A DNA stretch of 64,000 bases. It comes from an uncultured Thermoleophilia bacterium (GTDB lineage Bacteria; Actinomycetota; Thermoleophilia; UBA2241). Position 1 is the stretch's first letter. Each line of letters begins with the position of its first letter. A program made the translations under genes and the position numbers. The stretch spans positions 22,443 through 86,442 of the forward strand of contig CAVPIV010000001.1 of the NCBI GenBank assembly GCA_963705085.1, written 5' to 3'. The notes under the pieces are model-generated. The model was not told the origin of the DNA and made no database searches. It saw only the letters and a list, made by a program, of their open reading frames with translations. Of the stretch, positions 1 to 64,000 are shown piece by piece.

Positions 1-778
1 GTTCGCTCGGCATATAGCCGACGCTTCCCGGGCGGCCGCTATCGTCCCAGCCATGCGGCTCGTCGACCAGCCAGCGGCGCCAGAAAGAGAGACGCTCACT
101 CGCCGCAAGCGGGCGGCTGCGGAAGGCCTCGAGGTCGACGCCGTTGGGGATCGCGGCGAGCCGCGCGGGTAGCGCACCGAGCAGTGACGCCACCTCTGAT
201 TCCGAGCCCGGCGGCACGATCAGCCTTGTGCATGCCTGCGCCCAGCGGCGAAGCCGAGTCGCCCAGGCCGTCGCATGGGTCCACCCCGGCGGAGGACCTG
301 CCGCCATCTCCCGTAGCATGGCGAGCTCCGTGCCGTGCAGCTGCCCGACGATCGGGATGCTCGGGAACGATCTGAGCGCCGCCTCGTTCGCCGGCGTCAG
401 GTGGTTCACGTGGAGGACATCCGCGCCGGCTGCGCCCGCGTCCGCGAAGGCTCCGCTCCAGGCGGCGACAAGGCGCTCGTAGTCCTCCTCGCCGACCGCT
501 GCGAACACGCGATCCGGGGCGCCTGGGCGATCCTCGTACGACGGCTGGAACGGGATTGAGGCGACGAGCCCGTCGCCGCCTTTCTCCGCGGGCAGGTACT
601 CGACGGGCAGCACGTCCATACCGGCAAAGAACGTGGCGGCATTCGTCGACTCGCCGGATGCTCCCAGCGAGCCTGCGACCAGCGTCGCCTGCCACCCGAC
701 GGACGGCAGGTTGCCACAGAGCGCCAGGACGACGTGCGCGGAGCCGCCGCGGGGAAAGAAGAAGAGCGAAGCGCACAC
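1..778 (-). CDS. Glycosyltransferase family 4 (group 1), 3' end beyond the window start. Start uncertain: GTG 778 or ATG 916.
   Basis: Hand translation of the minus frame gives MCASLFFFPRGGSAHVVLALCGNLP ... ADVLHVNHL ... IPIVGQLHGTEL ... RLIVPPGSESEV ... AAIPNGVDLEAF, a GT4 N-domain with the C-domain IPNGVD motif. The frame is absent from the ORF track because it runs off the window edge. Confidence 0.6.
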   Translation of the reverse strand, partial: MCASLFFFPRGGSAHVVLALCGNLPSVGWQATLVAGSLGASGESTNAATFFAGMDVLPVEYLPAEKGGDGLVASIPFQPSYEDRPGAPDRVFAAVGEEDYERLVAAWSGAFADAGAAGADVLHVNHLTPANEAALRSFPSIPIVGQLHGTELAMLREMAAGPPPGWTHATAWATRLRRWAQACTRLIVPPGSESEVASLLGALPARLAAIPNGVDLEAFRSRPLAASERLSFWRRWLVDEPHGWDDSGRPGSVGYMPSE

Positions 779-1133
779 GCGGCGGCTTCTCGGGCCAACG
801 ACGGATGCGGAAGCGGGCGGACCGATCGTCTCTGAACCCACTGGGCCTCCTTCCGTGGATAGACCGCTCGTCCGGTGGACTGGGAAGCTGACTCTACAGC
901 ACGACCATCGCAGCATGGGGGGCCGGATGGCCAACCTCTGGACCTGGTGCCGTGCGCGAGACTCCTTCGCGGGTCCTCTCGCCGCACTACGACGACAGTG
1001 TGGTCTCCGTCGTTTCGCGGCGGTACACTGCGGGTGAGATCGCCCGTTGGGTAGACGACCGCGGGCGCACGGACACGCACTGCCGGGCGCGGGCGCATCG
1101 GCGACCGGCAGACGGGACTGGGGGGAATCTGCC

Positions 1134-2105
1134 ATGGAAACTCCACTCAGGATGCTAGGGCGCATGCGTGGGGGGAGGGCTCTCGCCGCCGGGGTTGTTC
1201 TCGCGCTGATCCCGTCGGTGCTGCTCGCCGCCGTGCTCGCAGGCTGTGGCGGCGACGGCGGCTCGGCCGCGATCGGCGAGAAGGCCGCCAACGACAAGGT
1301 GGCGGTGACGGTGCACTCCGTCAAGACCTACACGAAGGTCACGACCGAGGACGGCGACGTGCTCACCATGAAGTCGCCGAAGAACGTCTACCTGATCGTC
1401 GACATGACCATCCGCAACCTGCAGGACGCCCCGCACGAGGTCGACCCGGAGAACGTCCACTTGGTGACCGTCGACGACAAGTACTGGACGGGCGAAGGCG
1501 GCCAGTTGGTTGCCGACTTCCCCGACGAGTACAAGGCGCTCACGGCGCGCACCCTCGGCGCGGGCAAGCAGGTGCGCGGCATGGTCGGCTACGGTGTGCC
1601 CAAGGGCACGGAGCTCAAGAGCGTGACCTACGTCGCCGATCCCGACATCGCGATCAGTCTCGACGGCATGATTGTCAAGGCGCCGCCCGTCGAGAAACCG
1701 CCCAAAGTCGGGCAGACGGCGAAGGGCGGTGGGCTGGCCTTCGCCGTCAGCTCCATGACCTATCCGTCCTCGCTCTCGCACGGCGCGTGGACCACCACCG
1801 CCAAGTCGGGCGACAAGCTCGTCCTGCTCAACGTGACGGTGAGGAATCTGAGCCGCAAGCCGTCGTACAAGGTCGATCCCCTCTCGGTGGTGATCGTGGA
1901 CGCCAACGGCACGCGCTGGAGCAGCTTCAATCGCAGTGCCCTCGGCCTCGCCGATTCTGAGGAGTTCCCGGTCAAGGTCCTTCGCCCCGGCGCCAAAGCG
2001 AGCGGCAAGGTGGTCATCAGTGTCCCCAAGAACGGGAAGCTGAAGACGGTTCGCTACGAGTCGGGAGTGCTGGGTCCACCCCTCGAGTTGCGGGTGACAA
2101 ACTAG
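1134..2105 (+). CDS. Lipoprotein with two tandem DUF4352-like Ig-like domains
   Basis: Signal peptide with lipobox LAGC; two similar halves (VTVHSVKTY... and LAFAVSSMTY...); GGGGGA SD upstream of ATG 1134. Confidence 0.7.
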   Translation: METPLRMLGRMRGGRALAAGVVLALIPSVLLAAVLAGCGGDGGSAAIGEKAANDKVAVTVHSVKTYTKVTTEDGDVLTMKSPKNVYLIVDMTIRNLQDAPHEVDPENVHLVTVDDKYWTGEGGQLVADFPDEYKALTARTLGAGKQVRGMVGYGVPKGTELKSVTYVADPDIAISLDGMIVKAPPVEKPPKVGQTAKGGGLAFAVSSMTYPSSLSHGAWTTTAKSGDKLVLLNVTVRNLSRKPSYKVDPLSVVIVDANGTRWSSFNRSALGLADSEEFPVKVLRPGAKASGKVVISVPKNGKLKTVRYESGVLGPPLELRVTN

Positions 2106-2264
2106 GGTCCCCAGGGCCGCCCTCGGGCGCCAGGGCGCGTGACGATCGCCGGCGCCCTGCGCTCAACGAGCGAGGGCCCGCAGAGGCGGGCTGGGGTCCG
2201 AAAGACGTGGCCTCGCTGCTAGACTCGGAGACGGACGCTACGGCACATCGAGAAGGGGTCGGAC

Positions 2265-2681
2265 ATGGGCGATACGGCTGATCGCGCGGCGTACACGGTG
2301 GCACACATCGACGACATCCCGGCCGAGGAGGGCTCGTCGCCGGGCACCGAGTGGAAGCCGGTCCGGCGCTTCTTCGGCATCGGCTCGTTCGGCACGAACC
2401 TCGCACGCGCCACCGAGGCCGGCGACGTGCTCACGCACGACCACGATGAGGCGGCGACCCGGCACGAGGAGCTCTTCCTCATCGTGTCGGGTCATGCGAC
2501 CTACCGGGTGGGCGACGAGGAGATCGACGCGCCGGCAGGCACGTTCCTGTACGTGCCCGACCCGGCGATCGTGCGCGGCGTGGTCGCGCGCGAGGCCGGC
2601 ACCACCATGCTCGTCGTCGGCGCCGAGCCTGGCTGCGCCTTCACGCCCTCGGACTGGGACACCGAGCCGCTGCCGGAGTGA
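2265..2681 (+). CDS. Cupin domain protein
   Basis: 138-aa ORF with the cupin pattern (GxH...E...FLYVP); SD GAAGGGG upstream. Confidence 0.75.
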   Translation: MGDTADRAAYTVAHIDDIPAEEGSSPGTEWKPVRRFFGIGSFGTNLARATEAGDVLTHDHDEAATRHEELFLIVSGHATYRVGDEEIDAPAGTFLYVPDPAIVRGVVAREAGTTMLVVGAEPGCAFTPSDWDTEPLPE

Positions 2682-2760
2682 GGCGCTGGGACAGGCGCCC
2701 AAGCGTGCACTCGCCTGCCCGCCCGCGGCCGCGCGAGGCCACTGGGTTCTCGGCCCTGGT

Positions 2761-4009
2761 TCAGTCCCGCAGCAACCGCCCGAAGTAGTCCAGGTAGGCC
2801 GTCGCTCCCCGCTGGAGGGCGTCGGGCTCGAGGATGAGGCTCGCCGTGAAGAACGCCTCGCGTTCCATGTCGAAGAAGTACCCGGGCTGGCTCCAGAGGC
2901 CCTCCTCCCGCAGAAGCCCGAGGGCCAACTCCTCTTCGGACTGGAGCCGCGGCGACTCGATGATCGCCGTCCAGCCGCCGTGGCAGGTGAGTACGCGATG
3001 GGGCGAGTCGTCTTCCTCCAGGATGAGGCGGAGCCGGGCGATGTTCTCTCTCAGCCTCCGCCGGCAACGCTCCGCGAAGTCTGTCGCTGAGGGCAGCAGC
3101 GTGGGCAGGGCGTTCATGATGGGCGTCCCCGCCGAGAGATAGGCGTCGGCGATGATCTCGAGCCGGTCTTCGGCTTCACGGAGTTCACGCTCCGGGCCCG
3201 ACGAGACGATCCAGCCGAGCTTCATCTGCGGCAGCCCGAGGCGCTTTGAGAGCCCGTCGAGGGCGAAGCAGAGGGTTCGGCCTTCGCCGATGAAGGAGCG
3301 ACGCACCGGCGATCGGCCGCCGGCGGCCGGTGGCGCTTCGCCGAGCTCGACCGGGAAGTCGTAGAAGACCTCGTCGGCGATGATGCGCGCAGCCGTACCG
3401 GACGCAGAGATCGACGAGGGCCTCGCGCTCTGCGTCACCCACGTATGAGCCTGTCGGGTTGCCGGGATTGATGACGACGAGGGCGCGGGCTCGTCCCCGT
3501 GTCAGCGCCGCTTCGACGGAATCGAGATCGATACGCCAGCCGGCGGGATGAGCGTACGCCAGGCGATACGGGCGCGTCTCCACCCCTTCGAGGCCCGCGA
3601 GATACTCGAAGAGCGGGTAGCCGGGACTGGGCGCGACGATCGCCTCGCCCGGGTCGCAGAGCAGCTTGAAGAGCCAGCCATAGGCCTCGGAGGTCGACGC
3701 GCAGAGAAACACGTCGCGGGCGTCGACCGGCGACGCGTGACGTGGTTCTCGGCTCGCGCGAACGGCGCAGTCCTCGACGATCGCGTCCCTGGCGCGCCGC
3801 AGGCCCCGCGGGTCGGGCTCGTAGCGCACGTTCGCCGGGTCGGCGAGCAGGCTGAGCGCATGCTGCGCGGGGCCGAGTCCTACCAGCGTCGGGTTGCTCT
3901 CGGAGAAGTCGAGCACGGGGACGCCGCCGGCCCGCAGGTCCGCGCGCAGCTTCGCCAGGGCGTTGTCCGCCGCGGGCCAGGTCAGCCTGGCGGAGAAGGG
4001 GATGCGCAT
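2761..4009 (-). pseudogene. Class I/II PLP-dependent aminotransferase (AlaC-like), reading frame broken by a +/-1 shift near 3400-3430. Either a sequencing indel or a true frameshift.
   Basis: N part (ORF 3185-4009): MRIPFSARL...SESNPT...NPGNPTGSYV...REALVDLCVRYG. C part (ORF 2761-3438) resumes in another frame at ...ARIIADEVFYDF...CFALDGLSKRLGLPQMKLGWI (SxSK / PLP-Lys region). Confidence 0.6.
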
Positions 4010-4077
4010 GAGCTTACACTAGGGCGCCGGACGCCTGCCGGGCAAGCACGGCGCGGCCGGCCTCCCGACGCAGATCG

Positions 4078-5148
4078 CTACTTCTGCGACGCGTGACCCA
4101 GCACGGTGAGCAGGGTGTTGAGCACCAGTGCGTCGGGGCGTACCCAGGCGTGGTAGTACGCCCAGTTGGCGCGCATCATCGACAGGCGCAGGTCGGCGTC
4201 GCTCAGGAGCCGGTCAACCGCGGGGATGAACTCGTCGACGGTCTCGAAGTCCAGGTAGTTGACGCCGGCCGAGAAGCCGCCGGGCATGGTCGCCGCCAAA
4301 CGGCTGGTGACGATCGCCCGCGAGGCCGCGACGTACTCGGCCATCTTCCAGCCGATGGCGCCGTGGAGACCCGTGGTGGCGACGCACACGGCCGCGTCTC
4401 GCGCCCGCTGCAGCACCTCGACCGTCTGCCGTCCCTCGCCTTCTGGTACAAGGCAATCGCCGTACTCGCGCCGGGCGAAATCGGTCGCCGCGAAGCCGCC
4501 GTAGAATCGCGAGCCGAACTCCCGGCGTGCCGCACGGATGCAGTCGGCCCGCATGCCGTTCACCTTCAGGCGGTCCTCGACCGTGTAGTCGCTCGACGAC
4601 GCATCCCACGGCCAAGCCTTGGTCATGAACAGAGCTGTGGGCCTGGTGCAGGGAATCGGCAGCCACTCATAGTCTCGGATGTCGAGGATGCGATGGTCGG
4701 TGAAGCCGGCGTGACGGGTCACGACGCTGGTGCTCCGTACCAGAGCCTCGGACAAGCGGCGGGCGTGCAAGGGGCGGGTGCCCCAGTGCCACGAGTTGTG
4801 TTTGCTCGTGACCACGTAGTTGAGGCCGAGCGGCCACAGGCTCACGGTAGTCGGCCAAAGGTCGGCGCGTGATGGATCGAGACTGCGCTTGAAGTAGTGG
4901 TCGATGCTTGGCAGCTCTTCCTTGATCTCGTCTGGGGGGTTTGGGCCATCGTGCTCGTCGTAGACGACCCGCTGGCCGTTGACCAATGCGCGGACGACGA
5001 GACTGTCCTCTTCCGGCCCAGGATATCTGTGCATCTTCAGCGCGATGACGTCTGCGGCGGCCAGCTCGCAGAAGCCGGTCACGATCTGTTCGATGTGGAG
5101 GCTGTTGCCAGCAATGACGAGCTCACAGCTCGTGTCTCTGGAATTCAT
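4078..5148 (-). CDS. Hypothetical protein, CgeB/DUF3880-like glycosyltransferase-associated C-terminal domain
   Basis: 356-aa ORF with balanced composition; C-terminal VCVATTGLHGAIGWKMAEYVAASRAIVTS...YYHAWVRPD resembles CgeB-type glycosyltransferase-like proteins. Confidence 0.6.
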   Translation of the reverse strand: MNSRDTSCELVIAGNSLHIEQIVTGFCELAAADVIALKMHRYPGPEEDSLVVRALVNGQRVVYDEHDGPNPPDEIKEELPSIDHYFKRSLDPSRADLWPTTVSLWPLGLNYVVTSKHNSWHWGTRPLHARRLSEALVRSTSVVTRHAGFTDHRILDIRDYEWLPIPCTRPTALFMTKAWPWDASSSDYTVEDRLKVNGMRADCIRAARREFGSRFYGGFAATDFARREYGDCLVPEGEGRQTVEVLQRARDAAVCVATTGLHGAIGWKMAEYVAASRAIVTSRLAATMPGGFSAGVNYLDFETVDEFIPAVDRLLSDADLRLSMMRANWAYYHAWVRPDALVLNTLLTVLGHASQK

Positions 5149-5393
5149 GTGGGCATTCTATGGGCCGGCGGGACCGCGGACAAACGCAGCTCGCGTGAGA
5201 ACGACCCAGCTCGGGAGAGCCGTCACGGCGGGGCTCAATCGTTCGAATGGTCGCGCCGATACTGTGATAGCGTGTCGGCCCCGATGGCCGGCAGCGGGAC
5301 ACGTGTGCGGCCGCGGTGAGGAGGTGGCGGGTTCCTCCTCTGAGGGTCCTGCGGCCTGCTCGTGCAGGCCTATCTGTGAGCGGGAGGATGCAC

Positions 5394-6167
5394 ATGAAGG
5401 TGGTCATCTTGGCCGGTGGCCGCGGCACGCGCCTTGCGGAGGAGACGACGGTCAAGCCCAAGCCACTCATCGAGATCGGCGGCCGGCCCATTCTGTGGCA
5501 CATCATGAGCATCTATGGGGCCTATGGCCACGACGACTTCATAGTCTGCCTCGGATACATGGGACACCTCATCAAGGAGTACTTCGCCAACTACGCCCTA
5601 CGTAGTTGCGACGTCACCTTCGACCTGGCGAAGGGCAGCACCGAGATCAACGGTTGCCCACGTGAGCCGTGGCGTGTCTCGTGCATCGACACGGGTGGAG
5701 ACACCATGACGGGCGGCCGCATCAAGCGCGTCGCAAGTGCCATCTCTCAAGGCACGTTCATGCTCACCTACGGCGACGGCGTCGCGGACGTCGACATCAC
5801 GCGGCTCCTCGAGTTCCATCGCTCCCACGGCAAGTTGGCGACGGTCACGGCCGTTCGCCCGTTGGGCCGTTTCGGGGCTCTCTGGCTTGACGGCGACATG
5901 CGCCGCGTGCGCGCGTTCGAAGAGAAGCCAGAGGGTGACCGTTCCTGGGTGAGCGGCGGCTTCTTCGTGCTCGAGCCGGGCGTGCTCGACTACATCGAGG
6001 GCGACGACACGTACTTCGAGCGCGAGCCCCTGGAGCGTCTGGCGAGCGAGGGGGAACTCATGGCCTACCGACACCCCTCGTTCTGGCACCCAATGGACAC
6101 CGTCCGCGACAAGGAAGCCCTCGAGCAGCTCTGGGAGACCGGCACGCCACCCTGGAAGATGTGGTGA
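5394..6167 (+). CDS. rfbF: Glucose-1-phosphate cytidylyltransferase
   Basis: MKVVILAGGRGTRL...KPLIEIGGRPILWHIM...GGFFVLEP matches RfbF/DdhA; GGGAGG SD 6 nt upstream of ATG 5394. Confidence 0.9.
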   Translation: MKVVILAGGRGTRLAEETTVKPKPLIEIGGRPILWHIMSIYGAYGHDDFIVCLGYMGHLIKEYFANYALRSCDVTFDLAKGSTEINGCPREPWRVSCIDTGGDTMTGGRIKRVASAISQGTFMLTYGDGVADVDITRLLEFHRSHGKLATVTAVRPLGRFGALWLDGDMRRVRAFEEKPEGDRSWVSGGFFVLEPGVLDYIEGDDTYFEREPLERLASEGELMAYRHPSFWHPMDTVRDKEALEQLWETGTPPWKMW

Positions 6168-7378
6168 GCGATGCTGACTCTCGAGGCGATCGCCATTGCG
6201 CTGCCAGGCGTCCCGGCCCCGGCGAACCGTCGGAGCGACGCTTGACCGCATGCGCCCGGACATCAACGGCCGCCGAGGTCGTGCGCGGCGACCTGGAGCA
6301 CATCGCGCTCGCCCTGGGCGACGCCCGGGAGTCGCTGGCCGGGCGCCGCGTGCTCATCACGGGGGGCGCCGGGTTCCTCGGCTACTACCTGGTGCAGTCG
6401 TTGCTCCACCTCAACGAGCGCCCGGCCAGGAGTGGTCCGCCCATCTCCGTGACCGTCTGGGACAACTTCGTCCGAGGAGTACCGGCATGGCTGGAGAGGA
6501 CGGCCGCGTCACCGCAGATGACCGTCTTGAAGCACGACGCGACCAGCCCTCTGCCGACAGGCATGCCCGAGTTCGACTACATCGTGCACGCCGCCTCCAT
6601 TGCCTCGCCGACCTACTACCGGCGGCACCCCCTGGAGACCATGGACGCGAACGTCGATGGGCTGCGGCGGCTCCTGGATCACGCGCGCGGGCGCCAGGAA
6701 GCGGGGGCGCCGCTACTCGGCTTCCTCTTCTTCTCGACGAGCGAGATCTACGGCGACCCCGGCCCCGAGCACATACCGACCCCCGAGACGTACCGGGGCT
6801 ACGTCTCGTGCACGGGCCCGAGGGCGTGCTACGACGAGTCCAAGCGCTACGGCGAGACGCTGTGCGCGACGTTCGCGCATCAGTTCGGCGTGCCGGTCAG
6901 CATGGCGCGCCCGTTCAACAACTACGGCCCCGGCCTCAAGATCACGGACGGCCGCGTCATCCCCGACTTCGCCCGCGACATCCTCGCGGGGCGCGACATC
7001 GTCATGCATTCCGACGGCTCGCCGGCGCGCACGTTCTGTTACGTGGCCGATGCCGTTGCCGGCTACTACCGCATCCTCACACGGGGGCGCCCGGGCGAGC
7101 CGTACAACATCGGCACGTCCGGCCCCGAGATCACTGTCGCCGAGCTCGCAGATGCCATGGTCGGGATTGGCCGCGAGCTGTTCGGCTACCAGGGCAGCGT
7201 CGTCGTGCGGCCGAGTCGGGACGGTGCGTACCTCACCGACAACCCGGCGCGCCGCTGCCCCGACATCACGAAGGCGCGCACCGAGCTCGGCTACGAGCCC
7301 TCGGTGGAGTTTCGTGAGGGCTTGCGGCGGACGCTCATTTGGTACTCGGCCAATCAGAACGAAGGGGATGAGGCGTGA
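6161..7378 (+). CDS. NAD-dependent epimerase/dehydratase, UDP-glucuronate decarboxylase (UXS)-like SDR. Start may be GTG 6161 (coupled to the rfbF stop) or GTG about 6276.
   Basis: [37 protein letters not shown]...[10 protein letters not shown]...DGRVIPDF are UXS/ArnA-like extended-SDR motifs; its stop overlaps the next gene's start (GTGA). Confidence 0.85.
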
Positions 7379-8714
7379 GACTGTCTGTCGTGGGCACTGG
7401 CTATGTTGGACTCGTGACGGGCGCCTGCCTCGCGGAGAAGGGCCACACGGTGATCTGCGTCGACCTCGACCCCGCGAAGGTGGACGCTCATCAACGCCGG
7501 GCGTGCCACCCATCCACGAGGAGGGTCTGGCCGGTATCCTCGAACGCACGGTGCCCGACAGGCTGAGGGCGACGACCGACCTGGCGGAAGCTGTGTCGAG
7601 CACGGACATCACGTTGATCGCCGTGGGCACGCCGTTCGACGGGGAGCAGATCGATCTCGCCGCGCTCCGGCAGGCGACCACGGCCATCGGAGACGTCCTG
7701 CGGGGCAAGCCGGACTACCACGTGGTCGTGGTGAAGAGCACCGTCGTGCCCGGGACCACCGACCAGGTCGTTGTTCCGCTGCTCGAAGAGAGATCCGGCA
7801 GGGCCGCCGGCGAGGAGTTCGGCGTGGGCATGAACCCGGAGTTCCTGCGCGAAGGGCAGGCGGTCGCAGACTTCATGAATCCCGACCGCATCGTGCTCGG
7901 CGCCGACGACCCCCGGGTCCTCGATGCCTGCTCGGAGTTGTACGCGGCGTTTCCCTCGGCGTCCGTCGTCCACACCACGACGCGCACCGCCGAGATGATC
8001 AAGTACACGTCGAATGCCCTGCTCGCGTCCCTCATCTCATTCTCAAACGACATCGCCAACCTCTGCAGCGCAGTGGGCGGCGTCGACGCTTGCGACGTCA
8101 TGGCCGGCGTCAAGCTCGACCGCCGGCTCAGTCCCATGGCGGGGGATGGCTCACGTATCAGCCCCGGGGTGCTCGACTACCTTGACCCCGGTTGTGGCTT
8201 CGGCGGCAGCTGCTTCCCCAAGGACGTCCAGGCGCTGACGGCGTTCGCGGAGAGGCGAGGCTCGCCGCTCCGGCTCCTCGAGCAGGTCCTCGCCGTCAAC
8301 GACGCGCAGCCCTTCAAGATGATCGACTTGCTGCGGCGACACTTCGACACGCTCCTCGGCGTGCGGGTCGCTGTGCTCGGGCTCGCCTTCAAGCCGGACA
8401 CCGACGACCTGCGCAGCTCTCCGGCGCTGCCCATCGTGGACCACTTGCTGCACGCCGGCGCCGTCGTCAAGGCGTATGACCCTATCGTGCGGGATGAGGA
8501 TATCGCCCGGCTGGAGTGGGCAGAGGTCACGCGGTGCACTACTCTCTCGGACGCGGTCGCGGACGCCGACGCCGTACTCCTTGTGACACGCTGGGGCGAG
8601 TTCGCGACGCTGCCTGATCTGCTCCGCCAGCTCGCAGTCGAGCCCCTGATCGTCGACGGCCGGCGTATGCTCGCCGCCGATTCGGTGGCCCGCTACGAAG
8701 GGATCGGACGATGA
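7375..8714 (+). CDS. NDP-sugar dehydrogenase (UDP-glucose/GDP-mannose dehydrogenase family); frame disrupted about 7480-7520
   Basis: ORF 7375-7566 gives the Rossmann N-terminus [38 protein letters not shown]. The rest continues in another frame: [12 protein letters not shown]...[13 protein letters not shown]...NPEFLREG...[11 protein letters not shown]...[17 protein letters not shown] is visible in the third frame, suggesting two nearby indels. Confidence 0.7.
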
Positions 8715-10021
8715 CGCCGCAGCAGCTCAAGGCCGAGATCCTCGAGTTGGTGAAGCGCTACTACGAGGAGGCGCACGCGCGACCGCGCTTCGTGCCCGGC
8801 AAGACGAGGGTCACGTACGCCGGGCGCGTGTACGACGAGCGCGAGCTTGTCAGCCTTGTCGACTCCTCGCTCGACTTTTGGCTCACCGCGGGGCCGTATG
8901 CCGCCGAGCTCGAGGCTCGGCTCCGGCGTCTGTTTGCGGCGGAGCGGGCTCTGCTCGTCAACTCGGGCTCCTCCGCGAACCTGATCATGGTCTCGGCGCT
9001 TCGTTCGGCGCAGCTCGACGGGGCCCTCGAACCCGGGGACGAGGTCATCACCCCGTCGGTGACCTTCCCCACGACGCTCACGCCCATCCTGCAGAACCAG
9101 CTCGTGCCGGTGTTCGTCGATTGCCAGATCGGTACCTACAACATCGATCCGGCCCGCATCGAGGATGCCATCGGCCCGCGCACGCGGGCGATCCTCGTCC
9201 CGCACACGCTCGGCAACCCCTGCGACCTCTCGACGATCATGGCGGTCGCCGAGCGCCACGACCTGATCGTCCTCGAGGACGCCTGCGACGCCTTCGGCGC
9301 CACCTACGACGGCCGCCCCGTCGGTACGTTCGGCGCTATGGCGTCGCTGAGCTTCTATCCCGCGCATCAGATGACCATGGGCGAGGGCGGAGGCGTGGTG
9401 GTTAACGATCAGCGCTTCGCGCGCATCGCGATGTCCCTGCGTGACTGGGGCCGCGACTGCTGGTGCGAGCCGGGCCACAATGACACGTGCGGCCAGCGCT
9501 TCTCCGGGTGCCACGGCGACCTGCCCATCGGCTACGACCACAAGTACGTCTACTCGAACCTCGGCTACAACCTCAAGGTCACCGACATGCAGGCGGCGAT
9601 CGGTCTCGCGCAGCTCGACAAGCTCGAGAGCTTCGTGGCCGCGAGACGGGCGAACTTCGCGTACTACTACGAGCGTCTCCAGCCCCTGGCAGACCGCATC
9701 GTGCTCCCGGTCTGGGACGCCGCGTCCGAGCCGTCGTGGTTCGGGTTCCCGATCACGGCCGCCGACGCGGGCGCGGCGCAGGCGCTCGTCGAGCGCCTGG
9801 AGCGTGCCCTGATCGAGACACGCAAGGTCTTCGCCGGCAACATCTTGCGGCAGCCGGGCTTCCTCGGTATTCCGCATCGCGTCCACGACACTCTCAAGAA
9901 CGCTGACGAGATCATGAAGCGCACCTTCTTCGTCGGCGTGTATCCAGGGCTCACGACAGACATGCGGGAGTACGTCGCCGAGACGATTCTGGGCTTCTAC
10001 GGCATTAGTCCCTCAGAGTGA
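8711..10021 (+). CDS. rfbH: CDP-6-deoxy-D-xylo-4-hexulose-3-dehydrase (E1)-like PMP-dependent dehydratase, DegT/DnrJ/EryC1 family
   Basis: Near-collinear with Salmonella/Yersinia RfbH/DdhC. FYPAHQMTMGEGG has His in place of the PLP Lys. RDWGRDCWCEPGHNDTC plus EDACDAFG keep the C-X57-C-X1-C-X7-C [2Fe-2S] pattern. ATGA overlap with the upstream gene. Confidence 0.9.
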   Translation: MTPQQLKAEILELVKRYYEEAHARPRFVPGKTRVTYAGRVYDERELVSLVDSSLDFWLTAGPYAAELEARLRRLFAAERALLVNSGSSANLIMVSALRSAQLDGALEPGDEVITPSVTFPTTLTPILQNQLVPVFVDCQIGTYNIDPARIEDAIGPRTRAILVPHTLGNPCDLSTIMAVAERHDLIVLEDACDAFGATYDGRPVGTFGAMASLSFYPAHQMTMGEGGGVVVNDQRFARIAMSLRDWGRDCWCEPGHNDTCGQRFSGCHGDLPIGYDHKYVYSNLGYNLKVTDMQAAIGLAQLDKLESFVAARRANFAYYYERLQPLADRIVLPVWDAASEPSWFGFPITAADAGAAQALVERLERALIETRKVFAGNILRQPGFLGIPHRVHDTLKNADEIMKRTFFVGVYPGLTTDMREYVAETILGFYGISPSE

Positions 10022-10501
10022 GACGCGGTTGTCTCGCGAGACCGGGCCGAAAGCCTGCGTTGGCGCGCTGTAGTTCGTGCCAGAGGTCGGTGGCGTGCGC
10101 CAGAGAGCCCTGATCATAGCCCGGACAGCGGGCAGGAACGCAGGAACGGTCAAACGGGACTGTCCGCGGAGTCATCGGGTATGAATGCTGAGAAGAATAC
10201 GTCGCTTGACACACATGCGACGCCCCGGGGCGTGAAGCCGGGATGCGTCGGCCGAGGTGCCGCACTCGCTGCAGTGTGACACGGGGCCACTGGTGAGATG
10301 CCCGCGCGCCGGCGCTTGCGCCTCTGGGGCGGTCGCAGGGAGGAGGCGCCTGTGGCGCAGCAGACTCGGAGGTGCTTGCCGCAGTCTTGGGGCAAGCACC
10401 TCCATCCGCGAGACTCGGTACCGCCCGCGGCGTGAGTGTCACCAGTTGGCCTGTCGCGCGCTTGCGCTTGGACGGTGTCGAAGGTGAGAGGGGGTGGCAG
10501 G

Positions 10502-10852
10502 ATGAGCCACACCATCGCGCATAGGCCCTGGTCCCCTGGGCACGTCCCGTGGGCGCCGATTCTGGCGGTGCTCGCCGTTGTCGTGATCGCGGCGGTGGTG
10601 CTGGTGGTCGCCAACTGGCCGACCACCACAACGACGCCGCCGGCGACCACTGCCGGCGTCGCAGGCACCGAGCCAGCTGCCGTGTCGCCGGCGGTGATGG
10701 TCGGCGATCGGGCGGCGGCGCTGACCTACTACAAACGCAACTACAGCCCCAACGCGGAGTTCGTCCCGGCCGTGGTGGGGGTCGTCAGCCCGTACCCCAA
10801 GCTGCCGCCTGCGCTGTACCAGTACAAGCGCACCCATAGCCCGACGTACTAG
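10502..10852 (+). CDS. Hypothetical single-pass membrane protein with a Thr/Pro-rich linker
   Basis: GAGAGGGGG SD before ATG 10502; one TM helix (ILAVLAVVVIAAVVLVVA). Confidence 0.5.
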   Translation: MSHTIAHRPWSPGHVPWAPILAVLAVVVIAAVVLVVANWPTTTTTPPATTAGVAGTEPAAVSPAVMVGDRAAALTYYKRNYSPNAEFVPAVVGVVSPYPKLPPALYQYKRTHSPTY

Positions 10853-10985
10853 CAGACGCCCACGGCTGCCGCCGAGGAGCGGCGTCGGAATCGGGCGCGG
10901 GGGCCGCATCGTGCCGATGCGACCGCCGCGCCCTTGCGGTATGCGGCCAGGCCTTCGGTCGGGGCCGTCAGCGCCGCCGGGGGGA

Positions 10986-11189
10986 CTAGTTGCGCGGACG
11001 AGTCGGCGGGATGAGCAGCAGGACGATGATGGTGATCAGCGGGAAGAAGCAAGCCAGGAGCCCCCAGAAGAGCGGACTGCGGCCTTTGCTCCGGGCGATG
11101 TTCATGGTCAAGAAGATGAAAATGACCCACGCGAACACGAAGATCATCCACCAGAACCACTCGAGCGCTGCGACGATCACCGCGACCAT
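10986..11189 (-). CDS. Small membrane protein, PLDc_N (phospholipase-D-like N-terminal) domain
   Basis: 67 aa, MVAVIVAALEWFWW...MNIARSKGRSPLFWGLLACFFPLITIIVLLLIPP; AGGGGG SD upstream. Confidence 0.55.
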   Translation of the reverse strand: MVAVIVAALEWFWWMIFVFAWVIFIFLTMNIARSKGRSPLFWGLLACFFPLITIIVLLLIPPTRPRN

Positions 11190-11415
11190 CTCTACCCCCT
11201 CTTGCCGGCTGCCACGTCGTGGCTGACGGCACATCCTCACATCTGCCGGTGGTTCCGGCAAACGAGGGCGCCCGGCGGCAGGTCCTCTGCCAGTGCTTTG
11301 GCCAAGGAGGCACGCACGCGAACGGCGACGCGGCGCCGCGCGGCGGGTATGTGAGCCGGAGGACGCAGCGGCTTCTGCGCGTCTGTACGGTGCGGCGGGG
11401 GTGGGAGCTGGGGTC

Positions 11416-12360
11416 ATGAGCCTCGACGCTACTGATTCGGTGATCGCGGTCGACGGTCTCCGCAAGACCTACGGGCCGACGGTGGCTGTGGACGGCATCA
11501 GCTTCGAGGTGGGACGGGGAGAGATCTTCGGGCTGCTCGGCTCGAACGGCGCCGGCAAGACGACCACGGTTGAGTGCCTGGAGGGGTTGCGTCGGCCCAG
11601 CGGCGGCACGGTGCGGCTGCTCGGCTCCGATCCGGTAGCGGAGCGCGACCACCTGAGGGGCCGCGTCGGCTGCCAGCTGCAGGAATCCCATCTCCCGGAC
11701 CGCATGCGCGTGTGGGAGTCGCTTGACCTGTTCGCAGCGGCTGGGCCCGGGGCTGTGGATTGGGAGCCTCTGCTGGACGCCTGGGGGTTGGCCGGCAAGC
11801 GCGATGCTCCCTTCGGGAGCCTCTCGGGCGGCCAGCGACAACGGCTTCTGGTAGCTCTCGCCCTGGTGACCGATCCGGACGTCGTCTTTCTCGATGAGAT
11901 GACGACCGGGCTGGATCCCGCTGCGCGGCATGCGAGCTGGGAACTCATCGACGCGATCCGCCGGCGTGGCACGACCGTCGTACTGGTCACTCACTTCATG
12001 GACGAGGCCGAGCGGCTGTGCGATCGGGTGGCCGTGATGGATGCGGGCCGCATCGTCGCCCTCGGCAAACCGCAAGCCTTGATCGAAGCTCGTCTCGGCT
12101 CTGTCAGGGTGCGCTTCACGGCGGAAGGGCTCGCGGAGTCTGCCACGGCACCGGAGGATCTGGGCTGGCTCGAGGGGGTGCGTCACGTGCGGTCAGTGGA
12201 GCGCCGCGGTGATGTGGTCGAAGTCACCGGCGAGGGTCCGGTCCTTCTGCACGTCGCCGCCGCGCTGCTCGAGCGCGGGCTGGAACCGGCCGACTTGAGG
12301 GTCGACCGGCCGACGCTCGAGGATACCTTCCTCAAGCTGACCGGCCATGGGCTGGAGTGA
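11416..12360 (+). CDS. ABC transporter ATP-binding protein (ABC-2 exporter type)
   Basis: Walker A GSNGAGKTT, signature LSGGQRQRL, Walker B VVFLDE. Confidence 0.9.
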   Translation: MSLDATDSVIAVDGLRKTYGPTVAVDGISFEVGRGEIFGLLGSNGAGKTTTVECLEGLRRPSGGTVRLLGSDPVAERDHLRGRVGCQLQESHLPDRMRVWESLDLFAAAGPGAVDWEPLLDAWGLAGKRDAPFGSLSGGQRQRLLVALALVTDPDVVFLDEMTTGLDPAARHASWELIDAIRRRGTTVVLVTHFMDEAERLCDRVAVMDAGRIVALGKPQALIEARLGSVRVRFTAEGLAESATAPEDLGWLEGVRHVRSVERRGDVVEVTGEGPVLLHVAAALLERGLEPADLRVDRPTLEDTFLKLTGHGLE

Positions 12361-12363
12361 CGG

Positions 12364-13125
12364 ATGAGGCTCTGGCGCAAGCTCGTGTGGGAGGAGCTCA
12401 AGCTGTTCGTGCGCGAACCGCTGACGGTGGTCTTCGCGCTGGGCTTCCCGCTGGTCATGCTGTTCGTGCTCGCCGAGGTCTTCGGCTCGACGCCGGCGAC
12501 GCCCGAGCCGGGGGAGCAACCCGTCTTTCGCGGCGTCTCGCCGATGAGCTACTACGTGCCCGCCTACATCGCCCTGGCCGCGGCTGCCGTCGGCCTGGTG
12601 ATGGTCCCGGCCCACCTGGCGGCCTATCGCGAACGGGGCGTCTTGCGGCGCTTCCGGGCGGCGTTCATTCCGGGCTCGACGGTGTACAGCGCGCAGGTCG
12701 CCGTGCAGTACGTGCTGTCCACGGCCGGCGCTGTTCTCATCGCGGGCGCCGCCTCCGCCGCCTACGAACTCCCCGCGCCGGCCGACTACGCCGGCGTGGT
12801 CGTGGGCTTCCTCGTCACCGTGGCGGCCTTCGCGGCCATCGGTATCCTGCTGGGCGCCGTCATGCCGTCGCCGCGTGCCGCGCAGGGCTTCGGCGTCATG
12901 CTGTTCTTCGTGATGATGATGGTCTGTGGCGGCGGACCCCCGGTCGACGTCATGACGCCGACGATGCAGACCGTCGGCAAGGCCCTGCCGCTGTGGCACG
13001 GCATCGTGGCCATCCAGGACGCATGGCTCGGGTTCGGGTGGAGCTGGAGCGCGCTGGCGGTCACGGCGGGCTTCGCGGTGGTCGCCGGTGCGCTCGCGAT
13101 CCTCGCGTTCAGGCGCGTGGGCTAG
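12364..13125 (+). CDS. ABC-2 family transporter permease
   Basis: Six-TM hydrophobic profile, directly downstream of the ATPase. Confidence 0.85.
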   Translation: MRLWRKLVWEELKLFVREPLTVVFALGFPLVMLFVLAEVFGSTPATPEPGEQPVFRGVSPMSYYVPAYIALAAAAVGLVMVPAHLAAYRERGVLRRFRAAFIPGSTVYSAQVAVQYVLSTAGAVLIAGAASAAYELPAPADYAGVVVGFLVTVAAFAAIGILLGAVMPSPRAAQGFGVMLFFVMMMVCGGGPPVDVMTPTMQTVGKALPLWHGIVAIQDAWLGFGWSWSALAVTAGFAVVAGALAILAFRRVG

Positions 13126-13162
13126 GATCCTCGCTCGCCGTACGGCAGCTGGCACCCAGGAG

Positions 13163-13414
13163 TCAGGCCGCGGCGTCGGCCTCGGCCTGCGCCTGGGCCG
13201 CCACTATCTCCGCCACGCCCAGACGTGTGGCCGTCCAGAGGGCATCAGGCAGCACGGAAGGGTCCGTCAGCAGTGTCGCCTTGCCGGTGCGCTTGCTGAT
13301 CTTGACGCCGTAGGTGCGGTGCCAGAAGTAGAGGGTTCCGTCTCTGGCGACGCAGCGTGCCTCGAACCCTTGCGAGATCACCTCGCCGGTACTATACGTG
13401 CGCTCGGTTGCCAT
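13163..13414 (-). CDS. Hypothetical small protein
   Basis: 83 aa with balanced composition (TLYFWHRTYGVKISKRTGKATLL); no recognisable family. Confidence 0.45.
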   Translation of the reverse strand: MATERTYSTGEVISQGFEARCVARDGTLYFWHRTYGVKISKRTGKATLLTDPSVLPDALWTATRLGVAEIVAAQAQAEADAAA

Positions 13415-13971
13415 GCTCGTCCGCCTTTCGGGTCCGTCGGCTGCGTCGCGGGCTCGTCACCTTCGGTATCGGTTGGGCGGGCGTCAGAGACAGTAGGACG
13501 AACATCTAGGCGCCCGAGGGCTGCCGGTGCCTGGTTCGGCGGTCCTGGGATTCCGTGCCGTCCGCCGACCAACGGAAAGGGCGAGGCCCTCGTGAAGACG
13601 CTCGCGAAGGATCGGGTCTGCGCGGGCCCTGGCAGCTCGGCGGAGCGCACCGCCCAGCCGGGGGAGACCTCAACAGGCCAGGACCGGCCTTCGTCGGACT
13701 CTCGGCGCGGGAGGCACGCAATCCCGTCGCGGGCGGCCCTGCAGCAGCGCCGCGACGCGTCTCGACATCTTGTTCGCCCCGCAGCGTGCCCCAGGCGCGC
13801 AAGACACCTCTCGCGCGAACGGCCGTCAGCCCGAGACGCGTCATCTCGTGGTCGACTGGGCGGCGCGACCGGATGAACCGTGCAGGTGACGAGGCCTGCG
13901 CTGTTCCGGGTACCCTCCTGTCGTGATCGTGCGCTCGCAAGCGAGGCGGAGTCGGGGAGAAAGGACAGGGC

Positions 13972-14607
13972 ATGAAGATAGCCATCATCGGCCACGGCAA
14001 CGTCGGAGGCGCGCTGGCTGACCGTCTCCAACGCCTCGGGCACGACGTCACGGTGGCAACGAACCACAGGGAGTCGGACAGCTTGGCGAGACTCCTGGCG
14101 AAGAATGCCGACGTTCGGGTCGCCGCGCCCGACGAGGCCGCGGGGTCTGCCGACGTCGTCGTACTCGCCACGCCCTTCCGCGTGGCCGGAGACGTACTCG
14201 AGCCGCTCGCGGCGTCGCTGGTCGGCAAGATCCTCATCGACTGTACCAACCCCGTTGGACCGGGCGTCACTCACGGACTGGGCGACGGGCGGTCGGGGAC
14301 GGAGGCGATCCAGGCACTGGTGCCCGGGGCGCACGTCGTGAAGGCGTTCAACACCTACGGGTACGAGAACCTCGAGGACTCCCGGTATCCGGACTACAAC
14401 GTCCGGCCCGTCATGATGCTCTGCGGCGCCGACCGGGATGCCAAGCGGGTCGTCGCCCTCCTCGCTGAGCAGCTCGGTTGGCGGCCGCTGGATGTCGGCG
14501 GGATCGAGCAGGCCCTGCATCTGGAGCACATGACGCTGCTGTGGGTACGCATGGTGCGCGTGGATGGTCACTCGCCCCACATGGTGTGGGCCATGCTGGA
14601 GCGCTGA
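13972..14607 (+). CDS. NADP oxidoreductase, coenzyme F420-dependent family (Npd-like)
   Basis: MKIAIIGHGNVGGALA Rossmann N-terminus; strong SD GGGAGAAAGGA. Confidence 0.8.
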   Translation: MKIAIIGHGNVGGALADRLQRLGHDVTVATNHRESDSLARLLAKNADVRVAAPDEAAGSADVVVLATPFRVAGDVLEPLAASLVGKILIDCTNPVGPGVTHGLGDGRSGTEAIQALVPGAHVVKAFNTYGYENLEDSRYPDYNVRPVMMLCGADRDAKRVVALLAEQLGWRPLDVGGIEQALHLEHMTLLWVRMVRVDGHSPHMVWAMLER

Positions 14608-14611
14608 GGCC

Positions 14612-15442
14612 ATGAACGCGAGCGTCCCGGAGGCAACGGTCCGCCTGCGGACCGGGGCGCGCCTCCCCCGTGTCGGGCTCGGCGTGTTCCGCGCCCCGCC
14701 GGGCGAGGTCACGCGCCAGGCCGTGCTCGCGGCCCTGGAGGCCGGCTACCGGCACATCGACACGGCGAGCGCGTACGGGAACGAGCAGGACGTCGGCGAG
14801 GCGCTGCGGCGCAGCGGCGTTCCGCGTTCCGAGATCTTCGTGACGACGAAGCTGTGGAACTCGGACCAGGGCTACGATGCGGCGCTGCGGGCCTTCGAAG
14901 GAAGCCTGACGAGGCTAGGTCTCCCCTCCGTGGATCTCTACCTGATCCACTGGCCGGTCCCGGGCCTGCGGCGGGATTCGTGGCGCGCGCTGGAGGCCCT
15001 CTACGCGGAGCAGCGGGCTCACGCCATCGGAGTGAGCAACTTCATGGTGCCGCACCTCGACGAACTTGCGGCCGAGGCTCGAGTACTGCCGGCGGTCAAC
15101 CAGATCGAGGTGAGCCCGTTCCTGCAGCAGCGCGACGTGCGGGCGTGGTGCGCGGCGCACGACGTCGTGGTTGAGGCCTACAGCCCTCTCACCAAGGGCG
15201 CCCGTCTCGCCGATCCGGTGGTTGTCGATGTGGCGCGCCGGGTTGGGAGGACTCCGGCGCAAGCCCTGCTTCGGTGGGGTCTGCAGCATGGCCTTGTGGT
15301 GCTGCCGAAGTCCGTCCACGCGGAGCGGATCCGCGAGAACGCCGACCTGTTCGACTTCGCGCTGGACGCGGAGAGCATGGCACGCCTGGACGCGCTCGAG
15401 GAGGGCCTGGCCACCGGCTGGGATCCCCGTGGCTGGCGCTAG
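14612..15442 (+). CDS. Aldo/keto reductase (2,5-diketo-D-gluconate reductase-like)
   Basis: GLGVF...GYRHIDTASAYGNE...IFVTTKLWN...IHWP...VSNF motifs. Confidence 0.9.
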   Translation: MNASVPEATVRLRTGARLPRVGLGVFRAPPGEVTRQAVLAALEAGYRHIDTASAYGNEQDVGEALRRSGVPRSEIFVTTKLWNSDQGYDAALRAFEGSLTRLGLPSVDLYLIHWPVPGLRRDSWRALEALYAEQRAHAIGVSNFMVPHLDELAAEARVLPAVNQIEVSPFLQQRDVRAWCAAHDVVVEAYSPLTKGARLADPVVVDVARRVGRTPAQALLRWGLQHGLVVLPKSVHAERIRENADLFDFALDAESMARLDALEEGLATGWDPRGWR

Positions 15443-15552
15443 AGAGGGCGGGGGCTGGTGGTGCCGGGCAGCCGTGGAAGTGCGCTGGGCCGAAGACAAC
15501 GCACCGCAGACCGCGGGAATCGGGAGCCGCACTACAATGAGTTGAGAGCCGG

Positions 15553-15579
15553 CCGCGCCGCGCGGCGGCGCGGCCTGGT
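15553..15579 (+). terminator. GC-rich hairpin after the AKR gene (putative intrinsic terminator)
   Basis: GGCCGCGCC...GGCGCGGCC inverted repeat immediately before the GAGGAGGAGG SD of the next gene. Confidence 0.4.
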
Positions 15580-15603
15580 GTCGCATGTGAGGAGGAGGCC
15601 GCC

Positions 15604-17019
15604 GTGCATCACCGGTCGACGTTTCCCAGCAACGCCCGTCGCCGCCTCTGTCGGTCGGCGCTGCTCGTTCCGATAGCGGCGCTGTTCCTGGCTCTCGGTG
15701 CCGCCCCGGCCGCGGCCCTGTCGTTCGCTCCTCCGGCGAAGTACGTCGCCGGGCACGGTCCGGCCGCCATCGCCGTGGGTGACTTCAACGGCGACGGCAA
15801 GCCGGACCTCGTGACGGCCAACAGCAAAGGGAACAGCGTCGGTGTCCTGTTCGGGACCGGCGGCGGCCGCTTCACCGACAGGGTCCCCTTCCCCGCGGGA
15901 GCAGGCCCTGGAGCCGTCGCCGTCGGCGACTTCAACGGCGACGGCGCGCAAGACCTGGTGACGGCCAACGCGAGGACGGCGAGCGTCAGCGTGCTGCTCG
16001 GCGACGGCTACGGACGGTTCGCTGCCCAGGACAGTATCGCTACGGGGTCGTCTCCGGCCGCCGTCGCCGTCGGCGACTTCAACGGCGACGGCGCGCAGGA
16101 CCTGGTGACGGCCAACTACCACTCGGCCGACGGCACTGCCAGCGTGCTGCTGGGCGACGGCGCCGGCGGCTTCGCTCCGCGAATCGACGTGGCGACTGGG
16201 CCGGCGTCCTACGACATCGCCGTCGGTGACTTCAACAGTGACGGCCGGCAGGATCTTGCGACCGTCATGACCGACTGGCTCATGGAGCAGGGTGTGGGCG
16301 TGCTGCTCGGGGACGGCGAGGGTCACTTCTCCCCCATGTCCGTGTTTGGAACGTCTCTTGAGCCGGTGGCCGTCGCCGTCGGCGACATGAACGGGGATGG
16401 CAGGCAGGATCTGGTGTCCGCCCAGCGCCTGGAGGGCGTCGGCGAGATCGCCGTCCTCCTGGGCGACGGCTCTGGCGTCTTCGCCGGTGGCCGCAGACTG
16501 AGGATCGATCGTGAGACGCTGTGCGTCACCCTCGGCGACGCCAACGGCGACGGCCGCCAGGACGTTGTGAGCGCCAAGGGGAGTGTCGTCATCGTACTGC
16601 GTGGCGATGGCCGGGGCGGTCTCGCCAGCCCGCTGGAGTTCTCCGCCGGCGCCCGCCCTGCGGACGTCGCCGTGGCTGATCTCAACGGCGACGGCCTGCA
16701 GGATCTGGCGACCGCGAACTACGGCTCAGACTCGGTCAGCGTGTTGCTGAACGGCCCGCGGGCGGCGCCGGCCCTGCGGGCCATCTCGCCGGTTCGGGCG
16801 CGCATCGGCGCCGTTGTCACGCTCACGGGCGCTCGCTTCGGGGCGGCGCGGCACGCGAGCGTCGTCAGGTTTGGAGCAGCGGCGGCGAGAGACTACGTGA
16901 GCTGGAGCTCCACGAGGATCAAGGTCCGAGTGCCGCAGGCCACGGCCAGGGGATGCATCAAGGTGACGGTGAGGACCGTCGCGGGCAGCAGCGCGGCGCA
17001 ACCCTTCCGGCGGCTGTAG
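15604..17019 (+). CDS. Secreted FG-GAP/VCBS repeat protein with C-terminal IPT/TIG-like domain
   Basis: GTG start 5 nt after GAGGAGGAGG; signal peptide; at least 7 repeats of VAVGDFNGDG.QDLVTAN; C-terminus ...VTLTGARFG...VKVTVRT. Confidence 0.8.
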   Translation: MHHRSTFPSNARRRLCRSALLVPIAALFLALGAAPAAALSFAPPAKYVAGHGPAAIAVGDFNGDGKPDLVTANSKGNSVGVLFGTGGGRFTDRVPFPAGAGPGAVAVGDFNGDGAQDLVTANARTASVSVLLGDGYGRFAAQDSIATGSSPAAVAVGDFNGDGAQDLVTANYHSADGTASVLLGDGAGGFAPRIDVATGPASYDIAVGDFNSDGRQDLATVMTDWLMEQGVGVLLGDGEGHFSPMSVFGTSLEPVAVAVGDMNGDGRQDLVSAQRLEGVGEIAVLLGDGSGVFAGGRRLRIDRETLCVTLGDANGDGRQDVVSAKGSVVIVLRGDGRGGLASPLEFSAGARPADVAVADLNGDGLQDLATANYGSDSVSVLLNGPRAAPALRAISPVRARIGAVVTLTGARFGAARHASVVRFGAAAARDYVSWSSTRIKVRVPQATARGCIKVTVRTVAGSSAAQPFRRL

Positions 17020-17437
17020 AGCGGCGCTTCGCCGAATCGGCAGGCGCCGGCCGACGGGACAAGGCCCGCTGTCGACGGACCCCGCGTATCGTGCGAGGCT
17101 CCTCGGACGGTGGAGCCGTTGGCCGCCAGGAGTTGGTTCTCGTCCTTCAGGCATTTGCTGCTGGCGCCCGGCAGGCAGCTCGGTCACTGGCAGCCGGGAG
17201 CCTCGTTGAACTCCTCCTCCGGGATGCGCCGTTGCTGATCATGCTTCGCGCGAAAAGCGCTGCAGTGGGGGTGACTGGATCGAACGGGACGTCGTTGTCC
17301 CGGAGCTACACGTGCTCGCGGTCGACGACCCGGAAGGGCGCGACCGTGCCGTCACGCGCGAGCCGGCCCGCGCCCAGGGCGCCGCTCGCGACCTTGATCG
17401 CCCCCTGGCCGGCCTCCTTCGCCCGAGTACAGCTCGT

Positions 17438-17761
17438 CTAGGCCTCGGCGTCGAGCACCTCATCGATCCAACCCAGACCGGCGATGCCGGCCGGGAAGCC
17501 GCAGGTCGTGAAGGCGAGGATGGCGACGTGGCGCAGCTCCTCGGGCGTCGCGCCCGCGGCCAGCGCCTTGCGCGCATTCGATCGCACCGAGCCTTCTGAG
17601 GAGGCGCCGATGGCGAGGCCGAGCTTGACCAGCCGAGCTGCGCGCTCGTCGAGCGGCCCCGCCACGTCCGCGGCCTCGCCGAGGCCGTCGAGGGCGGCGG
17701 CGACCTCGGGGAAGCCTGAACGGAACTTGAGGTACACCTTGGGCAGATGCTCCTGGGTCAT
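17438..17761 (-). CDS. Carboxymuconolactone decarboxylase family protein (AhpD-like)
   Basis: 107 aa, CMD-domain pattern (AAALDGLGEAA...LVKLGLAIGASSEGSV...HVAILAFTTCGFP); GGGGAGG SD. Confidence 0.8.
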   Translation of the reverse strand: MTQEHLPKVYLKFRSGFPEVAAALDGLGEAADVAGPLDERAARLVKLGLAIGASSEGSVRSNARKALAAGATPEELRHVAILAFTTCGFPAGIAGLGWIDEVLDAEA

Positions 17762-17847
17762 GTGGGAACCTCCCCGTGTGGTTGTGGCGGCTCGAGACGC
17801 CGTGAGTACAATGCCATGTTCGCAGAGAGGCCGACCAAGGGGAAGGC

Positions 17848-18090
17848 GTGGCGGATGACGTGACTGCCGGACGGCCGGAGCTGGTGGTCGGCCTCGTCAC
17901 TCTACCGGCCTTCGTCGAGGGGCTGATCGAACGCGCCGTTCACGGGGTCTTCGGGCTGGAGCACTTCTGGGGCTACGTCCTTGTCTCGGCCGCGGTCGGC
18001 AGCGTCGTCGGCGCGTACTGCGGCCTCATGGAGGTCATTCTCGCCCGCGAGCTCTCGCTGCGATATCCGAGGACAGGTGACCAACGTTGA
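17848..18090 (+). CDS. Hypothetical small protein (two hydrophobic segments)
   Basis: 80-aa ORF divergent from the CMD gene; GGGGAAGG SD. Weak call. Confidence 0.35.
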   Translation: MADDVTAGRPELVVGLVTLPAFVEGLIERAVHGVFGLEHFWGYVLVSAAVGSVVGAYCGLMEVILARELSLRYPRTGDQR

Positions 18091-18230
18091 CCGAGCGTTG
18101 ACCGCCTTGGAGGCCGGAAGTGCCAGAGGGGTGCTCTGCCGCAAGGCGGGATCTGCGTCTAGACTAGCGCAGTGGTACGGTGCCCGGCTGCGGACGCCGT
18201 CAGCGGACTGAAGGGGGCGCCGTGCGGTCG

Positions 18231-19307
18231 ATGCTCGCACTCGTCAAGAACCACCGCGGACCGGGGCTGGCGCTGGAGAGCGTCGCCGTCCCCGCCGCCG
18301 GCCCCGGAGAGGTCGTGATCCGGGTGCTCAAAGCCGCGATCTGCGGCACGGACGTCCACATCTTCGAGTGGAACGAGTGGGCGCGGCGCACGCTGCCGGT
18401 GCCGCTCATCGCCGGCCACGAGTTCGTGGGCAGGATCGTCGAGCTGGGGGACGGCGTGCGCGGCTTCACCACGGGTGATCTGGTGACCGGCGAGGGGCAC
18501 ATCGTCTGTGGCCACTGCCGCAACTGCCGGGCCGGCCGCCGGCATCTCTGCGCTCACACCCTCGGCATCGGCGTGACTGCCCCCGGCGCCTTCGCCGAGT
18601 ACCTGGCCTTGCCGGCGGTCAACGTCTGGCCGGTGCCGGCCTCGATCCCGCTCGACACTCTTGCCATCTTCGACCCGCTGGGCAACGCCGTGCACGCCGC
18701 CCTCTCGTTCGACCTCGTCGGCGAAGACGTGCTCATCACCGGCGCGGGGCCGATAGGCTGCCTGGCGGCGGCGGTCGCGCGCCACGCCGGGGCGCGCCAT
18801 GTCGTGATCACCGACGTCAACCCGACGCGGCTGCACATCGCCGAGAAGATGGGCGCGACGCTGGCCGTCGATGTGCGCACGTCGGGCATCGCCGAGGCGA
18901 TGGCGGCTCTCGCCATGCGGGAGGGCTTCGACGTCGGTCTCGAGATGTCGGGCAGCAAGGCGGCGCTGCGCGACATGCTCGCCGTCATGGCGCACGGGGG
19001 GCGCGTCGGGCTGCTCGGCATCCTGGAGGGCGAGACCCCGGTGGAGATGGAGCGCGTGATCTTCGGCGGGCTCATCCTCAAGGGGATCTACGGCCGCGAG
19101 ATGTTCGAGACCTGGTACAAGATGACGCAGCTGGTTGTGGGCGGCCTCGACGTCACCCCGGTCATCACCCACCGCTTTCCCGTCACCGAGTTTGAGGAGG
19201 CCTTCACAGTGGCGCGCTCCGGACACTCCGGCAAGGTCATCCTGGAGTGGCCGGCCGCGCTCGACGTCGAAGGCGGCAGCACGTCCGAGTCTGGAGGAGC
19301 GCCGTGA
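18231..19307 (+). CDS. tdh: L-threonine 3-dehydrogenase
   Basis: Near-collinear with E. coli Tdh (AICGTDVHI...GHEFVG...[21 protein letters not shown]...[11 protein letters not shown]...SGKVIL). Confidence 0.95.
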
Positions 19308-20497
19308 TCACCGAAGCCGTCAGGGAGCGCCTCCTCGGGGAGTTGCAGGATACGCGCGATCAGGGTCTCTTCAAGACGGAGCACCCCATCGTAGGGGCGC
19401 AGGGCGCCTGGGTTCGGCTCGCCGACGGGCGGCGCGTCCTCAACATGTGCGCCAACAACTACCTCAACCTGTCGTCCCATCCCGAGGTTGCGGCCGCCGC
19501 GGCGCGTGGCCTCGGCGAGTGGGGCTACGGCATGTCCTCAGTGCGGTTCATCTGCGGGACGCAGACGGTGCACGCCCGCCTCGAAGAGACCATCGCGGGC
19601 TACCTCGGCATGGAGGCCGCCATCCTCTACTCGTCGTGCTTCGACGCCAACGGCGGGCTCTTCGAGGCTCTGCTCGGGTCGGAGGATGCGGTCATCAGTG
19701 ACAGCCTGAACCACGCCAGCATCATCGACGGGATCCGCCTCTGCAAGGCCCAGCGTTACCGCTATCGCAACTGCGACATGGCTGACCTCGAGGAGAAGCT
19801 CAAGGAGGCGCGGGACGCTCGAACGATGCTGGTGGTGACCGACGGCGTGTTCTCCATGGACGGCATCGTCACGCCGCTTCCGGAGATCTGCGCGCTGGCC
19901 GAGCGGTACGGCGCGCTCGTCATGGTCGACGACTCGCACGCCCTGGGAGTGCTTGGCGAGGGAGGACGCGGCACGGCCGAGCACTACGGGGTCGAGGGCC
20001 GCGTCGACATCGTCACCGGCACGCTCGGCAAGGCGCTCGGTGGCGCGAGCGGGGGCTTCACCTGCGGTTCCCGGGAGGTGGTCGACCTGCTCCGCCAGCG
20101 CTCGCGGCCGTATCTCTTCTCAAACACGTTGGCGCCGATGATCGCGGCCGCGTCGATCACGGCCATCGACGTGGCGCGACGTTCCCAGGATCTGCGGGCA
20201 CGGTTGCGGCGCAACGCGCAGCACTTCCGCGCGGCCGTCGAAGCGGCCGGCTTCGAGACGCGGGGAGCGGGTCACCCCATCATCCCGGTCATGGTCGGCG
20301 AGGCGCGCGACGCCCAGCTCATCGCCGCCGGGCTGCTCGAGCGATCGGTCTACGCGGTCGGCTTCTTCTACCCCGTCGTGCCAAAGGGTGAGGCGCGTAT
20401 CCGCGTACAGGTGTCGGCGCTGCACGAGATCGCCGATCTGGACTTCGCCGTGGAGCAGCTCGTCGCCGCGCGCGACGCGGCGGCAAGCCGATCGTAG
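19304..20497 (+). CDS. kbl: Glycine C-acetyltransferase (2-amino-3-ketobutyrate CoA ligase)
   Basis: Collinear with E. coli Kbl (GLFK...NFCANNYLGL...VRFICGTQ...[11 protein letters not shown]...[10 protein letters not shown]); GTG overlaps the tdh TGA (GTGA). Confidence 0.95.
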
Positions 20498-20541
20498 CGC
20501 CGGCGCGGGGCTTCGGCGGTCGTCGGCGACGCGCGGCCGTC

Positions 20542-21000
20542 CTACCCGCAGGCGGGCGGCAGCGCCGCCTCGAGCGCCTCGAGCGCGGCGACGGTCGGCT
20601 CGCCCTCGCCGCGCCAGTGCACTTCGCCGTCGCAGCCGACGACGAACACGTAGACGGTCTCGAGGCGGCCGAGCCGGAGCGCTCCGGCGAGGGCATCCAG
20701 GTCCGTATAGGTGGTCAGGGTATGTCGCCGGACGGTGGCGTCCGGGATGCCGGCACGCATGCCGCCGTCGATGCTGGAGCGGAAGAGCCGCCAGCCGCGG
20801 GAGAGGCTCGGCACCTCCCACACCTCGGTCCCGGGGTGCCGCTCCGCGATGGTTTCCAGTGGGCCCTTCCACTGCTCGACGATGGTCTGATGCCAGCGCT
20901 GGAAAGCGAGGATGATCACGTGCGGTCCGCCGGGGAGCTCGTCGGGGATGACGTAGTCGACCCCCTCGAGGTCTCGTACCCGCAACGCCGGGAACTCCAT
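20542..21000 (-). CDS. Hypothetical protein
   Basis: 152 aa with balanced composition; no family recognised. Confidence 0.5.
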   Translation of the reverse strand: MEFPALRVRDLEGVDYVIPDELPGGPHVIILAFQRWHQTIVEQWKGPLETIAERHPGTEVWEVPSLSRGWRLFRSSIDGGMRAGIPDATVRRHTLTTYTDLDALAGALRLGRLETVYVFVVGCDGEVHWRGEGEPTVAALEALEAALPPACG

Positions 21001-21016
21001 GACGCCTCCTTTGGTC

Positions 21017-22132
21017 TCAGGTGGTCGGTCGTTGCAGGGCTGCTCGCAGCTCCTGCCAGACGGGCGGATCCTCCTGGCCCATGCACCAGGCGTAGACGCC
21101 GTGAATGTGAGGATGGTCGGCCATCATCATGGCCAGCTTGGCGCGCACGGCGGCGGCGTCGGGGAAGTAGGCCGTATGACGCTCGCCGCCGCGGTCGTAG
21201 TCGAGCCGCAGCTCCTGCGACGCCGTTCGCTGCTCTCGTGGCTGGTACGACGATCGGATCGCTTCGACGTCGGTCCAGGCCAGGTCGGTGGTCGTCGAGC
21301 CGAGCCAGTCGCGGCCGTAGAGGCCGAGTCCCATGACGATCTTCTGCGGCGCCACCTGCGTCTCGGCGAAGTCGAGCACACGGTCCATCCAGGCAGTCGG
21401 CGACAACGGCCCGGGGTCGGACCACGAGCCGGAGAAGTTGTAGGTCATGATCCGGAACTGGTCGACCGCCTCGCCGAGGCGCTTCCAGTTCTGCCCCTTG
21501 GGTCCGTCCCAGGCGCCGGGCTCGCTCAGCTTGGGGTAGACGTCGACGGCGATCAGGCGGTCGTCGGTGTGCAGCCGCCGCGCGAGCTCTTCCATGAAGG
21601 CCGTGAAGGCGTCTCGCTGAGACGCCTTCACGGCCTCCCAGTCCACATCGACGCCGTCGACGTCGTAGGTTCCGCACCAGTCGGCGACGGCCGCCGCGTG
21701 CGCTCGCCGGCTCTCGGGGGTCGCCAGGACCGCGGCCGAGATCGCGGGGTCGAACGTGTGCGACGTCTCGTCGTAATCGGTCAGGGTCACGAACACTCGG
21801 CAGTCGCGCTCCCTCGCGAGCCCGATGAAGGCGGCGTCGAAACGCGGCGCCGCGACGGTGCCATCAGGCCGCGACTGGAGCCAGTCGACGCTGACCTCGT
21901 CGAGCGCGCCGGCCTCCGCGGCCGACTCCAGCGACGCCGTGTCGCCGAACGTCCATGCCCCGACCAGATAGGGGCCGTGAGATCGGCCTTCGCCTTCGAG
22001 GGCACGAGCGAGCGCGAGGGCCACCACCATCGCGAAGATCCCGACGACGCCGATGATCAGGAGAGCGGAGGCGGGCCGCCGTCGTGGTCGCAGGCGACGA
22101 CGGCCCACAGATGTACTTCGGCTCGCCGGCAT
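21017..22132 (-). CDS. Glycoside hydrolase family 18-like protein with N-terminal TM anchor
   Basis: DGVDVDWE catalytic DxxDxDxE motif; LVGAW...FVTL...MTYNFSG pattern; start taken at MPASRS... (the upstream His/Asp/Arg-rich extension is discarded). Confidence 0.75.
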   Translation of the reverse strand: MPASRSTSVGRRRLRPRRRPASALLIIGVVGIFAMVVALALARALEGEGRSHGPYLVGAWTFGDTASLESAAEAGALDEVSVDWLQSRPDGTVAAPRFDAAFIGLARERDCRVFVTLTDYDETSHTFDPAISAAVLATPESRRAHAAAVADWCGTYDVDGVDVDWEAVKASQRDAFTAFMEELARRLHTDDRLIAVDVYPKLSEPGAWDGPKGQNWKRLGEAVDQFRIMTYNFSGSWSDPGPLSPTAWMDRVLDFAETQVAPQKIVMGLGLYGRDWLGSTTTDLAWTDVEAIRSSYQPREQRTASQELRLDYDRGGERHTAYFPDAAAVRAKLAMMMADHPHIHGVYAWCMGQEDPPVWQELRAALQRPTT

Positions 22133-22255
22133 GACTCCATGATGACCCCTCGCCGCGCAGCGGCAAACCCGCCGGCTCCTCGCTCCGCCCGGCGGTGCGG
22201 CTGCAAGGTGTTCACGAGGGCCCGACGGTGGCACCATGAGAATGTGGACACACAC

Positions 22256-22744
22256 ATGCTCGTGACCGTGGTCGCCGGAGTCCTCCTCGTGGTCGCTGCC
22301 GTCGGGACCGTGTATCCCGTGTTGCCCGGAAGCCCGCTGGCGATCGTCACGCTCATCGTGTGGGGCTGGGTCATCGGCTCGCCGGCGGCGTGGACGGCCG
22401 CGGTGATCGGTGCCCTTGTCGCTGCCGTGGGCTGGTCGGCGAGCCTGGTGCTTACGGGGCGGAAGCTCAAGCAGCAGGAGATCCCCCGGCGGTCCATCGC
22501 CGTGGCGATGGCAACGGCCGTGGTCGGCATGTTCCTGATCCCGGTCGTCGGCCTGTTCGTGGGGTTCGGTGCGGGGCTCCTGGCCAGCGAACTGGTGCGC
22601 CGCCGTGACCTGCGGGAGGCGCTGCGCTCGAGCGTGGAGACGCTCAAGGCGACCGGTATCGGCATCCTCGTGGAGTTCGCCATGGTGTGCCTCGCCGGAT
22701 CGGTGTGGATGATCGGCGTGATCGTTCACTACGCGATCCTGTAG
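22256..22744 (+). CDS. DUF456 family membrane protein
   Basis: MLVTVVAGVLLVVAAVGTVYPVLPGSPLAIV...; four TM segments. Confidence 0.7.
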   Translation: MLVTVVAGVLLVVAAVGTVYPVLPGSPLAIVTLIVWGWVIGSPAAWTAAVIGALVAAVGWSASLVLTGRKLKQQEIPRRSIAVAMATAVVGMFLIPVVGLFVGFGAGLLASELVRRRDLREALRSSVETLKATGIGILVEFAMVCLAGSVWMIGVIVHYAIL

Positions 22745-22895
22745 GCGGCCCGGTTTCCGTCCCGGGTGTCGGACGGTCGCGATTCGGGCTTGCATCGCCG
22801 CGTGCCGGGACTAGGGTGCATCGGTGAGGAACAACGCGTGGCGGCGGTCGTGGCGAAGGACCGCCGCCTTGGGTCTCGGTGAAAAGGAGTGGTTC

Positions 22896-24419
22896 GTGAC
22901 CATCATTCTTGACGGCGGCTCACTGACGGTCGACAAGCTCGTGCGCATCGCTCGCGAGGGCGAGAAGGTCGAGATCGCCCCGGCGGCTGTCGAGCGCATC
23001 CGGGTCTGCCGCGAGATGCTCGAAGACAAGATCAAAGCCCGAGAGATCATGTACGGCACCAATACCGGCATCGGGGAGTTCAGCGAGATCGTGCTCGACG
23101 ACGAGCAGGTGCAGCAGTTCCAGCGCTACCTCGTCTACAACCACTCGGCCGGGATCGGCGACCCCGCTCCGATCGAGACGGTCCGCGCGGCGATGGCCAG
23201 CCGCGTGAACGTGCACGCCCACGGCAACTCCGGCAACCGGCCGGAGATCACACTGACCCTCGTCGAGATGCTCAATCGGGGCGTCACACCTGTCATGTGT
23301 CAGAAGGGCTCGGTCGGCGCCTCTGGCGACCTCGCCCCGATGGCACAGATGGCCCTGGTCCTGATGGGTGAGGGTGAGGCCTTCTACCGGGGCGATCGTC
23401 TCCCCGGCCGCGTGGCCCTGGAGCGCGCCGGCATCCCCGTCCCGGGGCTGGAGGCGCGCGACGGCCTCGCGGCCATTAACGGATCCAATGTGCTCACCGC
23501 CATGAGCGCTTTGCTCTGCCACGACGTCGACCGCTGGCTGCGACAGGCCGAGATCGCCTGCGCCATGTCGCTTGAGGCGCTGCTCGCCAACCTCAAGCCC
23601 TACAACGCCAAGCTCCACGAGCTCCGCGGCTTCCGGGGCGCGGTTCGCAGCGCCGCCGCCATCAGGAAGTGCATCGCCGAGAGCGATCTCGCGACCGGCA
23701 GGATCAAGACCAAGGTCCAGGACGCGTACTCCATGCGGTCCTCCCCGCAGGTGATCGGCGCCGCCCACGACGCCCTCGCCTTCGCCCGTTCACAGGTCGA
23801 GATCGAACTCAACGCCGTCGGCGACAACCCGATCTTCGTCCCCGAAGACAGGCTCACGCTGACGGGCGCCAACTTCCAGGGCACGCCCGTCAGCCTGCCC
23901 ATGGAGCTCGTCGGCCAATCCGTGACCATGGTGAGCGTTCTCTCCGAGCGCCGGCTCAACCGGCTCGAGAACCCCGCGTTGAGCCAGGGTCTGCCGGACT
24001 TCCTCACGCCCAATCCCGGGTTCTACTCAGGCCTCATGCTGAGCCAGTATGCGGCCGACATGCTCATCGTGGAGCAGCGGCTCCTGGCGGCGCCGGCCGC
24101 CACGATGTCGATCTCGGCCGCGGCCGACCAGGAAGACTTCGTCTCCATGGGCATGAACACGGCCATCAAGAACCGCCAGATCCTCGACAACGCCAACAGC
24201 ATCCTCGGCATCGAGTTCATGGCCGCCGCCCAAGCCCTCGACTTCCGCGACTTCACGCCGGGTAGGGGAGTACGTGCGGCGAAGAACGTGATCCGCCGCT
24301 ACGTCGATCATCTCGACGTCGACCGGCCGCTCTATCCCGATCACAACGCGATGGCGGCGCTGGTCGCTTCAGGCGAGATTCTCGAGGAGGTCGAGGCGGT
24401 GGTGGGTCCGCTGGGCTGA
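22896..24419 (+). CDS. MIO-dependent aromatic amino acid ammonia-lyase/aminomutase family (histidine ammonia-lyase-like)
   Basis: GSVGASGDLAPMAQMAL (Ala-Ser-Gly MIO motif), YGTNTGIGEF, NHSAGIG, GDNPIF; GTG start after AAAGGAG. Confidence 0.85.
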   Translation: MTIILDGGSLTVDKLVRIAREGEKVEIAPAAVERIRVCREMLEDKIKAREIMYGTNTGIGEFSEIVLDDEQVQQFQRYLVYNHSAGIGDPAPIETVRAAMASRVNVHAHGNSGNRPEITLTLVEMLNRGVTPVMCQKGSVGASGDLAPMAQMALVLMGEGEAFYRGDRLPGRVALERAGIPVPGLEARDGLAAINGSNVLTAMSALLCHDVDRWLRQAEIACAMSLEALLANLKPYNAKLHELRGFRGAVRSAAAIRKCIAESDLATGRIKTKVQDAYSMRSSPQVIGAAHDALAFARSQVEIELNAVGDNPIFVPEDRLTLTGANFQGTPVSLPMELVGQSVTMVSVLSERRLNRLENPALSQGLPDFLTPNPGFYSGLMLSQYAADMLIVEQRLLAAPAATMSISAAADQEDFVSMGMNTAIKNRQILDNANSILGIEFMAAAQALDFRDFTPGRGVRAAKNVIRRYVDHLDVDRPLYPDHNAMAALVASGEILEEVEAVVGPLG

Positions 24420-24443
24420 CGGTCGACCCAACTCCGTGACCCG

Positions 24444-25847
24444 ATGAACGCGCTCAACCGGTTGTCGGCCGCGGATCTCCGCCGGGGCTACCTGCGCCGG
24501 GAGTTCTCTCCCGTCGAAGTCCTACGGGAGTGCGTCGCCCGTGTCGAGGCGACGCGTGGCTTCAACGCGTTCGTCACGACCCTTTGCGACGCCGCCTGCA
24601 AGGACGCGCGACGAGCGGAGGATGTCTATCGCCGTGGCGAGGCGGCGTCGCAGCCCCTGCTCGGCGTCCCAATCGCCGTCAAGGACAACTACGACACGGC
24701 TCAGGTCAGAACGACGTATGGATCGTCGCTGTTCGCGAACCACGTCCCGCGCGAGACCGCCGAGTGCGTACGCCGCGCCGTGGCGGCCGGCGCGATCGTC
24801 ATCGGCAAGACGAGCCTTCACGAGTTCGGTATGGGCGTGACCGGAGAGAATTCGCACTTCGGGCCCTGCCTGAACCCGTGGGACGACACGCGGATCGCGG
24901 GCGGTTCGAGCAGCGGGTCAGCCGCCGCTGTGGCGCTCATGGCGGCGCCACTGGCGTTGGGCAGCGACACCGCCGGCTCTATTCGCGTCCCGGGGAGCTT
25001 GTGCGGCGTCGCCGGCCTGAAGCCGACCTACGACCGTCTGCCGCGGGAGGGCCTGTTTCCGCTGGCGCCGTCGCTCGATCACGTCGGTCTGCTGGCTCGC
25101 GAGCCGGGCGATCTCGCGATCCTCCTTGGGGTGCTCGACGATCGCTCCCGCCCGCGCCCGCTCGGCGGTCGCCGCGCGGCGGCGCAGGAGGCGGATGCCG
25201 ACGTTCTGTGCGGCCTGCGCGTCGGGGTCCTGCCGGCGTCGTCTCTTGCCGAGATCGACGAGGACGTCGCGGCGGTCGCTCGCGCGGCCGCGACGTCCAT
25301 GGCGTCCGCGGGCGCCGAGACGGTTGAGCTTGACGCAGGGCTCTTCGCCCACGTGCTCAGGACCTTCGTCCCGATCCAGCAGGCCGAGGTTTCCTTCGTG
25401 CATCGCTCGAGAGGGCTCTTCCCTGCGCAGAGGTCCGCGTACGGGGACGACGTGCGCGAGCGGCTCGACTTGTCGGGAGCTGTGTCGCTCGACGACTACT
25501 TCGCGTCGACGGCCCGGCGCGATCGCCTGGCCGATGACGTGCGTTCCCTCTTCGCCGCCGTCGACATCGTGCTGACGCCGGCCGGCGGCGATCGCGCGCC
25601 GACGCTCGTCTCACTGTCCGATGCGGCGGCCGCCGCCGCCTTCCGCAAGCGGACGCTCTTGCACACCGTCCTGCAGTCGCTCACGGGGATCCCGGCCTGC
25701 GTGGTGCGTGCGGGGTTCGACCGAGACGGGCTACCGGTCGGCGTGCAGCTCGCGGCGCCGCGGGGCGCGGACGAGCGTCTGCTGGAGGTCGCGGATGCCT
25801 TCTGGCGGGCCACGCAGGCCGTCCAGGACCGCTGGCCTGCCTGGTAG
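24444..25847 (+). CDS. Amidase (amidase-signature family)
   Basis: GGSSSGSAAAVA...GSDTAGSIRVP signature. Confidence 0.9.
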   Translation: MNALNRLSAADLRRGYLRREFSPVEVLRECVARVEATRGFNAFVTTLCDAACKDARRAEDVYRRGEAASQPLLGVPIAVKDNYDTAQVRTTYGSSLFANHVPRETAECVRRAVAAGAIVIGKTSLHEFGMGVTGENSHFGPCLNPWDDTRIAGGSSSGSAAAVALMAAPLALGSDTAGSIRVPGSLCGVAGLKPTYDRLPREGLFPLAPSLDHVGLLAREPGDLAILLGVLDDRSRPRPLGGRRAAAQEADADVLCGLRVGVLPASSLAEIDEDVAAVARAAATSMASAGAETVELDAGLFAHVLRTFVPIQQAEVSFVHRSRGLFPAQRSAYGDDVRERLDLSGAVSLDDYFASTARRDRLADDVRSLFAAVDIVLTPAGGDRAPTLVSLSDAAAAAAFRKRTLLHTVLQSLTGIPACVVRAGFDRDGLPVGVQLAAPRGADERLLEVADAFWRATQAVQDRWPAW

Positions 25848-25919
25848 GTGCACGAGCCGGCGCCGCCACGGCTCCGGCCTGTCGACAGGGTGCCGCGGAC
25901 ACGCGGCGAATGTTGCCGC

Positions 25920-26306
25920 ATGGACTTCAAAGAGCTCATGGACATCGTCTCGCGGGCGCTGGACGTGCTCGGCGTGGCCGTCATCCTCATCGGCTTCGTA
26001 GCGGGCGTCGCGCTGGCGCTGCGCGACAGGCTGAGCGGCCAGCGCCACAGCGCCTACGCGATGATCCGGAAGTACTTCGGCCAGAGCATCCTGCTCGGCC
26101 TCGAGATCCTGGTTGCCGCCGACCTCATCCGTACGGTCGCCGTCGATCCCACGATGGAGAACGTGCTCGTGCTGGGCGTGATAGTCCTCATCCGGACCTT
26201 CCTCAGCTTCTCGCTTGAGGTGGAGATCTACGGTCGCGTGCCATGGCGGGCGAGTCGCGAGGGAAGCGGCAGGACCAGAAAAGCCGAGCCGGCAGAACGG
26301 CAGTAG
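25920..26306 (+). CDS. DUF1622 family membrane protein
   Basis: MDFKELMDIVSRALDVLGVAVILIGF... Confidence 0.65.
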   Translation: MDFKELMDIVSRALDVLGVAVILIGFVAGVALALRDRLSGQRHSAYAMIRKYFGQSILLGLEILVAADLIRTVAVDPTMENVLVLGVIVLIRTFLSFSLEVEIYGRVPWRASREGSGRTRKAEPAERQ

Positions 26307-26448
26307 TCGCCTGTCGGCAAGTCTGTTCATGTGAAGGCTGCCGCCTTCGGCCTGCCGCTGCGCTCGCGACCTGGTCCGCCATGGTGCGATGATGATGAGG
26401 ATGCGAGAATCGCAGCATCGGTCAGCCCACACTCTGGAGGCTTGGCAC

Positions 26449-27063
26449 ATGGAAGCTGTAGGCCCGAGGGGCCGGCGCATCCTCGTCGTGTGCGCGACGA
26501 AGTACGGGTCGACGATGCAGATGGCGGAGGCCGTGGCCCAGGAGTTGCGCGGAGTGGGCTGCGAAGCGGAGGTCCGCGCCGCGAAGGAGATCCCTGAAGC
26601 GGCCGGGTTCGACGCCGTCGTTGTCGGGGGTCCCATGATCTTCGGCTGGCACAAGGACGCCTCGCGGTTCGTCAAGGCCCGGCGTGACGGCCTCGCGGGC
26701 CTGCCCATCGTGTACTTCATCACCGCGGCCTCGCTCACGGAGGACGGCACTCACGCCGTCGACGGCGTCCCGGTCGTCAAAGACGACTGGCTGGCGAAGG
26801 CGCCGCGCAAGCCGGGCAAGCTGAGCTATCGCGAACGCTATGCCCGGCCGCAGCACTACCTCGGCGACGTCCTCAAGGAGACGGCGCCGGTTCGCCCGCG
26901 ACAGGTCGCGTTCTTCGCCGGCGCCCTCGACCTCACGAAGATGAGCCTTTTCGCGAAGCTCTTCGTCATGCTCATCATCGGCGCCGGCCCCGGCGACGGC
27001 CGCCACTGGGAGGCCGTCCGTGCGTGGGCGCGCGGCCTGCCCGCCATTCTGTTCGAGAGCTGA
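26449..27063 (+). CDS. Flavodoxin-like fold protein (HemG / flavodoxin_5-like)
   Basis: RILVVCATKYGSTMQMAEAVAQEL...AVVVGGPMIFGW; GGAGG SD. Confidence 0.7.
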   Translation: MEAVGPRGRRILVVCATKYGSTMQMAEAVAQELRGVGCEAEVRAAKEIPEAAGFDAVVVGGPMIFGWHKDASRFVKARRDGLAGLPIVYFITAASLTEDGTHAVDGVPVVKDDWLAKAPRKPGKLSYRERYARPQHYLGDVLKETAPVRPRQVAFFAGALDLTKMSLFAKLFVMLIIGAGPGDGRHWEAVRAWARGLPAILFES

Positions 27064-27198
27064 CCGGCGTCGCCGGCGGGTCCGTCGCCGCCGCGACGCA
27101 GTCTCGAGCCGGTGCGACTGAGCTCGGCCCTCTGGACCAAGTCCCTTCGTGGCGCTCAGGCGTCAAGGGTCGCCATCCCCGTTGTCGCTCCGCCACTC

Positions 27199-28131
27199 CT
27201 ACTGTCGCGCCTGGCGGGTGGCGCCCATGGCGATCATGAGAAGCCGGGTGATCGCCAGTGCGGTATGCCCCTGTGGGTCCTGCGCCGGCACGAACTCGCA
27301 GACATCCATGCCGGCGAGGCGGCAGCGGCCGGCGAGCTCGCGGACGAGGCGCGCCGCCTGCCAGTACTGAAGGCCGCCGGGCGCCGGCCACAGGGTGCCG
27401 GGCGCGCAGCTCGGGTCGAGACCGTCGACGTCGATGGTCACGTAGAGGCGCGCGCCCGCGTCGAAGAGGGCGACGACGTCGTCGACGCCGCGTGCGTGCA
27501 CGTGCTCCGCCGTGACGAGCACGTTGCCGGCCGCCCTGGCCGCGGCCACTTCCTGCGGGCGGGCGCTGCCGATGTCGCGCAGGCCCACCTGGACGATGCG
27601 CCTTACCCAGGGCAGATCGCGCAGCCGCCGGATAGGGCTCGAGTAGCCATCCGGCACGCCGCCCACGTTGTCGCGGTAGTCGAGATGGGCGTCGATGTGC
27701 AGGACGTCGAGCGACTCGCCGGAGGGCAGGCCGCGTACCACCAGCGGCGGGATGGCGTGGTCGCCGCCGACGACGAGCGGGATCGCTTCGGCGGCGGCGA
27801 TCGCGCGGACGGTCCCCGTGGTGCGGGCCGCGTTGCCGGGCAGGTCACGCGGGTCGCCGGGCACGTCGCCACAGTCGACGAGCACGCCGTCGGTACCGTG
27901 TGTCAGAAACGGGCCGCCCAGGTCGAAGTCGTGGTGAGTCAGGCTGTGGCGATAGACCTGCGAGGCCACCCGGACGGCAGCCGGGGCAGCTGCGGCGGGT
28001 GGTGACACGTTGGCCATGTCGTACGGCACACCGAAGGGCACGCCGAGGAACGCGAAGCCGGCCGACGCGGACGCCGGGTCGTCCACTGGCTCGGCGCCGA
28101 GGAACGTCGTGTGGGTTGCCGGCGGGATCAT
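27199..28131 (-). CDS. Arginase/agmatinase/formimidoylglutamase family ureohydrolase
   Basis: GGDHAIPP...DAHLDYRD...SPIRR...TIDVDGLDP...GG Mn-binding motifs; start at MIPPATHTTFLG. Confidence 0.85.
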   Translation of the reverse strand: MIPPATHTTFLGAEPVDDPASASAGFAFLGVPFGVPYDMANVSPPAAAAPAAVRVASQVYRHSLTHHDFDLGGPFLTHGTDGVLVDCGDVPGDPRDLPGNAARTTGTVRAIAAAEAIPLVVGGDHAIPPLVVRGLPSGESLDVLHIDAHLDYRDNVGGVPDGYSSPIRRLRDLPWVRRIVQVGLRDIGSARPQEVAAARAAGNVLVTAEHVHARGVDDVVALFDAGARLYVTIDVDGLDPSCAPGTLWPAPGGLQYWQAARLVRELAGRCRLAGMDVCEFVPAQDPQGHTALAITRLLMIAMGATRQARQ

Positions 28132-28399
28132 GAGGCGATTCTTCCCGAACCGGCAATCTTCCTCAACCGGTACGCAACACGTACTCCACATTCGGCTCGC
28201 AGAATGCAGACAAGCCACTAGACGGCACTGACGGCTGCCCCCCCAGCTGTCGCGGGAGCTGACTGCAGAACGGTGCCCCCCCACCGAGTCAGCGTCCGAC
28301 TTGCCCGGGAGGTGTCCCCCCTCCGCCCGGGAGCCGCCGGCCCCTTCCGGGCCGCGACGACTGACCACAGTCGTCGCGGCCCGCCCCCCTTTCTGGCAC

Positions 28400-30112
28400 T
28401 CAGTAGTCCAGTCTCAGGTCCCGCACGGTCGCACGGACGGCGTCCGCCGTTGCGTCGTCCGGCATCCCCTCGGCTTCGAGCTCCGCGGCGAGGCGCGCGC
28501 GGTAGTGTGCCACTTCCCGCGCGACCGCGGTCTCGTCCCAGCCGAGGACAGGGGCCATCAGCCGGGCCACTGTCTCGACGGCCCGGCGGCCTCGGTCCGC
28601 CGTCTCGAACGAGATGTGGGTGCGGCGGGTGAGCACGTCGTCGACATGCAGAGCGCCCTCGTGCGACGCCGCGTAGCCGGCGTCGGCGGCCAGGTAGGTC
28701 TCGGCGCCCGGCAGCGGCGCGCCGAGAGACGGATCGGCGGCGATGAGATCAAGGACTTCCAGCGCCAGCGAGCCTCGGCGGTCGACGAGGCGGCGGATCT
28801 GCCCTGCGGTGAGACCGGCGGCGCCGGGGTGCGCGGTCGCGCGCCGCCAGGTCGTCGCCAGCCCCTCGGCTCCGAGCAGCGGCACATCGGCCGTCACGCT
28901 GGCGGGCACCTCGAAGCCCATCTCGACGGCGGCCGCGTCGACGGCGTCGCGCGCCATCAGCCTGTAGGTCGTGAACTTGCCCCCGAGCACACTCACGAGG
29001 CCCGGCGCGCTGCGCCGTACCTCGTGCTCGCGCGAGACCCGGGTCGTGTCCCTGCCCCCGGCGCTCGCCAAGGGCCTCAGACCTGCGTACACGCCGACGA
29101 CGTCGTCGCGGGTCAGGGGCCGTTCGAGCACGAGGTTCACCTCCGCGAGCAGGTACTCGATGTCGGCGCGGTTCGCCGCTGGGTGGTCGAGATGCAGTGC
29201 CCAGTCCGTGTCGGTCGTGCCGATGATCCAGTGCTCACCCCAGGGCAGGACGAACAGGACGCTCTTCTCCGTCGGGACGATGAGGGCGTAGGACGAGTCG
29301 ATGCACTCCCGCGGAACCACCAGATGGATGCCCTTGGACGGTCGAACGGCGCCGGGACGGTCGACGCCGGCGAGGCGCTCGGTCTCCGTCGTCCAGACCC
29401 CGGTCGCGTTGAGGACGACTCGGGCGGCGACGTCGAACTCGCGGTGCGCCTCCTCGTCCAGCGCGCGCACTCCGGTGACCCGCTCTCCGTCACGGTGCAC
29501 GGCGATGGCGCGCACGGCCGCGACGCAGACCGCGCCGTGGGCCGCGGCCGTGCGCGCCAGGGTCGCCACGAAGTACGAGTCGTCGACCTGGGCGTCGAAG
29601 TAGCGGATACCACCACACTGCGCGTCCCCTCGGAGCGCCGGCACGTCGCGCGAGCACGTCGCCTGTGCCAGGTGGTGGTGGTGCGGGACCGCGGGACGCA
29701 GGCCCGCCAGCGCGTCGTAGATGGCGAGGCCCGATCCCATCACAAAGCGGTCCCAGCCGGGCCGCTGCATCGGGAAGAGGAAGGGCGCCATGTGCACCAG
29801 GTGGGGGGCGATCGTCTCGAGCAGGAGGCTCCGCTCGTGCAGCGCCTCGCGCACCAGCCCGACATCGAAGTGCTCGAGGTAGCGCAGTCCACCGTGGATG
29901 AGCTTGCTCGAGCGGCTCGACGTGCCGGCGGCGAAGTCGCGCTTCTCGATGAGCGCGACGCTGAGGCCCCGGCTCGCCGCGTCGAGGGCGGCGCCGCAGC
30001 CCGTGACGCCGCCCCCGATGACGAGGACGTCGAAGAGCCCGCCGCTGAGTCGCGCCAGCGCCCGGCGGCGGGCCTCGGGACCTAGCTGCGATGTGAACGG
30101 ACCTGATTCCAA
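28400..30112 (-). CDS. glpD: FAD-dependent glycerol-3-phosphate dehydrogenase
   Basis: DVLVIGGGVTGCGAALDAASRGLSVALIEKRDFAAGTSSRSSKLIHGGLRY... and C-terminal GlpD domain. Confidence 0.9.
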   Translation of the reverse strand: MESGPFTSQLGPEARRRALARLSGGLFDVLVIGGGVTGCGAALDAASRGLSVALIEKRDFAAGTSSRSSKLIHGGLRYLEHFDVGLVREALHERSLLLETIAPHLVHMAPFLFPMQRPGWDRFVMGSGLAIYDALAGLRPAVPHHHHLAQATCSRDVPALRGDAQCGGIRYFDAQVDDSYFVATLARTAAAHGAVCVAAVRAIAVHRDGERVTGVRALDEEAHREFDVAARVVLNATGVWTTETERLAGVDRPGAVRPSKGIHLVVPRECIDSSYALIVPTEKSVLFVLPWGEHWIIGTTDTDWALHLDHPAANRADIEYLLAEVNLVLERPLTRDDVVGVYAGLRPLASAGGRDTTRVSREHEVRRSAPGLVSVLGGKFTTYRLMARDAVDAAAVEMGFEVPASVTADVPLLGAEGLATTWRRATAHPGAAGLTAGQIRRLVDRRGSLALEVLDLIAADPSLGAPLPGAETYLAADAGYAASHEGALHVDDVLTRRTHISFETADRGRRAVETVARLMAPVLGWDETAVAREVAHYRARLAAELEAEGMPDDATADAVRATVRDLRLDY

Positions 30113-30255
30113 GAGACCGGCCGACTCCCACCGCCTTCGAGTCTGGCGCCGAACGATCGTCTGGCGTCTGCCCCAAGTCTACCCGCGGCGGCGGCTCGTG
30201 CCAGCGCTGGACCCTTTGACTGCCAGGCGCTGGCGGCGCTCGGGCTCAGGTCCGG

Positions 30256-31848
30256 TCAGGCGACGTCGCGCCGGCGAAACCCCGCGAGCCCGGCCGCGAC
30301 CAACCCGGCGGCCACGGCGGAGAGCCAGAGGAGCGGCGCGGCGGTGATCTCCATGGCCGGCGCCTTGGGCACGTGCGCGAACGGCGAGAGGTCCATGACC
30401 AGGGATGGCAGTTCCAGGAGGGCTCCGAGCTCGCCAAGCAGCACGAAGGCGACGAGTGCCGCCCAGGCGAGCGCGGCGAAGCGCGGGAAGATGCCGAACA
30501 GCGCCACGGCGATCCCGGTGAGCACCCAGGCCGCCGGGAGCTGGACGAGCGCGCCGCTCAGGACGCGACCGACCTGACCGCCATCCTCGGTCTGAGCCGC
30601 GAGCGCGACTCCGGCGCTCAGGCCACCGAGCACGAGCAGGACCGTGGTGCCGGCGACGGCGACGATGATGTGGCTGCCGGCCCATCGCACCCTGCCCACG
30701 GCGGTCGCGAGCAGCGGCTCGGCGTGCAGTTCCACTTCCTCATGGCGCAGCCGAAGGGCGGCCTGCACGCCGTAGGCCGCCGCGAAGATGCCGACGAAGC
30801 CGAGCTCGGCCGTGATGAAGGCATCGGTGAGGCCGGCCTTGCCGCCGAGCGCCTCGATCATGGCGCGCGCCTCGGGGCTGGTGAAGAAGTCGCCGACGTT
30901 GGCGGCGATGCCGCCGAAGACTGCTCCCAGCAGCAGGAAGGCGACCAACCAGCCGAGCAGGACGCCACGCTGGAGGCGCCACGCGAGGGCGAGCGGCGAG
31001 CGCAGACGCGGGTTCGCGGCCGCAGGCCCCGGCCGATCCGGGAGCAGGCCGGCGCCGAGGTCGCGTCTGGCCGCGAGGGCGTAGCCTGCCGCGGCCGCCG
31101 CACATGAGAACCCGAACAGGATCAGCAGCACCCACCAGCGGTCTCCCGCGAACGGGCGCACCTGCTGGCCCCAGCCGACGGGCGAGACCCACGTGAGCCA
31201 CCGGGCCGGGCCGGTGGAGGTGTCGCCGACCGCTCTGAGGAGGTAGACGGCGCCTAGGGTCGCCGCGGCGATGCCGCTGGCGGCCCGGGCGCTGCGGGTG
31301 AGCTGGGCGGCGACGGCGGCGATCGTGGCGAAGGCCACCCCGATGCCCGCCCACGACAGGCCGAAGGCGATCGAGCCCGCCAGCGGCAGCTCGATCGCCG
31401 CCAGCGCCACCGCGGTCACGACGCCGAGCAAGAGGCTCGCGCCGACGCCGACGACGAGCGCCGCCGTCAGCGGCGCGTAGCGGCCCACGACGCCGGCGCC
31501 GAGGAGTTCCAGGCGCCCGCTCTCCTCCTCCGAACGCGTGTGGCGGATCACCGTGAACAACGCCAGCAGCGCCACCATGGCGGCGCCCATGCCTCCCATC
31601 TTGATCATCGCCACGGCGCCCAGCGACGTTTCGTCGTAGATGCGGCCGTACAGCGCCACGAGGGAGGCCATGCTGTTGATCGCGGCCGCCGCCTGCACGC
31701 GCGACTCGACCGTCGGGTAGAGCGCGACGGTCGCCGACGTCGAAAACGTGACCATCACGACGAAGGCCGCGATACAGGCGGGCAGGAGGATGCGATCGCG
31801 GCGAACGGCCAGGCGCACCAGCGGCCACGTGCCGGTGAGCGAGCTCAC
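30256..31848 (-). CDS. ABC exporter permease (large 12-TM ABC-2-type)
   Basis: 530-aa polytopic membrane protein immediately downstream of the ATPase (5-nt gap). Confidence 0.8.
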   Translation of the reverse strand: MSSLTGTWPLVRLAVRRDRILLPACIAAFVVMVTFSTSATVALYPTVESRVQAAAAINSMASLVALYGRIYDETSLGAVAMIKMGGMGAAMVALLALFTVIRHTRSEEESGRLELLGAGVVGRYAPLTAALVVGVGASLLLGVVTAVALAAIELPLAGSIAFGLSWAGIGVAFATIAAVAAQLTRSARAASGIAAATLGAVYLLRAVGDTSTGPARWLTWVSPVGWGQQVRPFAGDRWWVLLILFGFSCAAAAAGYALAARRDLGAGLLPDRPGPAAANPRLRSPLALAWRLQRGVLLGWLVAFLLLGAVFGGIAANVGDFFTSPEARAMIEALGGKAGLTDAFITAELGFVGIFAAAYGVQAALRLRHEEVELHAEPLLATAVGRVRWAGSHIIVAVAGTTVLLVLGGLSAGVALAAQTEDGGQVGRVLSGALVQLPAAWVLTGIAVALFGIFPRFAALAWAALVAFVLLGELGALLELPSLVMDLSPFAHVPKAPAMEITAAPLLWLSAVAAGLVAAGLAGFRRRDVA

Positions 31849-31852
31849 CTCG

Positions 31853-32797
31853 TCACCGCCCGTCGTCCGCCGCCGCGGGGTCGCTGTCGCCGCCCGCTCC
31901 TCTGAGGCCCTGGCCCTTCTCCCGGTAGTAGCTCAGGAAGAGCTGCTCCAAGGTGGGTGGATGACTGGTCAGACCCTTCACGCCGACGGCCGTCAGACGC
32001 TCGAGGACGGCGTTGAGGTGCTCGGGCTCGACTTCGCAGCGCAGACGCGGCCCGTCGATCCGCAGGTCGTGAACGCCCGCCGGCATCTCCCCTACGCCCG
32101 CCGGATCCCCGGCCAGCTCAGCCTCGAGGGAGATGCGCATGAGGTGGCGTAGCTCGAGCAGGCTGCCGCTCTCGACGGCGCGGCCCTCACGGATGATCGT
32201 CACGCGATCGGATAGCGCCTCGACCTCCGCGAGGATGTGGCTCGAGAGGAGCACGGTGCGGCCGCGGCTGCGCTCCTCGCGGACGCACTCGCGAAACAGC
32301 GCCTCCATGAGGGGATCGAGCCCCGCCGTCGGTTCGTCGAGGATCAACAGCTCGACATCCGAGGCGAGCGCCGCGACCAGCGCGACCTTCTGGCGGTTGC
32401 CCTTCGAGTAGGCACGCGCCCGCTTGGTCGGGTCCAGCTCGAACCGCTCCAGCAAGCCGGCGCGGCGTCGCGGGTCGAGGCCGCCGCGCAGCCGCCCGAG
32501 CAGGTCGATGACCTCTCCTCCGGTGAGGTTTGGCCAGAGGGCTACGTCGCCGGGAACGTAGGCGAGTCGGCGATGGAGGCTTGCCACGTCGCGCCACGGA
32601 TCGCCGCCGAGCAGCTTGACTGTCCCGGCGTCCGCCCGCAGCAGGCCGAGCAGCACTCGTATCGTGGTCGACTTGCCCGCCCCGTTCGGCCCCAGAAAGC
32701 CGTGAACCTCCCCCACCTCGACCGTCAGGTCGAGTCCGTCGAGAGCGCGGGTCGTGCCGAATGACTTGCTCAGCCCCGCGATGGTCACTGCGTCCAC
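31853..32797 (-). CDS. ABC transporter ATP-binding protein
   Basis: [27 protein letters not shown]. Confidence 0.9.
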
Positions 32798-32952
32798 GAT
32801 CCACCTTCGCCGGAGACGTCCTCACAGCGATGCTACACGCCGTCGAACGTTCGTCCAAGCTTGTGAGATGATGCTTGCGTATCGTCTTCAGCGGCGCGCG
32901 AAACGGTCTCGGAGCACGCACTCGCGCGACGCTCTTCGCTTGGGAGGCCGTC

Positions 32953-33648
32953 GTGACCCAAGGAGTCGCCGAGGAGGCCGCGAGGGCGGAGCGCCGGGCG
33001 GCGACGCCGATCGCCGGCGCCATCGCCGGCATGCTGTTCGCCGTTCTGTTCAGCGTCAGCGTCTTGATCATCACGGGCACGATGTCGGAGCTCAAGAACG
33101 ACACCGGCGCGTGGCTCGAGACCGGCGCGGATCAGTTCAAGTTCGCTCTGGCTCTTCTCCCCTTCGCCGGCCTCTTCTTCCTCTGGTTCATCGCCGTGGC
33201 GCGAGATCGTCTCGGCCGTTTCGAGGACCAGTTCTTCGCCACGGTGTTCCTCGGCAGCGGTCTGCTGTTCCTCGCCATGATGTTCTCCGCCGCGGCGTCC
33301 GCAGGGGCCATCATCGCCGTCTACGCCCAGGACCCCTCGGGGTTCTCCACCAGCGTGACGTACGTCTTCGCCCGCAACGTCGTCGCGCAGATCTTCGGCG
33401 TCTACGCCCTGCGCATGGCCGCGGTCTTCCTCATCGCCAATGGCACGTTGTGGCTCCGCACGGGGGTGATGCCGCGCTGGATGGCATTTGTGACGTACGG
33501 CGTCGCGCTGGTTCTGCTCTTCGTGTTCACGGAAGCGAAGTGGGTCGTCCTCGTGTTCCCGGCGTGGGTGTTCGCCGTCAGTCTGTACATCCTCGTCGTC
33601 AACGTTCGCCGGGGCGGGCAGGCTGTGCCGATGAGCGCTAACGGGTGA
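32953..33648 (+). CDS. Hypothetical polytopic membrane protein
   Basis: GTG 5 nt after GGGAGG; six predicted TM helices. Confidence 0.6.
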   Translation: MTQGVAEEAARAERRAATPIAGAIAGMLFAVLFSVSVLIITGTMSELKNDTGAWLETGADQFKFALALLPFAGLFFLWFIAVARDRLGRFEDQFFATVFLGSGLLFLAMMFSAAASAGAIIAVYAQDPSGFSTSVTYVFARNVVAQIFGVYALRMAAVFLIANGTLWLRTGVMPRWMAFVTYGVALVLLFVFTEAKWVVLVFPAWVFAVSLYILVVNVRRGGQAVPMSANG

Positions 33649-33740
33649 TGGAGGGAACCAGGTTGGGCGAACAGAACGCGGTCGTCTCGCGTTTCCCAAG
33701 AAGGTGCGCGGCAAGGCCTGCGCTGAGGAGGGGCGAGATC

Positions 33741-34181
33741 ATGGGAAGGACCATCGAGCGACGCGCGGGAGCGGCCGCCGCCGCCGGAGCCCTGCTGGCC
33801 GCTCTCGTTCTGGCGCTGGCCGCCGCCTCACTCGCGGGCTGCGGCGGCGACGAAGCCCCGCCGGCCGTGTACACTGAGTCCGACAGCGGCAAGACCGTCA
33901 GCGCCGCGGTCGGCGACAGCATCGTCATTCGTCTTGTCGAGAACCCCTCAACGGGCTACACGTGGCAGGTCAACCTCTCTGCCGGCCTGGAGGAGCAGGC
34001 GGACAGCTACATCGAGCCGAGTGTCGCTCCCGGCGTGGTCGGCGCGGCAGGGACTCGCGAGATCACGGTCGCGGTGACGGCTGCGGGGAGTCAGTCGATC
34101 GAGGGCCGGTACGTGAGACCCTGGGAGGACGAGTCCACGCCGGCCGTGCAGACGGTCTCGCTGACGATCGAGGTCGAGTAG
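33741..34181 (+). CDS. Chagasin-like (I42 family) protease-inhibitor lipoprotein
   Basis: Lipobox LAGC; NPSTGYTWQ motif; GAGGAGGGG SD. Confidence 0.65.
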   Translation: MGRTIERRAGAAAAAGALLAALVLALAAASLAGCGGDEAPPAVYTESDSGKTVSAAVGDSIVIRLVENPSTGYTWQVNLSAGLEEQADSYIEPSVAPGVVGAAGTREITVAVTAAGSQSIEGRYVRPWEDESTPAVQTVSLTIEVE

Positions 34182-34313
34182 CGCCGCCTCTGGACGGCGC
34201 CAGAGGGCGACGGTCGCGAGCCGTCGCGACTCGTAGACGCGACGCGGCGGGATGTGCCGTCGGCGCGTCCTGGGGTATTACGTGCCGGAAGACGTTTGAC
34301 GGGAGGGGGGCTA

Positions 34314-34706
34314 ATGCTCAGATTCCTGGCTTCCATTGTTCTGCGCCTGCTGGCGAACGCCGCCGGGCTGCTCATCGCCGCGGCAGTCCTGTCCGGTTTC
34401 TCGGTGACTGCCGCTGCCTTCGTCCTCGCCGTACTCATCTTCACGGTGGTCGAAGTGGTGCTCGACCCGCTCATGGTCAAGATCTCCCTGCAGTACGCGC
34501 CCGTCTTGAGGGGCGGAGTGGCTCTCGTGACCACCTTCCTCGGCCTCGTCGTCACGACCATCATCACCGACGGGATGACGATCAATGGGCTCACCGCCTG
34601 GGTCGTCGGCACCCTCATCGTCTGGCTCGGCGGAGTGCTGGCGGCGCTGCTGTTGCCGCTCCTCCTCTTCAAGAAGACCATGCGCGGACAGGGAGAGCGG
34701 CGCTAG
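34314..34706 (+). CDS. Phage holin family 4 (DUF360) membrane protein
   Basis: Four-TM small protein MLRFLASIVLRLLANAAGLL...; GGGAGGGGGG SD. Confidence 0.6.
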   Translation: MLRFLASIVLRLLANAAGLLIAAAVLSGFSVTAAAFVLAVLIFTVVEVVLDPLMVKISLQYAPVLRGGVALVTTFLGLVVTTIITDGMTINGLTAWVVGTLIVWLGGVLAALLLPLLLFKKTMRGQGERR

Positions 34707-34761
34707 TCGGCAGCCGCTGCTCGGCTGCAGACGGTCACCAGTCGCAAAGGAAGGGGAGCAC

Positions 34762-35295
34762 ATGGAGGGGAGAACGGCGTGGATCGCCCTGTCGGTTCTC
34801 ACGGGGCTGCTGATGGTCGCGCTCGGCATCGTCTTCCTGGCGCGACCCGACTTGAGTCTGGCCTCCGTGCTCCTGCTGTTCGGCGCCGCCACGATCGCCT
34901 ACGGCGTCATCCTGACGCTTGCCGGGCTGATTGGACGAACGGAGAGCCGCGGCTGGGCGATGGGCGTCGGTCTGCTGGCGGTGCTCTTCGGCGTCGTCGT
35001 CCTCGTCTGGCCGGAGTCGACCGCCCTGACGCTCCTGTACGTCATCGCCGCCTGGATGATCATCTCCGGCATCGCCGAGGCGGCGTCCGCCTTCCGGGGA
35101 CGCGTGACCGGCGGTCAGCGCGCGTGGCGGCTCGTCACAGGCCTGCTCGCGATCGGTGTCGGCATCCTCTTCTTCGCGCGCCCGGCCGGGGGCGCGCTGG
35201 CTCTGCTCTGGCTGATCGGGATCTACCTGATCGCCCTCGGCCTGCTGCGGATCGCGCAGGCGTTCACCGGCGCGCCTCCGGCGCAGGCCGCATAG
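34762..35295 (+). CDS. HdeD/DUF308 family acid-resistance membrane protein
   Basis: Repeated LxxGxxLIxxGI pattern; GGAAGGGGA SD. Confidence 0.7.
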   Translation: MEGRTAWIALSVLTGLLMVALGIVFLARPDLSLASVLLLFGAATIAYGVILTLAGLIGRTESRGWAMGVGLLAVLFGVVVLVWPESTALTLLYVIAAWMIISGIAEAASAFRGRVTGGQRAWRLVTGLLAIGVGILFFARPAGGALALLWLIGIYLIALGLLRIAQAFTGAPPAQAA

Positions 35296-35309
35296 CACAC
35301 GGAGCCGTC

Positions 35310-35510
35310 TCAGTCGTCCGGTCCCGGCATCACGATCCACAGGATGATGTAGACGATGATGCCGGGGAATGCAGCCGAGGCTGCCGAGCCCACGACGTAG
35401 AGGAGACGCACGAGCGTTCTCGACCACCCCAGGTAGTCCGCGATCCCTCCGCAGACTCCGCCGATGAGGCGCCTGCGGGACCGTGTGAGTCTGTGACGCT
35501 GCGTGTTCAC
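35310..35510 (-). CDS. PspC domain protein
   Basis: RSRRRLIGGVCGGIADYLGW...IVYIILWIVMP; its GTG start overlaps the upstream stop (GTGA). Confidence 0.6.
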   Translation of the reverse strand: MNTQRHRLTRSRRRLIGGVCGGIADYLGWSRTLVRLLYVVGSAASAAFPGIIVYIILWIVMPGPDD

Positions 35511-35818
35511 GGTGCTCCTTCCGGGTTGCGGGCCGCGCGTGCGGGGTGAGGACCGCCGTACCTCTGGGCCGCGCGGTCGCGGGCCTTCGACGCCATCATC
35601 GCACGATCGCGGGGGGGAGCCGCCGTCACGAGGGCATTCAGGAGGACCGACGTTGCGGCGGCGACGTCGGCGACGCCTTGGGAGAACGCCGCCGCGTTGG
35701 CCGCCGATGGCGTTCGAAACCCACTGATCTTGCGGACGTATTGCGTGGCCGCCGCCCAGACCTCCTCACCGGTCGCGGGCGGCTCGATGTTGTAGAGCGT
35801 CCTGATGTTGCGGCACAC
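35507..35818 (-). CDS. DUF2277 family protein
   Basis: (M)CRNIRTLYNIEPPATGEEVWAAATQYVRKISGF matches the DUF2277 consensus; GTG start. Confidence 0.6.
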   Translation of the reverse strand: MCRNIRTLYNIEPPATGEEVWAAATQYVRKISGFRTPSAANAAAFSQGVADVAAATSVLLNALVTAAPPRDRAMMASKARDRAAQRYGGPHPARAARNPEGAP

Positions 35819-36032
35819 GGCGCTCACCTCGCCTTTCGGGGATCGCGGAGCTGTCGAACGGCAGATACCCGCATCATCGCCCATCCGCACTGGACCGCCG
35901 TGGTGCGCGGCCGTCGCCCGTTCGGTTACTCTGCGGCGCGAGACGGGGATATGCGGGTGGGCGCGCGTTCCGAAGAGTCGCGATGCCAGGTCCGGGCGCC
36001 GGGGGGCGCCGGGGAGAGTGAGAGGGGTGAAC

Positions 36033-37784
36033 ATGGGTGCTTCTTCAAGCTGCGCCCGGGGTTCGTTCGGCGGCATGCGTCCGCTGCTCGCGGTCTTCGG
36101 TCTCGCCGTGCTGGTCTGTGCCGCCGGCATGAGCGCCGCGCCCGCCTTCGCCGGCGTCGCCTGGACGAAGACGAGCCCCGGCTACGACAAGTACTACCAG
36201 GGCGTCGATTTCGTCGACAATCAGAACGGCTGGCTCGTCGGCGAGGAGCAGATCATTCTGCGTACCGAGGACGGCGGCGCCACCTGGACCCAGCAGCACC
36301 TCGCTCCGGGGGCCTACGGCCTCTACGCCGTGCAGATGTGGAGCACGACGCGGGGCTGGGCCGTCGGCAACGGCGGCGCCCTGTTCGGCACCACCAACGG
36401 GACCACGTGGGTCCAGCAGAGCGAGCCGCCACGCTCCTACCTGGGCCCCATGGAGGATCTCTGCTTCGTCAGCGCCAACGAAGGCTGGGCGGTGGGCAGC
36501 AGTTCCCACATCATCCACACGACGAGCGCCGGGGCGAGCTGGTCGATGAGCAACGGCGGGGTGCCGGAGGGCGTCGACGACATCTGGTTCAACGGCGTCG
36601 ATTTCGCCGACTCTCTGCACGGCTGGACGGTCGGCGAGGACTACCATGAGGGCAAGTTCTGGGCGAGCGTCTACGCCACGGCCAACGGCGGCGCGAGCTG
36701 GAGCTTCGAGTGGCCCGGGCGCACGTTCTGCCAGGGCGAGCTCAACGACGTCGAGTTCTTCGCGCCGAGCGGTCTGTGGGTGTGCGGCGAGGACACGACG
36801 AAGCCGTACGGTGAGCGCGGCATGATCTGGTACACGAACACGCCGAACGATCCCGTGTGGACCCGACAGGCGCTGCCCGCCGGCGTCGACAGCCTGAACG
36901 CCATTCACTTCGTGACCGCGACGGACGGCTGGGCGGTCGGGGACGACGTCATCCTTGTGACGACGAACGGGGGCGGCCTCTGGACGATCGAGTCGAACCC
37001 CTCCACGTACACCAGCATCCTCACGGATGTTGACTCGGTCGATGGTGTCACAGCCTGGGCGTCGGGCTTCGGCGACGTTGTCATGCGTCGCGGCAACACG
37101 CCGACGACCGCCGACGCGCTGCCGCTGCCGCAGTCGCCTGTCTCCGACGTCCTCGAACCCCCGTTCTTCCTGGACCTCTGGAGCCTGCGGCTGGACGGCC
37201 GTCAACAGGTCATCGTCACCATGACAGCAGGGGCCGACTCCCTCGAGACCTGTCTCTGGCCGCCGGGAACGCGGGAGGTCGCAGATCCGTCCACCGCGGT
37301 GGCGCGGTCCCGGACCTACGATGCAGTCAAGCGGTTCAAGTACATCGTGCCGGCCGGCGCCGGGGGCACCTACTACATCGAGGACTGGAGCACAGACTCG
37401 AGCGTCGCGAATGGCGCCTATTCCTTCACAGTCGACGTGCAGTCGCCCACGACTCGCGTGACGGTGACGCCGCCGGCCGTGAGCAAGAGCCTGAGGGCGT
37501 GGCGGGACTACACCTACTACGGGACGCTCAAGCCGCTGCACTTCTTCGGCGAGAAGTCCGTGATGGTGGTCTGGCAGCGGTACTCGGGCGGCCGCTGGCG
37601 TACCAACGCGACCATGCGACCGACGAACACCGACTACAGGGGCTACACGCGCTACGAGGTCAGCTTCCACTTCACGGCGTCCGGCAGCGGGACCATGCGC
37701 TGGCGTGTGCAAGCGATCCATCTGAAGGACGCGCTTCATCCGCAGACGGCGTCGGCCTGGCGGTACTTCACCGTCACCAACTGA
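36033..37784 (+). CDS. Secreted Ycf48/BNR-repeat-like (sialidase-fold) protein with C-terminal extra domain
   Basis: Signal peptide; repeated DGGATWT / NGGASW / TNGGGLWT motifs; GAGAGGGG SD before ATG 36033. Confidence 0.75.
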   Translation: MGASSSCARGSFGGMRPLLAVFGLAVLVCAAGMSAAPAFAGVAWTKTSPGYDKYYQGVDFVDNQNGWLVGEEQIILRTEDGGATWTQQHLAPGAYGLYAVQMWSTTRGWAVGNGGALFGTTNGTTWVQQSEPPRSYLGPMEDLCFVSANEGWAVGSSSHIIHTTSAGASWSMSNGGVPEGVDDIWFNGVDFADSLHGWTVGEDYHEGKFWASVYATANGGASWSFEWPGRTFCQGELNDVEFFAPSGLWVCGEDTTKPYGERGMIWYTNTPNDPVWTRQALPAGVDSLNAIHFVTATDGWAVGDDVILVTTNGGGLWTIESNPSTYTSILTDVDSVDGVTAWASGFGDVVMRRGNTPTTADALPLPQSPVSDVLEPPFFLDLWSLRLDGRQQVIVTMTAGADSLETCLWPPGTREVADPSTAVARSRTYDAVKRFKYIVPAGAGGTYYIEDWSTDSSVANGAYSFTVDVQSPTTRVTVTPPAVSKSLRAWRDYTYYGTLKPLHFFGEKSVMVVWQRYSGGRWRTNATMRPTNTDYRGYTRYEVSFHFTASGSGTMRWRVQAIHLKDALHPQTASAWRYFTVTN

Positions 37785-37883
37785 GCGCAGGCTGCCGCGG
37801 AGAGCCGTGCTCGCGGTGGGCATGAGCGGGCCAACTGCATGTCCGTGCAGTCCGATGGCGGGCGACCGAAGCCGGAAGGGATC

Positions 37884-37990
37884 CTGCCGCACACTATCGA
37901 CGCCGGTCAGACCTGGCAGGCCGTGGAACTGACGCGAATCTGGGGACGGGGCGATGCGGCTGCGGGGTCAGTCCGCGCCCTCGCCGCCCC
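37884..37990 (+). repeat. About 105-bp copy of the 3' end plus downstream region of the Ycf48-like gene (encodes an orphan ...LPHTIDAGQTWQ...)
   Basis: About 85% identical to 39147-39250 (CACAC[TG]ATCGACGCCGGTCAGACCTGGCAG...GACGCGAATC..GGGACGGGGCG.TGCGG). Confidence 0.6.
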
Positions 37991-38177
37991 TTTCTCTGGC
38001 GCCCAGAATCGCCCCGCGCGGCGAGGTCTGAGCACGCCCCGGCTTCGGCCGGCGAACGGTGACAGATTCCGATGACGGGGTACCTGATGACTGTCCGATT
38101 CACCTGCTGAGCAGGATGATCGTCATCTGCGTTCGTTGTACGGGGCGGGTGGAAGGACTCAATGGAGGGGATCAATC

Positions 38178-39194
38178 ATGAGACTCGGGTACAGATCGAG
38201 ATCGCCGGCGTGGCTGGCCGGTATCGCGCTGGCTGCGTTCGTTGTGACGCTGACCGGATGCGGGTACAGGGGCGGGTCGGTATCGTTCGTTGACGCGCGG
38301 CATGGCTGGGTCACGGGTGCGCGCTCCTGGATGTCCGAGAACAAGGTGACTGTCATCTCGCGCACGGTCAACGGCGGCGCGACGTGGCGGGAGGTCGGAT
38401 CGCGCAAGTCGCGCGGGATCGTCGGCTGGGCCGCCTTCTCCACGCCCGCCACAGGCGTGTGGGCCGTGGAGATCGACAAGATCCTGTACACGAGGACTGG
38501 TGGCAAGCCGTGGAAGCTCGCCACGGTCAAGGGCATGAAGGGCGGCTACTTCGCCGCGGCGAGCTTCGCGAGCGCCACGGTCGGCTGGGCCGCCGGCGTC
38601 AACAGCGAAGCCAAGGCCGGCGGCTCGATCGCCAAGACGACGGACGCCGGCGCTACCTGGCGCGTCCAGAAGCGGATCACCGGACGCGACGGGTCCGGGG
38701 GCTTTCGCGACGTCGTCGCCCTCTCCGAGCTCACCTGCTACGCCCTGAAGCGCGGGGCAGAGGGCGGCGTCTGGGCGACGCACGACGGCGGCCTGACCTG
38801 GACGCGGCAGGTGCTGCCCGGCACAGCTCCCTACGAGGCGATCGACTTCGTCGATGAGCTCACCGGCTGGGCCGTCGGCAAGGGCGGCGCGATCGCCGGG
38901 AGCGCGGACGGCGGCCTGACCTGGACGGCCCAGGTCTCGGGCGTCGACGGCTGGCTCCACGGCGTCTGTTGCACGAGCGCGAGCAGCGCCTTTGCGGTCG
39001 GCGAGAACGGCGTCATCCTGGCCACCACCGACGGCGGCGCCACCTGGGTACCGCAGGTCTCGGGCACGACCGTGACGCTCAACTCCGTCGACTTCGTGAG
39101 CGCTGACGAGGGCTGGGTGGTGAGCGAGATGGGCTACCGGGAACTCCTGCTGCACACGATCGACGCCGGTCAGACCTGGCAGCCGATGAAGTGA
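38178..39194 (+). CDS. Ycf48/BNR-repeat-like lipoprotein (paralog of 36033-37784)
   Basis: Lipobox LTGCG; NGGATW, DAGATW, DGGLTW(x2), DGGATW, DAGQTW repeats; GGAGGGG SD. Confidence 0.75.
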   Translation: MRLGYRSRSPAWLAGIALAAFVVTLTGCGYRGGSVSFVDARHGWVTGARSWMSENKVTVISRTVNGGATWREVGSRKSRGIVGWAAFSTPATGVWAVEIDKILYTRTGGKPWKLATVKGMKGGYFAAASFASATVGWAAGVNSEAKAGGSIAKTTDAGATWRVQKRITGRDGSGGFRDVVALSELTCYALKRGAEGGVWATHDGGLTWTRQVLPGTAPYEAIDFVDELTGWAVGKGGAIAGSADGGLTWTAQVSGVDGWLHGVCCTSASSAFAVGENGVILATTDGGATWVPQVSGTTVTLNSVDFVSADEGWVVSEMGYRELLLHTIDAGQTWQPMK

Positions 39195-39250
39195 CGCGAA
39201 TCCAGGGACGGGGCGGTGCGGTTGGGGGGGTCAGCCCGCCCCTCCTCTGC
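39147..39250 (+). repeat. Second copy of the about 105-bp element (the native 3' end of the gene plus its downstream region)
   Basis: See 37884-37990. Confidence 0.6.
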
Positions 39251-40247
39251 CCCAGGGGAGGGGCTCGCCCCCCGGGTTCTCGATGGCGGACGCGTCGCCC
39301 TGAACGTCATCGCTGCGCGATGCGCCCATCCACGCCGTGAGCGCCGGCAGGCGCTCGACGGTTTCGTCGTAGCCCTGACGGTAGAGCGCCTCGAGCCTGG
39401 CGACGTTGCGGTCCATGCGGCCGACGGCGAGCGGCCGCGAGGGCCGGAGGACGAGGGCCTGTCCGGCCTGCTCCAGCGATTCGACCTGGTCGAGGCTGGC
39501 GTTGTACGCCAGATGGCGCTCCTCGAGGGCCCGCACGATCGCCGGGTAGCGGGCCAGCAGCAGGCGAGCGACCGGGCCCAGCTTCTGGGCCTCCTTGCGG
39601 AAGCCGGCGTTGCGAGTCAGCACGACCACGTGGCGCCGGTTGCCGTCGGCCGTCGAACGGCGGATCGGGATCGAATCGCTCACGCCGCCGTCGAGGTAGC
39701 GCCGCCCGCGGATCTTCACGGGCCGCGAAAGCACGGGCAGGCTGCTCGAGGCCCGCAGCACCGTACGGACGAACCAGCGCGGGTCGTGGTCGCGGTGGCG
39801 GAAGTAGGCCGGTCGCCCGGTGGCGCAGTCCGTGACCACGACGACGAGCAGGCGCGGGGAGCGGCGGAAGACCTCGTAGGCGAACGGTGCGAGACTATCG
39901 GGCAGCGTCTCGAAGAGGAAGCGCATGCCGAACCAGCTCCGCTCACGCAGGAGATTGCCAGGGCCGGCATACCGCCGGTCCGCCGCGAGCTCGACGTAGA
40001 CTCTGTGGTTGCGCTCGCGCTGCCCGGCGACATAGTCAGAGCCGGCGTTGGCGCCCGCCGAGACGCCGATCACGTAGGGCAGGTCGATGCCGTGATCGAG
40101 AAAGGCGTCGAGGACGCCGGCGGTGTAGGTGGCGCGCATGCCGCCACCCTCGAGGACGAGGCCGATGCCGGCTGCCGGGTGTTCCTGGGGTGGCGCCGGC
40201 GCGTCTCGGGGGTGCTGGCGTGCCTGCGGGGTGGGGGGCTCGGTCAT
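39231..40247 (-). CDS. Patatin-like phospholipase
   Basis: GLVLEGGGMRATYTAGVLDA...GVSAGA (GxGxxG and GxSxG) and DGG motifs. Confidence 0.8.
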   Translation of the reverse strand: MTEPPTPQARQHPRDAPAPPQEHPAAGIGLVLEGGGMRATYTAGVLDAFLDHGIDLPYVIGVSAGANAGSDYVAGQRERNHRVYVELAADRRYAGPGNLLRERSWFGMRFLFETLPDSLAPFAYEVFRRSPRLLVVVVTDCATGRPAYFRHRDHDPRWFVRTVLRASSSLPVLSRPVKIRGRRYLDGGVSDSIPIRRSTADGNRRHVVVLTRNAGFRKEAQKLGPVARLLLARYPAIVRALEERHLAYNASLDQVESLEQAGQALVLRPSRPLAVGRMDRNVARLEALYRQGYDETVERLPALTAWMGASRSDDVQGDASAIENPGGEPLPWGRGGAG

Positions 40248-40372
40248 CACGCCGTCCGTTTCTCCGTCAGGCGGCTCTCCCCTGCCGGCGGAGAGAGCCG
40301 CCCCGCTCTGTCGGCGTCGTGGGAAAAGGGCGGTGGGCGGGCGCCGACGGCGCCCGCCCACCGCCCTGACGG

Positions 40373-42916
40373 TCACTCGTACTTGATTGCCTCGAGGATG
40401 CGCGTGCCCGCGGCGCGCCGGGCCGGAACCACCGCCGCGACCACACCCACGATCGCTGCCAGAACGAGGAACACGCCCAGCTGCATCCACGGCAGGCTGA
40501 AGACCAGCCCGTCGCCGCCGATCTGCGTCACGATGACGTAGCCCATGGCTACCCCGACCAGCGTGCCGAGCACGCCGCCGATCACGGACGTGATCACGCT
40601 CTCGTACCGCACCATCTGGCGGAGCTGCCGCCGGGCGGCGCCGATGGCGCGCAGCAAGCCGATCTCGCGCGTCCGCTCGTGGACGCTCAGCACCAGGGTG
40701 TTGACGATGCCGAAGATCGAGATGATCACGCTCATGGCGAGAAGGCCGTAGAACATGGTGAGGATCTGGTCGACCTGCTTGTTGATGGCGTCGAGATACT
40801 CGGTCCTGGTCTCGACCTTCTGCGTCGGGTAGTCGGCGAGCGCCTTCTGGACGGCGGCCTGGGCGCCGGCGCTGCCGTCGCTGCGCACCAGCGTCATGCC
40901 GGCGGCGGTCGGGACGTCCAGCTTCTCGAGCGTGTCGAGGTTGACCATCATGCCGGTGTAGGCCATCTGGTCGCGGTAGAAGCCGAGGACGGTGAGCTTG
41001 GCCGTCTTGCCGCTCTGGCTGGTGACCGTGATGGTCTCACCGGGGCCGACCTTGGCGGCGATCGGCGAACCGTCCTCGAGGATCACGTGCGTCGCGTCGA
41101 GCTTCGCGAAGAGGGCGTCGCTGCCGCCGCGCCGCCAGTCGTGACCCCAGACCCGGGTCCACACGGCGGGATCCACGGCGTTGGCGGTGATGATGCCTCC
41201 GCCCTTGACCTTGAACGACGTCCACGCGACGCCGGCTGCAGCTTCCACGCCGGGAACGTCCTCCAGGGCGCGCACGGTCGTCTGAGGCACGGTCAAGAAC
41301 GCCGAACGGTCCTGGACGACAAGGTCTGCGCGGGTGGACTCGCTGATCGCGCCGCTGAACGACCCCTTCATCGCCTGGGCGAACACCGCGACGAAGACGA
41401 CCATGGCGAGGCCGATCATGAGTGCCGCCGCAGTCGCGGCCGTGCGGCTCGGGTTGCGGCCGGCGTTGTCGCGCGCCAGACGGCCGCTGGTGGGCGCCAG
41501 CTTCTCCAGCGGCCAGCCGATGATCCTGCTCGCCGGCCGGACGACGAACTTGGCCAGCATGGCGATGGCGACGAAGAGCAACAAAGCGCCGAGACCCATG
41601 AACAGCAGGCGGCCGTTGGTCCCGCCGTCGGCGAAGATGCCGTAGGCGAGGGAGCCGCCGCCCAGGACTGCCACGGCCACGGCGAAGGCCGTGCTGAACT
41701 TCGCGAAGCGCGTCGGCGGCAGCGTCGCGCCCTCCTGGAGGGCCGCCACCGGCGGCACGCGCGTAGCGCGCAGGGCCGGGGTCAGCGCCGACAGGAGGGT
41801 GACGCCCACGCCGACGAGCACCGCGATGAGGACGGTGCGGGGTTCGAGGGCGATGCCCGCGGTCGGGATGTCGGCCCCGACGGCCTTGAAGAGCGTGTTG
41901 ATGCCCTTGGCGACGCCGAGGCCGGCGACGATGCCGACGGCCGAAGCCAGCACGCCCAGCGTAAGCGCCTCGGCGACCACCGATGTGAGCACCTGGCGGC
42001 GACTGGCGCCGAGAGCGCGCAGCATCGCGAACTCGCGGCGGCGCTGCGCGACGGTGATGTTGAAGGCGTTGAAGATGATGAAGGCGCCGACGAAGACGGA
42101 GACGCCGGCGAACGCCAGGAGAACGGGCGTGAGGAAGGAGCCGATCGCGTCGGTCGTCTCGGCGGTCCGGTCGGCGGCAGCCTGCTCGCCCGTCTTGACG
42201 CTGACGCCGGCCGGCATGGCGGCCTTCACGTCGGCGGCGAGCTGATTCGGCGTCACGCCCGGATCGGCGGAGATGGAGATGCCGCTGAGCCTTCTGGGCT
42301 CGCCGCCCCAGCGCTGCACGTCCTGCAGGCGGCCGGCCACGACGATGGTGCCCCCCAGGGACACGGAATCGCCCCACTCGAAGACGCCGGCGACCTTGAC
42401 CTCCTGGAGGCCGGCCGGGGCAGCGACGGTGAAGGTGTCGCCGGGCTCGAGCCCGGCCTTGTCGGCAAAGCTCCTGATGATCGAGACCTCGTTGCGTCCC
42501 CGGATCTCACGGCCGGCGACCAGGGTGGCCTGGTTGAAGGGCTCGCCCAGGTCAGTCGTGAGCAGTGTGGGGGCGCCGCCAGACTCGACGGCCTTGCCGT
42601 CGACGATCGCGGCGCCCATCGTCTCGTAGGCGCCGGCGGCCCTGTCGACGCCGGGCACTGCCAGCACCCGTGCGACGAGGTCGTCGTTCAGCGTCTGGGC
42701 CGCATCGTTCTCGAGGCTGGTGAACGAGCGTGTCGGCTCGACCTGCACAGCCGTGCCCTTGAGCGAGGTCTCGATGATGTTGGCGAACCCGTTGTCGATC
42801 TGGTCGGTCAGTACGTACGTGCCGGTGATCATCGCCACGCCCAGCAGGATGGCGAGGAGCGTGAGGATGGTCCGGAGTGGCCGGCTGGCCAGGCTGCGGA
42901 AGGCGAGGCGGGTCAT
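40373..42916 (-). CDS. ABC transporter permease, FtsX-like / MacB-type (duplicated 4+4 TM with large extracytoplasmic domains)
   Basis: 847 aa; two FtsX-like modules; ATGA overlap with the upstream ATPase. Confidence 0.85.
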
Positions 42917-43752
42917 TGGGCCACCTCGAGATTCTTGATGGTGTCGTAGATGGCGTCGCGGGTCATCCGGTCCTCGTCCAGCTCGACGCGGCCGTCCTTG
43001 AGGAAGACGACGCGGTCGGCGATGCTCGCCGCGTTGGCGTCGTGGGTGACCATGATCACGGTCTGGCCGAACTCGTCGACGCTGCGGCGGAGCAGGTCGA
43101 GGACCTCGCCGCCGGTGCGGGAGTCGAGGTTACCGGTGGGCTCGTCGGCGAAGAGAACGGCCGGCCTGGTGATGAGGGCGCGGGCGACGGCGACGCGCTG
43201 CTGCTGCCCGCCGGAGAGCTCGGCCGGACGGTGCGTCAGGCGGTCCTGCAGGCCGACGGCCTCGATGACGGTCCGCCGCCAGGCCTCGTCCGCCCTGCGG
43301 CGAGCGAGCGAGAGCGGCAGGACGATGTTCTCGTCGGCGGTCAGTGTCGCCAGCAGGTTGAAGCTCTGGAAGATGAAGCCGATCTTGTCGCGGCGGAGCT
43401 GCGTGAGCCGCTTCTCCTTGAGCCGGGTGATCTCGGTGCCGTCGATCCAGACCTGGCCGTCGGTGGGCTGATCGAGACCGGCGAGGATGTGCATGAGCGT
43501 ACTCTTGCCGGAGCCCGACGGCCCCATGATGGCCGTCAGCCGGCCCTCGGCGAAGGCGGCGTCGACGCCGCGCAGGGCGTGCACGACGGCGTCGCCTTTG
43601 CCGTAGACGCGGCTGAGACCGCGAGCTGTGACGACGGCGGGCTGTTCCGGCATGCCGACGCCGGTCAGCTCGCGGGCGAATTGGCGCTCGAGCTTGGCGA
43701 GGGTCTCGTTCCGCTCGACGTCTTCGCGTTCTCTGATGATAGTCGGCTCCAT
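42913..43752 (-). CDS. ABC transporter ATP-binding protein (MacB/LolD type)
   Basis: [36 protein letters not shown]; GGAAGGGGA SD. Confidence 0.9.
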
Positions 43753-44040
43753 GGTCTGTCCCCTTCCGAGTTGACGGTAGGGACAGGCTACGAGGGAACC
43801 GCCGTCGGCGAGTCTCCCGGCGGTGGTGAATTGACCAGCGCTCGAGAGGGGTATTCGTCGAGCTGCGGGCCACCCGAGGGTGACCAGCGGCTACTCCCCC
43901 GGGAGGACGGCGGCCCCCCGGGGGGTAGTACCCTGACCTCGTGAGAGGACTGGTCTGGGAATCCGTCGTGGCCGTGGCCGGCCGCCGGCGCCCCGCTGCC
44001 CCGGCGAGGGTATTCTGTCTGCGACAGGAGAGGAGGCCCC

Positions 44041-44502
44041 GTGAAGTCCCACACCGTGTACAAGACCTTCAAGACGCACCAGCGGCGCGCGTTCGTGCTC
44101 ATCACCGACGACGTCCGGCAGGCCGTGGAGGAGGCCGGCGTCGAAGAGGGCATGGTGCTGGTCTCGGCCATGCACATCACTGCCGGCGTGTGGGTCAACG
44201 ACGACGAGCCGGGCATCCAGCAGGATGCTCTCGAGTGGCTGGACAAGATCGCGCCGCCGTCGTGGCAGCGCCCGGTGAACGACGTAGCCCGGGCGCTGCT
44301 GCCCGACGGCGGCGACTACCGCCACCACCTCGGCGGCGAGGACAACGGCGACGCGCACCTGAAGAACATGCTCGTCCACCACCAGGTCATTGTCCCCGTG
44401 ACCCGCGGTCGCCTGGACCTCGGACCGTGGCAGGCCATCTTCTACTGCGAGTTCGACGGCTGCCGGAGCAAGCGGCTCGTCATCAAGGTGCTCGGGGAGT
44501 AG
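44041..44502 (+). CDS. YjbQ/UPF0047 family protein (secondary thiamine-phosphate synthase-like)
   Basis: [16 protein letters not shown]...[24 protein letters not shown]; GTG after GAGGAGG. Confidence 0.85.
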
Positions 44503-44514
44503 CGGAGCCGCGCG

Positions 44515-44940
44515 TCAATCGGGAAGGCGGATGCCGCTGTCGTAGGCGATGGTCACCGTCGTGGTTCTGTCGGCCGTCACGGTCACGTCCACCGGCGACG
44601 CCGACGGCAGTGGCTGGCCTTGCGGTGTTCGCGGGAACAGCCGGTAGCTGCCTTCGGCCAGACGCACCGAGAAGCGGCCGTCGGCGCCCGACAGGACTGT
44701 CGCCACGATGCCTCCCTCCGGCCTCGCGATGTCGATGGTGGCAGCGTACGGCCGGACGTTGGGCGATGCGCCGGGCTGCTCGACGGGGTCGATCGGACCC
44801 AAGGTCACGGATCCCTCCAGCAGACCCGCGCGTCCGCCTGTCCCGGCACAGGCCGCTGCAGTGGTAGTGACGAGTACGGCGAGCGCGACGGCGACGATGA
44901 CGGCGCCCGCACGCGACGCACAGCCAGTGTTCCTTCTCAT
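44515..44940 (-). CDS. Putative lipoprotein with carboxypeptidase-regulatory-like beta-sandwich
   Basis: Signal peptide ending AAACAG; GADGRFSV...GSYRL pattern. Confidence 0.5.
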   Translation of the reverse strand: MRRNTGCASRAGAVIVAVALAVLVTTTAAACAGTGGRAGLLEGSVTLGPIDPVEQPGASPNVRPYAATIDIARPEGGIVATVLSGADGRFSVRLAEGSYRLFPRTPQGQPLPSASPVDVTVTADRTTTVTIAYDSGIRLPD

Positions 44941-45226
44941 TCGGTGTCCGCCTCCCGCGTCGAGCTCCCGGACGCCAGTGTGCCAGAGACGCCCCGCACG
45001 GGCCCGCGGTTCGTGACAGATGGCCGTTGCTCAGAGCGCCGTCCGGTGCCGTGCTCACCAGCCAGACAGGGCCACGGCCAGGCGGGGCGTCGGTTCCGTG
45101 CTTCAGCGGCCGGCATGAGCGCAGCCGTCGAGTGGGTACAGTGTGATGGGGTCTGGATGCGGATAGCTCAGGTGCCGGGTTTTGCGTCGGCTTCCGCCGG
45201 GGCCTACAAACGGAGAAGGGGGTTTG

Positions 45227-46195
45227 GTGAGCACAAACGACGGTGACCGCAGTATCGTCGCCGAGGGGGTGCGCCGCGATTTCGGCGATCTTCGCGCTCT
45301 TGATGGTGTCGACCTCGAAGTACCCGGCGGCCAGATCTTCGGTTTCCTGGGACCCAACGGCGCCGGCAAGTCCACCCTCGTCAAGATCCTGACCACGATC
45401 CTCGATCCGACCTCCGGTCGGGCTGTCGTGGCCGGCCACGACGTCCTTCGGCAGGGAGGCAAGGTCCGTGCGGCGATAGGCGTCGCACTGCAGGACGTTG
45501 GCCTGGATCCCCTGATGACGTCGCGCGAGTTGCTGATGCTGCAGGCCCAGCTCTTCGGGAGTAGCCGCAGCGAGTCCCGCGCAACCGCAGAGCGTCTGCT
45601 GGTGACCGTCGGCCTCGACGACGTTGCTCCGAAGAAGCGCACGGGCTCGTACTCGGGCGGCATGAAGCGACGGCTGGATCTCGCGCTGGCGCTCGTGCAC
45701 GACCCTCGCATTCTCTTCCTCGACGAGCCGACGACAGGCCTCGACCCAGTAAGCCGGGCGGCGATCTGGGAGGAAGTGCGCCGCCTGAACAGGGAGCATG
45801 GGATGACCATCTTCCTCACCACGCAGTACCTGGAAGAGGCGGACCGCCTCGCCGACGAGGTAGCCATCATCAGCGGAGGGCGCATTGTCGCGAGCGGAAC
45901 GCCGGCCGAGCTCAAACGACAGGTCGGCGAGGAAGTCGTCCTGCTGCAGTTCGCCTCGCCCGAGGAGGCCCGGCGAGCCTCGAGCGCGCTCGCCGTGCTG
46001 GCTCCGAACCGGCAGGTCTCGCAGAGCGACGTCAGGCTCTACTTCAATCGTGCCGCTGAGAACCTGCCCGAGCTGGTACGCGCGCTCGACGTGGCGGCCG
46101 TGCGCGCGCAGGGCCTGCAGATCGAGCAGCCCAGTCTCGACGACGTGTTCCTGAGAGTGACCGGCGAAGCGCTGGGCCAGAAGGAGACAGCATGA
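45227..46195 (+). CDS. ABC transporter ATP-binding protein (DrrA-like)
   Basis: [31 protein letters not shown]; GTG after GGAGAAGGGGG. Confidence 0.9.
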   Translation: MSTNDGDRSIVAEGVRRDFGDLRALDGVDLEVPGGQIFGFLGPNGAGKSTLVKILTTILDPTSGRAVVAGHDVLRQGGKVRAAIGVALQDVGLDPLMTSRELLMLQAQLFGSSRSESRATAERLLVTVGLDDVAPKKRTGSYSGGMKRRLDLALALVHDPRILFLDEPTTGLDPVSRAAIWEEVRRLNREHGMTIFLTTQYLEEADRLADEVAIISGGRIVASGTPAELKRQVGEEVVLLQFASPEEARRASSALAVLAPNRQVSQSDVRLYFNRAAENLPELVRALDVAAVRAQGLQIEQPSLDDVFLRVTGEALGQKETA

Positions 46196-46956
46196 ACGAC
46201 ATCTTCCTGCTCATCGTGCGCGCGATGCGCGACACCCTGCGTCAGCCCGCGTCGGTCATCCCGAACATCGCGATCAGCGTGTTCTTCCTGTTCGTGTACG
46301 ACGCCGGGCTCTCGTCCGTCTCGGACCTTCCGGGGTTCGTCGGCTCCTACCTGGGCTTCATTCTGCCGGTGGCGCTCGTGTCGGCGGCCGTCGGCGGCGC
46401 GGGACTCGCGGGTCAGCTCCTCATCAAGGACATCGAGAACGGCTACTTCACGAAGCTTCTGCTGACGCCGACGCGCCGGCTGGCGATGATCTGGGGTCCG
46501 ATGGTGGCCAGCGCCCTCATCCTCACCGCCCAGGTGGTCCTGGTGATGGTGCTGGCGCTGGCCCTGGGTCTCGACGTGGCGACGGGACCGCTGGGGTTTG
46601 GGCTCGTCGTCGCTCTCGCGTTTCTCTGGGGCATGGCGTTCGCCGGCTACGCCGCTTTCGTGGCGCTACGGACCAAGAACGCCGCCGCGACCCAGGCCGC
46701 GACCTTCGCCTTCTTCCCGCTGATCTTCCTCTCATTCACGTTCGTCCCGGAGGAGTACGTGACAACCCAGTGGCTGCGGGTGGCGGCCGCGATCAACCCG
46801 ACCACCTACGTGTTCGATGCGATGCGCTCGCTGCTCAACTCTGGCTGGGACACCACGTCGATCCTCGTCGGCTTCGCGGTTGCGCTGGGGTTCGCGACGC
46901 TGACGGGCGTCGGCGCCCTCTGGGCGGCGCGCAGCGCGACCAGGCTGTCGTCGTGA
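46192..46956 (+). CDS. ABC-2 family transporter permease
   Basis: Six-TM profile; ATGA overlap with the ATPase. Confidence 0.8.
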   Translation: MNDIFLLIVRAMRDTLRQPASVIPNIAISVFFLFVYDAGLSSVSDLPGFVGSYLGFILPVALVSAAVGGAGLAGQLLIKDIENGYFTKLLLTPTRRLAMIWGPMVASALILTAQVVLVMVLALALGLDVATGPLGFGLVVALAFLWGMAFAGYAAFVALRTKNAAATQAATFAFFPLIFLSFTFVPEEYVTTQWLRVAAAINPTTYVFDAMRSLLNSGWDTTSILVGFAVALGFATLTGVGALWAARSATRLSS

Positions 46957-47058
46957 GTCGCGTCGCTGCCTACGATGCTGTGCCGGTCCCCCTCATCGCC
47001 TGACCCGTCGCGTGAGGGAGCCGGTCGACGGTGCGCGCCCAGGCGGCGCAGCACCGCC

Positions 47059-47790
47059 ATGCTGGGCGCCTGCCCCTGGCTGCTCGTCGGCTTTGTTGTG
47101 CTGGCGTTGTCAGGAGCGACTGCCTGCGGCAGCAGGGAGCTGCAGTCTCTGGAGCGGACTCCGGCGCCGTCCTCGGAGAGTACTCCAGCGATCTCCCTCC
47201 CGCAGCCCCGGACGAGCGGCCCTCTCTCGCTCGAGGAAGCGCTCGCGGGTCGCCGGTCCGTGCGCTCGTTCGCGGAGCGGTCGCTCGGCCTCGCCCAGGT
47301 CGCTCAGCTCCTCTGGGCTGCGCAAGGCGTGACGGACGCCAGGACCGGCTATCGCGCCGCGCCGTCGGCCGGTGCGCTCTACCCACTCGAGGTCGTCCTC
47401 GCCGTCAAACGCGTGAGAGGTCTCACGCCGGGTGTCTACCGCTACGTCCCCGACGACCACGCGCTGCTTCCAGTACGAGTTGCGTCGCCGGCGCGAGAGC
47501 TCTCCGGCGCGGCGCACTCTCAAGCGGCCGTCGGTGAGGCGCCCGTTGTCCTCGTCCTCACCGCGGTCTACGAGAGGACGACGGCCAGGTACGGAGCGCG
47601 GGGCGAACGGTACGCCATCCTGGAGGCCGGGCACGCCGCTCAGAACGTCTATCTGCAGGCCGAGGCTCTCGAGCTCGGGACGGTAGCGATCGGGGCCTTC
47701 GACGATGAGGCTGTTCGGCGAGTGCTCGGACTGAAGGAACAGGAGCAGCCCCTGTATCTCATGCCGTGTGGGGAGCCTGCCCGGCGGTAG
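47059..47790 (+). CDS. SagB-type dehydrogenase / nitroreductase-fold protein with N-terminal signal peptide (lipoprotein-like)
   Basis: Signal peptide and Cys (LALSGATAC); SagB/ThcOx-type nitroreductase pattern (RRSVRSF...PSAGALYP...AILEAGHAAQNVYLQA). Confidence 0.7.
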   Translation: MLGACPWLLVGFVVLALSGATACGSRELQSLERTPAPSSESTPAISLPQPRTSGPLSLEEALAGRRSVRSFAERSLGLAQVAQLLWAAQGVTDARTGYRAAPSAGALYPLEVVLAVKRVRGLTPGVYRYVPDDHALLPVRVASPARELSGAAHSQAAVGEAPVVLVLTAVYERTTARYGARGERYAILEAGHAAQNVYLQAEALELGTVAIGAFDDEAVRRVLGLKEQEQPLYLMPCGEPARR

Positions 47791-47826
47791 CCGGCAGTGC
47801 CCCGCGCCGGCGGCTCATCTGGTACG

Positions 47827-47868
47827 GCCCGGGATTTGCGCGCCGAGAAGGCGCGCAAATCCCGGGCC
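47827..47868. terminator. Bidirectional intrinsic-terminator-like hairpin between convergent genes
   Basis: Perfect 18-bp inverted repeat GCCCGGGATTTGCGCGCC-gagaag-GGCGCGCAAATCCCGGGC. Confidence 0.6.
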
Positions 47869-47873
47869 CGTGA

Positions 47874-50642
47874 TCAGCCGGCTGCCTCGCAGGCAACGCA
47901 GCGTGCCGTGCCGGCCGCCGCCGCTTCCCCTTCGGCCGGCGGCTCCTTGTCCACCCGCACCGCACAGACCTTGAACTCCGCCGTCTTGGTGACAGGGTCG
48001 CCGGCCGAGTTGGTGAGCTCGTTGACCGGTGACTCCTTGTAGTGGAGCGTCATGAACATCGTGCCGGTGGGCACGCGGTCAGTAACACTGACCCGCGTGC
48101 GGATCGAACCGCGCCGCGAGGTGACGCGCACCATCTCGCCGTCGGCGACGCCGAGGCGCCGCGCGTCGGCCGGGCTGAGCTCGGCCAGCTCATGCGGGCG
48201 CAGCCACTCGAGGTTCTCGCAGTGCCGAGTCATCACGTTGTGGTGGTAGAGCATCCGTCCGGTCGTGAGGAGCAGCGGGTACTCCTCGTCGGTGAGCTCG
48301 GCGGGCTCCTGGAACGGGATACCCTGCAGGAGCCCCTTGCCGCGCGTGAACTTGCCCTTGTGCAGGTACTGGGTGCCCGGATGATCCTCGGTCGGGCAGG
48401 GCCACTGCAGCCCGACCGTCCCGAGACGCTCGTACGTCATGCCGGCGTACTGTGGGATGACGGTGCGCATCTCCTCGAAGACCTCCTCGGGACTCGTGAA
48501 CGGCATCGGGTAGCCGAGACGGGTAGCGAGGTCGAGGATGATCTGCCAGTCCTCACGGCACTGGCCTGGGGGCTCAACGGCCTTGCGGACACGTTGTACG
48601 CGACGTTCAGTGTTGGTGAAGGTGCCGTCCTTCTCCGCGTAGCAGGAGGACGGCAGGAAGACGTCGGCGTACTTGGCCGTCTCGGACATGAGCATGTTCT
48701 GGCAGACGAGGAAGTCGAGGCTCTCCATCGCCTTGCGCACGTGGTTGGCGTCGGCGTCGGTGAGCACGGGGTCCTCACCCATGATGAACATGGCCTTGAG
48801 GTCGCCAGCTACTGCGGCGTCGAACATCTCCGGTATGCGCAGGCCGATCTTCTCGGGCATGGACACGCCGTAGGCGGCCGAGAACCTGGCCTTGGCCGCC
48901 TCGTCCAGCACGCTCGGGTACCCCGGGAACGAGTTGGGGAGGGCGCCTACGTCGCACGAACCTTGCACGTTGTTCTGGCCGCGTAGCGGGTTGATGCCGG
49001 CGAACTCGATGCCGATGTGGCCGGTGATCATGGCCAGGTTGGCGAGGTTCATGACGTTGGCAGTACCGACGGTGTGTTCCGTGATGCCAAGCGTGTAGAA
49101 GATGCCCGCCCGCCGCGTCGTGGCGTAGAGCTCGGCCGCCGCGACAATCGTCGCGGCGGGCACGCCCGTGATCGCCGCGGCCTTCTCGGCGGTGAAGTCC
49201 TTGATCGTCTCCCAGAGGTCGTCGAACCCCTCGCAGCGCTCCTCGATGTAGGCCACGTCGTGCCAGCCGTTGCTGATGATCGTGTGGAGGATGCCGTCGA
49301 TGAGCGCGTTGTCGGTGCCTGCCTTGAGGCGCAGCCAGAGGTGGGAGTGCTCCGCCAGCTCGGTGCGTCGCGGGTCGGCGACGATGAGCTTGGCGCCGTT
49401 CTGTGCGGCGCGCTTCATCTTGTTGCCGATGATCGGGTGCGCCTCGGTGGCGTTGGATCCGATGATGAAGAGGACGTCGTTGTGCTCGATCTCGCCGATG
49501 GAGTTGCTCATGGCGCCTGAACCCAGTGTGGCGGCCAGACCGGCCACCGTTGGCGCGTGTCAGGTGCGGGCGCAGTGATCGATGCTGTTCGTGTTCAGGC
49601 CCGCCCGCGTGAGGCGCTGGAGCAGGTAGTTCTCCTCGTTCGTGCAGCGGGCCGAGCCGAGCACGCCGATCGCCATGGCGGAGTGCTTCTCCTTGATGGC
49701 GAGCAGCCGCTCGGCGATCAGGTCAAGAGCTTCGTCCCACGAAGCCTCCTCGAAGACCCCGTCACGCTTGATCAGGGGCGTCGTGATGCGGTCGGGGCTG
49801 GTGATGACGTCGGTGTGGAACCGGCCCTTGACGCACAGGGAGCCCTGGTTGACCGGGGCGTCGTAGGCGGCGGTGACGCCGACCACCTTGCCGTCGGCGA
49901 CGTTCAGGTCGAAGTTGCAGCCGACGCCACAGAAGGGGCAGGTGGTGCGCACTTTGCTGCGGTCCCACGTGCGGGTGCCCTTGAGCTGCTTGTTGATGAT
50001 GGCCCCGCTCGGGCAGATGTCAATGCACTGGCCGCAGAAGCGGCAGAACGAAATGTCGAGCGGGCGGTCGAAGGGTCCGGCCACCAAGGAGTCGAAACCA
50101 CGTCGGGTGACGCCGATGGCATCGGTGACCTGCACCTCGTGGCAGACACGGACGCATTTGCCGCAGAGGATGCACTTGTTCATGTCGCGCTCGATCATCG
50201 GGTTCTCGGACTCGATGGGGAGCGCCTGCCTTAGGGCGGGGAAGCTGCTGCCCTTGACGCCGTACCGGTAGCAGGTGTCCTGCAAGGCGCAGGCGCCAGC
50301 CTGCTCGCAGGTCAAGCAATCAAGGGGGTGATCGGCGAGGAGTAGATCGAGGATCATGCGGCGGGTCGAGACGACGGCCTCCGACTCGGTCTCGATGACC
50401 ATGCCGTCGTGGAGCGGGGTACTGCAGGACGCGACGAGATCGCGACGGCCCTCGACCTCGACGACGCACAGCCGGCAGGCGGCGACGGGGCGCAGGGTCT
50501 CATCGTGACAGAGTGTCGGGATATCGATCCCCAGGTCGCGGGCCGCCTCGAGGATGGTGGTGCCGAGGGGCACGTGGACGACGTGCCCGTCGATCCTTGC
50601 ATGGACAGTCGCGAGGACCTCCTCGTCTGACGTGCCGGTCAT
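47874..50642 (-). CDS. fdhF: Formate dehydrogenase alpha subunit, selenocysteine-containing (N-terminal 2Fe-2S/4Fe-4S domains plus Mo-bisPGD domain). The in-frame TGA at 49560-49562 (plus coordinates) encodes Sec.
   Basis: ORFs 49560-50717 and 47874-49547 are one frame: ...[30 protein letters not shown] aligns with E. coli FdhF ...CCARV-U-HGPSVAGLHQSVGNGAMSNA. Start at ATG 50642 with GGAAGGGAG SD. Confidence 0.9.
49520..49559 (-). other. Bacterial SECIS-like stem-loop immediately 3' of the UGA
   Basis: mRNA: UGA-CACGCGCCAAC (11 nt) then GGUGGCC-GGUCU-GGCCGCC. Spacing, GGU stem start and GGUCU apical loop mirror the E. coli fdhF SECIS. Confidence 0.6.
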
Positions 50643-50785
50643 GCCGCTCCCTTCCGTGGCTGCTCCTGAGCGCGAGAGCCGCTGGTTCTCGCGCTGAAAG
50701 GAGGAGTGAGTGTACACCGTGCGCGGCGAGGTGAATAGGTCTGCCCCGCTCCGGTATCCCCGGAGAGCCGGCGAGAGGCCATCTT

Positions 50786-51523
50786 GTGGACCCGTCGCGG
50801 GCCGTGTACCGTGCCGTCGTGCCCCGTCTCCTCGCCCAGCACGAGCACCCGTGGCGGGTGTCGCTCGCGGATGCCGCCGCGACCCAGACGCGCCTTGCCG
50901 CCGAGGTGCGCCTGCGGCCTGTGCCGGCGGCAGGCCCAGGGTCTCCGCGGCTCGCGGCCGGTGTCGACGCCGCCTACACGAAGGACCGCGCCCACGCCTG
51001 GGCGGGGGCGGTCGTCATGGACTCGCGCTTCAGAGCGGTGTCGTCCGTCGTCGTGGAGGGCGAGCCAGATCTCGAGTATGCGCCCGGCTACCTCGCGTTC
51101 CGTGAGGGGCGGCTCGCCGTGGAGGCTCTCTGCGCTTTGGACGTCGATCCCGACGTGGTCTTCCTCGACGGCCACGGCGTGGTTCATGCTCGGGGCTGCG
51201 GTCTCGCCTCGCACATCGGCGTGCTCCTCGGGCTGCCGACGATCGGGGCGCCCAAGGCGCCGTTCCACGCCATTGATCATCAGCCGGGTCCGCGGCGCGG
51301 CGACTACTACATCCTCAGCAAGGAGTGGGGCGCCCAAGGCGCGTCGCTCCGGCTGAAGGCCGGCGTCAAGCCTGTCTACGTCTCACCGGGCAACCTGGTC
51401 GATCTCGAGAGCGCGATTGCGCTCGCTCTCGCATGGTCCAGCGGGCGCCGGCGCGTGCCGGAGCCGTTGGCGGCCGCTCACACGCTGTCAGTGCGGGCCC
51501 GCAGTCGCGCCCTGGGCCTCTGA
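50786..51523 (+). CDS. nfi: Endonuclease V
   Basis: AGVDAAYT...GYLAFREG...VVFLDGHGVVHARGCGLASHIGVLLGLPTIGAPK; GAGAGG SD before GTG. Confidence 0.85.
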   Translation: MDPSRAVYRAVVPRLLAQHEHPWRVSLADAAATQTRLAAEVRLRPVPAAGPGSPRLAAGVDAAYTKDRAHAWAGAVVMDSRFRAVSSVVVEGEPDLEYAPGYLAFREGRLAVEALCALDVDPDVVFLDGHGVVHARGCGLASHIGVLLGLPTIGAPKAPFHAIDHQPGPRRGDYYILSKEWGAQGASLRLKAGVKPVYVSPGNLVDLESAIALALAWSSGRRRVPEPLAAAHTLSVRARSRALGL

Positions 51524-51538
51524 GCGGACGGAGGGGCG

Positions 51539-52864
51539 TCACACGGCCGCCGACGCGTTCCCCAGTCTCACGAGAACCAGGGCCTCTGCGAGGATGCAGC
51601 GCTCGAGCTCGGTGAGCGATACGCTCTCATCGGAGGAGTGGATTCGGCAGCCGGGTTCCTCGGCGCCGAACAGGACGATCTCCGCCTTGGGCACCGCGTC
51701 GTGGAAGGCCGCCACCAGTGGCACCGAGCCGCCCTGGCCCACGTGGACCACCTCCGCGCCGAAGGCGTCCCGGAGGGCGGTCGTGACGATGGCGCCCGCT
51801 CGTCCGGTCTCGCCGGCGAGGAAGCCGTCGCCGAGCACGCCGTCGCGCACGGTGAGCTTCACGTGCCACGGCGCGACCGCCTCGAGGTGGCGTCGCAGGG
51901 TCTCCCGGGCGCGCCCGGGATCGCGCCCGGGAGGTACCCGGACGCTGACCTTTGCCCGGACCTGCGCCACAACCGCGTTGGGCGCGCCGTCGACCGGTGG
52001 CGCGTCGAGCCCAGTGACCGTGACGGCGGGGCGCGTCCAGAGGCGCTCACTCAGACGGCCTCGGCCGACGAGGTCAACGCCGTCAAGCACGCCGGCATCG
52101 GCGCGGAACTCGTCCTCGGGGTAGTCGGCGCCCGCCCAGGCGACCGCCTCGAGGCCTGGAACCGCGACATCGCCCCTGTCGTCGACGAGGGTGGCGAGCA
52201 TCTTCGCCATGGCGAGCAGGGCGTCCGGGGCGGCGCCCCCGAAGGAGCCGCTGTGGACCGGCGCTCGCAGCGTCTCGACGTCGACCTCGACGGCCGCGAA
52301 GCCGCGCAGGGACGTCGTCAACGTTGGCAACCCGAGCCTGGCGTTGCCAACGTCCGCCACGACGATCAGGTCGGCGGCCACGGTCTCCGGGGTTCGCCTC
52401 ACCCACGTCTCGAGGGTACCGAGGCCCGCCTCCTCCTCACCCTCGATCAGGACCTTGACGCCGATCTCCAGCTCGTCGCCTGCGGCACGAAGGGCGTTCA
52501 CGTGCAGCACGACGCCGGACTTGTCGTCGGCGGCGCCCCGGCCGTAGAGGCGCCCGTCGCGCAGCGTCGGCGAGAAGGCCGGCGACGTCCAGCCGTTCTC
52601 GTCGCCGGGCGGCTGGACGTCGTAGTGGGCGTAGAGCAGGACGGTCAGCTGCCCCGGCGGTGCAGGGCGGTGAGCGAGGACGGCGGGTGGCCCGCCGGGG
52701 ATGTCGAGCAGTCGAACGTCAGGCAGGCCGCAGGCGCTAAGCTGGTCGGCGACGGCCCGCGCCGCCTGCTGGACCGGCTCGCTGGGATACCCGGGGAAGG
52801 CGATCGACGGGATCCGTACGAGCTCTGCGAGCTCGGACTGCGCCTGCGGCATGAGCGCCTGCAC
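51539..52864 (-). CDS. M20 family peptidase (ArgE/DapE/dipeptidase-like)
   Basis: [13 protein letters not shown]...[11 protein letters not shown]...IEGEEEAGL motifs. Confidence 0.85.
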
Positions 52865-52878
52865 ACGCGTGCGCAGGT

Positions 52879-53485
52879 GTCATCGTGGCCACGCAGATGC
52901 TCGAGTCGATGATCGAGCACCCGGTCCCGACGCGCGCCGAGGTGTCGGATGTCGCCGGGGCGGTGAACGACGGGGCGGACGCCGTGATGCTCTCGGGCGA
53001 GACGGCCGTCGGGGCCTTTGCCGTCGAGGCGGTCCGGACGATGGACGAGATCGCGCGGGTGGCCGAGGCGCAGAGGCCGATGCCGGTCGAAGCCTCCTCA
53101 CCGGATCTCCGACGGGGAAGACCACACGCCGGTCGTCTGCGACATGGCCGTCGTCGCGGCGCGGCGCGCGGGGGCGCAGGCGATGGTCGTCTACACGGCG
53201 TCGGGCCGGACGGCGCGCCTTCTCTCGAAGGAGGATTCCCGGATTCCGATCGTGGCGATCACGAACTCCGAGGAGGTTCGGCGACGGCTCACCCTCCTCC
53301 GGAACGTCGTCTCGTACTGCATTCCGGCGTCCTCGTCGGTCGAAGGGATGATCGCGAGCGGGGACGCCGTCCTTCGGGCGCACGGCCTCGCCGAGGCGAC
53401 GGTCGTCGAGGTCTCGGGCGCCGCGGCCATCGAAGGGGCGACGAACACCGTGACGGATCCGGACGCTCAAGCCCGCTCGCAAGTG
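52879..53485 (+). pseudogene. Pyruvate kinase fragment: 5'-truncated (begins mid-barrel at ...[15 protein letters not shown]...) with an internal frameshift about 53090-53110, then the C-terminal regulatory domain
   Basis: [42 protein letters not shown] (PK active-site region) appears with no upstream PK sequence; a TGA lies in-frame 25 nt upstream. The C-domain ([15 protein letters not shown]...[10 protein letters not shown]) is in another frame. Confidence 0.7.
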
Positions 53486-54356
53486 ATGCCGTTCGGCGGA
53501 GCCGACCTCCACTTCCACTCGACCTTCTCGGACGGCGTCGAGTCGCCCGCAGAGCTGGTCCTGCGCGCCGTGGCGGCCGGCCTTTCCGTCGCCGCCCTGA
53601 CCGATCACGACGCCGTCCACGGCGTACCGGCGTTCGTGCAGGCGGCGGCGGGGACGGGGCTCGTCGCCGCCGGGGGCGCCGAACTCTCGGTCGACGACGG
53701 GGGAGAGGACGTCCACCTCCTGGGGCTGTTCCTCGACCCGGAGGAGCCCGACCTGATCGAACGGCTCACCTGGTTCCGCCAGGTGCGGGACCAGCGCGGC
53801 GAGGCGATCGTCGAGAAGCTCGCGCAGCTCGGGGTGACGCTCGACCTCGCGGCGCTCCGGGCGGAGGTCGGCGCCGGCGCCTTCGGGCGCCCGCACGTGG
53901 CGCGCGCCCTCGTCGCGAAGGGGGTCGTTCAGAGCGTCGGGGAGGCCTTCGACCGGTACCTCGGTGACGGCGGCCCGGCGTTCGTCCCGAAGGCGAAATG
54001 GGGACTCTGCCGAGGCGATCGGGGCGGTCCGCCGGGCCGGGGGCCTCGCGGTCCTCGCCCACCCGGTCTGGTATCGCGATCCGGGCGAGCTCCTCCGGAG
54101 GGGGCGTGACCTCGGTCTCGACGGAGTCGAGGTCTTCCATCCCGACAACGACGGACGCGAGGAGGAGTTCGGCGCGGAGGCCGAGGCGCTCGGCCTCCTC
54201 GTGACGGCGGGCTCCGATTTCCACTCTGCCGCCGACGGGGGGCTGACCCTCGGCGCACGTCGGCTCGACGAGCCGCTCTGGGAGAGGGTCGCCGAGGCGG
54301 CGACGGCGCGTCGGCGCGACGCGGGCCGTCCGGCGCTCGACCTCTCTCCTCGCTGA
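53486..54356 (+). CDS. PHP-domain phosphoesterase; frame disrupted about 53990-54010
   Basis: [17 protein letters not shown]...TDHD...[18 protein letters not shown]... continues in another frame as [19 protein letters not shown]...EVFHPDN...AGSDFHS. Same frame as the preceding PK C-domain, so the boundary is unclear. Confidence 0.6.
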
Positions 54357-54393
54357 CCCTTCCGGCGCGAGATTGGTGTAGAACAGGCGGCCC

Positions 54394-55752
54394 ATGGCTC
54401 CCGTCGTCCCAGCCGAACTCGAGACCCTGCCCTCGCGCCCGGAGGTGGAGCGGAGCCTCCTCGGAGCGCTCCTGATCGACGGCGGTCTCCTCACGCGCGT
54501 GATGGAGCACGTCGTTCCGGAGGACTTCGCCTCCGAGCCGCACCGTCTCGTCTACGAGGCGTGCCTCGCCCTCTCCGACCGGAAGGAAGCGGTCGACCTC
54601 GTGATGGTCGAGTCCGAGCTCGAGCGGAACGGGCGGCTCGCGAGGGCCGGCGGGACGGCCTACCTCGCGGGCCTTCTCGACAACGTTCCCGACGTCGAGA
54701 GCGTCGACAGCTACGCGCGGCTCGTCCGCGAGGCCGCGCTGCGCCGCCAGCTGATCCTCCAGTCGCGCCGCGCTGCGCGCGCCGCGGTCGACGCCCCCGA
54801 CGCGCAGGCCGTCCTCGAGGTCGCCCAGCAGGAGCTCGTCGACATCGCCAAGGGGAGCCTGAGGGGCGGGTTCGTGCGCCTCTCCCAGATCGCGGAGAAG
54901 AACGAGGAGGAGATCCAGAAGATCCAGGCGCGCGGCTCGATGCTGACGGGCCTGCCGACGGGCTTCTCGCGCCTCAACGCCCTGACCCAGGGCCTGCAGA
55001 AGACCGACCTCATCGTCCTGGCCGCCCGGCCCGGGATGGGGAAGACGGCGTTCGCGCTCAACATCGCCTCGTACCTGACGATCCACAGCGGGTACTGCGT
55101 CGCCTTCTTCTCGCTCGAGATGAGCGCGCCCCAGCTCGGATTCCGCATCCAGTGCGCCGAGGCGCGCGTGAACCTCCAGCGGCTGCGCGAGGGGCGCCTG
55201 TCGAAGGAAGAGAAGAAGTTCCTCTTCTACACGACGCAGCAGATGCGCGACGCGCGCTTCTACATCGACGACCAGCCGTCGATCTCCCTCCTCGAGATGC
55301 GGGCGCGGGCCCTCCAGCTCAAGCAGGCGCAGAAGGGGCTCGACGCGATCTTCGTCGACTACCTCCAGATCATGGGCTCGCGGCAGAAGTACGAGAACCG
55401 GACGCAGGAGGTCGGCGCCTACTCGCGCGGGCTGAAGGCGCTCGCCAAGGAGCTCGACGTCCCCGTCATCGCCCTCGCGCAGCTCTCGCGACGCACGGAG
55501 CAGCGGGGGTCGGAGAAGGAGCCGCAGCTCTCGGACCTGCGCGAGTCGGGCGCCATCGAGCAGGACGCCGATCTCGTCATCTTCCTCTCGAGGCCCGAGT
55601 ACTACGACAAGGACACGCCGGACAAGAACGTCTGCGAGGTCATCATCGCCAAGCAGAGGAACGGTCCCACGGGACGCTTCTCCGTCGGGTGGTCGGGCGA
55701 GACGACCCGCTTCTCCGACCTCGCCCAGGTGCCCGAAGGCGCCGGGATGTGA
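54394..55752 (+). CDS. dnaB: Replicative DNA helicase
   Basis: Full-length DnaB (GPTGTGKTAFALNIA-type Walker A ARPGMGKTAF, IFVDYLQIM, ALAQLSRRTEQR, QRNGPTG). Intact. Confidence 0.9.
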   Translation: MAPVVPAELETLPSRPEVERSLLGALLIDGGLLTRVMEHVVPEDFASEPHRLVYEACLALSDRKEAVDLVMVESELERNGRLARAGGTAYLAGLLDNVPDVESVDSYARLVREAALRRQLILQSRRAARAAVDAPDAQAVLEVAQQELVDIAKGSLRGGFVRLSQIAEKNEEEIQKIQARGSMLTGLPTGFSRLNALTQGLQKTDLIVLAARPGMGKTAFALNIASYLTIHSGYCVAFFSLEMSAPQLGFRIQCAEARVNLQRLREGRLSKEEKKFLFYTTQQMRDARFYIDDQPSISLLEMRARALQLKQAQKGLDAIFVDYLQIMGSRQKYENRTQEVGAYSRGLKALAKELDVPVIALAQLSRRTEQRGSEKEPQLSDLRESGAIEQDADLVIFLSRPEYYDKDTPDKNVCEVIIAKQRNGPTGRFSVGWSGETTRFSDLAQVPEGAGM

Positions 55753-55839
55753 ACGGGCGGATCGCGCCGGGTATCATCGGCCGCAGAGAGCCTCTCTTGA
55801 CCCGAACGCTTCCCGACGCACCTTTCGACAGGAGGTCCG

Positions 55840-56609
55840 ATGGGCTTCCTTGAACCCGTCGGCAGGCTCGCCCTCGACGCCCTCGAGTTCCACGGCCGCT
55901 GCATCTCGCTCCTCGGCCTGACGGTGCGGGGCCTCTTCCGGAAGCCCTTCGACGGCCGGGCCCTCGCCACGCAGGTCGTTCGGGTCGGCTTCGACGGGCT
56001 CCCGGTCGTCCTCCTGACGGCCGTCTTCACCGGGGCGGTCCTGGCTCTCCAGACCTACGTCGGGTTCAAGCGCTTCCACGCGGAGGCGTGGGTCGGCTCC
56101 GTCGTCGCGCTCTCCATGCTCCGCGAGCTGGCGCCGGTCCTGACGGGCCTGATGGTCACCGGCAGGTCGGGGAGCGCGATGGCCGCCGAGATCGGCTCGA
56201 TGCGCGTGACGGAGCAGATCGACGCCCTGGTCTCCCTGGCGACCGACCCGGTCCAGTACCTCTTCGTCCCGAGGATCCTGGCGGGGATCATCGTCGTCCC
56301 GATGCTCGTCGTCCTCGCGAACGCTCTCGGGATCACCGGCGGCTACCTCGTCGCGGTGCGCCTGCTCGGCGCGAACCCGGTCGTCTACGTCCAGAACACG
56401 TTCCAGTTCCTCGCACCTGAACGACCTCTGGTCGGGCCTCGTCAAGGCGGCGCGTCTTCGGCTTCCTCCTGACGCTCATCGGCTGCCAGCAGGGCTTCGA
56501 CACGACGAACGGAGCGGAAGGGGTGGGCCGCGCGACGACGGCGGCCGTCGTCCTCGGGTCGCTCGCCATCCTCGTCTCCGACTTCTTCCTGACGAAGGTG
56601 CTCTTCTGA
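55840..56609 (+). CDS. mlaE: MlaE-type ABC permease; two +1 frame disruptions near the 3' end (about 56425 and 56455)
   Basis: ORF 55840-56472 then NDLWSGLVKAA and FGFLLTLIGCQQGFDTTNGAEGVGRATTAAVVLGSLAILVSDFFLTKVLF* in shifted frames. Confidence 0.7.
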
Positions 56610-56619
56610 GCGCGGCCGC

Positions 56620-57417
56620 TCCGGGCCCGGTCCCGCGAGGCCCCGCCCGAGATCCGGCTGACGGCGCCTCTCGAAGCGCTTCGGCCCGAAGGTCGTCCTC
56701 GACGGGCTCGACCTGGCCATCGCGAAGGGGGAGTCGATCGTCATCCTCGGCAAGTCGGGGACGGGGAAGAGCGTCCTGCTCAAACACATGATCGGGCTCC
56801 TGACGCCCGACGCCGGGGCAGTGGAGGTCGAGGGCGAAGACCTGTGGAGCGCATCCCGCTCCCGCCGCGACGAGATCCGCCGCCGCTTCGGGATGTCGTT
56901 CCAGGAGGGGGCTCTCTTCGACTCGATGAGCGTCGGCGAGAACATCGCGTTCCCGCTGAAGCGGCACACGAAGATGACCCCGGACGAGGTGAGGGCGCGC
57001 GTGGCCGAGTGCCTCTCCCTCGTGAAGCTCCGCGGAATCGAGGGGAAGCGCCCCTCGGAGCTCTCGGGCGGCATGCGGCGGCGCGTCGGCTTCGCGCGGG
57101 CCATCGCGCTGAAGCCGGAGGTGCTCCTCTTCGACGAGCCGACGACCGGGCTCGACCCGATCACGACGGACGTCCTCGCCCGCGTGATGATCGACCTGAG
57201 GGACCGGATGAACCCGACGATGGTGACGATCACCCACGACCTGAAGGTCGCGTTCGAGGTCGCCGAGCGTGTCGCTCTCCTCGACCGCGGGAAGATCCTC
57301 GTCGACCTCCCGCCGAGGGAGTTCGAGGCGTCGGACGACCCGCGCGTGAGGGCGTTCGTCCAGGGTGACGGGAGCGAGGACGCGGAGTCCGGGGCTCCCG
57401 AGGAGGCAACTGTATGA
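56620..57417 (+). CDS. mlaF: MlaF-type ABC ATP-binding protein; 5' region frame-disrupted (about 56660), start codon not identifiable
   Basis: ...SKRFGPKVVLDGLDLAIAKGESIVILGKSGTGKSVLLKHMIGLL... (Walker A), LSGGMRRRV, LLFDEPTTGLDP; upstream PEIRLT is in a different frame. Confidence 0.65.
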
Positions 57418-58270
57418 ACGCGACGGCCAAGATCGGCCTTTTCGCCCTGGCGGTCCTGCTCGCGCTCGCCGTCCTCGTCCTCAAGATCGAGGACCTGCCG
57501 TTTCCCGGAAAGGCGCGTGCGGCCTCGGCGGAGGTCACCTTCACCGACGTGGCCGGGCTCGACGACAAGTCGACGGTGCGGATCGCCGGCGTGAGGGTCG
57601 GCAAGGTCGACGGCGATCCGCCTCCTTCCGGACGGCACGGCGGTGGCGCGGCTCGTCTTCGACGGCGACGTCGAGCTGCGCGACGGGGCCTGGGGCCAGG
57701 TGAAGAACCTCGGCCTGCTCGGCGACAAGTACGTCGACCTCTTCGCGGGGGACCCGATGAAGCCCCGCCTGCCCGAAGGGGCCCGCATCCCCGGGCGGGT
57801 TCCCGTGCGAGTTCGACGAGCTGACGAAGCTCGCGAGCGACATCGGCAAGGACGTCAAGGAGCTGACCAGCGCCCTTTCGGGTTCCATGGGAGGCGAAAC
57901 GGGGGAGGCGAAGATCAACCGGATCGTCGACAACGTCGGCGCCCTCGCCGAGCAGCTGAAGAACCTCGTCGAGTCGAACCGGCAGAACGTCGACGTCACG
58001 ATGGCGAACCTGCGCGAGTTCTCCTCGTCGATCCGCGAGACGCTCGCCCGCCTCGACCGGATCCTCGACGAGAACCGGTCGGGGGTGAAGGGGTCCGTCG
58101 CGAACATCGAGGACCTGTCGGGGAAGCTGAAGATCTCCGCCGACAACCTGAACTCGATCACGGGCAAGCTCGACAGCGGACAGGGGACGATGGGCAAGCT
58201 CCTGAACGACGAGACGACCCACGAGAACCTGAACGAGGCGCTCACGTCGATCAAGACGGGCGTCGAGTAG
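57414..58270 (+). CDS. mlaD: MlaD/Mce-domain protein; two frame disruptions (about 57610 and 57800)
   Basis: Signal anchor plus STVRIAGVRVGKVD in frame 1; LPDGTAVARLVFDGDVELRDGAWGQVKNLGLLGDKYVDLF in frame 2; FDELTKLASDIGKDVKEL...TSIKTGVE* in frame 3. ATGA overlap with mlaF. Confidence 0.65.
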
Positions 58271-58272
58271 CT

Positions 58273-58856
58273 GAACACGACGCTGACCCGGATCAACCAT
58301 ATCGAGCTCGACCTCGGCTTCTACGGCGAGTACGCGACGCGGACCGAAGGGTGGAAGGGCGTGGCCCGGATCGACGTGACGCCGCGCGAGGGCAAGTTCT
58401 ACCGCTTCGAGGCGATCGGCCTTCAGGACGGACGGCGCTTCGACGAGACGTACCAGTACGAGACGAGCATCGACGGCGGGCCGCCGACCGTCGTGACGAC
58501 GACGGTCACGCGGACCGAGGACGAGTTCGCCTTCTCGGCCCAGCTCGGCTACCGTTTCAAGGACACGATGCTCCGGGCGGGGCTGATCGAATCGCGCGGG
58601 GGCGTCGCGATCGACCAGCTCCTCCTGAAGGACCGGCTTCAGCTCTCCGCCGAGGCGTGGGACTTCGGCCGGCCCGATGGGCAATGCGCAGGTGAAGCTC
58701 TTCGGGCAGTGGCAGTCCCGGGGCGCGGTCTTCGTCCGCAGCGGCGTCACCGACATCATCAACCCCGCGGGGCGCTCGTTCTTCTTCGGTGCGGGGATCC
58801 GCTGGAAGGACGAGGACATCAAGATGCTCCTCCCGGCTGCCGCCGGCGCCTTCTAG
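58273..58856 (+). CDS. Hypothetical protein (possible outer-membrane-associated, ends in Phe), contiguous in frame with mlaD after an in-frame TAG; one internal frameshift (about 58690); no obvious start codon
   Basis: ...IELDLGFYGEYATRTEGWKGVARIDVTPREGKFYRFEAIGLQDGRRFDETYQYETSIDGG...AEAWDFGRPDG then shift to NAQVKLFGQWQSRGAVFVRSGVTDIINPAGRSFFFGAGIRWKDEDIKMLLPAAAGAF*. Confidence 0.4.
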
Positions 58857-58859
58857 CTG

Positions 58860-60260
58860 ATGGCCAGGCGGCCGGGTCGCGTCTTCACCTGCACGGCGTG
58901 CGACGCGCAGAGCCCGCGCTGGCTCGGGCGCTGCCCCGAGTGCGGCGGCTGGAACACCTTCGTCGAGGGAGAGCCGGAGCGGCCCGCCCGCCCCGGAGAG
59001 CGCGCGCCCGCCGCGACCCGTTCGCCGATCCTCCGGATGCAGGACGTCGACGCGACGGATTCGCCGCGCCTCCTGACGGGGCTCGCCGACGTCGACCGGG
59101 TCCTCGGGGGAGGGCTCGTTCCCGGCTCCGTCGTCCTCCTCGGCGGGGAGCCCGGCATCGGCAAGTCGACGCTGCTCCTGCAGGTCGCGGCGCGGCTCGT
59201 CGCGCACGCGGGCCAGGTCCTCTACGTCTCGGCGGAGGAGTCGGCGCGGCAGGTGCGGCTCCGGGCCGACCGGCTCGGGGCCGTCGTCGACGGCCTTCAC
59301 CTCCTCGCCGAGACCTCGGTCGACCGGATCCTCGAAGCCGCCGCCGAGAGGCCCTGGACGGCGCTCGTCGTCGACTCGATCCAGACGGTCGCCTCGCCCG
59401 ACCTCCCCTCGACGCCCGGCTCGGTCTCGCAGGTGCGGGACGCGGCGGCACGCCTCTCCGTCCACGCCAAGACGGGCGGGACGCCGGTGATCCTCGTCGG
59501 GCACGTCACGAAGGACGGGACGCTCGCCGGGCCGAAGACGCTCGAGCACCTCGTCGATGCCGTCCTCTCGTTCGAAGGGGAGCGGTTCCAGGCGCACCGC
59601 GTGCTGAGGGCGTTGAAGAACCGCTTCGGGCCGGTCCACGAGCTCGGCGTCTTCGAGATGACCGGCACCGGCCTCGTCGAGGTGACGAACCCCTCGGCCC
59701 TCTACCTCGGCGGACGGACCGGCGGCCGGCCCGGCTCGGCGATCCTCGCGGCCGTCGAGGGGACGCGTCCGCTCCTCCTCGAGGTGCAGGCGCTGACGGT
59801 CCCGGTGAAGTACGGAACGCCGCGGCGTACCGCCATCGGCTTCGACGGGACGCGCCTCGCGCTCCTCCTCGCGGTCCTCGAGCGGCACGGCGGGCTCGCG
59901 CTCTCGGGCCACGACGTCTTCCTGAACATCGCGGGCGGCGCCGAGAGCGAGGAGCCGGCGGCCGATCTCGCCGTCCTCGCCGCCGTGGCGGGGAGCGTCC
60001 GGGAGACGGCGCTGCCGAAGGGGGCCGTCGCCTTCGGCGAGGTCGGGCTTCTCGGAGAGGTGCGCGCCGTGACGGACGCGACGCTCCGGCTCAAGGAGGC
60101 GGTCAGCCTCGGCTTCACGGAGGCGTTCCTTCCCGCCGGGAACGCCGCGGAGGCGGCGGAGTTCCCGGATCTCGCGGTGACCCCCGTCGCGAGCGTCGAG
60201 GAGCTCCTCGCGCGGACCGCGGCGCCCGTCAGACCGGCAGGACCGGGTCGGCGCCCGTGA
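58860..60260 (+). CDS. radA: DNA repair protein RadA/Sms
   Basis: C4 zinc ribbon (CTAC...CPEC), Walker [15 protein letters not shown], Lon-like C-domain. Intact. Confidence 0.9.
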
Positions 60261-61136
60261 GAACGCGGAACGCCTCGACGTAGCGGGCGAGCGTCCCGGC
60301 GACGACGTCGGCGGGGAGGACCGGCGCCGGAGGGCGTCTTGTCCCAGCCGGTCGTCTCGAGCCAGTCCCTCACGAACTGCTTGTCGAAGGAGGGCGGAGA
60401 GCCCCCCTCGTGCCACGACGGCGCGGGCCAGAAGCGGGAGGAATCGGGGGTGAGCGCTTCGTCGATCCAGACGACGGAGCCGTCGCCGTCGAGGCCGAAC
60501 TCGAACTTCGTGTCGGCGACGATCACGCCCCGCGAGGCGGCGTACGCGGCCGCCTCGGAGTAGATCGCGAGCGTGAGGTCGCGCAGGCGCGCCGCGAGGT
60601 CGTGCCCGATCGCGCTGGCCATCGTCTCGAACGAGACGTTCTCGTCGTGCCCCGACTCCGCCTTCGTGGCGGGCGTGAAGATCGGCTCGGGAAGACGTCG
60701 ACGCTTCCAGGAGGCCGGCGGGAAGCGGAACGCCGCAGACGGCGCCGGTCTTCCGGTAGTCCTTCCAGCCGGAGCCCGCGAGGTAGCCGCGGGCGACGCA
60801 CTCGAACGGGACGACCCGGCACTTCTTCACCAGGACGGAGCGTCCTGCGAGGACTCCCGCGTGCGACGCGAGCTCGCCGGGGAAGGCGGCCGCGTCGGTC
60901 TCGACGAGGTGGTTCGGCACGAGCGTGCCGAACTTCCGGAACCAGAAGGTCGAGAGCTGGGTCAGGACCGCGCCCTTGCCGGGGATGCCCGGAGACAGGA
61001 CGACGTCGAAGGCGGAGATCCGGTCGGTGGCGACGACGAGGAGCCGGTCGCCGAGGTCGTAGACGTCGCGGACCTTCCCCCGGCGGGGAGGCGGAAGGCC
61101 AGGCAGGGAGGTGGCTTCGAGGGCGGCAGGCGGCAT
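60239..61136 (-). CDS. purC: Phosphoribosylaminoimidazole-succinocarboxamide synthase; two frame disruptions (about 60700 and 60330)
   Basis: [25 protein letters not shown]...[27 protein letters not shown], then [27 protein letters not shown]...[11 protein letters not shown], then ...[18 protein letters not shown] in three frames; 3' end overlaps radA convergently. Confidence 0.7.
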
Positions 61137-61197
61137 GGCCGGATTCTATTCGGGCTCGGCTAGACTCCCCGGACCGCACGTTACCGAGGAGTCACGC

Positions 61198-62714
61198 TTG
61201 AAGCTCGAGATCGTTTCCCCCGCCGAGAAGAAGAAGGGCGCCCGCCGCGACGCCGTCGTCGCCTTCGTCGCCCGGCCCGAGAAGAAGGAGCCCGCCCGCT
61301 TCGAGACCGTTCCCGACGAGCTCCGTGAGGCGGCCCGTGCGGGTGCGCCTCCCGAAGCCGGCAACGACGGATCGGTCTGGACGGTCCCGCTCGGCGCGGA
61401 CGGCCCTGCGAGCCGCCTCTATGTCTTCGGCACCGGCACGGGCGAGGAGATGGCCCCGCGCAAGGCGCGAGGCCTGCTGCGCGCGGCGGTCCGCACCCTC
61501 GAGAAGAACGGCGAGACGTTCCGCTCTCGTCGACTTTCCCTTCACGCTCCTGAGGATGAGCCCGGCCGAGGCGCGGGACTTCGTCGCCCGCAACCTCCTC
61601 GTGGCCGGCTACGCCTTCCCTCGATTCAAGAGCGCCGGGAACGGCCCGGCGAAGCTCGTGGAGATGGCTCTCCCGGCGGGCCGTGGTGTCTTTGCCGGCG
61701 CCTCGCCGAAGGAGCTCCGGGAGGGGTGCATCGAGGCCTCGAAGGTCGCCGGGATGGCGGCGTTCGTGCGAGACCTCGGGAACACCCCGTCGAGCGACAT
61801 GGTCCCGCGGATGTTCGCCGACGCCGTGAAGGCGGCTGCGAAGAGCGCGCGGCGTGAAGGCGACGGTACTCGGGAAGAAGCAGATCGAGGCCGAGCGGAT
61901 GGGAGGCCTTCTCGCCGTCAGCCGCGGCGCGGCCGAGGAGCCCCGCTTCGTCATCCTCGAGCACCGGGGCGGAAAGAAGGGCGACAAGCCCGTCGTCCTC
62001 GTCGGCAAGGGCGTCACGTTCGACTCGGGCGGCATCTCGATCAAGCCGTCCGACAAGATGGGCGACATGAAGTGGGACATGATGGGCGCGGCCACCGCGT
62101 GCGGGGCCGTCCTCGCCGCGGCGGAGCTCGGCCTGCCGGTGAACGTGGTCGCGCTCGCCCCCCTCGCCGAGAACATGCCGTCGGGCTCCGCCTACAAGCC
62201 GGGCGACATCGTGACGTTCCGCAACGGCAAGACGGCCGAGATCGACAACACCGACGCCGAGGGGCGCGTCGTCCTCGCCGACGCCCTCGACTACGCGAAG
62301 GAGTTCTCGCCCTCCGTCATCGTCGACTACGCCACGCTCACGGGCGCGGCCGTCGTCGCCCTCGGCCTCGAGGCGTCGGTCCTCTTCACCGACCACGAGG
62401 ACCTCGCCGCCGCGCTGATCTCCGCGGGAGAGCGGACCGACGAGCGGCTCTGGCGCCTCCCGCTCTGGGACGACTACAAGGAGAACATCCGGTCCGACTG
62501 GGCCGACTTCAAGAACACCGGCGGCCGGTACGGCGGCTCCATCAACGGTGCGATCTTCCTGAAGGAGTTCGTCGACCCGAAGACCCCGTGGGCCCACGTG
62601 GACATCGCCCCGACGGCCTACTTCGAGCGCGAGCACGCCGGCTACGCGACGGGCGCGACGGCGATCGGCCTCGCGATGACGCTCCGCTGGCTGAAGGACC
62701 GCGCCTCCCGGTAA
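61198..62714 (+). CDS. pepA: Leucyl aminopeptidase (M17); two frame disruptions (about 61530 and 61850); TTG start after GAGGAG
   Basis: N-domain in frame 1, middle in frame 2, catalytic domain (VVLVGKGVTFDSGGISIK...NTDAEGRVVLADAL...TLTGAAVVALG) in frame 3. Confidence 0.7.
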
Positions 62715-62718
62715 GGCC

Positions 62719-64000
62719 GTGCTCTGCACCCTCCGCGTCCGGGACCTCGCCGTCCTCGAGGACGTCGACGTCGCGCTCGACACCGGCCTGACGGTCCTGA
62801 CGGGCGAGACCGGCGCGGGGAAGTCGCTCGTCGTCGACGCGCTCTCGCTCCTCTCGGGAGAGCGGTCCGACGCGACGCTCGTCCGCGGCGGGGCCGAGCG
62901 CCTCGTCGTGGAGGGGTCGTTCGAGACGGACGACCCGGCCGTCTCGGATGTCCTCGTCGCCGCGGGCCTGCGCGAGCCGGGCGCCCGCGGCCCGTCCGAG
63001 GTCGTCGTGAGGCGCGAGGTCTCCGTCGAGCGGAAAGGGGCGCCTCTTCATCGACGGCTCGCCGGCCGCGCTCCGCACGCTCGCCGAGCTGGCGCCGCGC
63101 CTCCTCGTCCTCTACGGGCAGGCGGAGGCGCGCGAGCTCCTCGACCCGGCCGCTCCGCGCGAGCTCCTCGACCGGTTCGCCGCGCTCTCGGAGAGGTCGG
63201 CGGAGGTCGAGCGGCTCCACGCGGCGTGGAAGGAAAAGGACGCGGACCGCGAGCGGATCGCCGCGCTCGGCAAGGACGGCCCCGCGCGGCTCGAGGTCCT
63301 GGAGTTCCGGATCGGCGAGATCGACCGCGCTGCGCCGGTCGCGGGCGAGGAGGAGTCCCTCGGAAGGGAGAAGACGGCGCTCTCGAGCGTCGAGAAGCGC
63401 GGCCGGCTCCTGGCGGACGCCGTCGCGGCCCTCGAATCGGACGAGGGCGGCGCCCTGCCGGCCCTGACCGCTCTCCGGCGGACCGTTCTCGCCCTCGCCG
63501 AAGTCGACCCGGACGCCGCGGGACGCCTCGCGATCGTCGACGAGCTGATCGAACGCGTCGCCGACGTCGCAGCGTCGACCTCGCGCGACCTCGAGCGGCT
63601 CGAGGCCGACCCGTCGCGGCTCGCGACCGTCGTCGAACGGCTCGACGTCCTCGCGAAGCTGAAGAGGAAGTACGGCGCGACGCCTCGAAGAGGTCCTCGC
63701 CTACAGCGAGGTCGTCGGCCGGGAGCGGGACGAGCTGGCCGACCTGGAGGGGGCGCTCCGCAAGGCGGAGAAAGCCGCTGGCGAGGCGTTCGCCGCCTAC
63801 AGGACGGCGGCGCTCGAGCTCTCCGCCGCGCGGACGGCCGCCGCGCCAAGGCTCGGGAAGGCGGTGGAGAGGCATCTCGCCGACCTCGCGTTCCTGTCCT
63901 CGGCGTTCCGCGTGGAGGTCTCGCGCAAGGGCGTTCCCGACAGCCCGTTCCTCGCGGGAGAGGAGCACGTTGCTTTCGGCCCCCATGGGGTCGACGCCGT
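62719..64000 (+). CDS. recN: DNA repair protein RecN (3' end beyond the window); at least two frame disruptions (about 63040 and 63690)
   Basis: GTG start; LTVLTGETGAGKSLVVDALSLLSGERSDATLVRGG... then ERKGRLFIDGSPAA... and ...KYGATLEEVLAYSEVVG... in shifted frames. Confidence 0.65.
   Translation, partial: MLCTLRVRDLAVLEDVDVALDTGLTVLTGETGAGKSLVVDALSLLSGERSDATLVRGGAERLVVEGSFETDDPAVSDVLVAAGLREPGARGPSEVVVRREVSVERKGAPLHRRLAGRAPHARRAGAAPPRPLRAGGGARAPRPGRSARAPRPVRRALGEVGGGRAAPRGVEGKGRGPRADRRARQGRPRAARGPGVPDRRDRPRCAGRGRGGVPRKGEDGALERREARPAPGGRRRGPRIGRGRRPAGPDRSPADRSRPRRSRPGRRGTPRDRRRADRTRRRRRSVDLARPRAARGRPVAARDRRRTARRPREAEEEVRRDASKRSSPTARSSAGSGTSWPTWRGRSARRRKPLARRSPPTGRRRSSSPPRGRPPRQGSGRRWRGISPTSRSCPRRSAWRSRARAFPTARSSRERSTLLSAPMGSTP

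Follow-up and report, generated by a model that had tools for sequence, protein, structure and literature searches.

A recurring gene cassette that may supply the 3-dehydrase E1 with a decarboxylated CDP-sugar

Introduction

In Salmonella and Yersinia, CDP-3,6-dideoxyhexoses are made by RfbF/DdhA, RfbG/DdhB, RfbH/E1/DdhC and RfbI/E3/DdhD. The cassette described here has RfbF and E1 in common with that pathway, however, it lacks RfbG and E3, and in place of RfbG it has a dehydrogenase for C6 and a decarboxylase resembling UXS. What, then, does E1 act on in such a locus? A preliminary description left two choices, a 4,6-dehydratase of different ancestry or a modified, possibly decarboxylated sugar. 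To answer this we used the whole stretch of DNA around the locus (64 kb, referred to as the window) and a survey of 88 E1 loci, with a neighborhood view of ±10 kb per genome.

Results

The four sugar-nucleotide genes are present where they had been placed, all on the plus strand. The features of the locus, with the evidence for each, are as follows.

5394..6167, plus strand: rfbF, glucose-1-phosphate cytidylyltransferase, intact, 257 aa (TIGR02623, identity to Salmonella RfbF)
6171..6245, plus strand: GT2 glycosyltransferase remnant, a 24-codon stub of a deleted gene (alignment to the relative L168, GT2 N-termini)
6242..7378, plus strand: UXS-like extended SDR, intact, 378 aa, predicted NDP-glucuronate 4-oxidase/decarboxylase (UXS1 match, active-site residues)
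7375..8714, plus strand: nucleotide-sugar 6-dehydrogenase (UDPG/MGDP dehydrogenase family), frameshifted as sequenced (Pfam, TIGR03026)
7489..7505, plus strand: two single-base insertions breaking the dehydrogenase frame, C at 7489 and G at 7505 (comparison with L002, L003 and L168)
8711..10021, plus strand: E1/RfbH, PMP- and [2Fe-2S]-dependent NDP-4-keto-sugar 3-dehydrase, intact, 436 aa (NF011936, 3BCX)

The window RfbF matches TIGR02623 end to end (390 bits, cutoff 300) and is 59% identical to Salmonella RfbF. Its ATG lies 6 nt behind a GGGAGG at 5382-5387, and the database record of an identical protein gives 257 aa. Because this equivalog model is passed, we regard the product as a cytidylyltransferase and not as the generic NTP-transferase that the preliminary description had considered. 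The E1 protein scores 615 bits against the RfbH model NF011936 (cutoff 423) and is 48% identical to Salmonella RfbH and 50% identical to a Streptomyces plasmid homologue annotated rfbH in a dTDP-sugar cluster. Its best solved relative, over the full length, is Yersinia E1 (3BCX, E 1e-134; ColD 1e-58 only), and it groups with E1 and not with ColD or the aminotransferases. Alignment bears out the His-for-Lys change and the four cluster cysteines, with His219 in FYPAHQMTMGEGG and Cys192/250/252/260 spaced as C-X57-C-X1-C-X7-C. Among 90 aligned E1 sequences His219 and Cys250/252/260 are invariant, and position 192 is Cys in 86.

The SDR is UXS-like, as first described. Human UXS1 (2B69) is its best solved relative (E 2e-52; RmlB merely 1e-22), and the alignment shows that six active-site residues of hUXS1 are kept (T118, S119, E120, Y147, K151 and R277), with Ser119, Glu120 and Arg277 being decarboxylase-specific. 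It also matches Pfam GDP_Man_Dehyd. No NCBIfam equivalog was passed (CDP-glucose 4,6-dehydratase model, 39.6 bits, cutoff 278), and the ArnA and Ralstonia models gave 42-79 bits only. Members of this SDR family measure 369-385 aa, have a conserved N-terminal extension of ~35 residues and are publicly annotated as UDP-glucuronate decarboxylase. The gene most likely starts at TTG 6242 rather than at 6161 or 6164; this codon has a GGAG 6 nt upstream and gives 378 aa, a length equal to that from its counterpart in L168 (GTG 2293). Of the three overlaps thought to couple the genes, GTGA (7375-7378) and ATGA (8711-8714) stand, and the same 4-nt SDR/dehydrogenase/E1 overlaps occur in L003 and L168, whereas the GTGGTGA at the rfbF/SDR junction probably falls away with the later SDR start. 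Translational coupling of SDR and dehydrogenase is seen in dozens of genomes.

The dehydrogenase had been assigned to the correct family, however, it was taken for an intact gene. It is not a single ORF because of two extra bases relative to three intact homologs, a C at 7489 and a G at 7505, so that codons 1-38 follow the frame set by 7375 and the other ~400 that of 7506. At the break the window reads AKVDA+C+INAGR+G+PPIHEEGL, where L003 has AKVEAINARRPPIHEQGL, L002 AKVGAINAGQPPIFEDGL and L168 AKVECINAGLAPIHEEGL. Removing both bases gives 445 aa, as in the intact orthologs of these three genomes, with matches to three of three Pfam domains, 411 bits against TIGR03026 and the catalytic-Cys motif GGSCFPKD. 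The reconstructed protein scored under the cutoffs of AglM and TuaD, both equivalogs for UDP-glucose dehydrogenase, and in the PDB its best UDP-glucose dehydrogenase match is at E 4e-86, with GDP-mannose dehydrogenase at E 1.5e-75. Its dN/dS against L168 is 0.22, the same as for the intact neighbor genes.

In the four closest relatives (L002, L003, L168 and L169) a GT2 gene lies between rfbF and the SDR gene. Bases 1323-2305 of L168, which include the GT2 gene (1325-2284), have no counterpart in the window, where 6175-6254 stands instead. The 74-nt gap between rfbF and SDR contains a GT2 stub matched by N-termini such as that of L169, MLTEHIEGGLLPGV. We call this ~0.9-kb deletion genuine; it had been overlooked in the preliminary description.

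With a frameshift in the dehydrogenase and the loss of GT2, the window copy of the cassette is probably non-functional, and the inactivation appears to be recent. It is less probable, though plausible, that the copy works, with the three single-base insertions being assembly errors and the absence of GT2 the sole real difference. The genome is that of an uncultured bacterium, and a systematic error might underlie two of the three insertions, each of which adds a C immediately 5′ of ATC. Beyond the shift the dehydrogenase has no internal stops and a dN/dS like that of intact neighbors. However, the pair of dehydrogenase insertions and the third, located in an aminotransferase gene, all fall within 2.7-7.5 kb, beside the deletion, and none is in a homopolymer run. 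Approximately 30 other window genes that we examined have full-length domain matches, and the sole further apparent break in the window is a selenocysteine codon.

The aminotransferase gene at 2761-4009 is the other frameshifted one, and its product is a class I/II enzyme (Aminotran_1_2) and not a sugar aminotransferase. For the CgeB-like gene at 4078-5148 the Pfam hit is below threshold (19.7 bits, cutoff 25). With a single GT4, cut by the edge of the window, and this sub-threshold GT-like gene, the case for a surface-glycan locus is thin, and none of the window neighbor genes is conserved with the cassette elsewhere.

Neither an RfbG ortholog nor an RfbI/E3 homolog was found across the 64-kb window, in agreement with what had been reported, and no RfbG ortholog lies within the visible ±10 kb of the cassette loci checked. 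The lack of E3 carries no special meaning: none of the surveyed E1 loci, every environmental locus included, has RfbI/E3, making its absence ordinary, and SpnQ uses general reductases with no dedicated E3 (PMC8987622).

In the survey of 88 E1 loci, the dehydrogenase/UXS-like pair is found at 17 and RfbG or a gene like it at 40; no locus combines the two, and five contain neither (Fisher p = 3.6e-11 for the exclusivity). RfbF is also present in most of the 17 that have enough flank. Starting from the pair, an RfbF-family gene lies within 10 kb in 37 of 51 species-level genomes from many phyla, directly adjacent in 23, while RfbG is found in none of the 51 and E1 in four, most being without E1. 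A DegT-like gene (sugar 4-aminotransferase) occurs at seven of the 51 pair loci, and in L029, L045 and L054 the triad has PseC/ArnB-like 4-aminotransferases beside it. The RfbF proteins of the window, L008 and L034 pass TIGR02623 (390-458 bits), while near many pairs there is a divergent RfbF-like subfamily at 210-250 bits, under the cutoff of 300. In a neighbor-joining tree 14 of 16 pair-associated E1 proteins form one clade. The E1 proteins of L089, L093 and L095 lie inside this clade yet adjoin RfbG-like genes, therefore E1 sequence alone is no marker of a changed substrate. As judged from gene neighborhoods, the set is a recurring bacterial sugar-activation operon and not an accidental grouping.

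Discussion

We lean toward the cassette encoding one linear nucleotide-sugar pathway, in which oxidation at C6 and decarboxylation, and not 4,6-dehydration, would produce the 4-keto substrate of E1. In step 1 RfbF, whose family is clear, would convert CTP and glucose-1-phosphate to CDP-glucose, which the UGDH-family enzyme may oxidize at C6 to CDP-glucuronate (step 2). The UXS-like SDR could then oxidize C4 and decarboxylate, yielding a CDP-4-keto-pentose (step 3), and we assume that this is at least partially released, as with ArnA. In step 4, E1 would remove the 3-OH through PMP and [2Fe-2S] to give CDP-3-deoxy-4-keto-pentose, which corresponds to the 3,6-dideoxyhexose intermediate without its C6; a general reductase of ferredoxin or flavodoxin, and not a dedicated E3, would presumably supply the electrons. 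Finally (step 5), the cassette GT2 of the closest relatives presumably transfers the finished sugar; elsewhere E1 is followed by a second SDR or by a TPP enzyme resembling YerE. A 4-keto product is supported by the genes beside the pair, since E1 and 4-aminotransferases both need a 4-keto sugar. Because the oxidize/decarboxylate pair replaces the first deoxygenation enzyme, the product is probably a previously undescribed CDP-linked 3-deoxy five-carbon sugar; we found no paper on CDP-glucuronate or on natural CDP-pentoses.

It is unlikely that two branches feed one glycan, with the pair making UDP-xylose from UDP-glucose while RfbF and E1 make a CDP-3,6-dideoxyhexose with a 4,6-dehydratase encoded elsewhere. 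The SDR is indeed closest to UDP-xylose synthase, its relatives carry the annotation UDP-glucuronate decarboxylase, and in L001 and some others the pair is without RfbF in a view limited to ±10 kb per genome. However, RfbG accompanies E1 at 40 loci and at none of the 17 with the pair, and where RfbF accompanies the pair (37 of 51, with no RfbG and four E1), CDP-glucose would have no other consumer in view. Moreover, translational coupling links the SDR gene with those of the dehydrogenase and E1, and the dehydrogenase stays under both UDP-glucose dehydrogenase cutoffs, with GDP-mannose dehydrogenase not far below its best UDP-glucose dehydrogenase match.

We give similarly little credence to the same chemistry running on a UDP or mixed carrier, with the RfbF-like enzyme promiscuous or otherwise employed. 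A UDP substrate is possible because 14 of the 51 pairs, several of them on short contigs, have no RfbF within 10 kb, and in L001 the pair stands alone. The nearest characterized relatives of SDR and dehydrogenase use UDP sugars, and the divergent RfbF-like subfamily falls short of TIGR02623. Against this, three RfbF proteins, including that of the window, pass this CTP-specific equivalog, E1's best characterized relatives use CDP sugars, and UDP-glucose is a housekeeping metabolite for which a dedicated adjacent transferase is unnecessary. Very improbable is an SDR acting as a CDP-glucose 4,6-dehydratase of other ancestry in an ordinary 3,6-dideoxyhexose pathway, with the dehydrogenase serving another sugar: the GDP_Man_Dehyd match, the lack of RfbG in the window and the STSE motif, which GDP-mannose 4,6-dehydratases also have, are outweighed by the UXS-group-specific Ser119/Glu120/Arg277, a UXS1 match ~30 orders of magnitude above any 4,6-dehydratase and the otherwise unexplained constant coupling to a C6 dehydrogenase. 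Together, these residues, that coupling and the RfbG exclusivity (17, 40 and 0 loci) favor the decarboxylated sugar of the preliminary description.

With decarboxylation, the predicted product has five carbons, and not six as in the Salmonella and Yersinia pathway. The Arn-type pathway likewise uses an NDP-glucose 6-dehydrogenase, an SDR oxidative decarboxylase giving an NDP-4-keto-pentose and a DegT-fold enzyme at C4, and ArnB/PseC-like aminotransferases are even found in sister loci of the cassette. In contrast, the cassette has a dedicated RfbF and a predicted CDP carrier, it lacks a formyltransferase domain, and its DegT-fold enzyme is a 3-dehydrase and not an aminotransferase. Human UXS1 and bacterial UXS normally hold the 4-keto intermediate and reduce it to xylose, whereas the cassette SDR has an N-terminal extension and a genomic tie to RfbF, and the adjoining E1 or aminotransferase genes imply that it would release the intermediate. 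SpnQ (TDP-4-keto-2,6-dideoxyglucose 3-dehydrase) and ColD are 3-dehydrases that share a fold with E1, SpnQ also having an Fe-S cluster. The known 3-dehydrases act on 6-deoxyhexoses carried by CDP, GDP or dTDP; a pentose substrate for E1, if true, would make a fourth class. An aminodeoxypentose precedent is the CalS8/CalS9/CalS13 branch of calicheamicin, in which an NDP-glucose dehydrogenase and a decarboxylase are followed by a DegT-fold enzyme, on TDP/UDP carriers and with an aminotransferase where the cassette has E1. The likeness of CalS8 (4XR9, E 1.4e-42) and CalS13 (4ZAS, E 1e-27) to the cassette enzymes is distant.

RfbF and E1 match their characterized counterparts

The cassette spans 5394-10021, with all four genes on the + strand. 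It begins with rfbF and ends with E1/RfbH, a PMP- and [2Fe-2S]-dependent 3-dehydrase, with a UDP-xylose synthase (UXS)-like SDR and a UDP-glucose dehydrogenase-like gene between them. The features other than the interrupted dehydrogenase are as follows.

Features of the cassette and its immediate neighbours
5394-6167, + strand: RfbF, 257 aa (TIGR02623, 390 bits)
6171-6245, + strand: GT2 stub, a 24-codon ORF whose first 14 residues match the GT2 N-terminus
6242 (most likely start, TTG), + strand: UXS-like SDR, 378 aa
8711-10021, + strand: E1/RfbH, 436 aa (NF011936, 615 bits)
4078-5148: glycosyltransferase-like gene (sub-threshold), immediate neighbour of the cassette
Window edge: GT4, immediate neighbour of the cassette

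RfbF clears the cutoff of 300 bits for TIGR02623, the glucose-1-phosphate cytidylyltransferase equivalog, and is 59% identical to the Salmonella protein. E1 exceeds the cutoff of 423 bits for the RfbH model and aligns end to end with the crystal structure of Yersinia E1 (3BCX, E 1e-134), whereas ColD is matched only at E 1e-58 and aminotransferases more weakly still (ArnB, E 1e-37). Since RfbF passes the equivalog and E1 groups with E1 proteins rather than with ColD, neither of the two objections that the preliminary description had raised against its own reading, a generic NTP-transferase or a ColD- or aminotransferase-like enzyme, applies. The active-site features it had claimed for E1 are present as well: the PLP lysine is replaced by His219, the counterpart of Yersinia His220, and the cluster cysteines, Cys192, Cys250, Cys252 and Cys260, are spaced exactly as C-X57-C-X1-C-X7-C.

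The window lacks a canonical RfbG and an E3 reductase

The same description reported that the canonical CDP-glucose 4,6-dehydratase (RfbG) and the [2Fe-2S] flavin reductase (E3/RfbI) were missing, and searches of the 64-kb window bear this out. Queried by tblastn with Azospirillum and Salmonella RfbG, the window returned only the UXS-like SDR, at a 27% identity that reflects generic SDR similarity. Salmonella RfbI found no match in the window, and a six-frame scan of it for the plant-type ferredoxin motif C-x4-C-x2-C-x20-40-C gave no hit. The lack of E3 is not diagnostic, because none of the 88 environmental E1 loci in our census has an RfbI/E3 homolog either; its absence is the norm in environmental bacteria. 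SpnQ provides a biochemical precedent for working without E3, as general ferredoxin or flavodoxin reductases serve in its place (PMC8987622).

An RfbG-like SDR with only 30-36% identity to Salmonella or Azospirillum RfbG is found in many of the rfbF-E1 loci from environmental bacteria (related loci L095, L111, L113, L117, L119, L127, L130-L132, L138, L139, L143, L145, L146, L151 and L160). It presumably represents another CDP-glucose 4,6-dehydratase lineage.

The SDR and dehydrogenase resemble enzymes of UDP-sugar oxidation and decarboxylation

No NCBIfam equivalog is passed by the window SDR, which scores 113 bits against the dTDP-glucose 4,6-dehydratase model (cutoff 365) and 39.6 bits against the CDP-glucose 4,6-dehydratase model TIGR02622 (cutoff 278). 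Of solved structures, human UDP-xylose synthase (2B69) is much the closest to it, at E 2e-52, with RmlB at 1e-22. In the 2B69 alignment the window protein shows GGAGFLG, STSE, YDESK and RRCPD; the GxxGxxG motif is thus joined by all six active-site residues of hUXS1, namely the Thr/Ser-Tyr-Lys triad (Thr118/Tyr147/Lys151), Ser119, Glu120 and Arg277, and the same positions are invariant across 26 members of the SDR family. Ser119, Glu120 and Arg277 of hUXS1 are distinctive of the decarboxylase group and missing in epimerases, and UXS itself normally keeps its 4-keto intermediate bound (PMC3438964). That the SDR gene is linked to rfbF and to genes for E1 or aminotransferases points to CDP substrates and to release of the 4-keto product.

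The SDR most likely starts at TTG 6242, which has GGAG 6 nt upstream and coincides in position with the SDR start of L168, one of the closest related loci. We take this start because the remnant of a GT2 gene occupies the gap between rfbF and the SDR. An alternative start at 6161/6164 was rejected, as protein length and the positional match to L168 favour TTG 6242. Translational coupling had been claimed at three overlaps; GTGA (7375) and ATGA (8711) are real and conserved in relatives, but GTGGTGA between rfbF and the SDR is probably not the true junction.

For the dehydrogenase, the assigned family holds, but the gene is not a single ORF, owing to insertions at 7489 and 7505. The reconstructed 445-aa protein has the three-domain architecture (PF03721, PF00984 and PF03720), and its catalytic-Cys motif GGSCFPKD aligns with that of the UDP-glucose dehydrogenase BceC. 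The only model it passes is TIGR03026, the generic nucleotide-sugar dehydrogenase subfamily; it falls below cutoff for AglM (453 against 670) and TuaD (366 against 700). Among PDB entries the best match is a UDP-glucose dehydrogenase (4e-86), with a GDP-mannose dehydrogenase close behind (1.5e-75).

The gene set recurs across phyla and excludes RfbG

To survey the SDR and dehydrogenase genes (hereafter the pair), one genome per species was searched with an alignment of the SDR family, and the neighbourhood within 10 kb was recorded. The two genes adjoin in 51 species-level genomes, which include Chloroflexota, Cyanobacteriota, Bacteroidota, Bacillota, Acidobacteriota, Nitrospirota, Patescibacteria and several proteobacterial classes. 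An RfbF-family gene lies within 10 kb of the pair in 37 of the 51 and directly beside it in 23; RfbG occurs within 10 kb in none of the 51. Cultured bacteria with RfbF and the pair include Paenibacillus phyllosphaerae CECT 5862 (L047), Halalkalibacter nanhaiisediminis (L069), Lutispora thermophila DSM 19022 (L049) and Bacillus massiliigorillae (L046). Seven of these loci have a DegT-like gene and four have E1. The three DegT-like genes tested (L029, L045 and L054) encode ArnB/PseC-like sugar 4-aminotransferases. The RfbF-like genes tested either passed TIGR02623 or had it as their sole end-to-end match below cutoff.

In L005, L006 (14323-15093), L007, L012, L014, L015, L017 and L023, which hold the closest SDR/dehydrogenase pairs, the accompanying RfbF-like protein belongs to a divergent subfamily with 33-39% identity to window RfbF. 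For the four members tested, from L006, L007, L012 and L014, the alignment to TIGR02623 runs end to end but scores 210-250 bits, under the cutoff of 300.

We also searched metagenome contigs with window E1 and pooled all loci whose E1 was at least 45% identical. The pair accompanies E1 in 17 of them and RfbG or an RfbG-like gene in 40; no locus has both and five have neither (Fisher p = 3.6e-11). The gene combination is not accidental. In a neighbour-joining tree one clade holds 14 of the 16 pair-associated E1 proteins, with two lying outside, and three members of this pair-rich clade adjoin RfbG-like genes. The preliminary description had left open a 4,6-dehydratase of different ancestry or a modified, possibly uronic or decarboxylated, sugar; its decarboxylated-sugar reading is partly supported by this recurrent and mutually exclusive context.

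Window E1 has two additional cysteines, Cys138 (about 9122-9124) and Cys171 (about 9221-9223). The former is found in 14/16 pair-adjacent E1 proteins versus 22/90 aligned E1 sequences and the latter in 11/16 versus 19/90, the positions being Val and Phe in most of the remaining aligned sequences. This enrichment might reflect a smaller substrate or the environment of the cluster.

A candidate route to CDP-pentoses

We propose that the pair stands in for RfbG as the source of the 4-keto substrate of E1. RfbF would make CDP-glucose, the dehydrogenase would oxidize C6 to give CDP-glucuronate, and the UXS-like SDR would oxidize C4 and decarboxylate, yielding CDP-4-keto-pentose, which is CDP-4-keto-6-deoxyglucose minus the C6 methyl group. 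E1 would then remove the 3-OH; the context argues for a 4-keto-pentose rather than CDP-4-keto-6-deoxyglucose as its substrate. What the data show are the protein families and their genomic linkage; from these we infer each activity, CDP as the carrier and release of the 4-keto product as the most likely assignments. Release is supported because E1 and 4-aminotransferases, both of which need a 4-keto sugar, repeatedly adjoin RfbF and the pair, and because in L073, a deltaproteobacterial MAG, an acetolactate-synthase-type TPP enzyme lies two genes downstream of E1.

After E1, the L073 locus (12362-17075) continues with genes for an uncharacterized 372-aa protein, another SDR and the TPP enzyme. 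YerE of yersiniose biosynthesis belongs to the same TPP family. By analogy, the arrangement resembles the YerE/YerF branching steps of that pathway and suggests a branched 3-deoxy-pentose. A second SDR also follows E1 in several lineages, where it may be a 4-ketoreductase.

More broadly, and with slightly less than even confidence, we suggest that RfbF and the pair, together in at least 37 species-level genomes that span the phyla named above, represent an unrecognized CDP-based uronate and pentose metabolism running from CDP-glucose through CDP-glucuronate to CDP-4-keto-pentose. Aminotransferases would divert the last compound to CDP-4-amino-pentoses, E1 to 3-deoxy-pentoses, and YerE-like enzymes to branched pentoses.

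RfbF and E1 are common to the cassette and to the 3,6-dideoxyhexose pathway of Salmonella and Yersinia, but the cassette lacks the RfbG step that defines that pathway. Its likeness to Ugd/ArnA/ArnB is one of reaction logic only, as it differs in its predicted CDP carrier and in having a 3-dehydrase in place of the aminotransferase; ArnB, the ArnA formyltransferase domain, ArnC and ArnT of the lipid A (Ara4N) system were not among the window ORFs scanned. The calicheamicin enzymes CalS8, CalS9 and CalS13 are a TDP/UDP precedent, making deoxy-aminopentoses by a dehydrogenase/decarboxylase route. Full-text searches of the literature found no description of natural CDP-glucuronate, CDP-xylose, CDP-pentose or CDP-4-keto-pentose; "CDP-Xyl" appears only as a synthetic substrate analogue and "CDP-arabinose" only in speculation on phage DNA glycosylation. 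The substrates that a recent review lists for sugar 3-dehydrases fall into just three classes, and all are 6-deoxyhexoses.

If the proposal is true, CDP-glucuronate and CDP-pentoses, a 3-deoxypentose among them, are made by bacteria of many phyla. CDP would then be a new class of carrier for uronic acids and pentoses, and sugar 3-dehydrases would gain a fourth class of substrate. The route to the 4-keto sugar would have been swapped, from 4,6-dehydration to oxidation and decarboxylation, with the downstream radical deoxygenation enzyme kept. The presence of E1/RfbH would then not always point to abequose, tyvelose or another 3,6-dideoxyhexose, and CDP sugars may be the substrates of many proteins whose automatic annotation is UDP-glucuronate decarboxylase or UDP-glucose dehydrogenase.

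The copy in the window is probably defective

In the four closest loci (L168, at 82% nucleotide identity, L169, L002 and L003) a GT2 glycosyltransferase gene of 309-322 aa lies between rfbF and the SDR. The window has 80 nt in place of this segment of ~0.98 kb. The dehydrogenase frame is also broken: codons 1-38, which cover the GxGxxG loop, read in the frame of 7375, and the ~400 that follow read in that of 7506. Relative to L002, L003 and L168, a C has been inserted at 7489 and a G at 7505, so that intact 445-aa orthologs read AKVxAINAxxPPIxExGL and the window reads AKVDA, extra C, INAGR, extra G, PPIHEEGL. Programmed frameshifting was rejected: it would take two +1 events separated by 16 nt, and each ortholog is one uninterrupted ORF.

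With the two extra bases removed, dN/dS of the dehydrogenase against L168 is 0.22, near the 0.12-0.21 of intact neighbours, which means that the break arose recently or is an error of assembly. In a nearby gene for a class I/II aminotransferase (2761-4009, - strand; tyrosine/nicotianamine-type), one extra C around 3385 likewise splits the frame, between ...LCVRYGCA and IIADEVFYDF, and both this C and that at 7489 directly precede ATC. Some 30 further genes of the window were checked and proved to be full length. Because the frame breaks accompany a genuine deletion of GT2, we lean toward decay of the locus over misassembly, and the cassette copy in the window is probably defective.

The cassette is the conserved unit

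The gene at 4078-5148, GT4, a DUF4352 protein, a cupin and 10436-10849 have no homolog in any related locus, and therefore we do not count these neighbours as part of the system. The conserved unit is the cassette alone, to which close relatives add GT2 and, in L002 and L003, an RCC1-repeat protein. The window ORFs scanned include no further sugar genes, the remainder being ordinary metabolic and transporter genes, and a scan for promoters and terminators across 4900-10600 gave nothing above shuffled background. The context described as actinobacteria-like is borne out by HutH, a housekeeping protein of the window that is 84% identical to Thermoleophilia MAG proteins.

The RCC1-repeat protein, encoded directly after E1 (L003, 13766-16813; L002, 13830-16895) and absent from the window, is secreted, ~1015 aa long and ends in C-terminal Ig-like repeats; no Pfam match was recorded for it. 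It had been considered an ArnT-like membrane transferase, which was rejected, and could be a glycosylation target or unrelated.

The window has a G+C of about 70%. Its lowest 2-kb bin, 4001-6000, spans the 5' end of the cassette and the upstream neighbour (0.655 versus about 0.70); this dip and the cross-phylum spread of the cassette are compatible with horizontal acquisition. A molybdopterin oxidoreductase gene (47877-50717, - strand) appears as two ORFs, with an in-frame TGA at 49560-49562 (IDHCART-TGA-HAPTV) that is not an error but most likely encodes selenocysteine in the alpha subunit of a formate dehydrogenase.

Follow-up and report, generated by a model that had tools for sequence, protein, structure and literature searches.

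The window, the whole 64-kb stretch of DNA analysed here, carries on its minus strand a reading frame that starts at an ATG at 50642, ends at a stop TGA at 47876-47874 and gives 922 codons plus the stop on translation. The frame is interrupted only once, by a TGA at 49562-49560 that forms codon 361. In the ORF listing it is divided into two minus-strand ORFs, 49560..50717 (385 aa) and 47874..49547 (557 aa); the original prediction had read these adjacent ORFs as one gene in a single frame, and with one internal stop between them they are. The codons CAC GCG CCA ACG (49559-49548), which lie between the TGA and the GTG used by the ORF listing, are in frame and open. The features of the locus are as follows.

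47874..50642, minus strand: fdhA coding sequence, for a NuoG-fused formate dehydrogenase alpha subunit with predicted selenocysteine (Sec) (translation, TIGR01591, Pfam and PDB matches)
50647..50655, minus strand: Shine-Dalgarno-like sequence GGAAGGGAG, 4 nt before ATG 50642 (read from the sequence)
49959..50642, minus strand: N-terminal NuoG-like electron-transfer module, residues 1-228 (Pfam, Cys/His positions)
49560..49562, minus strand: in-frame UGA, codon 361, predicted Sec and predicted Mo/W ligand (alignment to E. coli FdhH U140 and R. capsulatus FdsA C386)
49507..49565, minus strand: whole SECIS-like segment matched by Rfam SECIS_3 (RF01989, 35.4 bits, below gathering)
49530..49548, minus strand: apical stem-loop GGUGGCC-GGUCU-GGCCGCC, predicted SelB-binding element (fold, covariation)
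47826..47868, strand not assigned: inverted repeat whose two 19-bp arms match perfectly around a 5-nt loop, in the gap where fdhA and the nitroreductase gene converge (folding)

The context of the start codon, GGAG-N-ATG, is kept in 8 aligned relatives. Neighbours of fdhA include genes for a nitroreductase, an ABC-2 transporter, endonuclease V, an M20 peptidase and DnaB. No other in-frame-TGA selenoprotein candidate was found in the 64-kb window, where the remaining matches were adjacent same-frame genes or antisense shadows. The inverted repeat beyond the fdhA stop folds with a dG of -60.8 kcal/mol (z -5.83; none of 200 shuffles as stable). Lacking a T run, it was not called by a scan for consensus terminators. 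It is probably a terminator without a U tail that serves both the fdhA and the nitroreductase genes; of the bidirectional terminator originally proposed, the strong hairpin between convergent genes thus stands, a U tail is absent and the terminator role itself is presumptive.

Public database entries 85-92% identical to FdhA are broken at the same place, with gene calls of 545 aa (P0007) or of 555 aa plus a 360-aa partner (P0010). The practical use of the present analysis is therefore annotation correction. Split into fragments of 360 aa and 545-555 aa, the enzyme is invisible to metabolic reconstructions of soil Thermoleophilia MAGs, and the split calls also mask predicted selenocysteine use by this lineage.

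Family and active site of the 922-residue product

Read-through of the UGA gives a 922-aa product with a score of 841.5 bits against TIGR01591 (Fdh-alpha; curated cutoff 666.25), with the entire profile (1-672 of 672) aligned on residues 233-897, as the earlier family assignment had anticipated. The next-best family, NasC, scores 533.8 bits and falls below its cutoff of 1100. Pfam domains follow one another along the whole protein, the N-terminal ones being Fer2_4 (12-87), NADH-G_4Fe-4S_3 (94-131) and Fer4_Nqo3 (148-215) and those of the catalytic part being Molybdop_Fe4S4 (230-280), Molybdopterin (285-707) and Molydop_binding (790-894). The N-terminal module carries one 2Fe-2S motif (C45/C56/C59/C73), one His/Cys3 4Fe-4S motif (H105/C109/C112/C118) and two ferredoxin-type 4Fe-4S motifs (C157/C160/C163/C167 and C200/C203/C206/C210), while the proximal 4Fe-4S motif lies within Molybdop_Fe4S4 (C235/C238/C242/C270). 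Both the 2Fe-2S and 4Fe-4S clusters expected at the N-terminus and the NuoG-fused architecture of about 920 aa are accordingly present.

Among solved structures the best relatives are FdsA/FdhA/FdhF enzymes, with matches to 9wxb_B and 6tg9_A at E ~1e-230. Residues U361, H362 and R554 align exactly with U140, H141 and R333 of E. coli FdhH, and also with C386, H387 and R587 of R. capsulatus. This confirms the active-site placement of the UGA; the FdhF peptide quoted in its support, CCARV-U-HGPSVAGLHQSVGNGAMSNA, matches K-12 fdhF.

The hairpin 3' of the UGA and its conservation

TGA is the commonest stop codon in the window (29 of 47), so a local signal would be needed for decoding UGA as Sec. 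The candidate signal is a 7-bp stem formed by GGUGGCC (49548-49542) and GGCCGCC (49536-49530) around the loop GGUCU (49541-49537). It is separated from the UGA by a spacer of exactly 11 nt, in agreement with the sequence and spacing first described, and forms the core of the MFE fold and of the centroid fold alike. Both folds also include a possible lower helix in which CCUGA (49564-49560), and with it the UGA, would pair with UCAGG (49520-49516); the 5' arm of this helix does not vary among homologues, so no covariation signal is possible there. Fold energy was rejected as evidence for the hairpin: at 70% GC the 66-nt segment folds no better than its dinucleotide shuffles (z = -0.15), and comparative covariation was used instead.

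At gathering thresholds Rfam gave no match in the window. In an E-value search of 251 nt the best RNA family was SECIS_3 (RF01989), at 35.4 bits against a gathering score of 63 (E 1.2e-6). The alignment covers the full length of the model (1-59) and takes in the apical helix with its xGUCU loop, whereas the window sequence does not form the model's lower helix, where non-canonical pairs are flagged. On SECIS_2 (RF01988) the segment scores 15.3 bits against a gathering score of 70, with E. coli fdhF as control at 87.1. The fdhA loci of Thermoleophilia, Nitrospira and Syntrophomonas likewise miss the gathering scores of SECIS_2 and SECIS_3. These Rfam families are narrow, and failing their gathering scores is therefore no argument against SECIS function; that they overlook FdhA elements at these scores is a modestly useful observation.

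The comparative data concern the codon, the hairpin and the flanking coding sequence. A Cys version of the codon, sought in close relatives, was not met with among Thermoleophilia genomes, where TGA is kept in 12/12 (74-83% aa identity); it is kept also in the closest metagenome relative (L082, 92% aa) and in L083. Across 74 distinct homologous sites the codon is TGA in 52 and TGC/TGT in 22. Stem positions are paired in 91.4% of cells across 53 distinct UGA-bearing fdhA sequences, and covariation in the same set is 0.335 against 0.117 in shuffles (0/500) and at most 0.096 in slid registers. Pair 27-39, at synonymous sites, occurs as GC (29), CG (11), AU (8) and UA (5) and is never unpaired, and pair 30-36 as CG (46), AU (5) and UA (2). 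The loop is GGUCU at 47 of the 52 TGA-bearing sites. In the 22 Cys-codon homologues the stem is only 59% paired and the loops are variable. These alignments support a SECIS-like hairpin that is conserved through compensatory changes in UGA homologues and decays in Cys-codon ones, and they form a clean, modestly useful covariation data set for FdhA SECIS elements across phyla. Compared with six relatives at dS 0.43-0.79, dN/dS is 0.17-0.36 in the half upstream of the UGA and 0.10-0.36 in the half downstream; constraint on both sides indicates that the downstream half is translated. Codons 362-365 (H-A-P-T), directly after the TGA, keep their amino acids and vary at third positions only, which likewise indicates translation.

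A separate observation concerns two loci, L081 (Cys) and L083 (Sec), which appear as alleles in one population and differ only in a patch of about 900 bp around the active site. The Cys allele, on a near-identical contig, retains the hairpin. Cys at the Sec position in full-length database proteins had been considered a possible U-to-C conversion; this was rejected, as the L081 DNA has a real TGC. Should the patch be genuine rather than a chimera of the assembly, ongoing Sec/Cys exchange by recombination would follow.

Alternative readings of the UGA and the preferred one

Three other accounts of the interrupted frame were weighed, two of which deny that the UGA is read at all. The locus might be a pseudogene, a Cys-type fdhA killed by a TGC/TGT-to-TGA change, the hairpin then being an accident of V-A-G-L-A coding at high GC. 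The shuffle result for the 66-nt fold, the lack of sel genes in the window and the 59% pairing kept by Cys-codon homologues with the same peptide all fit such an accident. A dead gene would hardly, however, retain its TGA through a dS of 0.43-0.79 in all 12 Thermoleophilia species as well as the closest metagenome relative, nor be constrained downstream of the TGA at least as much as upstream, nor covary at synonymous third positions so as to preserve the stem, with no mismatch at pair 27-39 in 53 sequences; the pseudogene reading is very improbable. Equally improbable is a split gene, in which the TGA is a true stop that ends an Fe-S protein at T360 and a catalytic fragment is re-initiated at GTG 49547 or ATG 49517. 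Public automated calls do list two parts, but these would divide the Molybdopterin domain between them and lose the metal-ligand residue, the codons ahead of the GTG (362-365) are conserved as amino acids and hence translated, and GTG 49547 has no Shine-Dalgarno sequence.

The third account accepts read-through and dispenses with selenium: near-cognate suppression, or Cys mis-loaded on tRNA-Sec, would place Cys or Trp at the UGA. No Sec machinery gene was found in the window, Cys-type enzymes of the family are functional (e.g. R. capsulatus FdsA with C386), and the Cys allele on the near-identical contig keeps the hairpin, all of which would suit it. Yet a covarying SelB-type hairpin has no role in near-cognate suppression, and TGA is the main stop in the window, hence the code is not reassigned; this account is only marginally less improbable than the other two. 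The region is very probably one gene, fdhA, encoding a cytoplasmic formate dehydrogenase catalytic subunit of 922 residues in which the UGA at codon 361 is decoded as selenocysteine. Against this reading stand the lack of sel genes and tRNA-Sec in the window, the missing bulged U of the E. coli hairpin, the unremarkable stability of the 66-nt fold and the lack of partner or maturation genes beside fdhA.

Proposed mechanism, genomic setting and comparison with known systems

For fdhA as a selenoprotein gene, the recoding steps proposed here are drawn from the E. coli paradigm and the enzyme steps from solved homologues. With the ribosome on the UGA, the stem-loop (11-nt spacer, 7-bp stem, GGUCU loop) would form just 3' in the mRNA and would bind the elongation factor SelB carrying Sec-tRNA(Sec), so that Sec would be inserted instead of termination; both SelB dependence and selenium incorporation at codon 361 are predicted by this analogy. 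In the enzyme, Sec361, His362 and Arg554 would constitute the active site on a Mo- or W-bis-pyranopterin guanine dinucleotide and interconvert formate and CO2. Electrons would exit via the proximal 4Fe-4S cluster and then the remaining four Fe-S clusters, those of the NuoG-like N-terminal module. The recipient would be encoded elsewhere, either as an NAD(P) module resembling NuoE/F or GltD or as a carrier of the ferredoxin type.

Machinery and partners were sought in the window and in related loci. ARAGORN found no tRNA of any kind in the window and no tRNA-Sec in 16 related loci. Neither Pfam on ~58 ORFs nor tblastn with E. coli SelA/SelB/SelD found selA, selB or selD in the 64-kb window, as had been noted for these genes and selC from the start; tblastn with the same queries against 83 other loci gave nothing but a weak SelD-like match in a Syntrophomonas locus. 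The flanking DNA of the Thermoleophilia relatives, as far as it was covered, likewise had no selA, selB, selD or tRNA-Sec. The absence of formate dehydrogenase partner genes near fdhA also extends across the 64 kb, with no NuoF-like (FdsB), NuoE-like (FdsG), FdsC/FdhD, FdsD or fdhE gene found (Pfam, ~58 ORFs), and no partner or maturation genes were found beside orthologues in loci L022, L006 and L001. Such partners could be encoded elsewhere in the genome.

This orphan context leaves several candidate electron acceptors, and any choice of the physiological one is a guess. Both the acceptor and the metal, Mo or W, are assigned here by inference. The sole hint on the metal comes from relative locus L006, in which an AOR gene and a MoaD-like gene directly follow fdhA. 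AOR is a tungsten enzyme family. Thermoleophilia are known mainly from aerobic soil heterotrophs. A speculative and rather unlikely suggestion is that they keep a monocistronic, partner-less, NuoG-fused Sec-FdhA as a stand-alone formate:ferredoxin (or other carrier) oxidoreductase, for formate scavenging, or as a subunit that docks on a remote diaphorase. Literature on selenocysteine in Thermoleophilia or Conexibacter yielded incidental co-mentions only. The host is an uncultured actinobacterium of the class Thermoleophilia; among genomes of that class the closest FdhA is 83% identical, and the neighbouring MacB/ABC genes are 84-88% identical to those of Thermoleophilia MAGs.

The closest named full-length relatives belong to a different phylum. 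These Firmicutes FdhA proteins (Gottschalkia acidurici 'NADP-dependent formate dehydrogenase FdhA', Desulfosporosinus, Syntrophomonas and Pelotomaculum) are 53-63% identical, with the same length and domains, and the Syntrophomonas and Pelotomaculum genes have TGA and the same GGUCU hairpin. S. wolfei fdhA is preceded by three Moco riboswitches, whereas Rfam found none in the window. In some relatives (P0013, 1378 aa) the protein continues into a fused GltD-like NAD(P)H module, which is absent from the FdhA described here.

Over the full length, the solved structures that match best are R. capsulatus FdsA (FdsGBAD, PDB 6TG9/6TGA) and 9wxb_B (E ~1e-228 to 1e-230, residues 11-907), and they share the architecture of one 2Fe-2S cluster, four 4Fe-4S clusters and Mo-bisPGD. 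FdsA-type enzymes differ in having Cys (C386 in R. capsulatus) in place of the predicted Sec. Their genes also share operons with those for NuoF/NuoE-like FdsB/FdsG and for FdsC/D; neither the window nor the surroundings of the Thermoleophilia orthologues contain any of these. With respect to an FdsABG-type NAD+-dependent complex, the NuoG-like alpha-subunit module is thus present (6tg9_A aligned from residue 11) and adjacent diaphorase genes are absent.

E. coli FdhH (FdhF, PDB 1AA6/1FDO) is 44% identical over 696 aa, the whole catalytic part, and lacks the 228-residue NuoG-like N-terminal module. Codon for codon, E. coli fdhF continues after its UGA with the same H-x-P-[ST]-V-A-G-L peptide, and GGUCUG stands in the same register. 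The original likening of the two hairpins holds for this register and not for the geometry: in E. coli a 6-bp stem with one U bulged out carries the tetraloop GGUC, and in the window seven uninterrupted base pairs carry the pentaloop GGUCU. The bulged U is used by E. coli SelB. A Sec-FdhA with a SelB-type hairpin is a textbook case, and as such an ordinary find of little biological novelty in an uncultured soil actinobacterium; of all bacterial selenoproteins, FdhA has the widest distribution (PMC1794560).

Reading frame and internal UGA of fdhA

The minus-strand fdhA gene runs from the ATG at 50642, with GGAAGGGAG 4 nt upstream, to the stop TGA at 47876-47874, and its frame is interrupted solely by a TGA at 49562-49560 (codon 361, context NSIDHCART-[TGA]). 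The ORF listing gives the same two pieces, 49560..50717 and 47874..49547, that the original prediction had described as one gene split at the UGA; the 4 codons that separate this TGA from the GTG at 49547 contain no stop and keep the same frame. No other in-frame-TGA candidate was found in a scan of the window.

The C-terminal half is a protein-database entry of its own (P0007, 100%, on a 92,774-bp contig), and the break recurs at this position in its closest relatives there (P0010, P0022, P0049, P0065 and P0068, 85-92% identity). When GTDB species genomes were scanned with fdhA, 80 loci came back, the 12 closest being uncultured Thermoleophilia/Actinomycetes MAGs (74-83% identity). A Cys codon in close relatives together with no fold would have counted against the original prediction; TGA stands at codon 361 in all 12, and also in the JGI metagenome contig L082 (92% identity), whose gene call is split into 360 + 555 aa. 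Across all loci, the distinct codon-361 sites comprise 52 with TGA and 22 with TGC/TGT. Using the Nei-Gojobori method on the window and 6 relatives (dS 0.43-0.79), dN/dS is 0.17-0.36 for the part of the gene before the UGA and 0.10-0.36 for the part after it, the latter indicating that the downstream half is translated. Codons 362-365, which follow the UGA and precede every possible restart codon, vary at third positions only. TGA is also the commonest ordinary stop (29 of the 47 genes called in the window), so UGA has not been reassigned and its decoding here needs a local signal.

Two assemblies of one sample, contig PMKK01000039.1 of GCA_003157715.1 (L081:637-2035) and an ENA reassembly (L083:637-2035), differ over 12,770-bp segments by 153 substitutions, all of them in a stretch of about 900-1,400 bp inside fdhA. 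One copy has TGC and is called full-length at 912 aa (Cys), the other has TGA (Sec). The Cys allele keeps a perfect GUCGCC-GGUCU-GGCGAC hairpin; either recombination within one population exchanged a Sec/Cys patch, or the difference is a two-strain assembly chimera. In the MAG contig L008 (CAVUGS010000004.1; 12144-12702 and 14512-16290) fdhA and the downstream MacB both match by tblastn in several frame-shifted segments, consistent with assembly indel errors rather than biology.

Protein family and genomic setting

With Cys substituted at codon 361 for protein searches, the 922-aa product scores 841.5 bits against NCBIfam TIGR01591, 'formate dehydrogenase subunit alpha' (curated cutoff 666.25), the full profile falling on residues 233-897.

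Pfam domains of the fdhA product (residues)
12-87, Fer2_4
94-131, NADH-G_4Fe-4S_3
148-215, Fer4_Nqo3
230-280, Molybdop_Fe4S4
285-707, Molybdopterin
790-894, Molydop_binding

The first three domains bear out the predicted NuoG-type N-terminus with 2Fe-2S and 4Fe-4S clusters, and all Fe-S ligands are present (C45/C56/C59/C73; H105/C109/C112/C118; C157/C160/C163/C167; C200/C203/C206/C210; C235/C238/C242/C270). Since no twin-arginine leader can be read from the sequence, the enzyme is predicted to be cytoplasmic. Its C-terminal tail (residues ~898-922, window 47877-47951) ends in a CxxC motif, ARCVACEAAG, shared only by L082, the closest relative (SRCRACEAAG); elsewhere among Thermoleophilia orthologues the tail varies and contains no Cys.

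Genes around fdhA (GC3 calls, Pfam)
45182-46956, plus strand, ABC-2 permease and its ATPase, preceding the nitroreductase
46975-47790, plus strand, nitroreductase, downstream of fdhA and convergent
50786-51523, plus strand, endonuclease V, upstream of fdhA and divergent
beyond endonuclease V, in order, M20 peptidase, PK_C/PHP protein, DnaB

As originally proposed, fdhA has no partner genes nearby: among about 58 ORFs scanned with Pfam, the 64 kb holds no gene for NuoE/NuoF-like proteins, FdhB, FdhD/FdsC, FdhE, MobA (Moco), SelA, SelB or SelD. ARAGORN found no tRNA gene in the window, and tblastn with E. coli SelA, SelB and SelD gave no match in the window or related loci save one weak SelD-like match in a Syntrophomonas locus. 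Two Thermoleophilia MAGs have unusually long ARAGORN 'tRNA-Gly' calls roughly 1-5 kb before fdhA, of 93 nt (L002:8819-8911, anticodon gcc) and 87 nt (L022:4772-4858, acc); the anticodons rule out tRNA-Sec, and the calls may be false positives.

In Thermoleophilia relatives fdhA likewise sits between unrelated genes, and several keep downstream of it an ABC ATPase and MacB/FtsX pair 84-88% identical to window 40376-43890, a likeness that supports the taxonomic placement. In an Actinomycetes relative (L006:12707-14868) a ThiS/MoaD-like gene and a gene for aldehyde:ferredoxin oxidoreductase (AFOR_N/AFOR_C), a tungstopterin enzyme family, lie downstream of fdhA on its strand, a weak hint that this lineage uses tungsten and couples to ferredoxin. 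Among the closest sequence relatives are enzymes annotated as NADP-dependent FdhA and others fused to a GltD-like NAD(P)H module (P0013). The full-length homologues with solved structures work with NuoE/F-like partners. None is encoded near fdhA, and either a ferredoxin that diffuses freely or a diaphorase encoded at a distance may be the acceptor.

A perfect 19-bp palindrome (47868-47826, dG -60.8 kcal/mol, z -5.8) lies between fdhA and the nitroreductase. The bidirectional terminator that the original prediction placed after fdhA is plausible as a tail-less one serving both genes; the palindrome lacks a U tract and goes undetected in a consensus terminator scan. Upstream, the motif GTGTACACTC (50709-50718, minus strand; TTGTACACTC in most relatives) holds TACACT, a -10-like hexamer, and recurs at variable distance before fdhA in Thermoleophilia loci; the 5' leader contains a perfect 9-bp inverted repeat, AGCGCGAGA-N9-TCTCGCGCT (50667-50693, minus strand). 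Elsewhere, overlapping minus-strand ORFs in different frames (2764-3501 and 3188-4018) match Aminotran_1_2 profile positions 180-338 and 59-180 (Pfam), so that this aminotransferase gene appears frameshifted near 3188-3501, by pseudogenization or sequencing error.

The hairpin 3' of the UGA and its decoding

The predicted hairpin, GGUGGCC-GGUCU-GGCCGCC, is present at 49548-49530 (minus strand), begins 11 nt 3' of the UGA and forms the core of both MFE and centroid folds. Fold energy was dropped as support, since the 66-nt segment does not exceed dinucleotide shuffles in stability (z = -0.15), as expected at 70% GC. In an alignment of 53 distinct TGA-bearing fdhA sequences, 91.4% of cells in the 7-bp stem are paired, and covariation scores 0.335, compared with 0.117 +/- 0.013 when columns are shuffled (0/500 reach 0.335); registers slid 1-3 columns give <=0.096. 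Pair 27-39, coupling the third bases of a Val and an Ala codon, occurs as G-C (29), C-G (11), A-U (8) and U-A (5), and pair 30-36 as C-G (46), A-U (5) and U-A (2), both with no mismatch. Pair 24-42, at the base of the stem, is G-C in the window and not generally conserved. The GGUCU loop occurs at 47 of 52 TGA sites; the 22 Cys-codon homologues, with nearly the same peptide, have 59% of cells paired and variable loops.

The top Rfam match, in a 251-nt search, is SECIS_3 (RF01989; 35.4 bits, E 1.2e-6, model 1-59 of 59), below its gathering score of 63. Of the Thermoleophilia, Nitrospira and Syntrophomonas fdhA loci scored against Rfam SECIS models, none reaches gathering score, and the control E. 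coli fdhF gives 87 bits on SECIS_2; the Rfam SECIS families are narrow.

TGA conservation, RNA structure, selection and the genetic code form four independent lines of evidence that codon 361 is decoded. The retention of TGA across relatives, the selection acting on the downstream half and the covariation of the stem contradict a pseudogene inactivated at the TGA. A split gene yielding two polypeptides is also contradicted: its break would lie within the Molybdopterin domain, at the ligand residue, and codons 362-365 are translated. Selenium-independent read-through leaves the covarying SelB-type hairpin without explanation, and is very improbable. Decoding as Sec with a functional SECIS is strongly favored. 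SelB would insert Sec at codon 361, the active site would be Mo/W-bis-PGD, and electrons would exit via the five Fe-S clusters.

Comparison with known selenoproteins

FdhA is the most widespread bacterial selenoprotein, found in 67/75 Sec-using organisms, and Actinobacteria are among three selenoprotein-rich phyla (PMC1794560). Because UGA usually serves as the stop in actinobacteria, mis-annotation of Sec-FDH genes is routine in Mycobacterium (PMC13449736). A literature search found no paper on selenocysteine in Thermoleophilia. Sec-FdhA being already known, the value of the present gene is mainly an annotation fix.

The best solved relatives are full-length FdsA/FdhA (9wxb_B; 6tg9_A, R. capsulatus; E about 1e-230), followed by HDCR FdhF, F420-dependent FDH and E. 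coli FdhH. E. coli K-12 FdhF is 44% identical across 696 residues, and U361/H362/R554 lie opposite its U140/H141/R333, in keeping with the predicted match of the UGA to the E. coli Sec; R. capsulatus FdsA has C386/H387/R587 in these columns. Directly upstream of the Sec-fdhA orthologue of Syntrophomonas wolfei subsp. methylbutyratica (L015:9227-9838) lie three tandem Moco/tungsten riboswitch aptamers (RF01055; 69.6, 54.3 and 49.4 bits), unlike the window, which has no such riboswitch upstream of fdhA.

The mRNAs of E. coli fdhF (UGA CAC GGC CCA UCG GUU GCA GGU CUG CAC C) and of the window gene (UGA CAC GCG CCA ACG GUG GCC GGU CUG GCC GCC) align codon for codon. The proposed likeness to the E. 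coli SECIS holds for the GGUCUG register, identical in both, but not for the geometry: in E. coli a GGUC tetraloop caps a 6-bp stem that has a bulged U, and in the window a GGUCU loop caps an unbroken 7-bp stem. In the SelB-SECIS complexes of E. coli and Moorella, SelB contacts mainly the G and U of the loop; both bases are present in the window hairpin, which lacks the bulged U of E. coli.

Follow-up and report, generated by a model that had tools for sequence, protein, structure and literature searches.

Classical consensus errors of long-read assemblies are insertions and deletions in homopolymers, and pseudogene decay in bacteria is biased towards deletions. Long-read consensus indels have been described to fragment genes, and they become fewer with coverage (PMC9262707, PMC12007338). 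Furthermore, chimeric reads stitch distinct genomes together, and misassemblies likewise fall with coverage (PMC12424758). Here, we analysed a stretch of 64,000 nucleotides (the window) in which a Thermoleophilia-like part abuts a part that resembles Thermoanaerobaculia and is rich in one-base insertions. This insertion-laden sequence, which crosses phyla, is almost certainly an assembly artefact and not biology. More specifically, we conclude with high confidence that the window stems from one metagenome contig in the public record (92,774 bp) which is an inter-phylum misassembly, and that the insertions are consensus errors. A preliminary description of the window, made from its sequence alone, had already preferred a chimeric or low-quality assembly over biology; taxonomy, composition, gene structure, synteny, selection and the shared type of error support this preference.

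An abrupt change had been placed at about 52.87 kb. Our analysis agrees: a Viterbi segmentation on GC content by codon position changes state at 52,878/52,879, and in BLASTN searches position 52,879 is the exact first base that matches four out of four Thermoanaerobaculia contigs (L001 and L086 from JGI, L002 from ENA and L084 from NCBI, GCA_966191855.1). This base lies at codon 279 of a pyruvate kinase (PK) gene of 480 codons. The truncation of PK that was described earlier is thus real, with 278 N-terminal residues missing by codon position instead of about 300. The junction had also been described as lying 15 bp past the start of M20, which is correct for the longest open reading frame (GTG at 52,864), whereas the public gene call starts at an ATG at 52,852 and is 26 bp away. 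In the flanks of the junction, we found no tRNA, Rfam match or repeat and no signature of a mobile element, integrase or insertion sequence; neither microhomology nor an adapter remnant was found at the join itself. The 40-mer across the junction is absent from two public collections, neither of which holds the source contig, so that its absence weighs little.

The left part of the window belongs to the Actinomycetota. All homologues of its last gene, the M20 dipeptidase, come from this phylum, with Thermoleophilia foremost at 57–59%, and Pfam coverage of the left-part genes is full length. An independent Logan contig from run ERR11561443 (L003) matches positions 50,175–52,530 at 99.96% and free of gaps. 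The arrangement of M20 with a convergent endonuclease V gene is syntenic with contig L085; closer relatives keep this arrangement and carry GH76 and other genes, not PK, upstream of M20.

In the right part, the relatives of dnaB, radA and mlaE are Thermoanaerobaculia/Holophagales (Acidobacteriota). The four comparison contigs are collinear with positions 52,879–64,000, and the ten genes PK, PHP, dnaB, mlaE, mlaF, mlaD, radA, purC, pepA and recN are all intact in them. In them, GTP cyclohydrolase I comes before a complete PK. The preliminary description had proposed to compare synteny over the M20/PK junction. We did not find this junction in relatives of the left or the right part, and neither side's synteny continues across the break. 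The stop and start codons of PK and PHP overlap (TGATG); this overlap is natural and common to L084.

Tetranucleotide and codon usage change at the same base as homology. The tetranucleotide distance to the left-part mean is 0.037–0.042 for right-hand segments and at most 0.019 for all left-hand segments. In addition, the left part has a distance of 0.014–0.018 to Thermoleophilia MAG contigs, compared to 0.040–0.049 to the right part, and the composition of the right part matches non-homologous stretches of Thermoanaerobaculia contigs. From left to right, the leucine codon CTC increases from 0.50 to 0.73 and CTG decreases from 0.39 to 0.24, the valine codon GTC increases from 0.53 to 0.73, and GC3 increases from about 0.89 to 0.92–0.97. 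The codon counts confirm the switch to CTC that had been noted before, and both profiles that had been suggested for a comparison of the two parts, tetranucleotides and codons, shift at the breakpoint.

Table 1. Features of the window, with the sites of one-base insertions in each gene
Feature	Position	Strand	Basis
Thermoleophilia-like Actinomycetota part of the contig, genes largely intact	1..52878		M20 homologues, tetranucleotides, Pfam
Class I/II aminotransferase, split by +1 insertion at ~3,391	2761..4009	-	Pfam split, two-frame translation
UDP-glucose dehydrogenase, two +1 insertions (C at 7,489; A at 7,508)	7372..8714	+	
M20 dipeptidase, last gene of the left part	51539..52852	-	P0121 100% identical, 437 aa
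Breakpoint (very probable chimeric join)	52878..52879		Homology start and Viterbi boundary
3' PK fragment, codons 279-480; insertions ~53,090-92, 53,453	52879..53486	+	Alignment with intact 480-aa PK genes
PHP-domain phosphoesterase; insertion 54,008	53486..54356	+	Intact orthologues have 289 aa
dnaB, intact	54394..55752	+	99% identical to P0001; exact sequence on 92,774-bp contig
mlaE; insertions 56,414, 56,451-52	55840..56609	+	Alignments
mlaF; insertion 56,665-66 in conserved N-terminal strand	56640..57417	+	
mlaD-like gene (~479 aa); insertions 57,615, 57,809, 58,678-79, probably 58,855	57414..58856	+	Alignments
radA, intact	58860..60260	+	Exact sequence on 92,774-bp contig
purC; insertions 60,327, 60,698	60229..61136	-	
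pepA (M17 leucyl aminopeptidase), start approximate; insertions 61,516-17, 61,841	61138..62714	+	
recN, extends past the window end; insertions 63,026-31, 63,683	62719..64000	+	

Multiple alignments with two to three intact references revealed 16–17 window-specific one-base insertions in the right part (1.5 per kb), and no window-specific one-base deletions were found there in the same alignments. The insertion sites (Table 1, with a further one at 56,635-36 just upstream of mlaF) coincide with frame switches in the Viterbi segmentation, and natural indels between relatives are multiples of three. These alignments revise several of the earlier counts. PK contains two disruptions where one had been counted and mlaD three to four where two had been counted, and a supposedly separate open reading frame after mlaD is the C-terminal part of the MlaD-like protein. 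Among the insertions that had been given as examples, GGC-G-ATC (57,615) and ACG-C-CTC (63,683) were recovered, and GGG-G-CGC in recN was not found. The statements that dnaB and radA are intact and that the inserted bases lie outside homopolymers proved correct; only 5 of 17 insertions adjoin an identical base (0.44–0.51 expected as a fraction), and the 25 runs of at least 5 nt in the right part were not hit.

The left part contains three +1 insertions, that is, 0.06 per kb, which is possibly an underestimate as this count comes from frame segmentation and Pfam coverage without close relatives. One of them divides the aminotransferase Pfam profile over two open reading frames (59–180 and 180–338). 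The insertion rate is thus about 25-fold higher in the right part, which makes up 17% of the window and holds 16–17 of the 19–20 insertions (binomial P ~1e-10), with 20 insertions compared to 0 deletions overall (sign test P = 2e-6). Since the left part shows the same type of error, the gap in rate points to consensus quality and not to biology. This suggests one error process with a rate difference as expected for differing read depth. The insertion-only spectrum outside homopolymers is atypical for commonly described long-read consensus errors. A similar spectrum is seen in L002, where 24 one-base insertions form a dense patch within 1.3 kb and homopolymer extension is strongly depleted (2 of 24, P ~1e-5 to 1e-4). 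Judging by analogy with L002 and with MFD-style contig names, the source contig probably comes from Nanopore data processed with Flye and Medaka.

The public record bears on where the join occurred. We found the exact sequences of M20 (P0121), endonuclease V, dnaB, radA and the mlaF open reading frame on one contig of 92,774 bp (NCBI, ENA). Frameshift-truncated products are recorded on the same contig, namely a 210-aa mlaE product (P0410; the other cluster members listed all have 255 aa), a 286-aa C-terminal pepA product (P0425) and a 127-aa mlaD fragment (P0439). The junction therefore sits inside one deposited contig and not between concatenated binned contigs. The Logan assembly of ERR11561443 reproduces the left part, and Logan has no listing for any of six right-part products, which fits low depth. 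Within this clade, other long contigs from NCBI/ENA carry truncated pepA and mlaF calls as well. Our finding can be used as a quality flag on the public record.

We propose that a Thermoleophilia-like actinobacterial genome contributed about 52.9 kb to the window and a Thermoanaerobaculia (Acidobacteriota) genome at least 11.1 kb. The two pieces meet 26 bp upstream of the start codon of M20, where the sequence enters the acidobacterial piece in mid-PK, and their join probably arose from a chimeric long read or from a false overlap at a poorly covered contig end. The 16–17 putatively spurious consensus insertions would then break PK, PHP, mlaE, mlaF, mlaD, purC, pepA and recN, and dnaB and radA may have been spared by chance. 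Most likely, the gap in consensus quality stems from a presumed difference in read depth, from co-occurring strains or from both. Low depth and the polishing of a strain mixture are both candidates for the error mechanism.

The same artefact could have gained its insertions from the polishing of collapsed Thermoanaerobaculia strains (84–93% identity) and not simply from low depth, which we consider possible, if rather unlikely. Several close lineages exist at the locus (L001, L084, L002 and L086), and serious polishing errors of metaFlye under strain heterogeneity have been described (PMC12424758). Furthermore, the patch in L002 looks systematic and not like depth-limited noise, and the mismatch density within 5 nt of the insertions in the window is slightly raised (0.10 compared to 0.064). 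However, the insertions are not concentrated beside third codon positions (7, 7 and 1 in phases 0, 1 and 2), a mosaic of strain similarity around them was looked for and not found, and the left part shows the same type of error although no co-occurring relatives of it are known from the data examined. Strain collapse and low depth are also mutually compatible.

It is very improbable that the junction is genuine, with an acidobacterial block of at least 11 kb acquired by horizontal transfer and its foreign housekeeping genes decaying via frameshifts. Both halves are on one deposited contig, and the start of a foreign block in the middle of a gene is possible for a product of illegitimate recombination; yet the junction lacks an integrase, tRNA, repeat or insertion sequence signature, and the block consists of ordinary syntenic core genes with 92–93% DNA identity to free-living relatives. 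When the inserted bases are removed, full-length proteins are restored and a single in-frame stop remains, which lies next to the insertion at 58,855 where mlaD ends. We found no sign of relaxed selection on the frameshifted genes when comparing synonymous and nonsynonymous changes of the window lineage (64/26) to those of the L001 lineage (137/41; Fisher P = 0.30), thus nonsynonymous changes are not in excess. Seventeen insertions with no deletions or larger lesions are unlike the decay of bacterial pseudogenes, the supposed host's own genes in the left part carry the same +1 insertions, and GC3 of the right part is still 0.94–0.97.

An artefactual join with real frameshifts, that is, an acidobacterial strain with a recently pseudogenised housekeeping cluster, appears just as improbable. 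The frameshifts are present in the deposited record, and sequencing errors do not usually lie outside homopolymers as these insertions do. On the other hand, the joint loss of mlaEFD, purC, pepA, recN, PK and PHP within 11 kb of a free-living lineage is implausible with these genes intact in four relatives, and the signal of relaxed selection is absent. The identical type of error in the unrelated left-hand genome and in the dense patch of L002 points to a pipeline signature. The truncated pepA and mlaF calls in other contigs of the clade also speak against this reading. Least credible is that the window unites two separate contigs from a contaminated bin with no spacer between them: a contig starting mid-gene would give exactly the PK truncation and a mix across phyla is typical of bin contamination, but the window contains no N bases, and the presence of left and right proteins on the same 92,774-bp record largely refutes this explanation.

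We return to the inter-phylum misassembly with consensus errors and compare it to known systems. The right part resembles the pseudogene clusters of reductive evolution, for instance in recently host-restricted bacteria, in that many adjacent housekeeping genes are frameshifted. It differs from them as there is no deletion bias, the nonsynonymous rate is not raised, GC3 is fully retained, only the one stop in mlaD remains after correction, relatives with 92–93% DNA identity are intact, and the clustered interruptions occur on only one side of the switch between phyla. The likeness to consensus indel errors of the IDEEL type lies in frameshifts relative to intact orthologues within otherwise conserved coding sequence, in a density that varies with the quality of the region, and in truncated calls that spread into public protein collections; in contrast to such errors, all 20 events here are +1 insertions outside homopolymers. 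Lastly, compared to inter-genome chimeric long-read contigs, the join described here lacks an adapter remnant and is seen in assembled sequence. It shares with them the absence of an integration signature, a broken conserved gene, an abrupt change of taxonomy, tetranucleotides and codon usage at one and the same base, and the loss of both parents' synteny at that point.

The window has a G+C content of about 70% throughout. We segmented it into six coding frames and a non-coding state, with the G+C content by codon position as the sole input, and the Viterbi path places a state boundary at exactly 52,878/52,879. Left of this junction lies the gene of an M20 dipeptidase. To the right, a frame of pyruvate kinase (PK) opens, and from there the coding frame shifts repeatedly up to position 64,000, without stops between. 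Thus, segmentation and open reading frames (ORFs) agree with the anatomy given in the preliminary description, in which the M20 gene is followed by a PK that lacks its beginning and by a series of disrupted frames. In the following, we refer to positions 1–52,878 as the left part and to positions 52,879–64,000 as the right part.

Features of the window and contigs related to its right part (positions are those of the window)
Feature	Part or source	Strand	Position or length	Detail
Class I/II aminotransferase	left part		~3,391	split by one extra base; reads VRYG-[T]-ARIIADEVFYDF
UDP-glucose dehydrogenase	left part		7,489 and 7,508	extra bases; reads KVDA-[C]-INAGRA-[A]-PIHEEGL
Formate dehydrogenase alpha-like gene	left part	−	47,874-50,717	in-frame TGA at 49,557-49,559
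M20 dipeptidase	left of the junction	−	52,864 or 52,852	GTG start of the longest ORF (52,864); ATG start of the public gene call (52,852)
dnaB	right part		54,394-55,752
Single-base insertions	window		53,090-92; 53,453; 54,008; 56,414; 56,451-52; 56,635-36; 56,665-66; 57,615; 57,809; 58,678-79; 58,855; 60,327; 60,698; 61,516-17; 61,841; 63,026-31; 63,683	multiple alignments
Contig L001	JGI		19 kb	92% DNA identity to the window
Contig L084	NCBI GCA_966191855.1		11 kb	93% DNA identity to the window
Contig L002	ENA/NCBI		220 kb	86% DNA identity to the window
Contig L086	JGI		125 kb	84% DNA identity to the window

The relatives of the right part are found in Thermoanaerobaculia, a lineage of Acidobacteriota. 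The DnaB protein is 99% identical to a JGI metagenome protein, and the sources name its cluster Thermoanaerobaculia/Holophagales. Furthermore, four independent contigs (L001, L084, L002 and L086) are homologous to the right part. In BLASTN, the homology of all four begins at exactly 52,879 (codon 279 of 480 in PK), and none of them has a match left of this position. Up to the end of each contig, the gene order is GTP cyclohydrolase I (reverse strand), PK (480 aa), PHP, dnaB, mlaE (255 aa), mlaF, mlaD (~480 aa), radA, purC (reverse strand), pepA and recN (590 aa); all these genes are intact except mlaE and mlaF of L002. Thus, PK is cut at codon 279 in the window, whereas the four relatives contain a whole PK with GTP cyclohydrolase I before it.

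Two features of translation were observed in this region. First, there is tight translational coupling in the right part at PK/PHP and at mlaD/radA. The stop of PK and the start of PHP overlap as TGATG in the window (53,484-53,488) and in L084; in L001 and L002, spacers of 29-88 bp separate the two genes. The same TGATG overlap joins the stop of mlaD and the start of radA in the relatives, and the extra A at 58,855 disturbs it in the window (58,854-58,862). Second, the gene call for MlaF in this Thermoanaerobaculia clade has 209 aa and starts at MIGLL, past the Walker A motif GKSGTGKS (window 56,610-56,790; L001 12,215-12,391), while other members are annotated with 263-266 aa. In L001, the upstream frame is open through the conserved PEIRLTGLSKRFG, and no ATG, GTG or TTG occurs between the mlaE stop and there. 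Judged from this reading frame, the L001 mlaF may use a non-canonical start or be coupled to mlaE.

The relatives of the left part are different. The M20 protein matches a public M20 dipeptidase record (P0121) at 100%, which is located on an NCBI/ENA contig with a length of 92,774 bp. Its named relatives all belong to Actinomycetota, and the species-representative genomes are led by Thermoleophilia with 57–59% identity. In two closer relatives, as in the window, a convergent endonuclease V comes after M20; upstream of M20, these relatives carry actinobacterial genes (GH76, DUF72) and not PK. Across the M20/PK junction, where a comparison with related genomes had been suggested, synteny thus breaks on both sides, as the M20 relatives have no PK upstream and the PK relatives have a whole gene that follows GTP cyclohydrolase I. 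An independent Logan assembly of run ERR11561443 matches window positions 50,175-52,530 without gaps at 99.96%, stops 350 bp before the junction and lists products of the left part but none of six right-part products. A search with the M20 N-terminus (117 aa) for a Logan fragment that reaches upstream of M20 returned no fragment with 100% identity. We also note that the formate dehydrogenase alpha-like gene of the left part is annotated as two ORFs by the gene callers and is actually one frame with an in-frame TGA, which lies within the motif SIDHCART-[TGA]-HAPTVAGL and is immediately followed by a GGCC/GGCC hairpin. From the sequence, this TGA of the actinobacterial part resembles a codon for selenocysteine that is accompanied by a SECIS-like element; at this gene, none of the Rfam SECIS families was above the threshold.

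Composition switches together with the relatives. We computed strand-symmetric tetranucleotide frequencies in 5.5-kb windows and measured their distance to the mean of the left part. This distance is 0.012-0.019 at all positions up to the junction and 0.037-0.042 beyond it. Thermoleophilia MAG contigs are as close to the left part (0.014-0.018) as the left part is to itself, and the right part is nearest to non-homologous stretches of Thermoanaerobaculia contigs (0.022-0.027). From left to right, the fraction of CTC among leucine codons rises from 0.50 to 0.73 and that of GTC among valine codons from 0.53 to 0.73, while GC3 of intact genes increases from ~0.87 to 0.94-0.97. The shift in composition and codon usage that had been suspected at about 52.87 kb is therefore seen in tetranucleotides and codons alike, and the Viterbi boundary falls at the very same nucleotide pair as the start of the homology. 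With Actinomycetota/Thermoleophilia to the left and Thermoanaerobaculia/Holophagales to the right in both relatives and composition, we conclude that the two halves belong to different phyla, with the switch at a single point.

To locate the frameshifts in the right part, we used three multiple alignments: the window with L001 and L002; the window (52,879-58,039) with L084, L001 and L002; and the window (58,000-64,000) with L086 and L002. In agreement, they reveal 16-17 single extra bases that are specific to the window in comparison with two to three intact references, and no window-specific deletion of one base was found in the right part. The frame switches of the segmentation coincide with the insertions located by alignment. 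The single-base disruptions that had been noticed downstream of the junction are thus confirmed against intact relatives, as is the intactness of dnaB and radA. The spacing between insertions fits a random scatter at ~1.5 per kb, and therefore these two genes were most likely spared by chance. Other length differences are natural. The indels among the relatives within coding sequence comprise 3 or 6 bases (59,002; 60,228; 61,698) and are in-frame differences rather than errors. Likewise, the apparent deletion of 30-89 bp between PK and PHP is no error, because it is common to the window and L084.

Errors of the same type occur elsewhere. The left part contains three +1 insertions of the kind found in the right part, all of them in its initial 7.5 kb, and none were detected between 7.5 and 52.9 kb; the other left-part genes examined have full-length Pfam coverage. 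The insertion rate is 0.057 per kb in the left part versus 1.44-1.53 per kb in the right part, a ratio of ~25-fold (binomial P ~1e-10). Furthermore, a dense patch of L002 (positions 11,443-12,739 of ENA ERZ25039527 contig_57532) contains 24 one-base insertions relative to the window and L001, in addition to a few insertions of 2-5 bases. This patch covers mlaE and mlaF, and no genes are called there. Two of its 24 insertions extend the neighbouring base, and 14 of the 20 G/C insertions create a CpG. The patch is probably a local failure of polishing. Lastly, a truncated pepA (191-385 aa versus ~504 aa) or an mlaF of 198 aa is called on several other long NCBI/ENA contigs of the clade (65-560 kb; cluster members P0435, P0437, P0433 and P0285), and truncation of the frameshift type may thus be widespread among assemblies of this lineage with long contigs. 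Taken together, the left-part insertions, the L002 patch and the truncated calls indicate a signature of assembly or polishing that is stronger or weaker depending on the local quality of the data.

We thus consider it very probable that the window stems from a contig that is chimeric between two phyla, with a poor consensus in its acidobacterial segment. The preliminary description had favoured an artefact or chimera over biology, and the switch of phylum, the switch of composition, the cut PK and the error type on both sides bear this out. Two readings in which the genes have truly decayed are each very unlikely. One assumes genuine pseudogenes on an artefactual join, the other a genuine transfer that was followed by decay. 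To look for decay, we removed the inserted bases and polarised the codon changes with L002 as the outgroup. This yields 64 synonymous and 26 nonsynonymous changes for the window lineage versus 137 and 41 for the L001 lineage (Fisher P = 0.30), which speaks against a transfer with subsequent decay. The sole in-frame stop in the corrected frames adjoins the insertion at 58,855, where mlaD ends. Both the intact dnaB and the broken mlaE share 99% protein identity with L001. Hence neither a raised nonsynonymous rate nor stops or deletions point to relaxed selection in the right-part genes; as is characteristic of consensus errors, close relatives lack the frameshifts, and apart from these the coding sequence is conserved. 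Seventeen real frameshifts without an excess of nonsynonymous changes, deletions or a drop in GC3 would be a very odd mode of decay.

A genuine transfer is furthermore at odds with the junction itself, where no signature of integration or mobility (tRNA, integrase, direct repeats, IS ends) was found. The 64-kb window contains no tRNA genes and no match to an Rfam family, and the junction is not flanked by direct or inverted repeats. Furthermore, the left flank shares no microhomology with the stretch of PK that lies before codon 279 in the relatives, and no remnant of an ONT adapter is present at the join. The junction 40-mer has no match in the two DNA collections searched (genome_contigs and metagenome_contigs), which carries little weight since neither collection demonstrably contains the source organism. 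If junction and frameshifts were both real, a Thermoleophilia-like actinobacterium would have recently acquired a block of core genes from an acidobacterium, 11 kb or more in length (with dnaB, radA, the mla operon, purC, pepA and recN), and an unusual mutation process of +1 insertions only would now be inactivating it; we regard this as scarcely credible. A concatenation of bin contigs is ruled out, as is an effect of window preparation, because products of both sides are recorded on the 92,774-bp contig: the exact M20, endonuclease V, DnaB, RadA and the mlaF ORF, together with products that frameshifts have truncated, from mlaE (210 aa, ending out of frame), pepA (a C-terminal piece of 286 aa) and mlaD (a fragment of 127 aa). 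The junction and the frameshifts are thus properties of one deposited contig.

As biology, the junction and the frameshifts are not a real feature, and there is no pseudogene cluster or inter-phylum gene transfer to explain. Their value lies in curation, as a public contig in NCBI and ENA mixes two phyla and already feeds truncated mlaE, mlaD and pepA products into public protein collections. If the contig has been binned, any genome bin that holds it contains 11 kb or more of contamination from another phylum. This includes the marker-type genes dnaB, radA, recN and purC, and could distort phylogenomic, metabolic and horizontal gene transfer inferences.

The error spectrum bears on the cause of the poor consensus. 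The window contains 20 insertions versus 0 deletions (sign test P = 2e-6). Only five of 17 insertions adjoin an identical base, compared to an expected fraction of 0.44-0.51, and none of the 25 runs of at least 5 nt in the right part is affected. With two of 24, the L002 patch goes even further in this direction. That the consensus retained both alleles of a strain SNP is not supported, as the insertions fall on the codon phases 7, 7 and 1 times, with no concentration at third positions, and there is no pattern of strain mosaicism around them; the local mismatch density near insertions is only slightly raised. For metaFlye, polishing errors have been reported where related strains collapse (PMC12424758). 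Such an error is one candidate cause of the insertions, for which we see no clear support; low read depth is the other candidate. L002 and several GTDB loci bear names of the Flye style ('contig_N') and stem from the Microflora Danica long-read project (Flye and one round of Medaka). A literature search for ERR11561443 and ERZ25039527 gave no hit on the sequencing platform, and no link between ERR11561443 and this project was found. The insertion-only signature outside homopolymers, which is also present in the L002 patch, may be the recognisable mark of one particular pipeline for assembly and polishing. The concentration in homopolymers and the deletions that are expected of long-read consensus errors are absent from the window. 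Compared to the Nanopore consensus, which is characterised by indels in homopolymers (PMC9262707), the window differs in that it has insertions only and that these avoid homopolymers.
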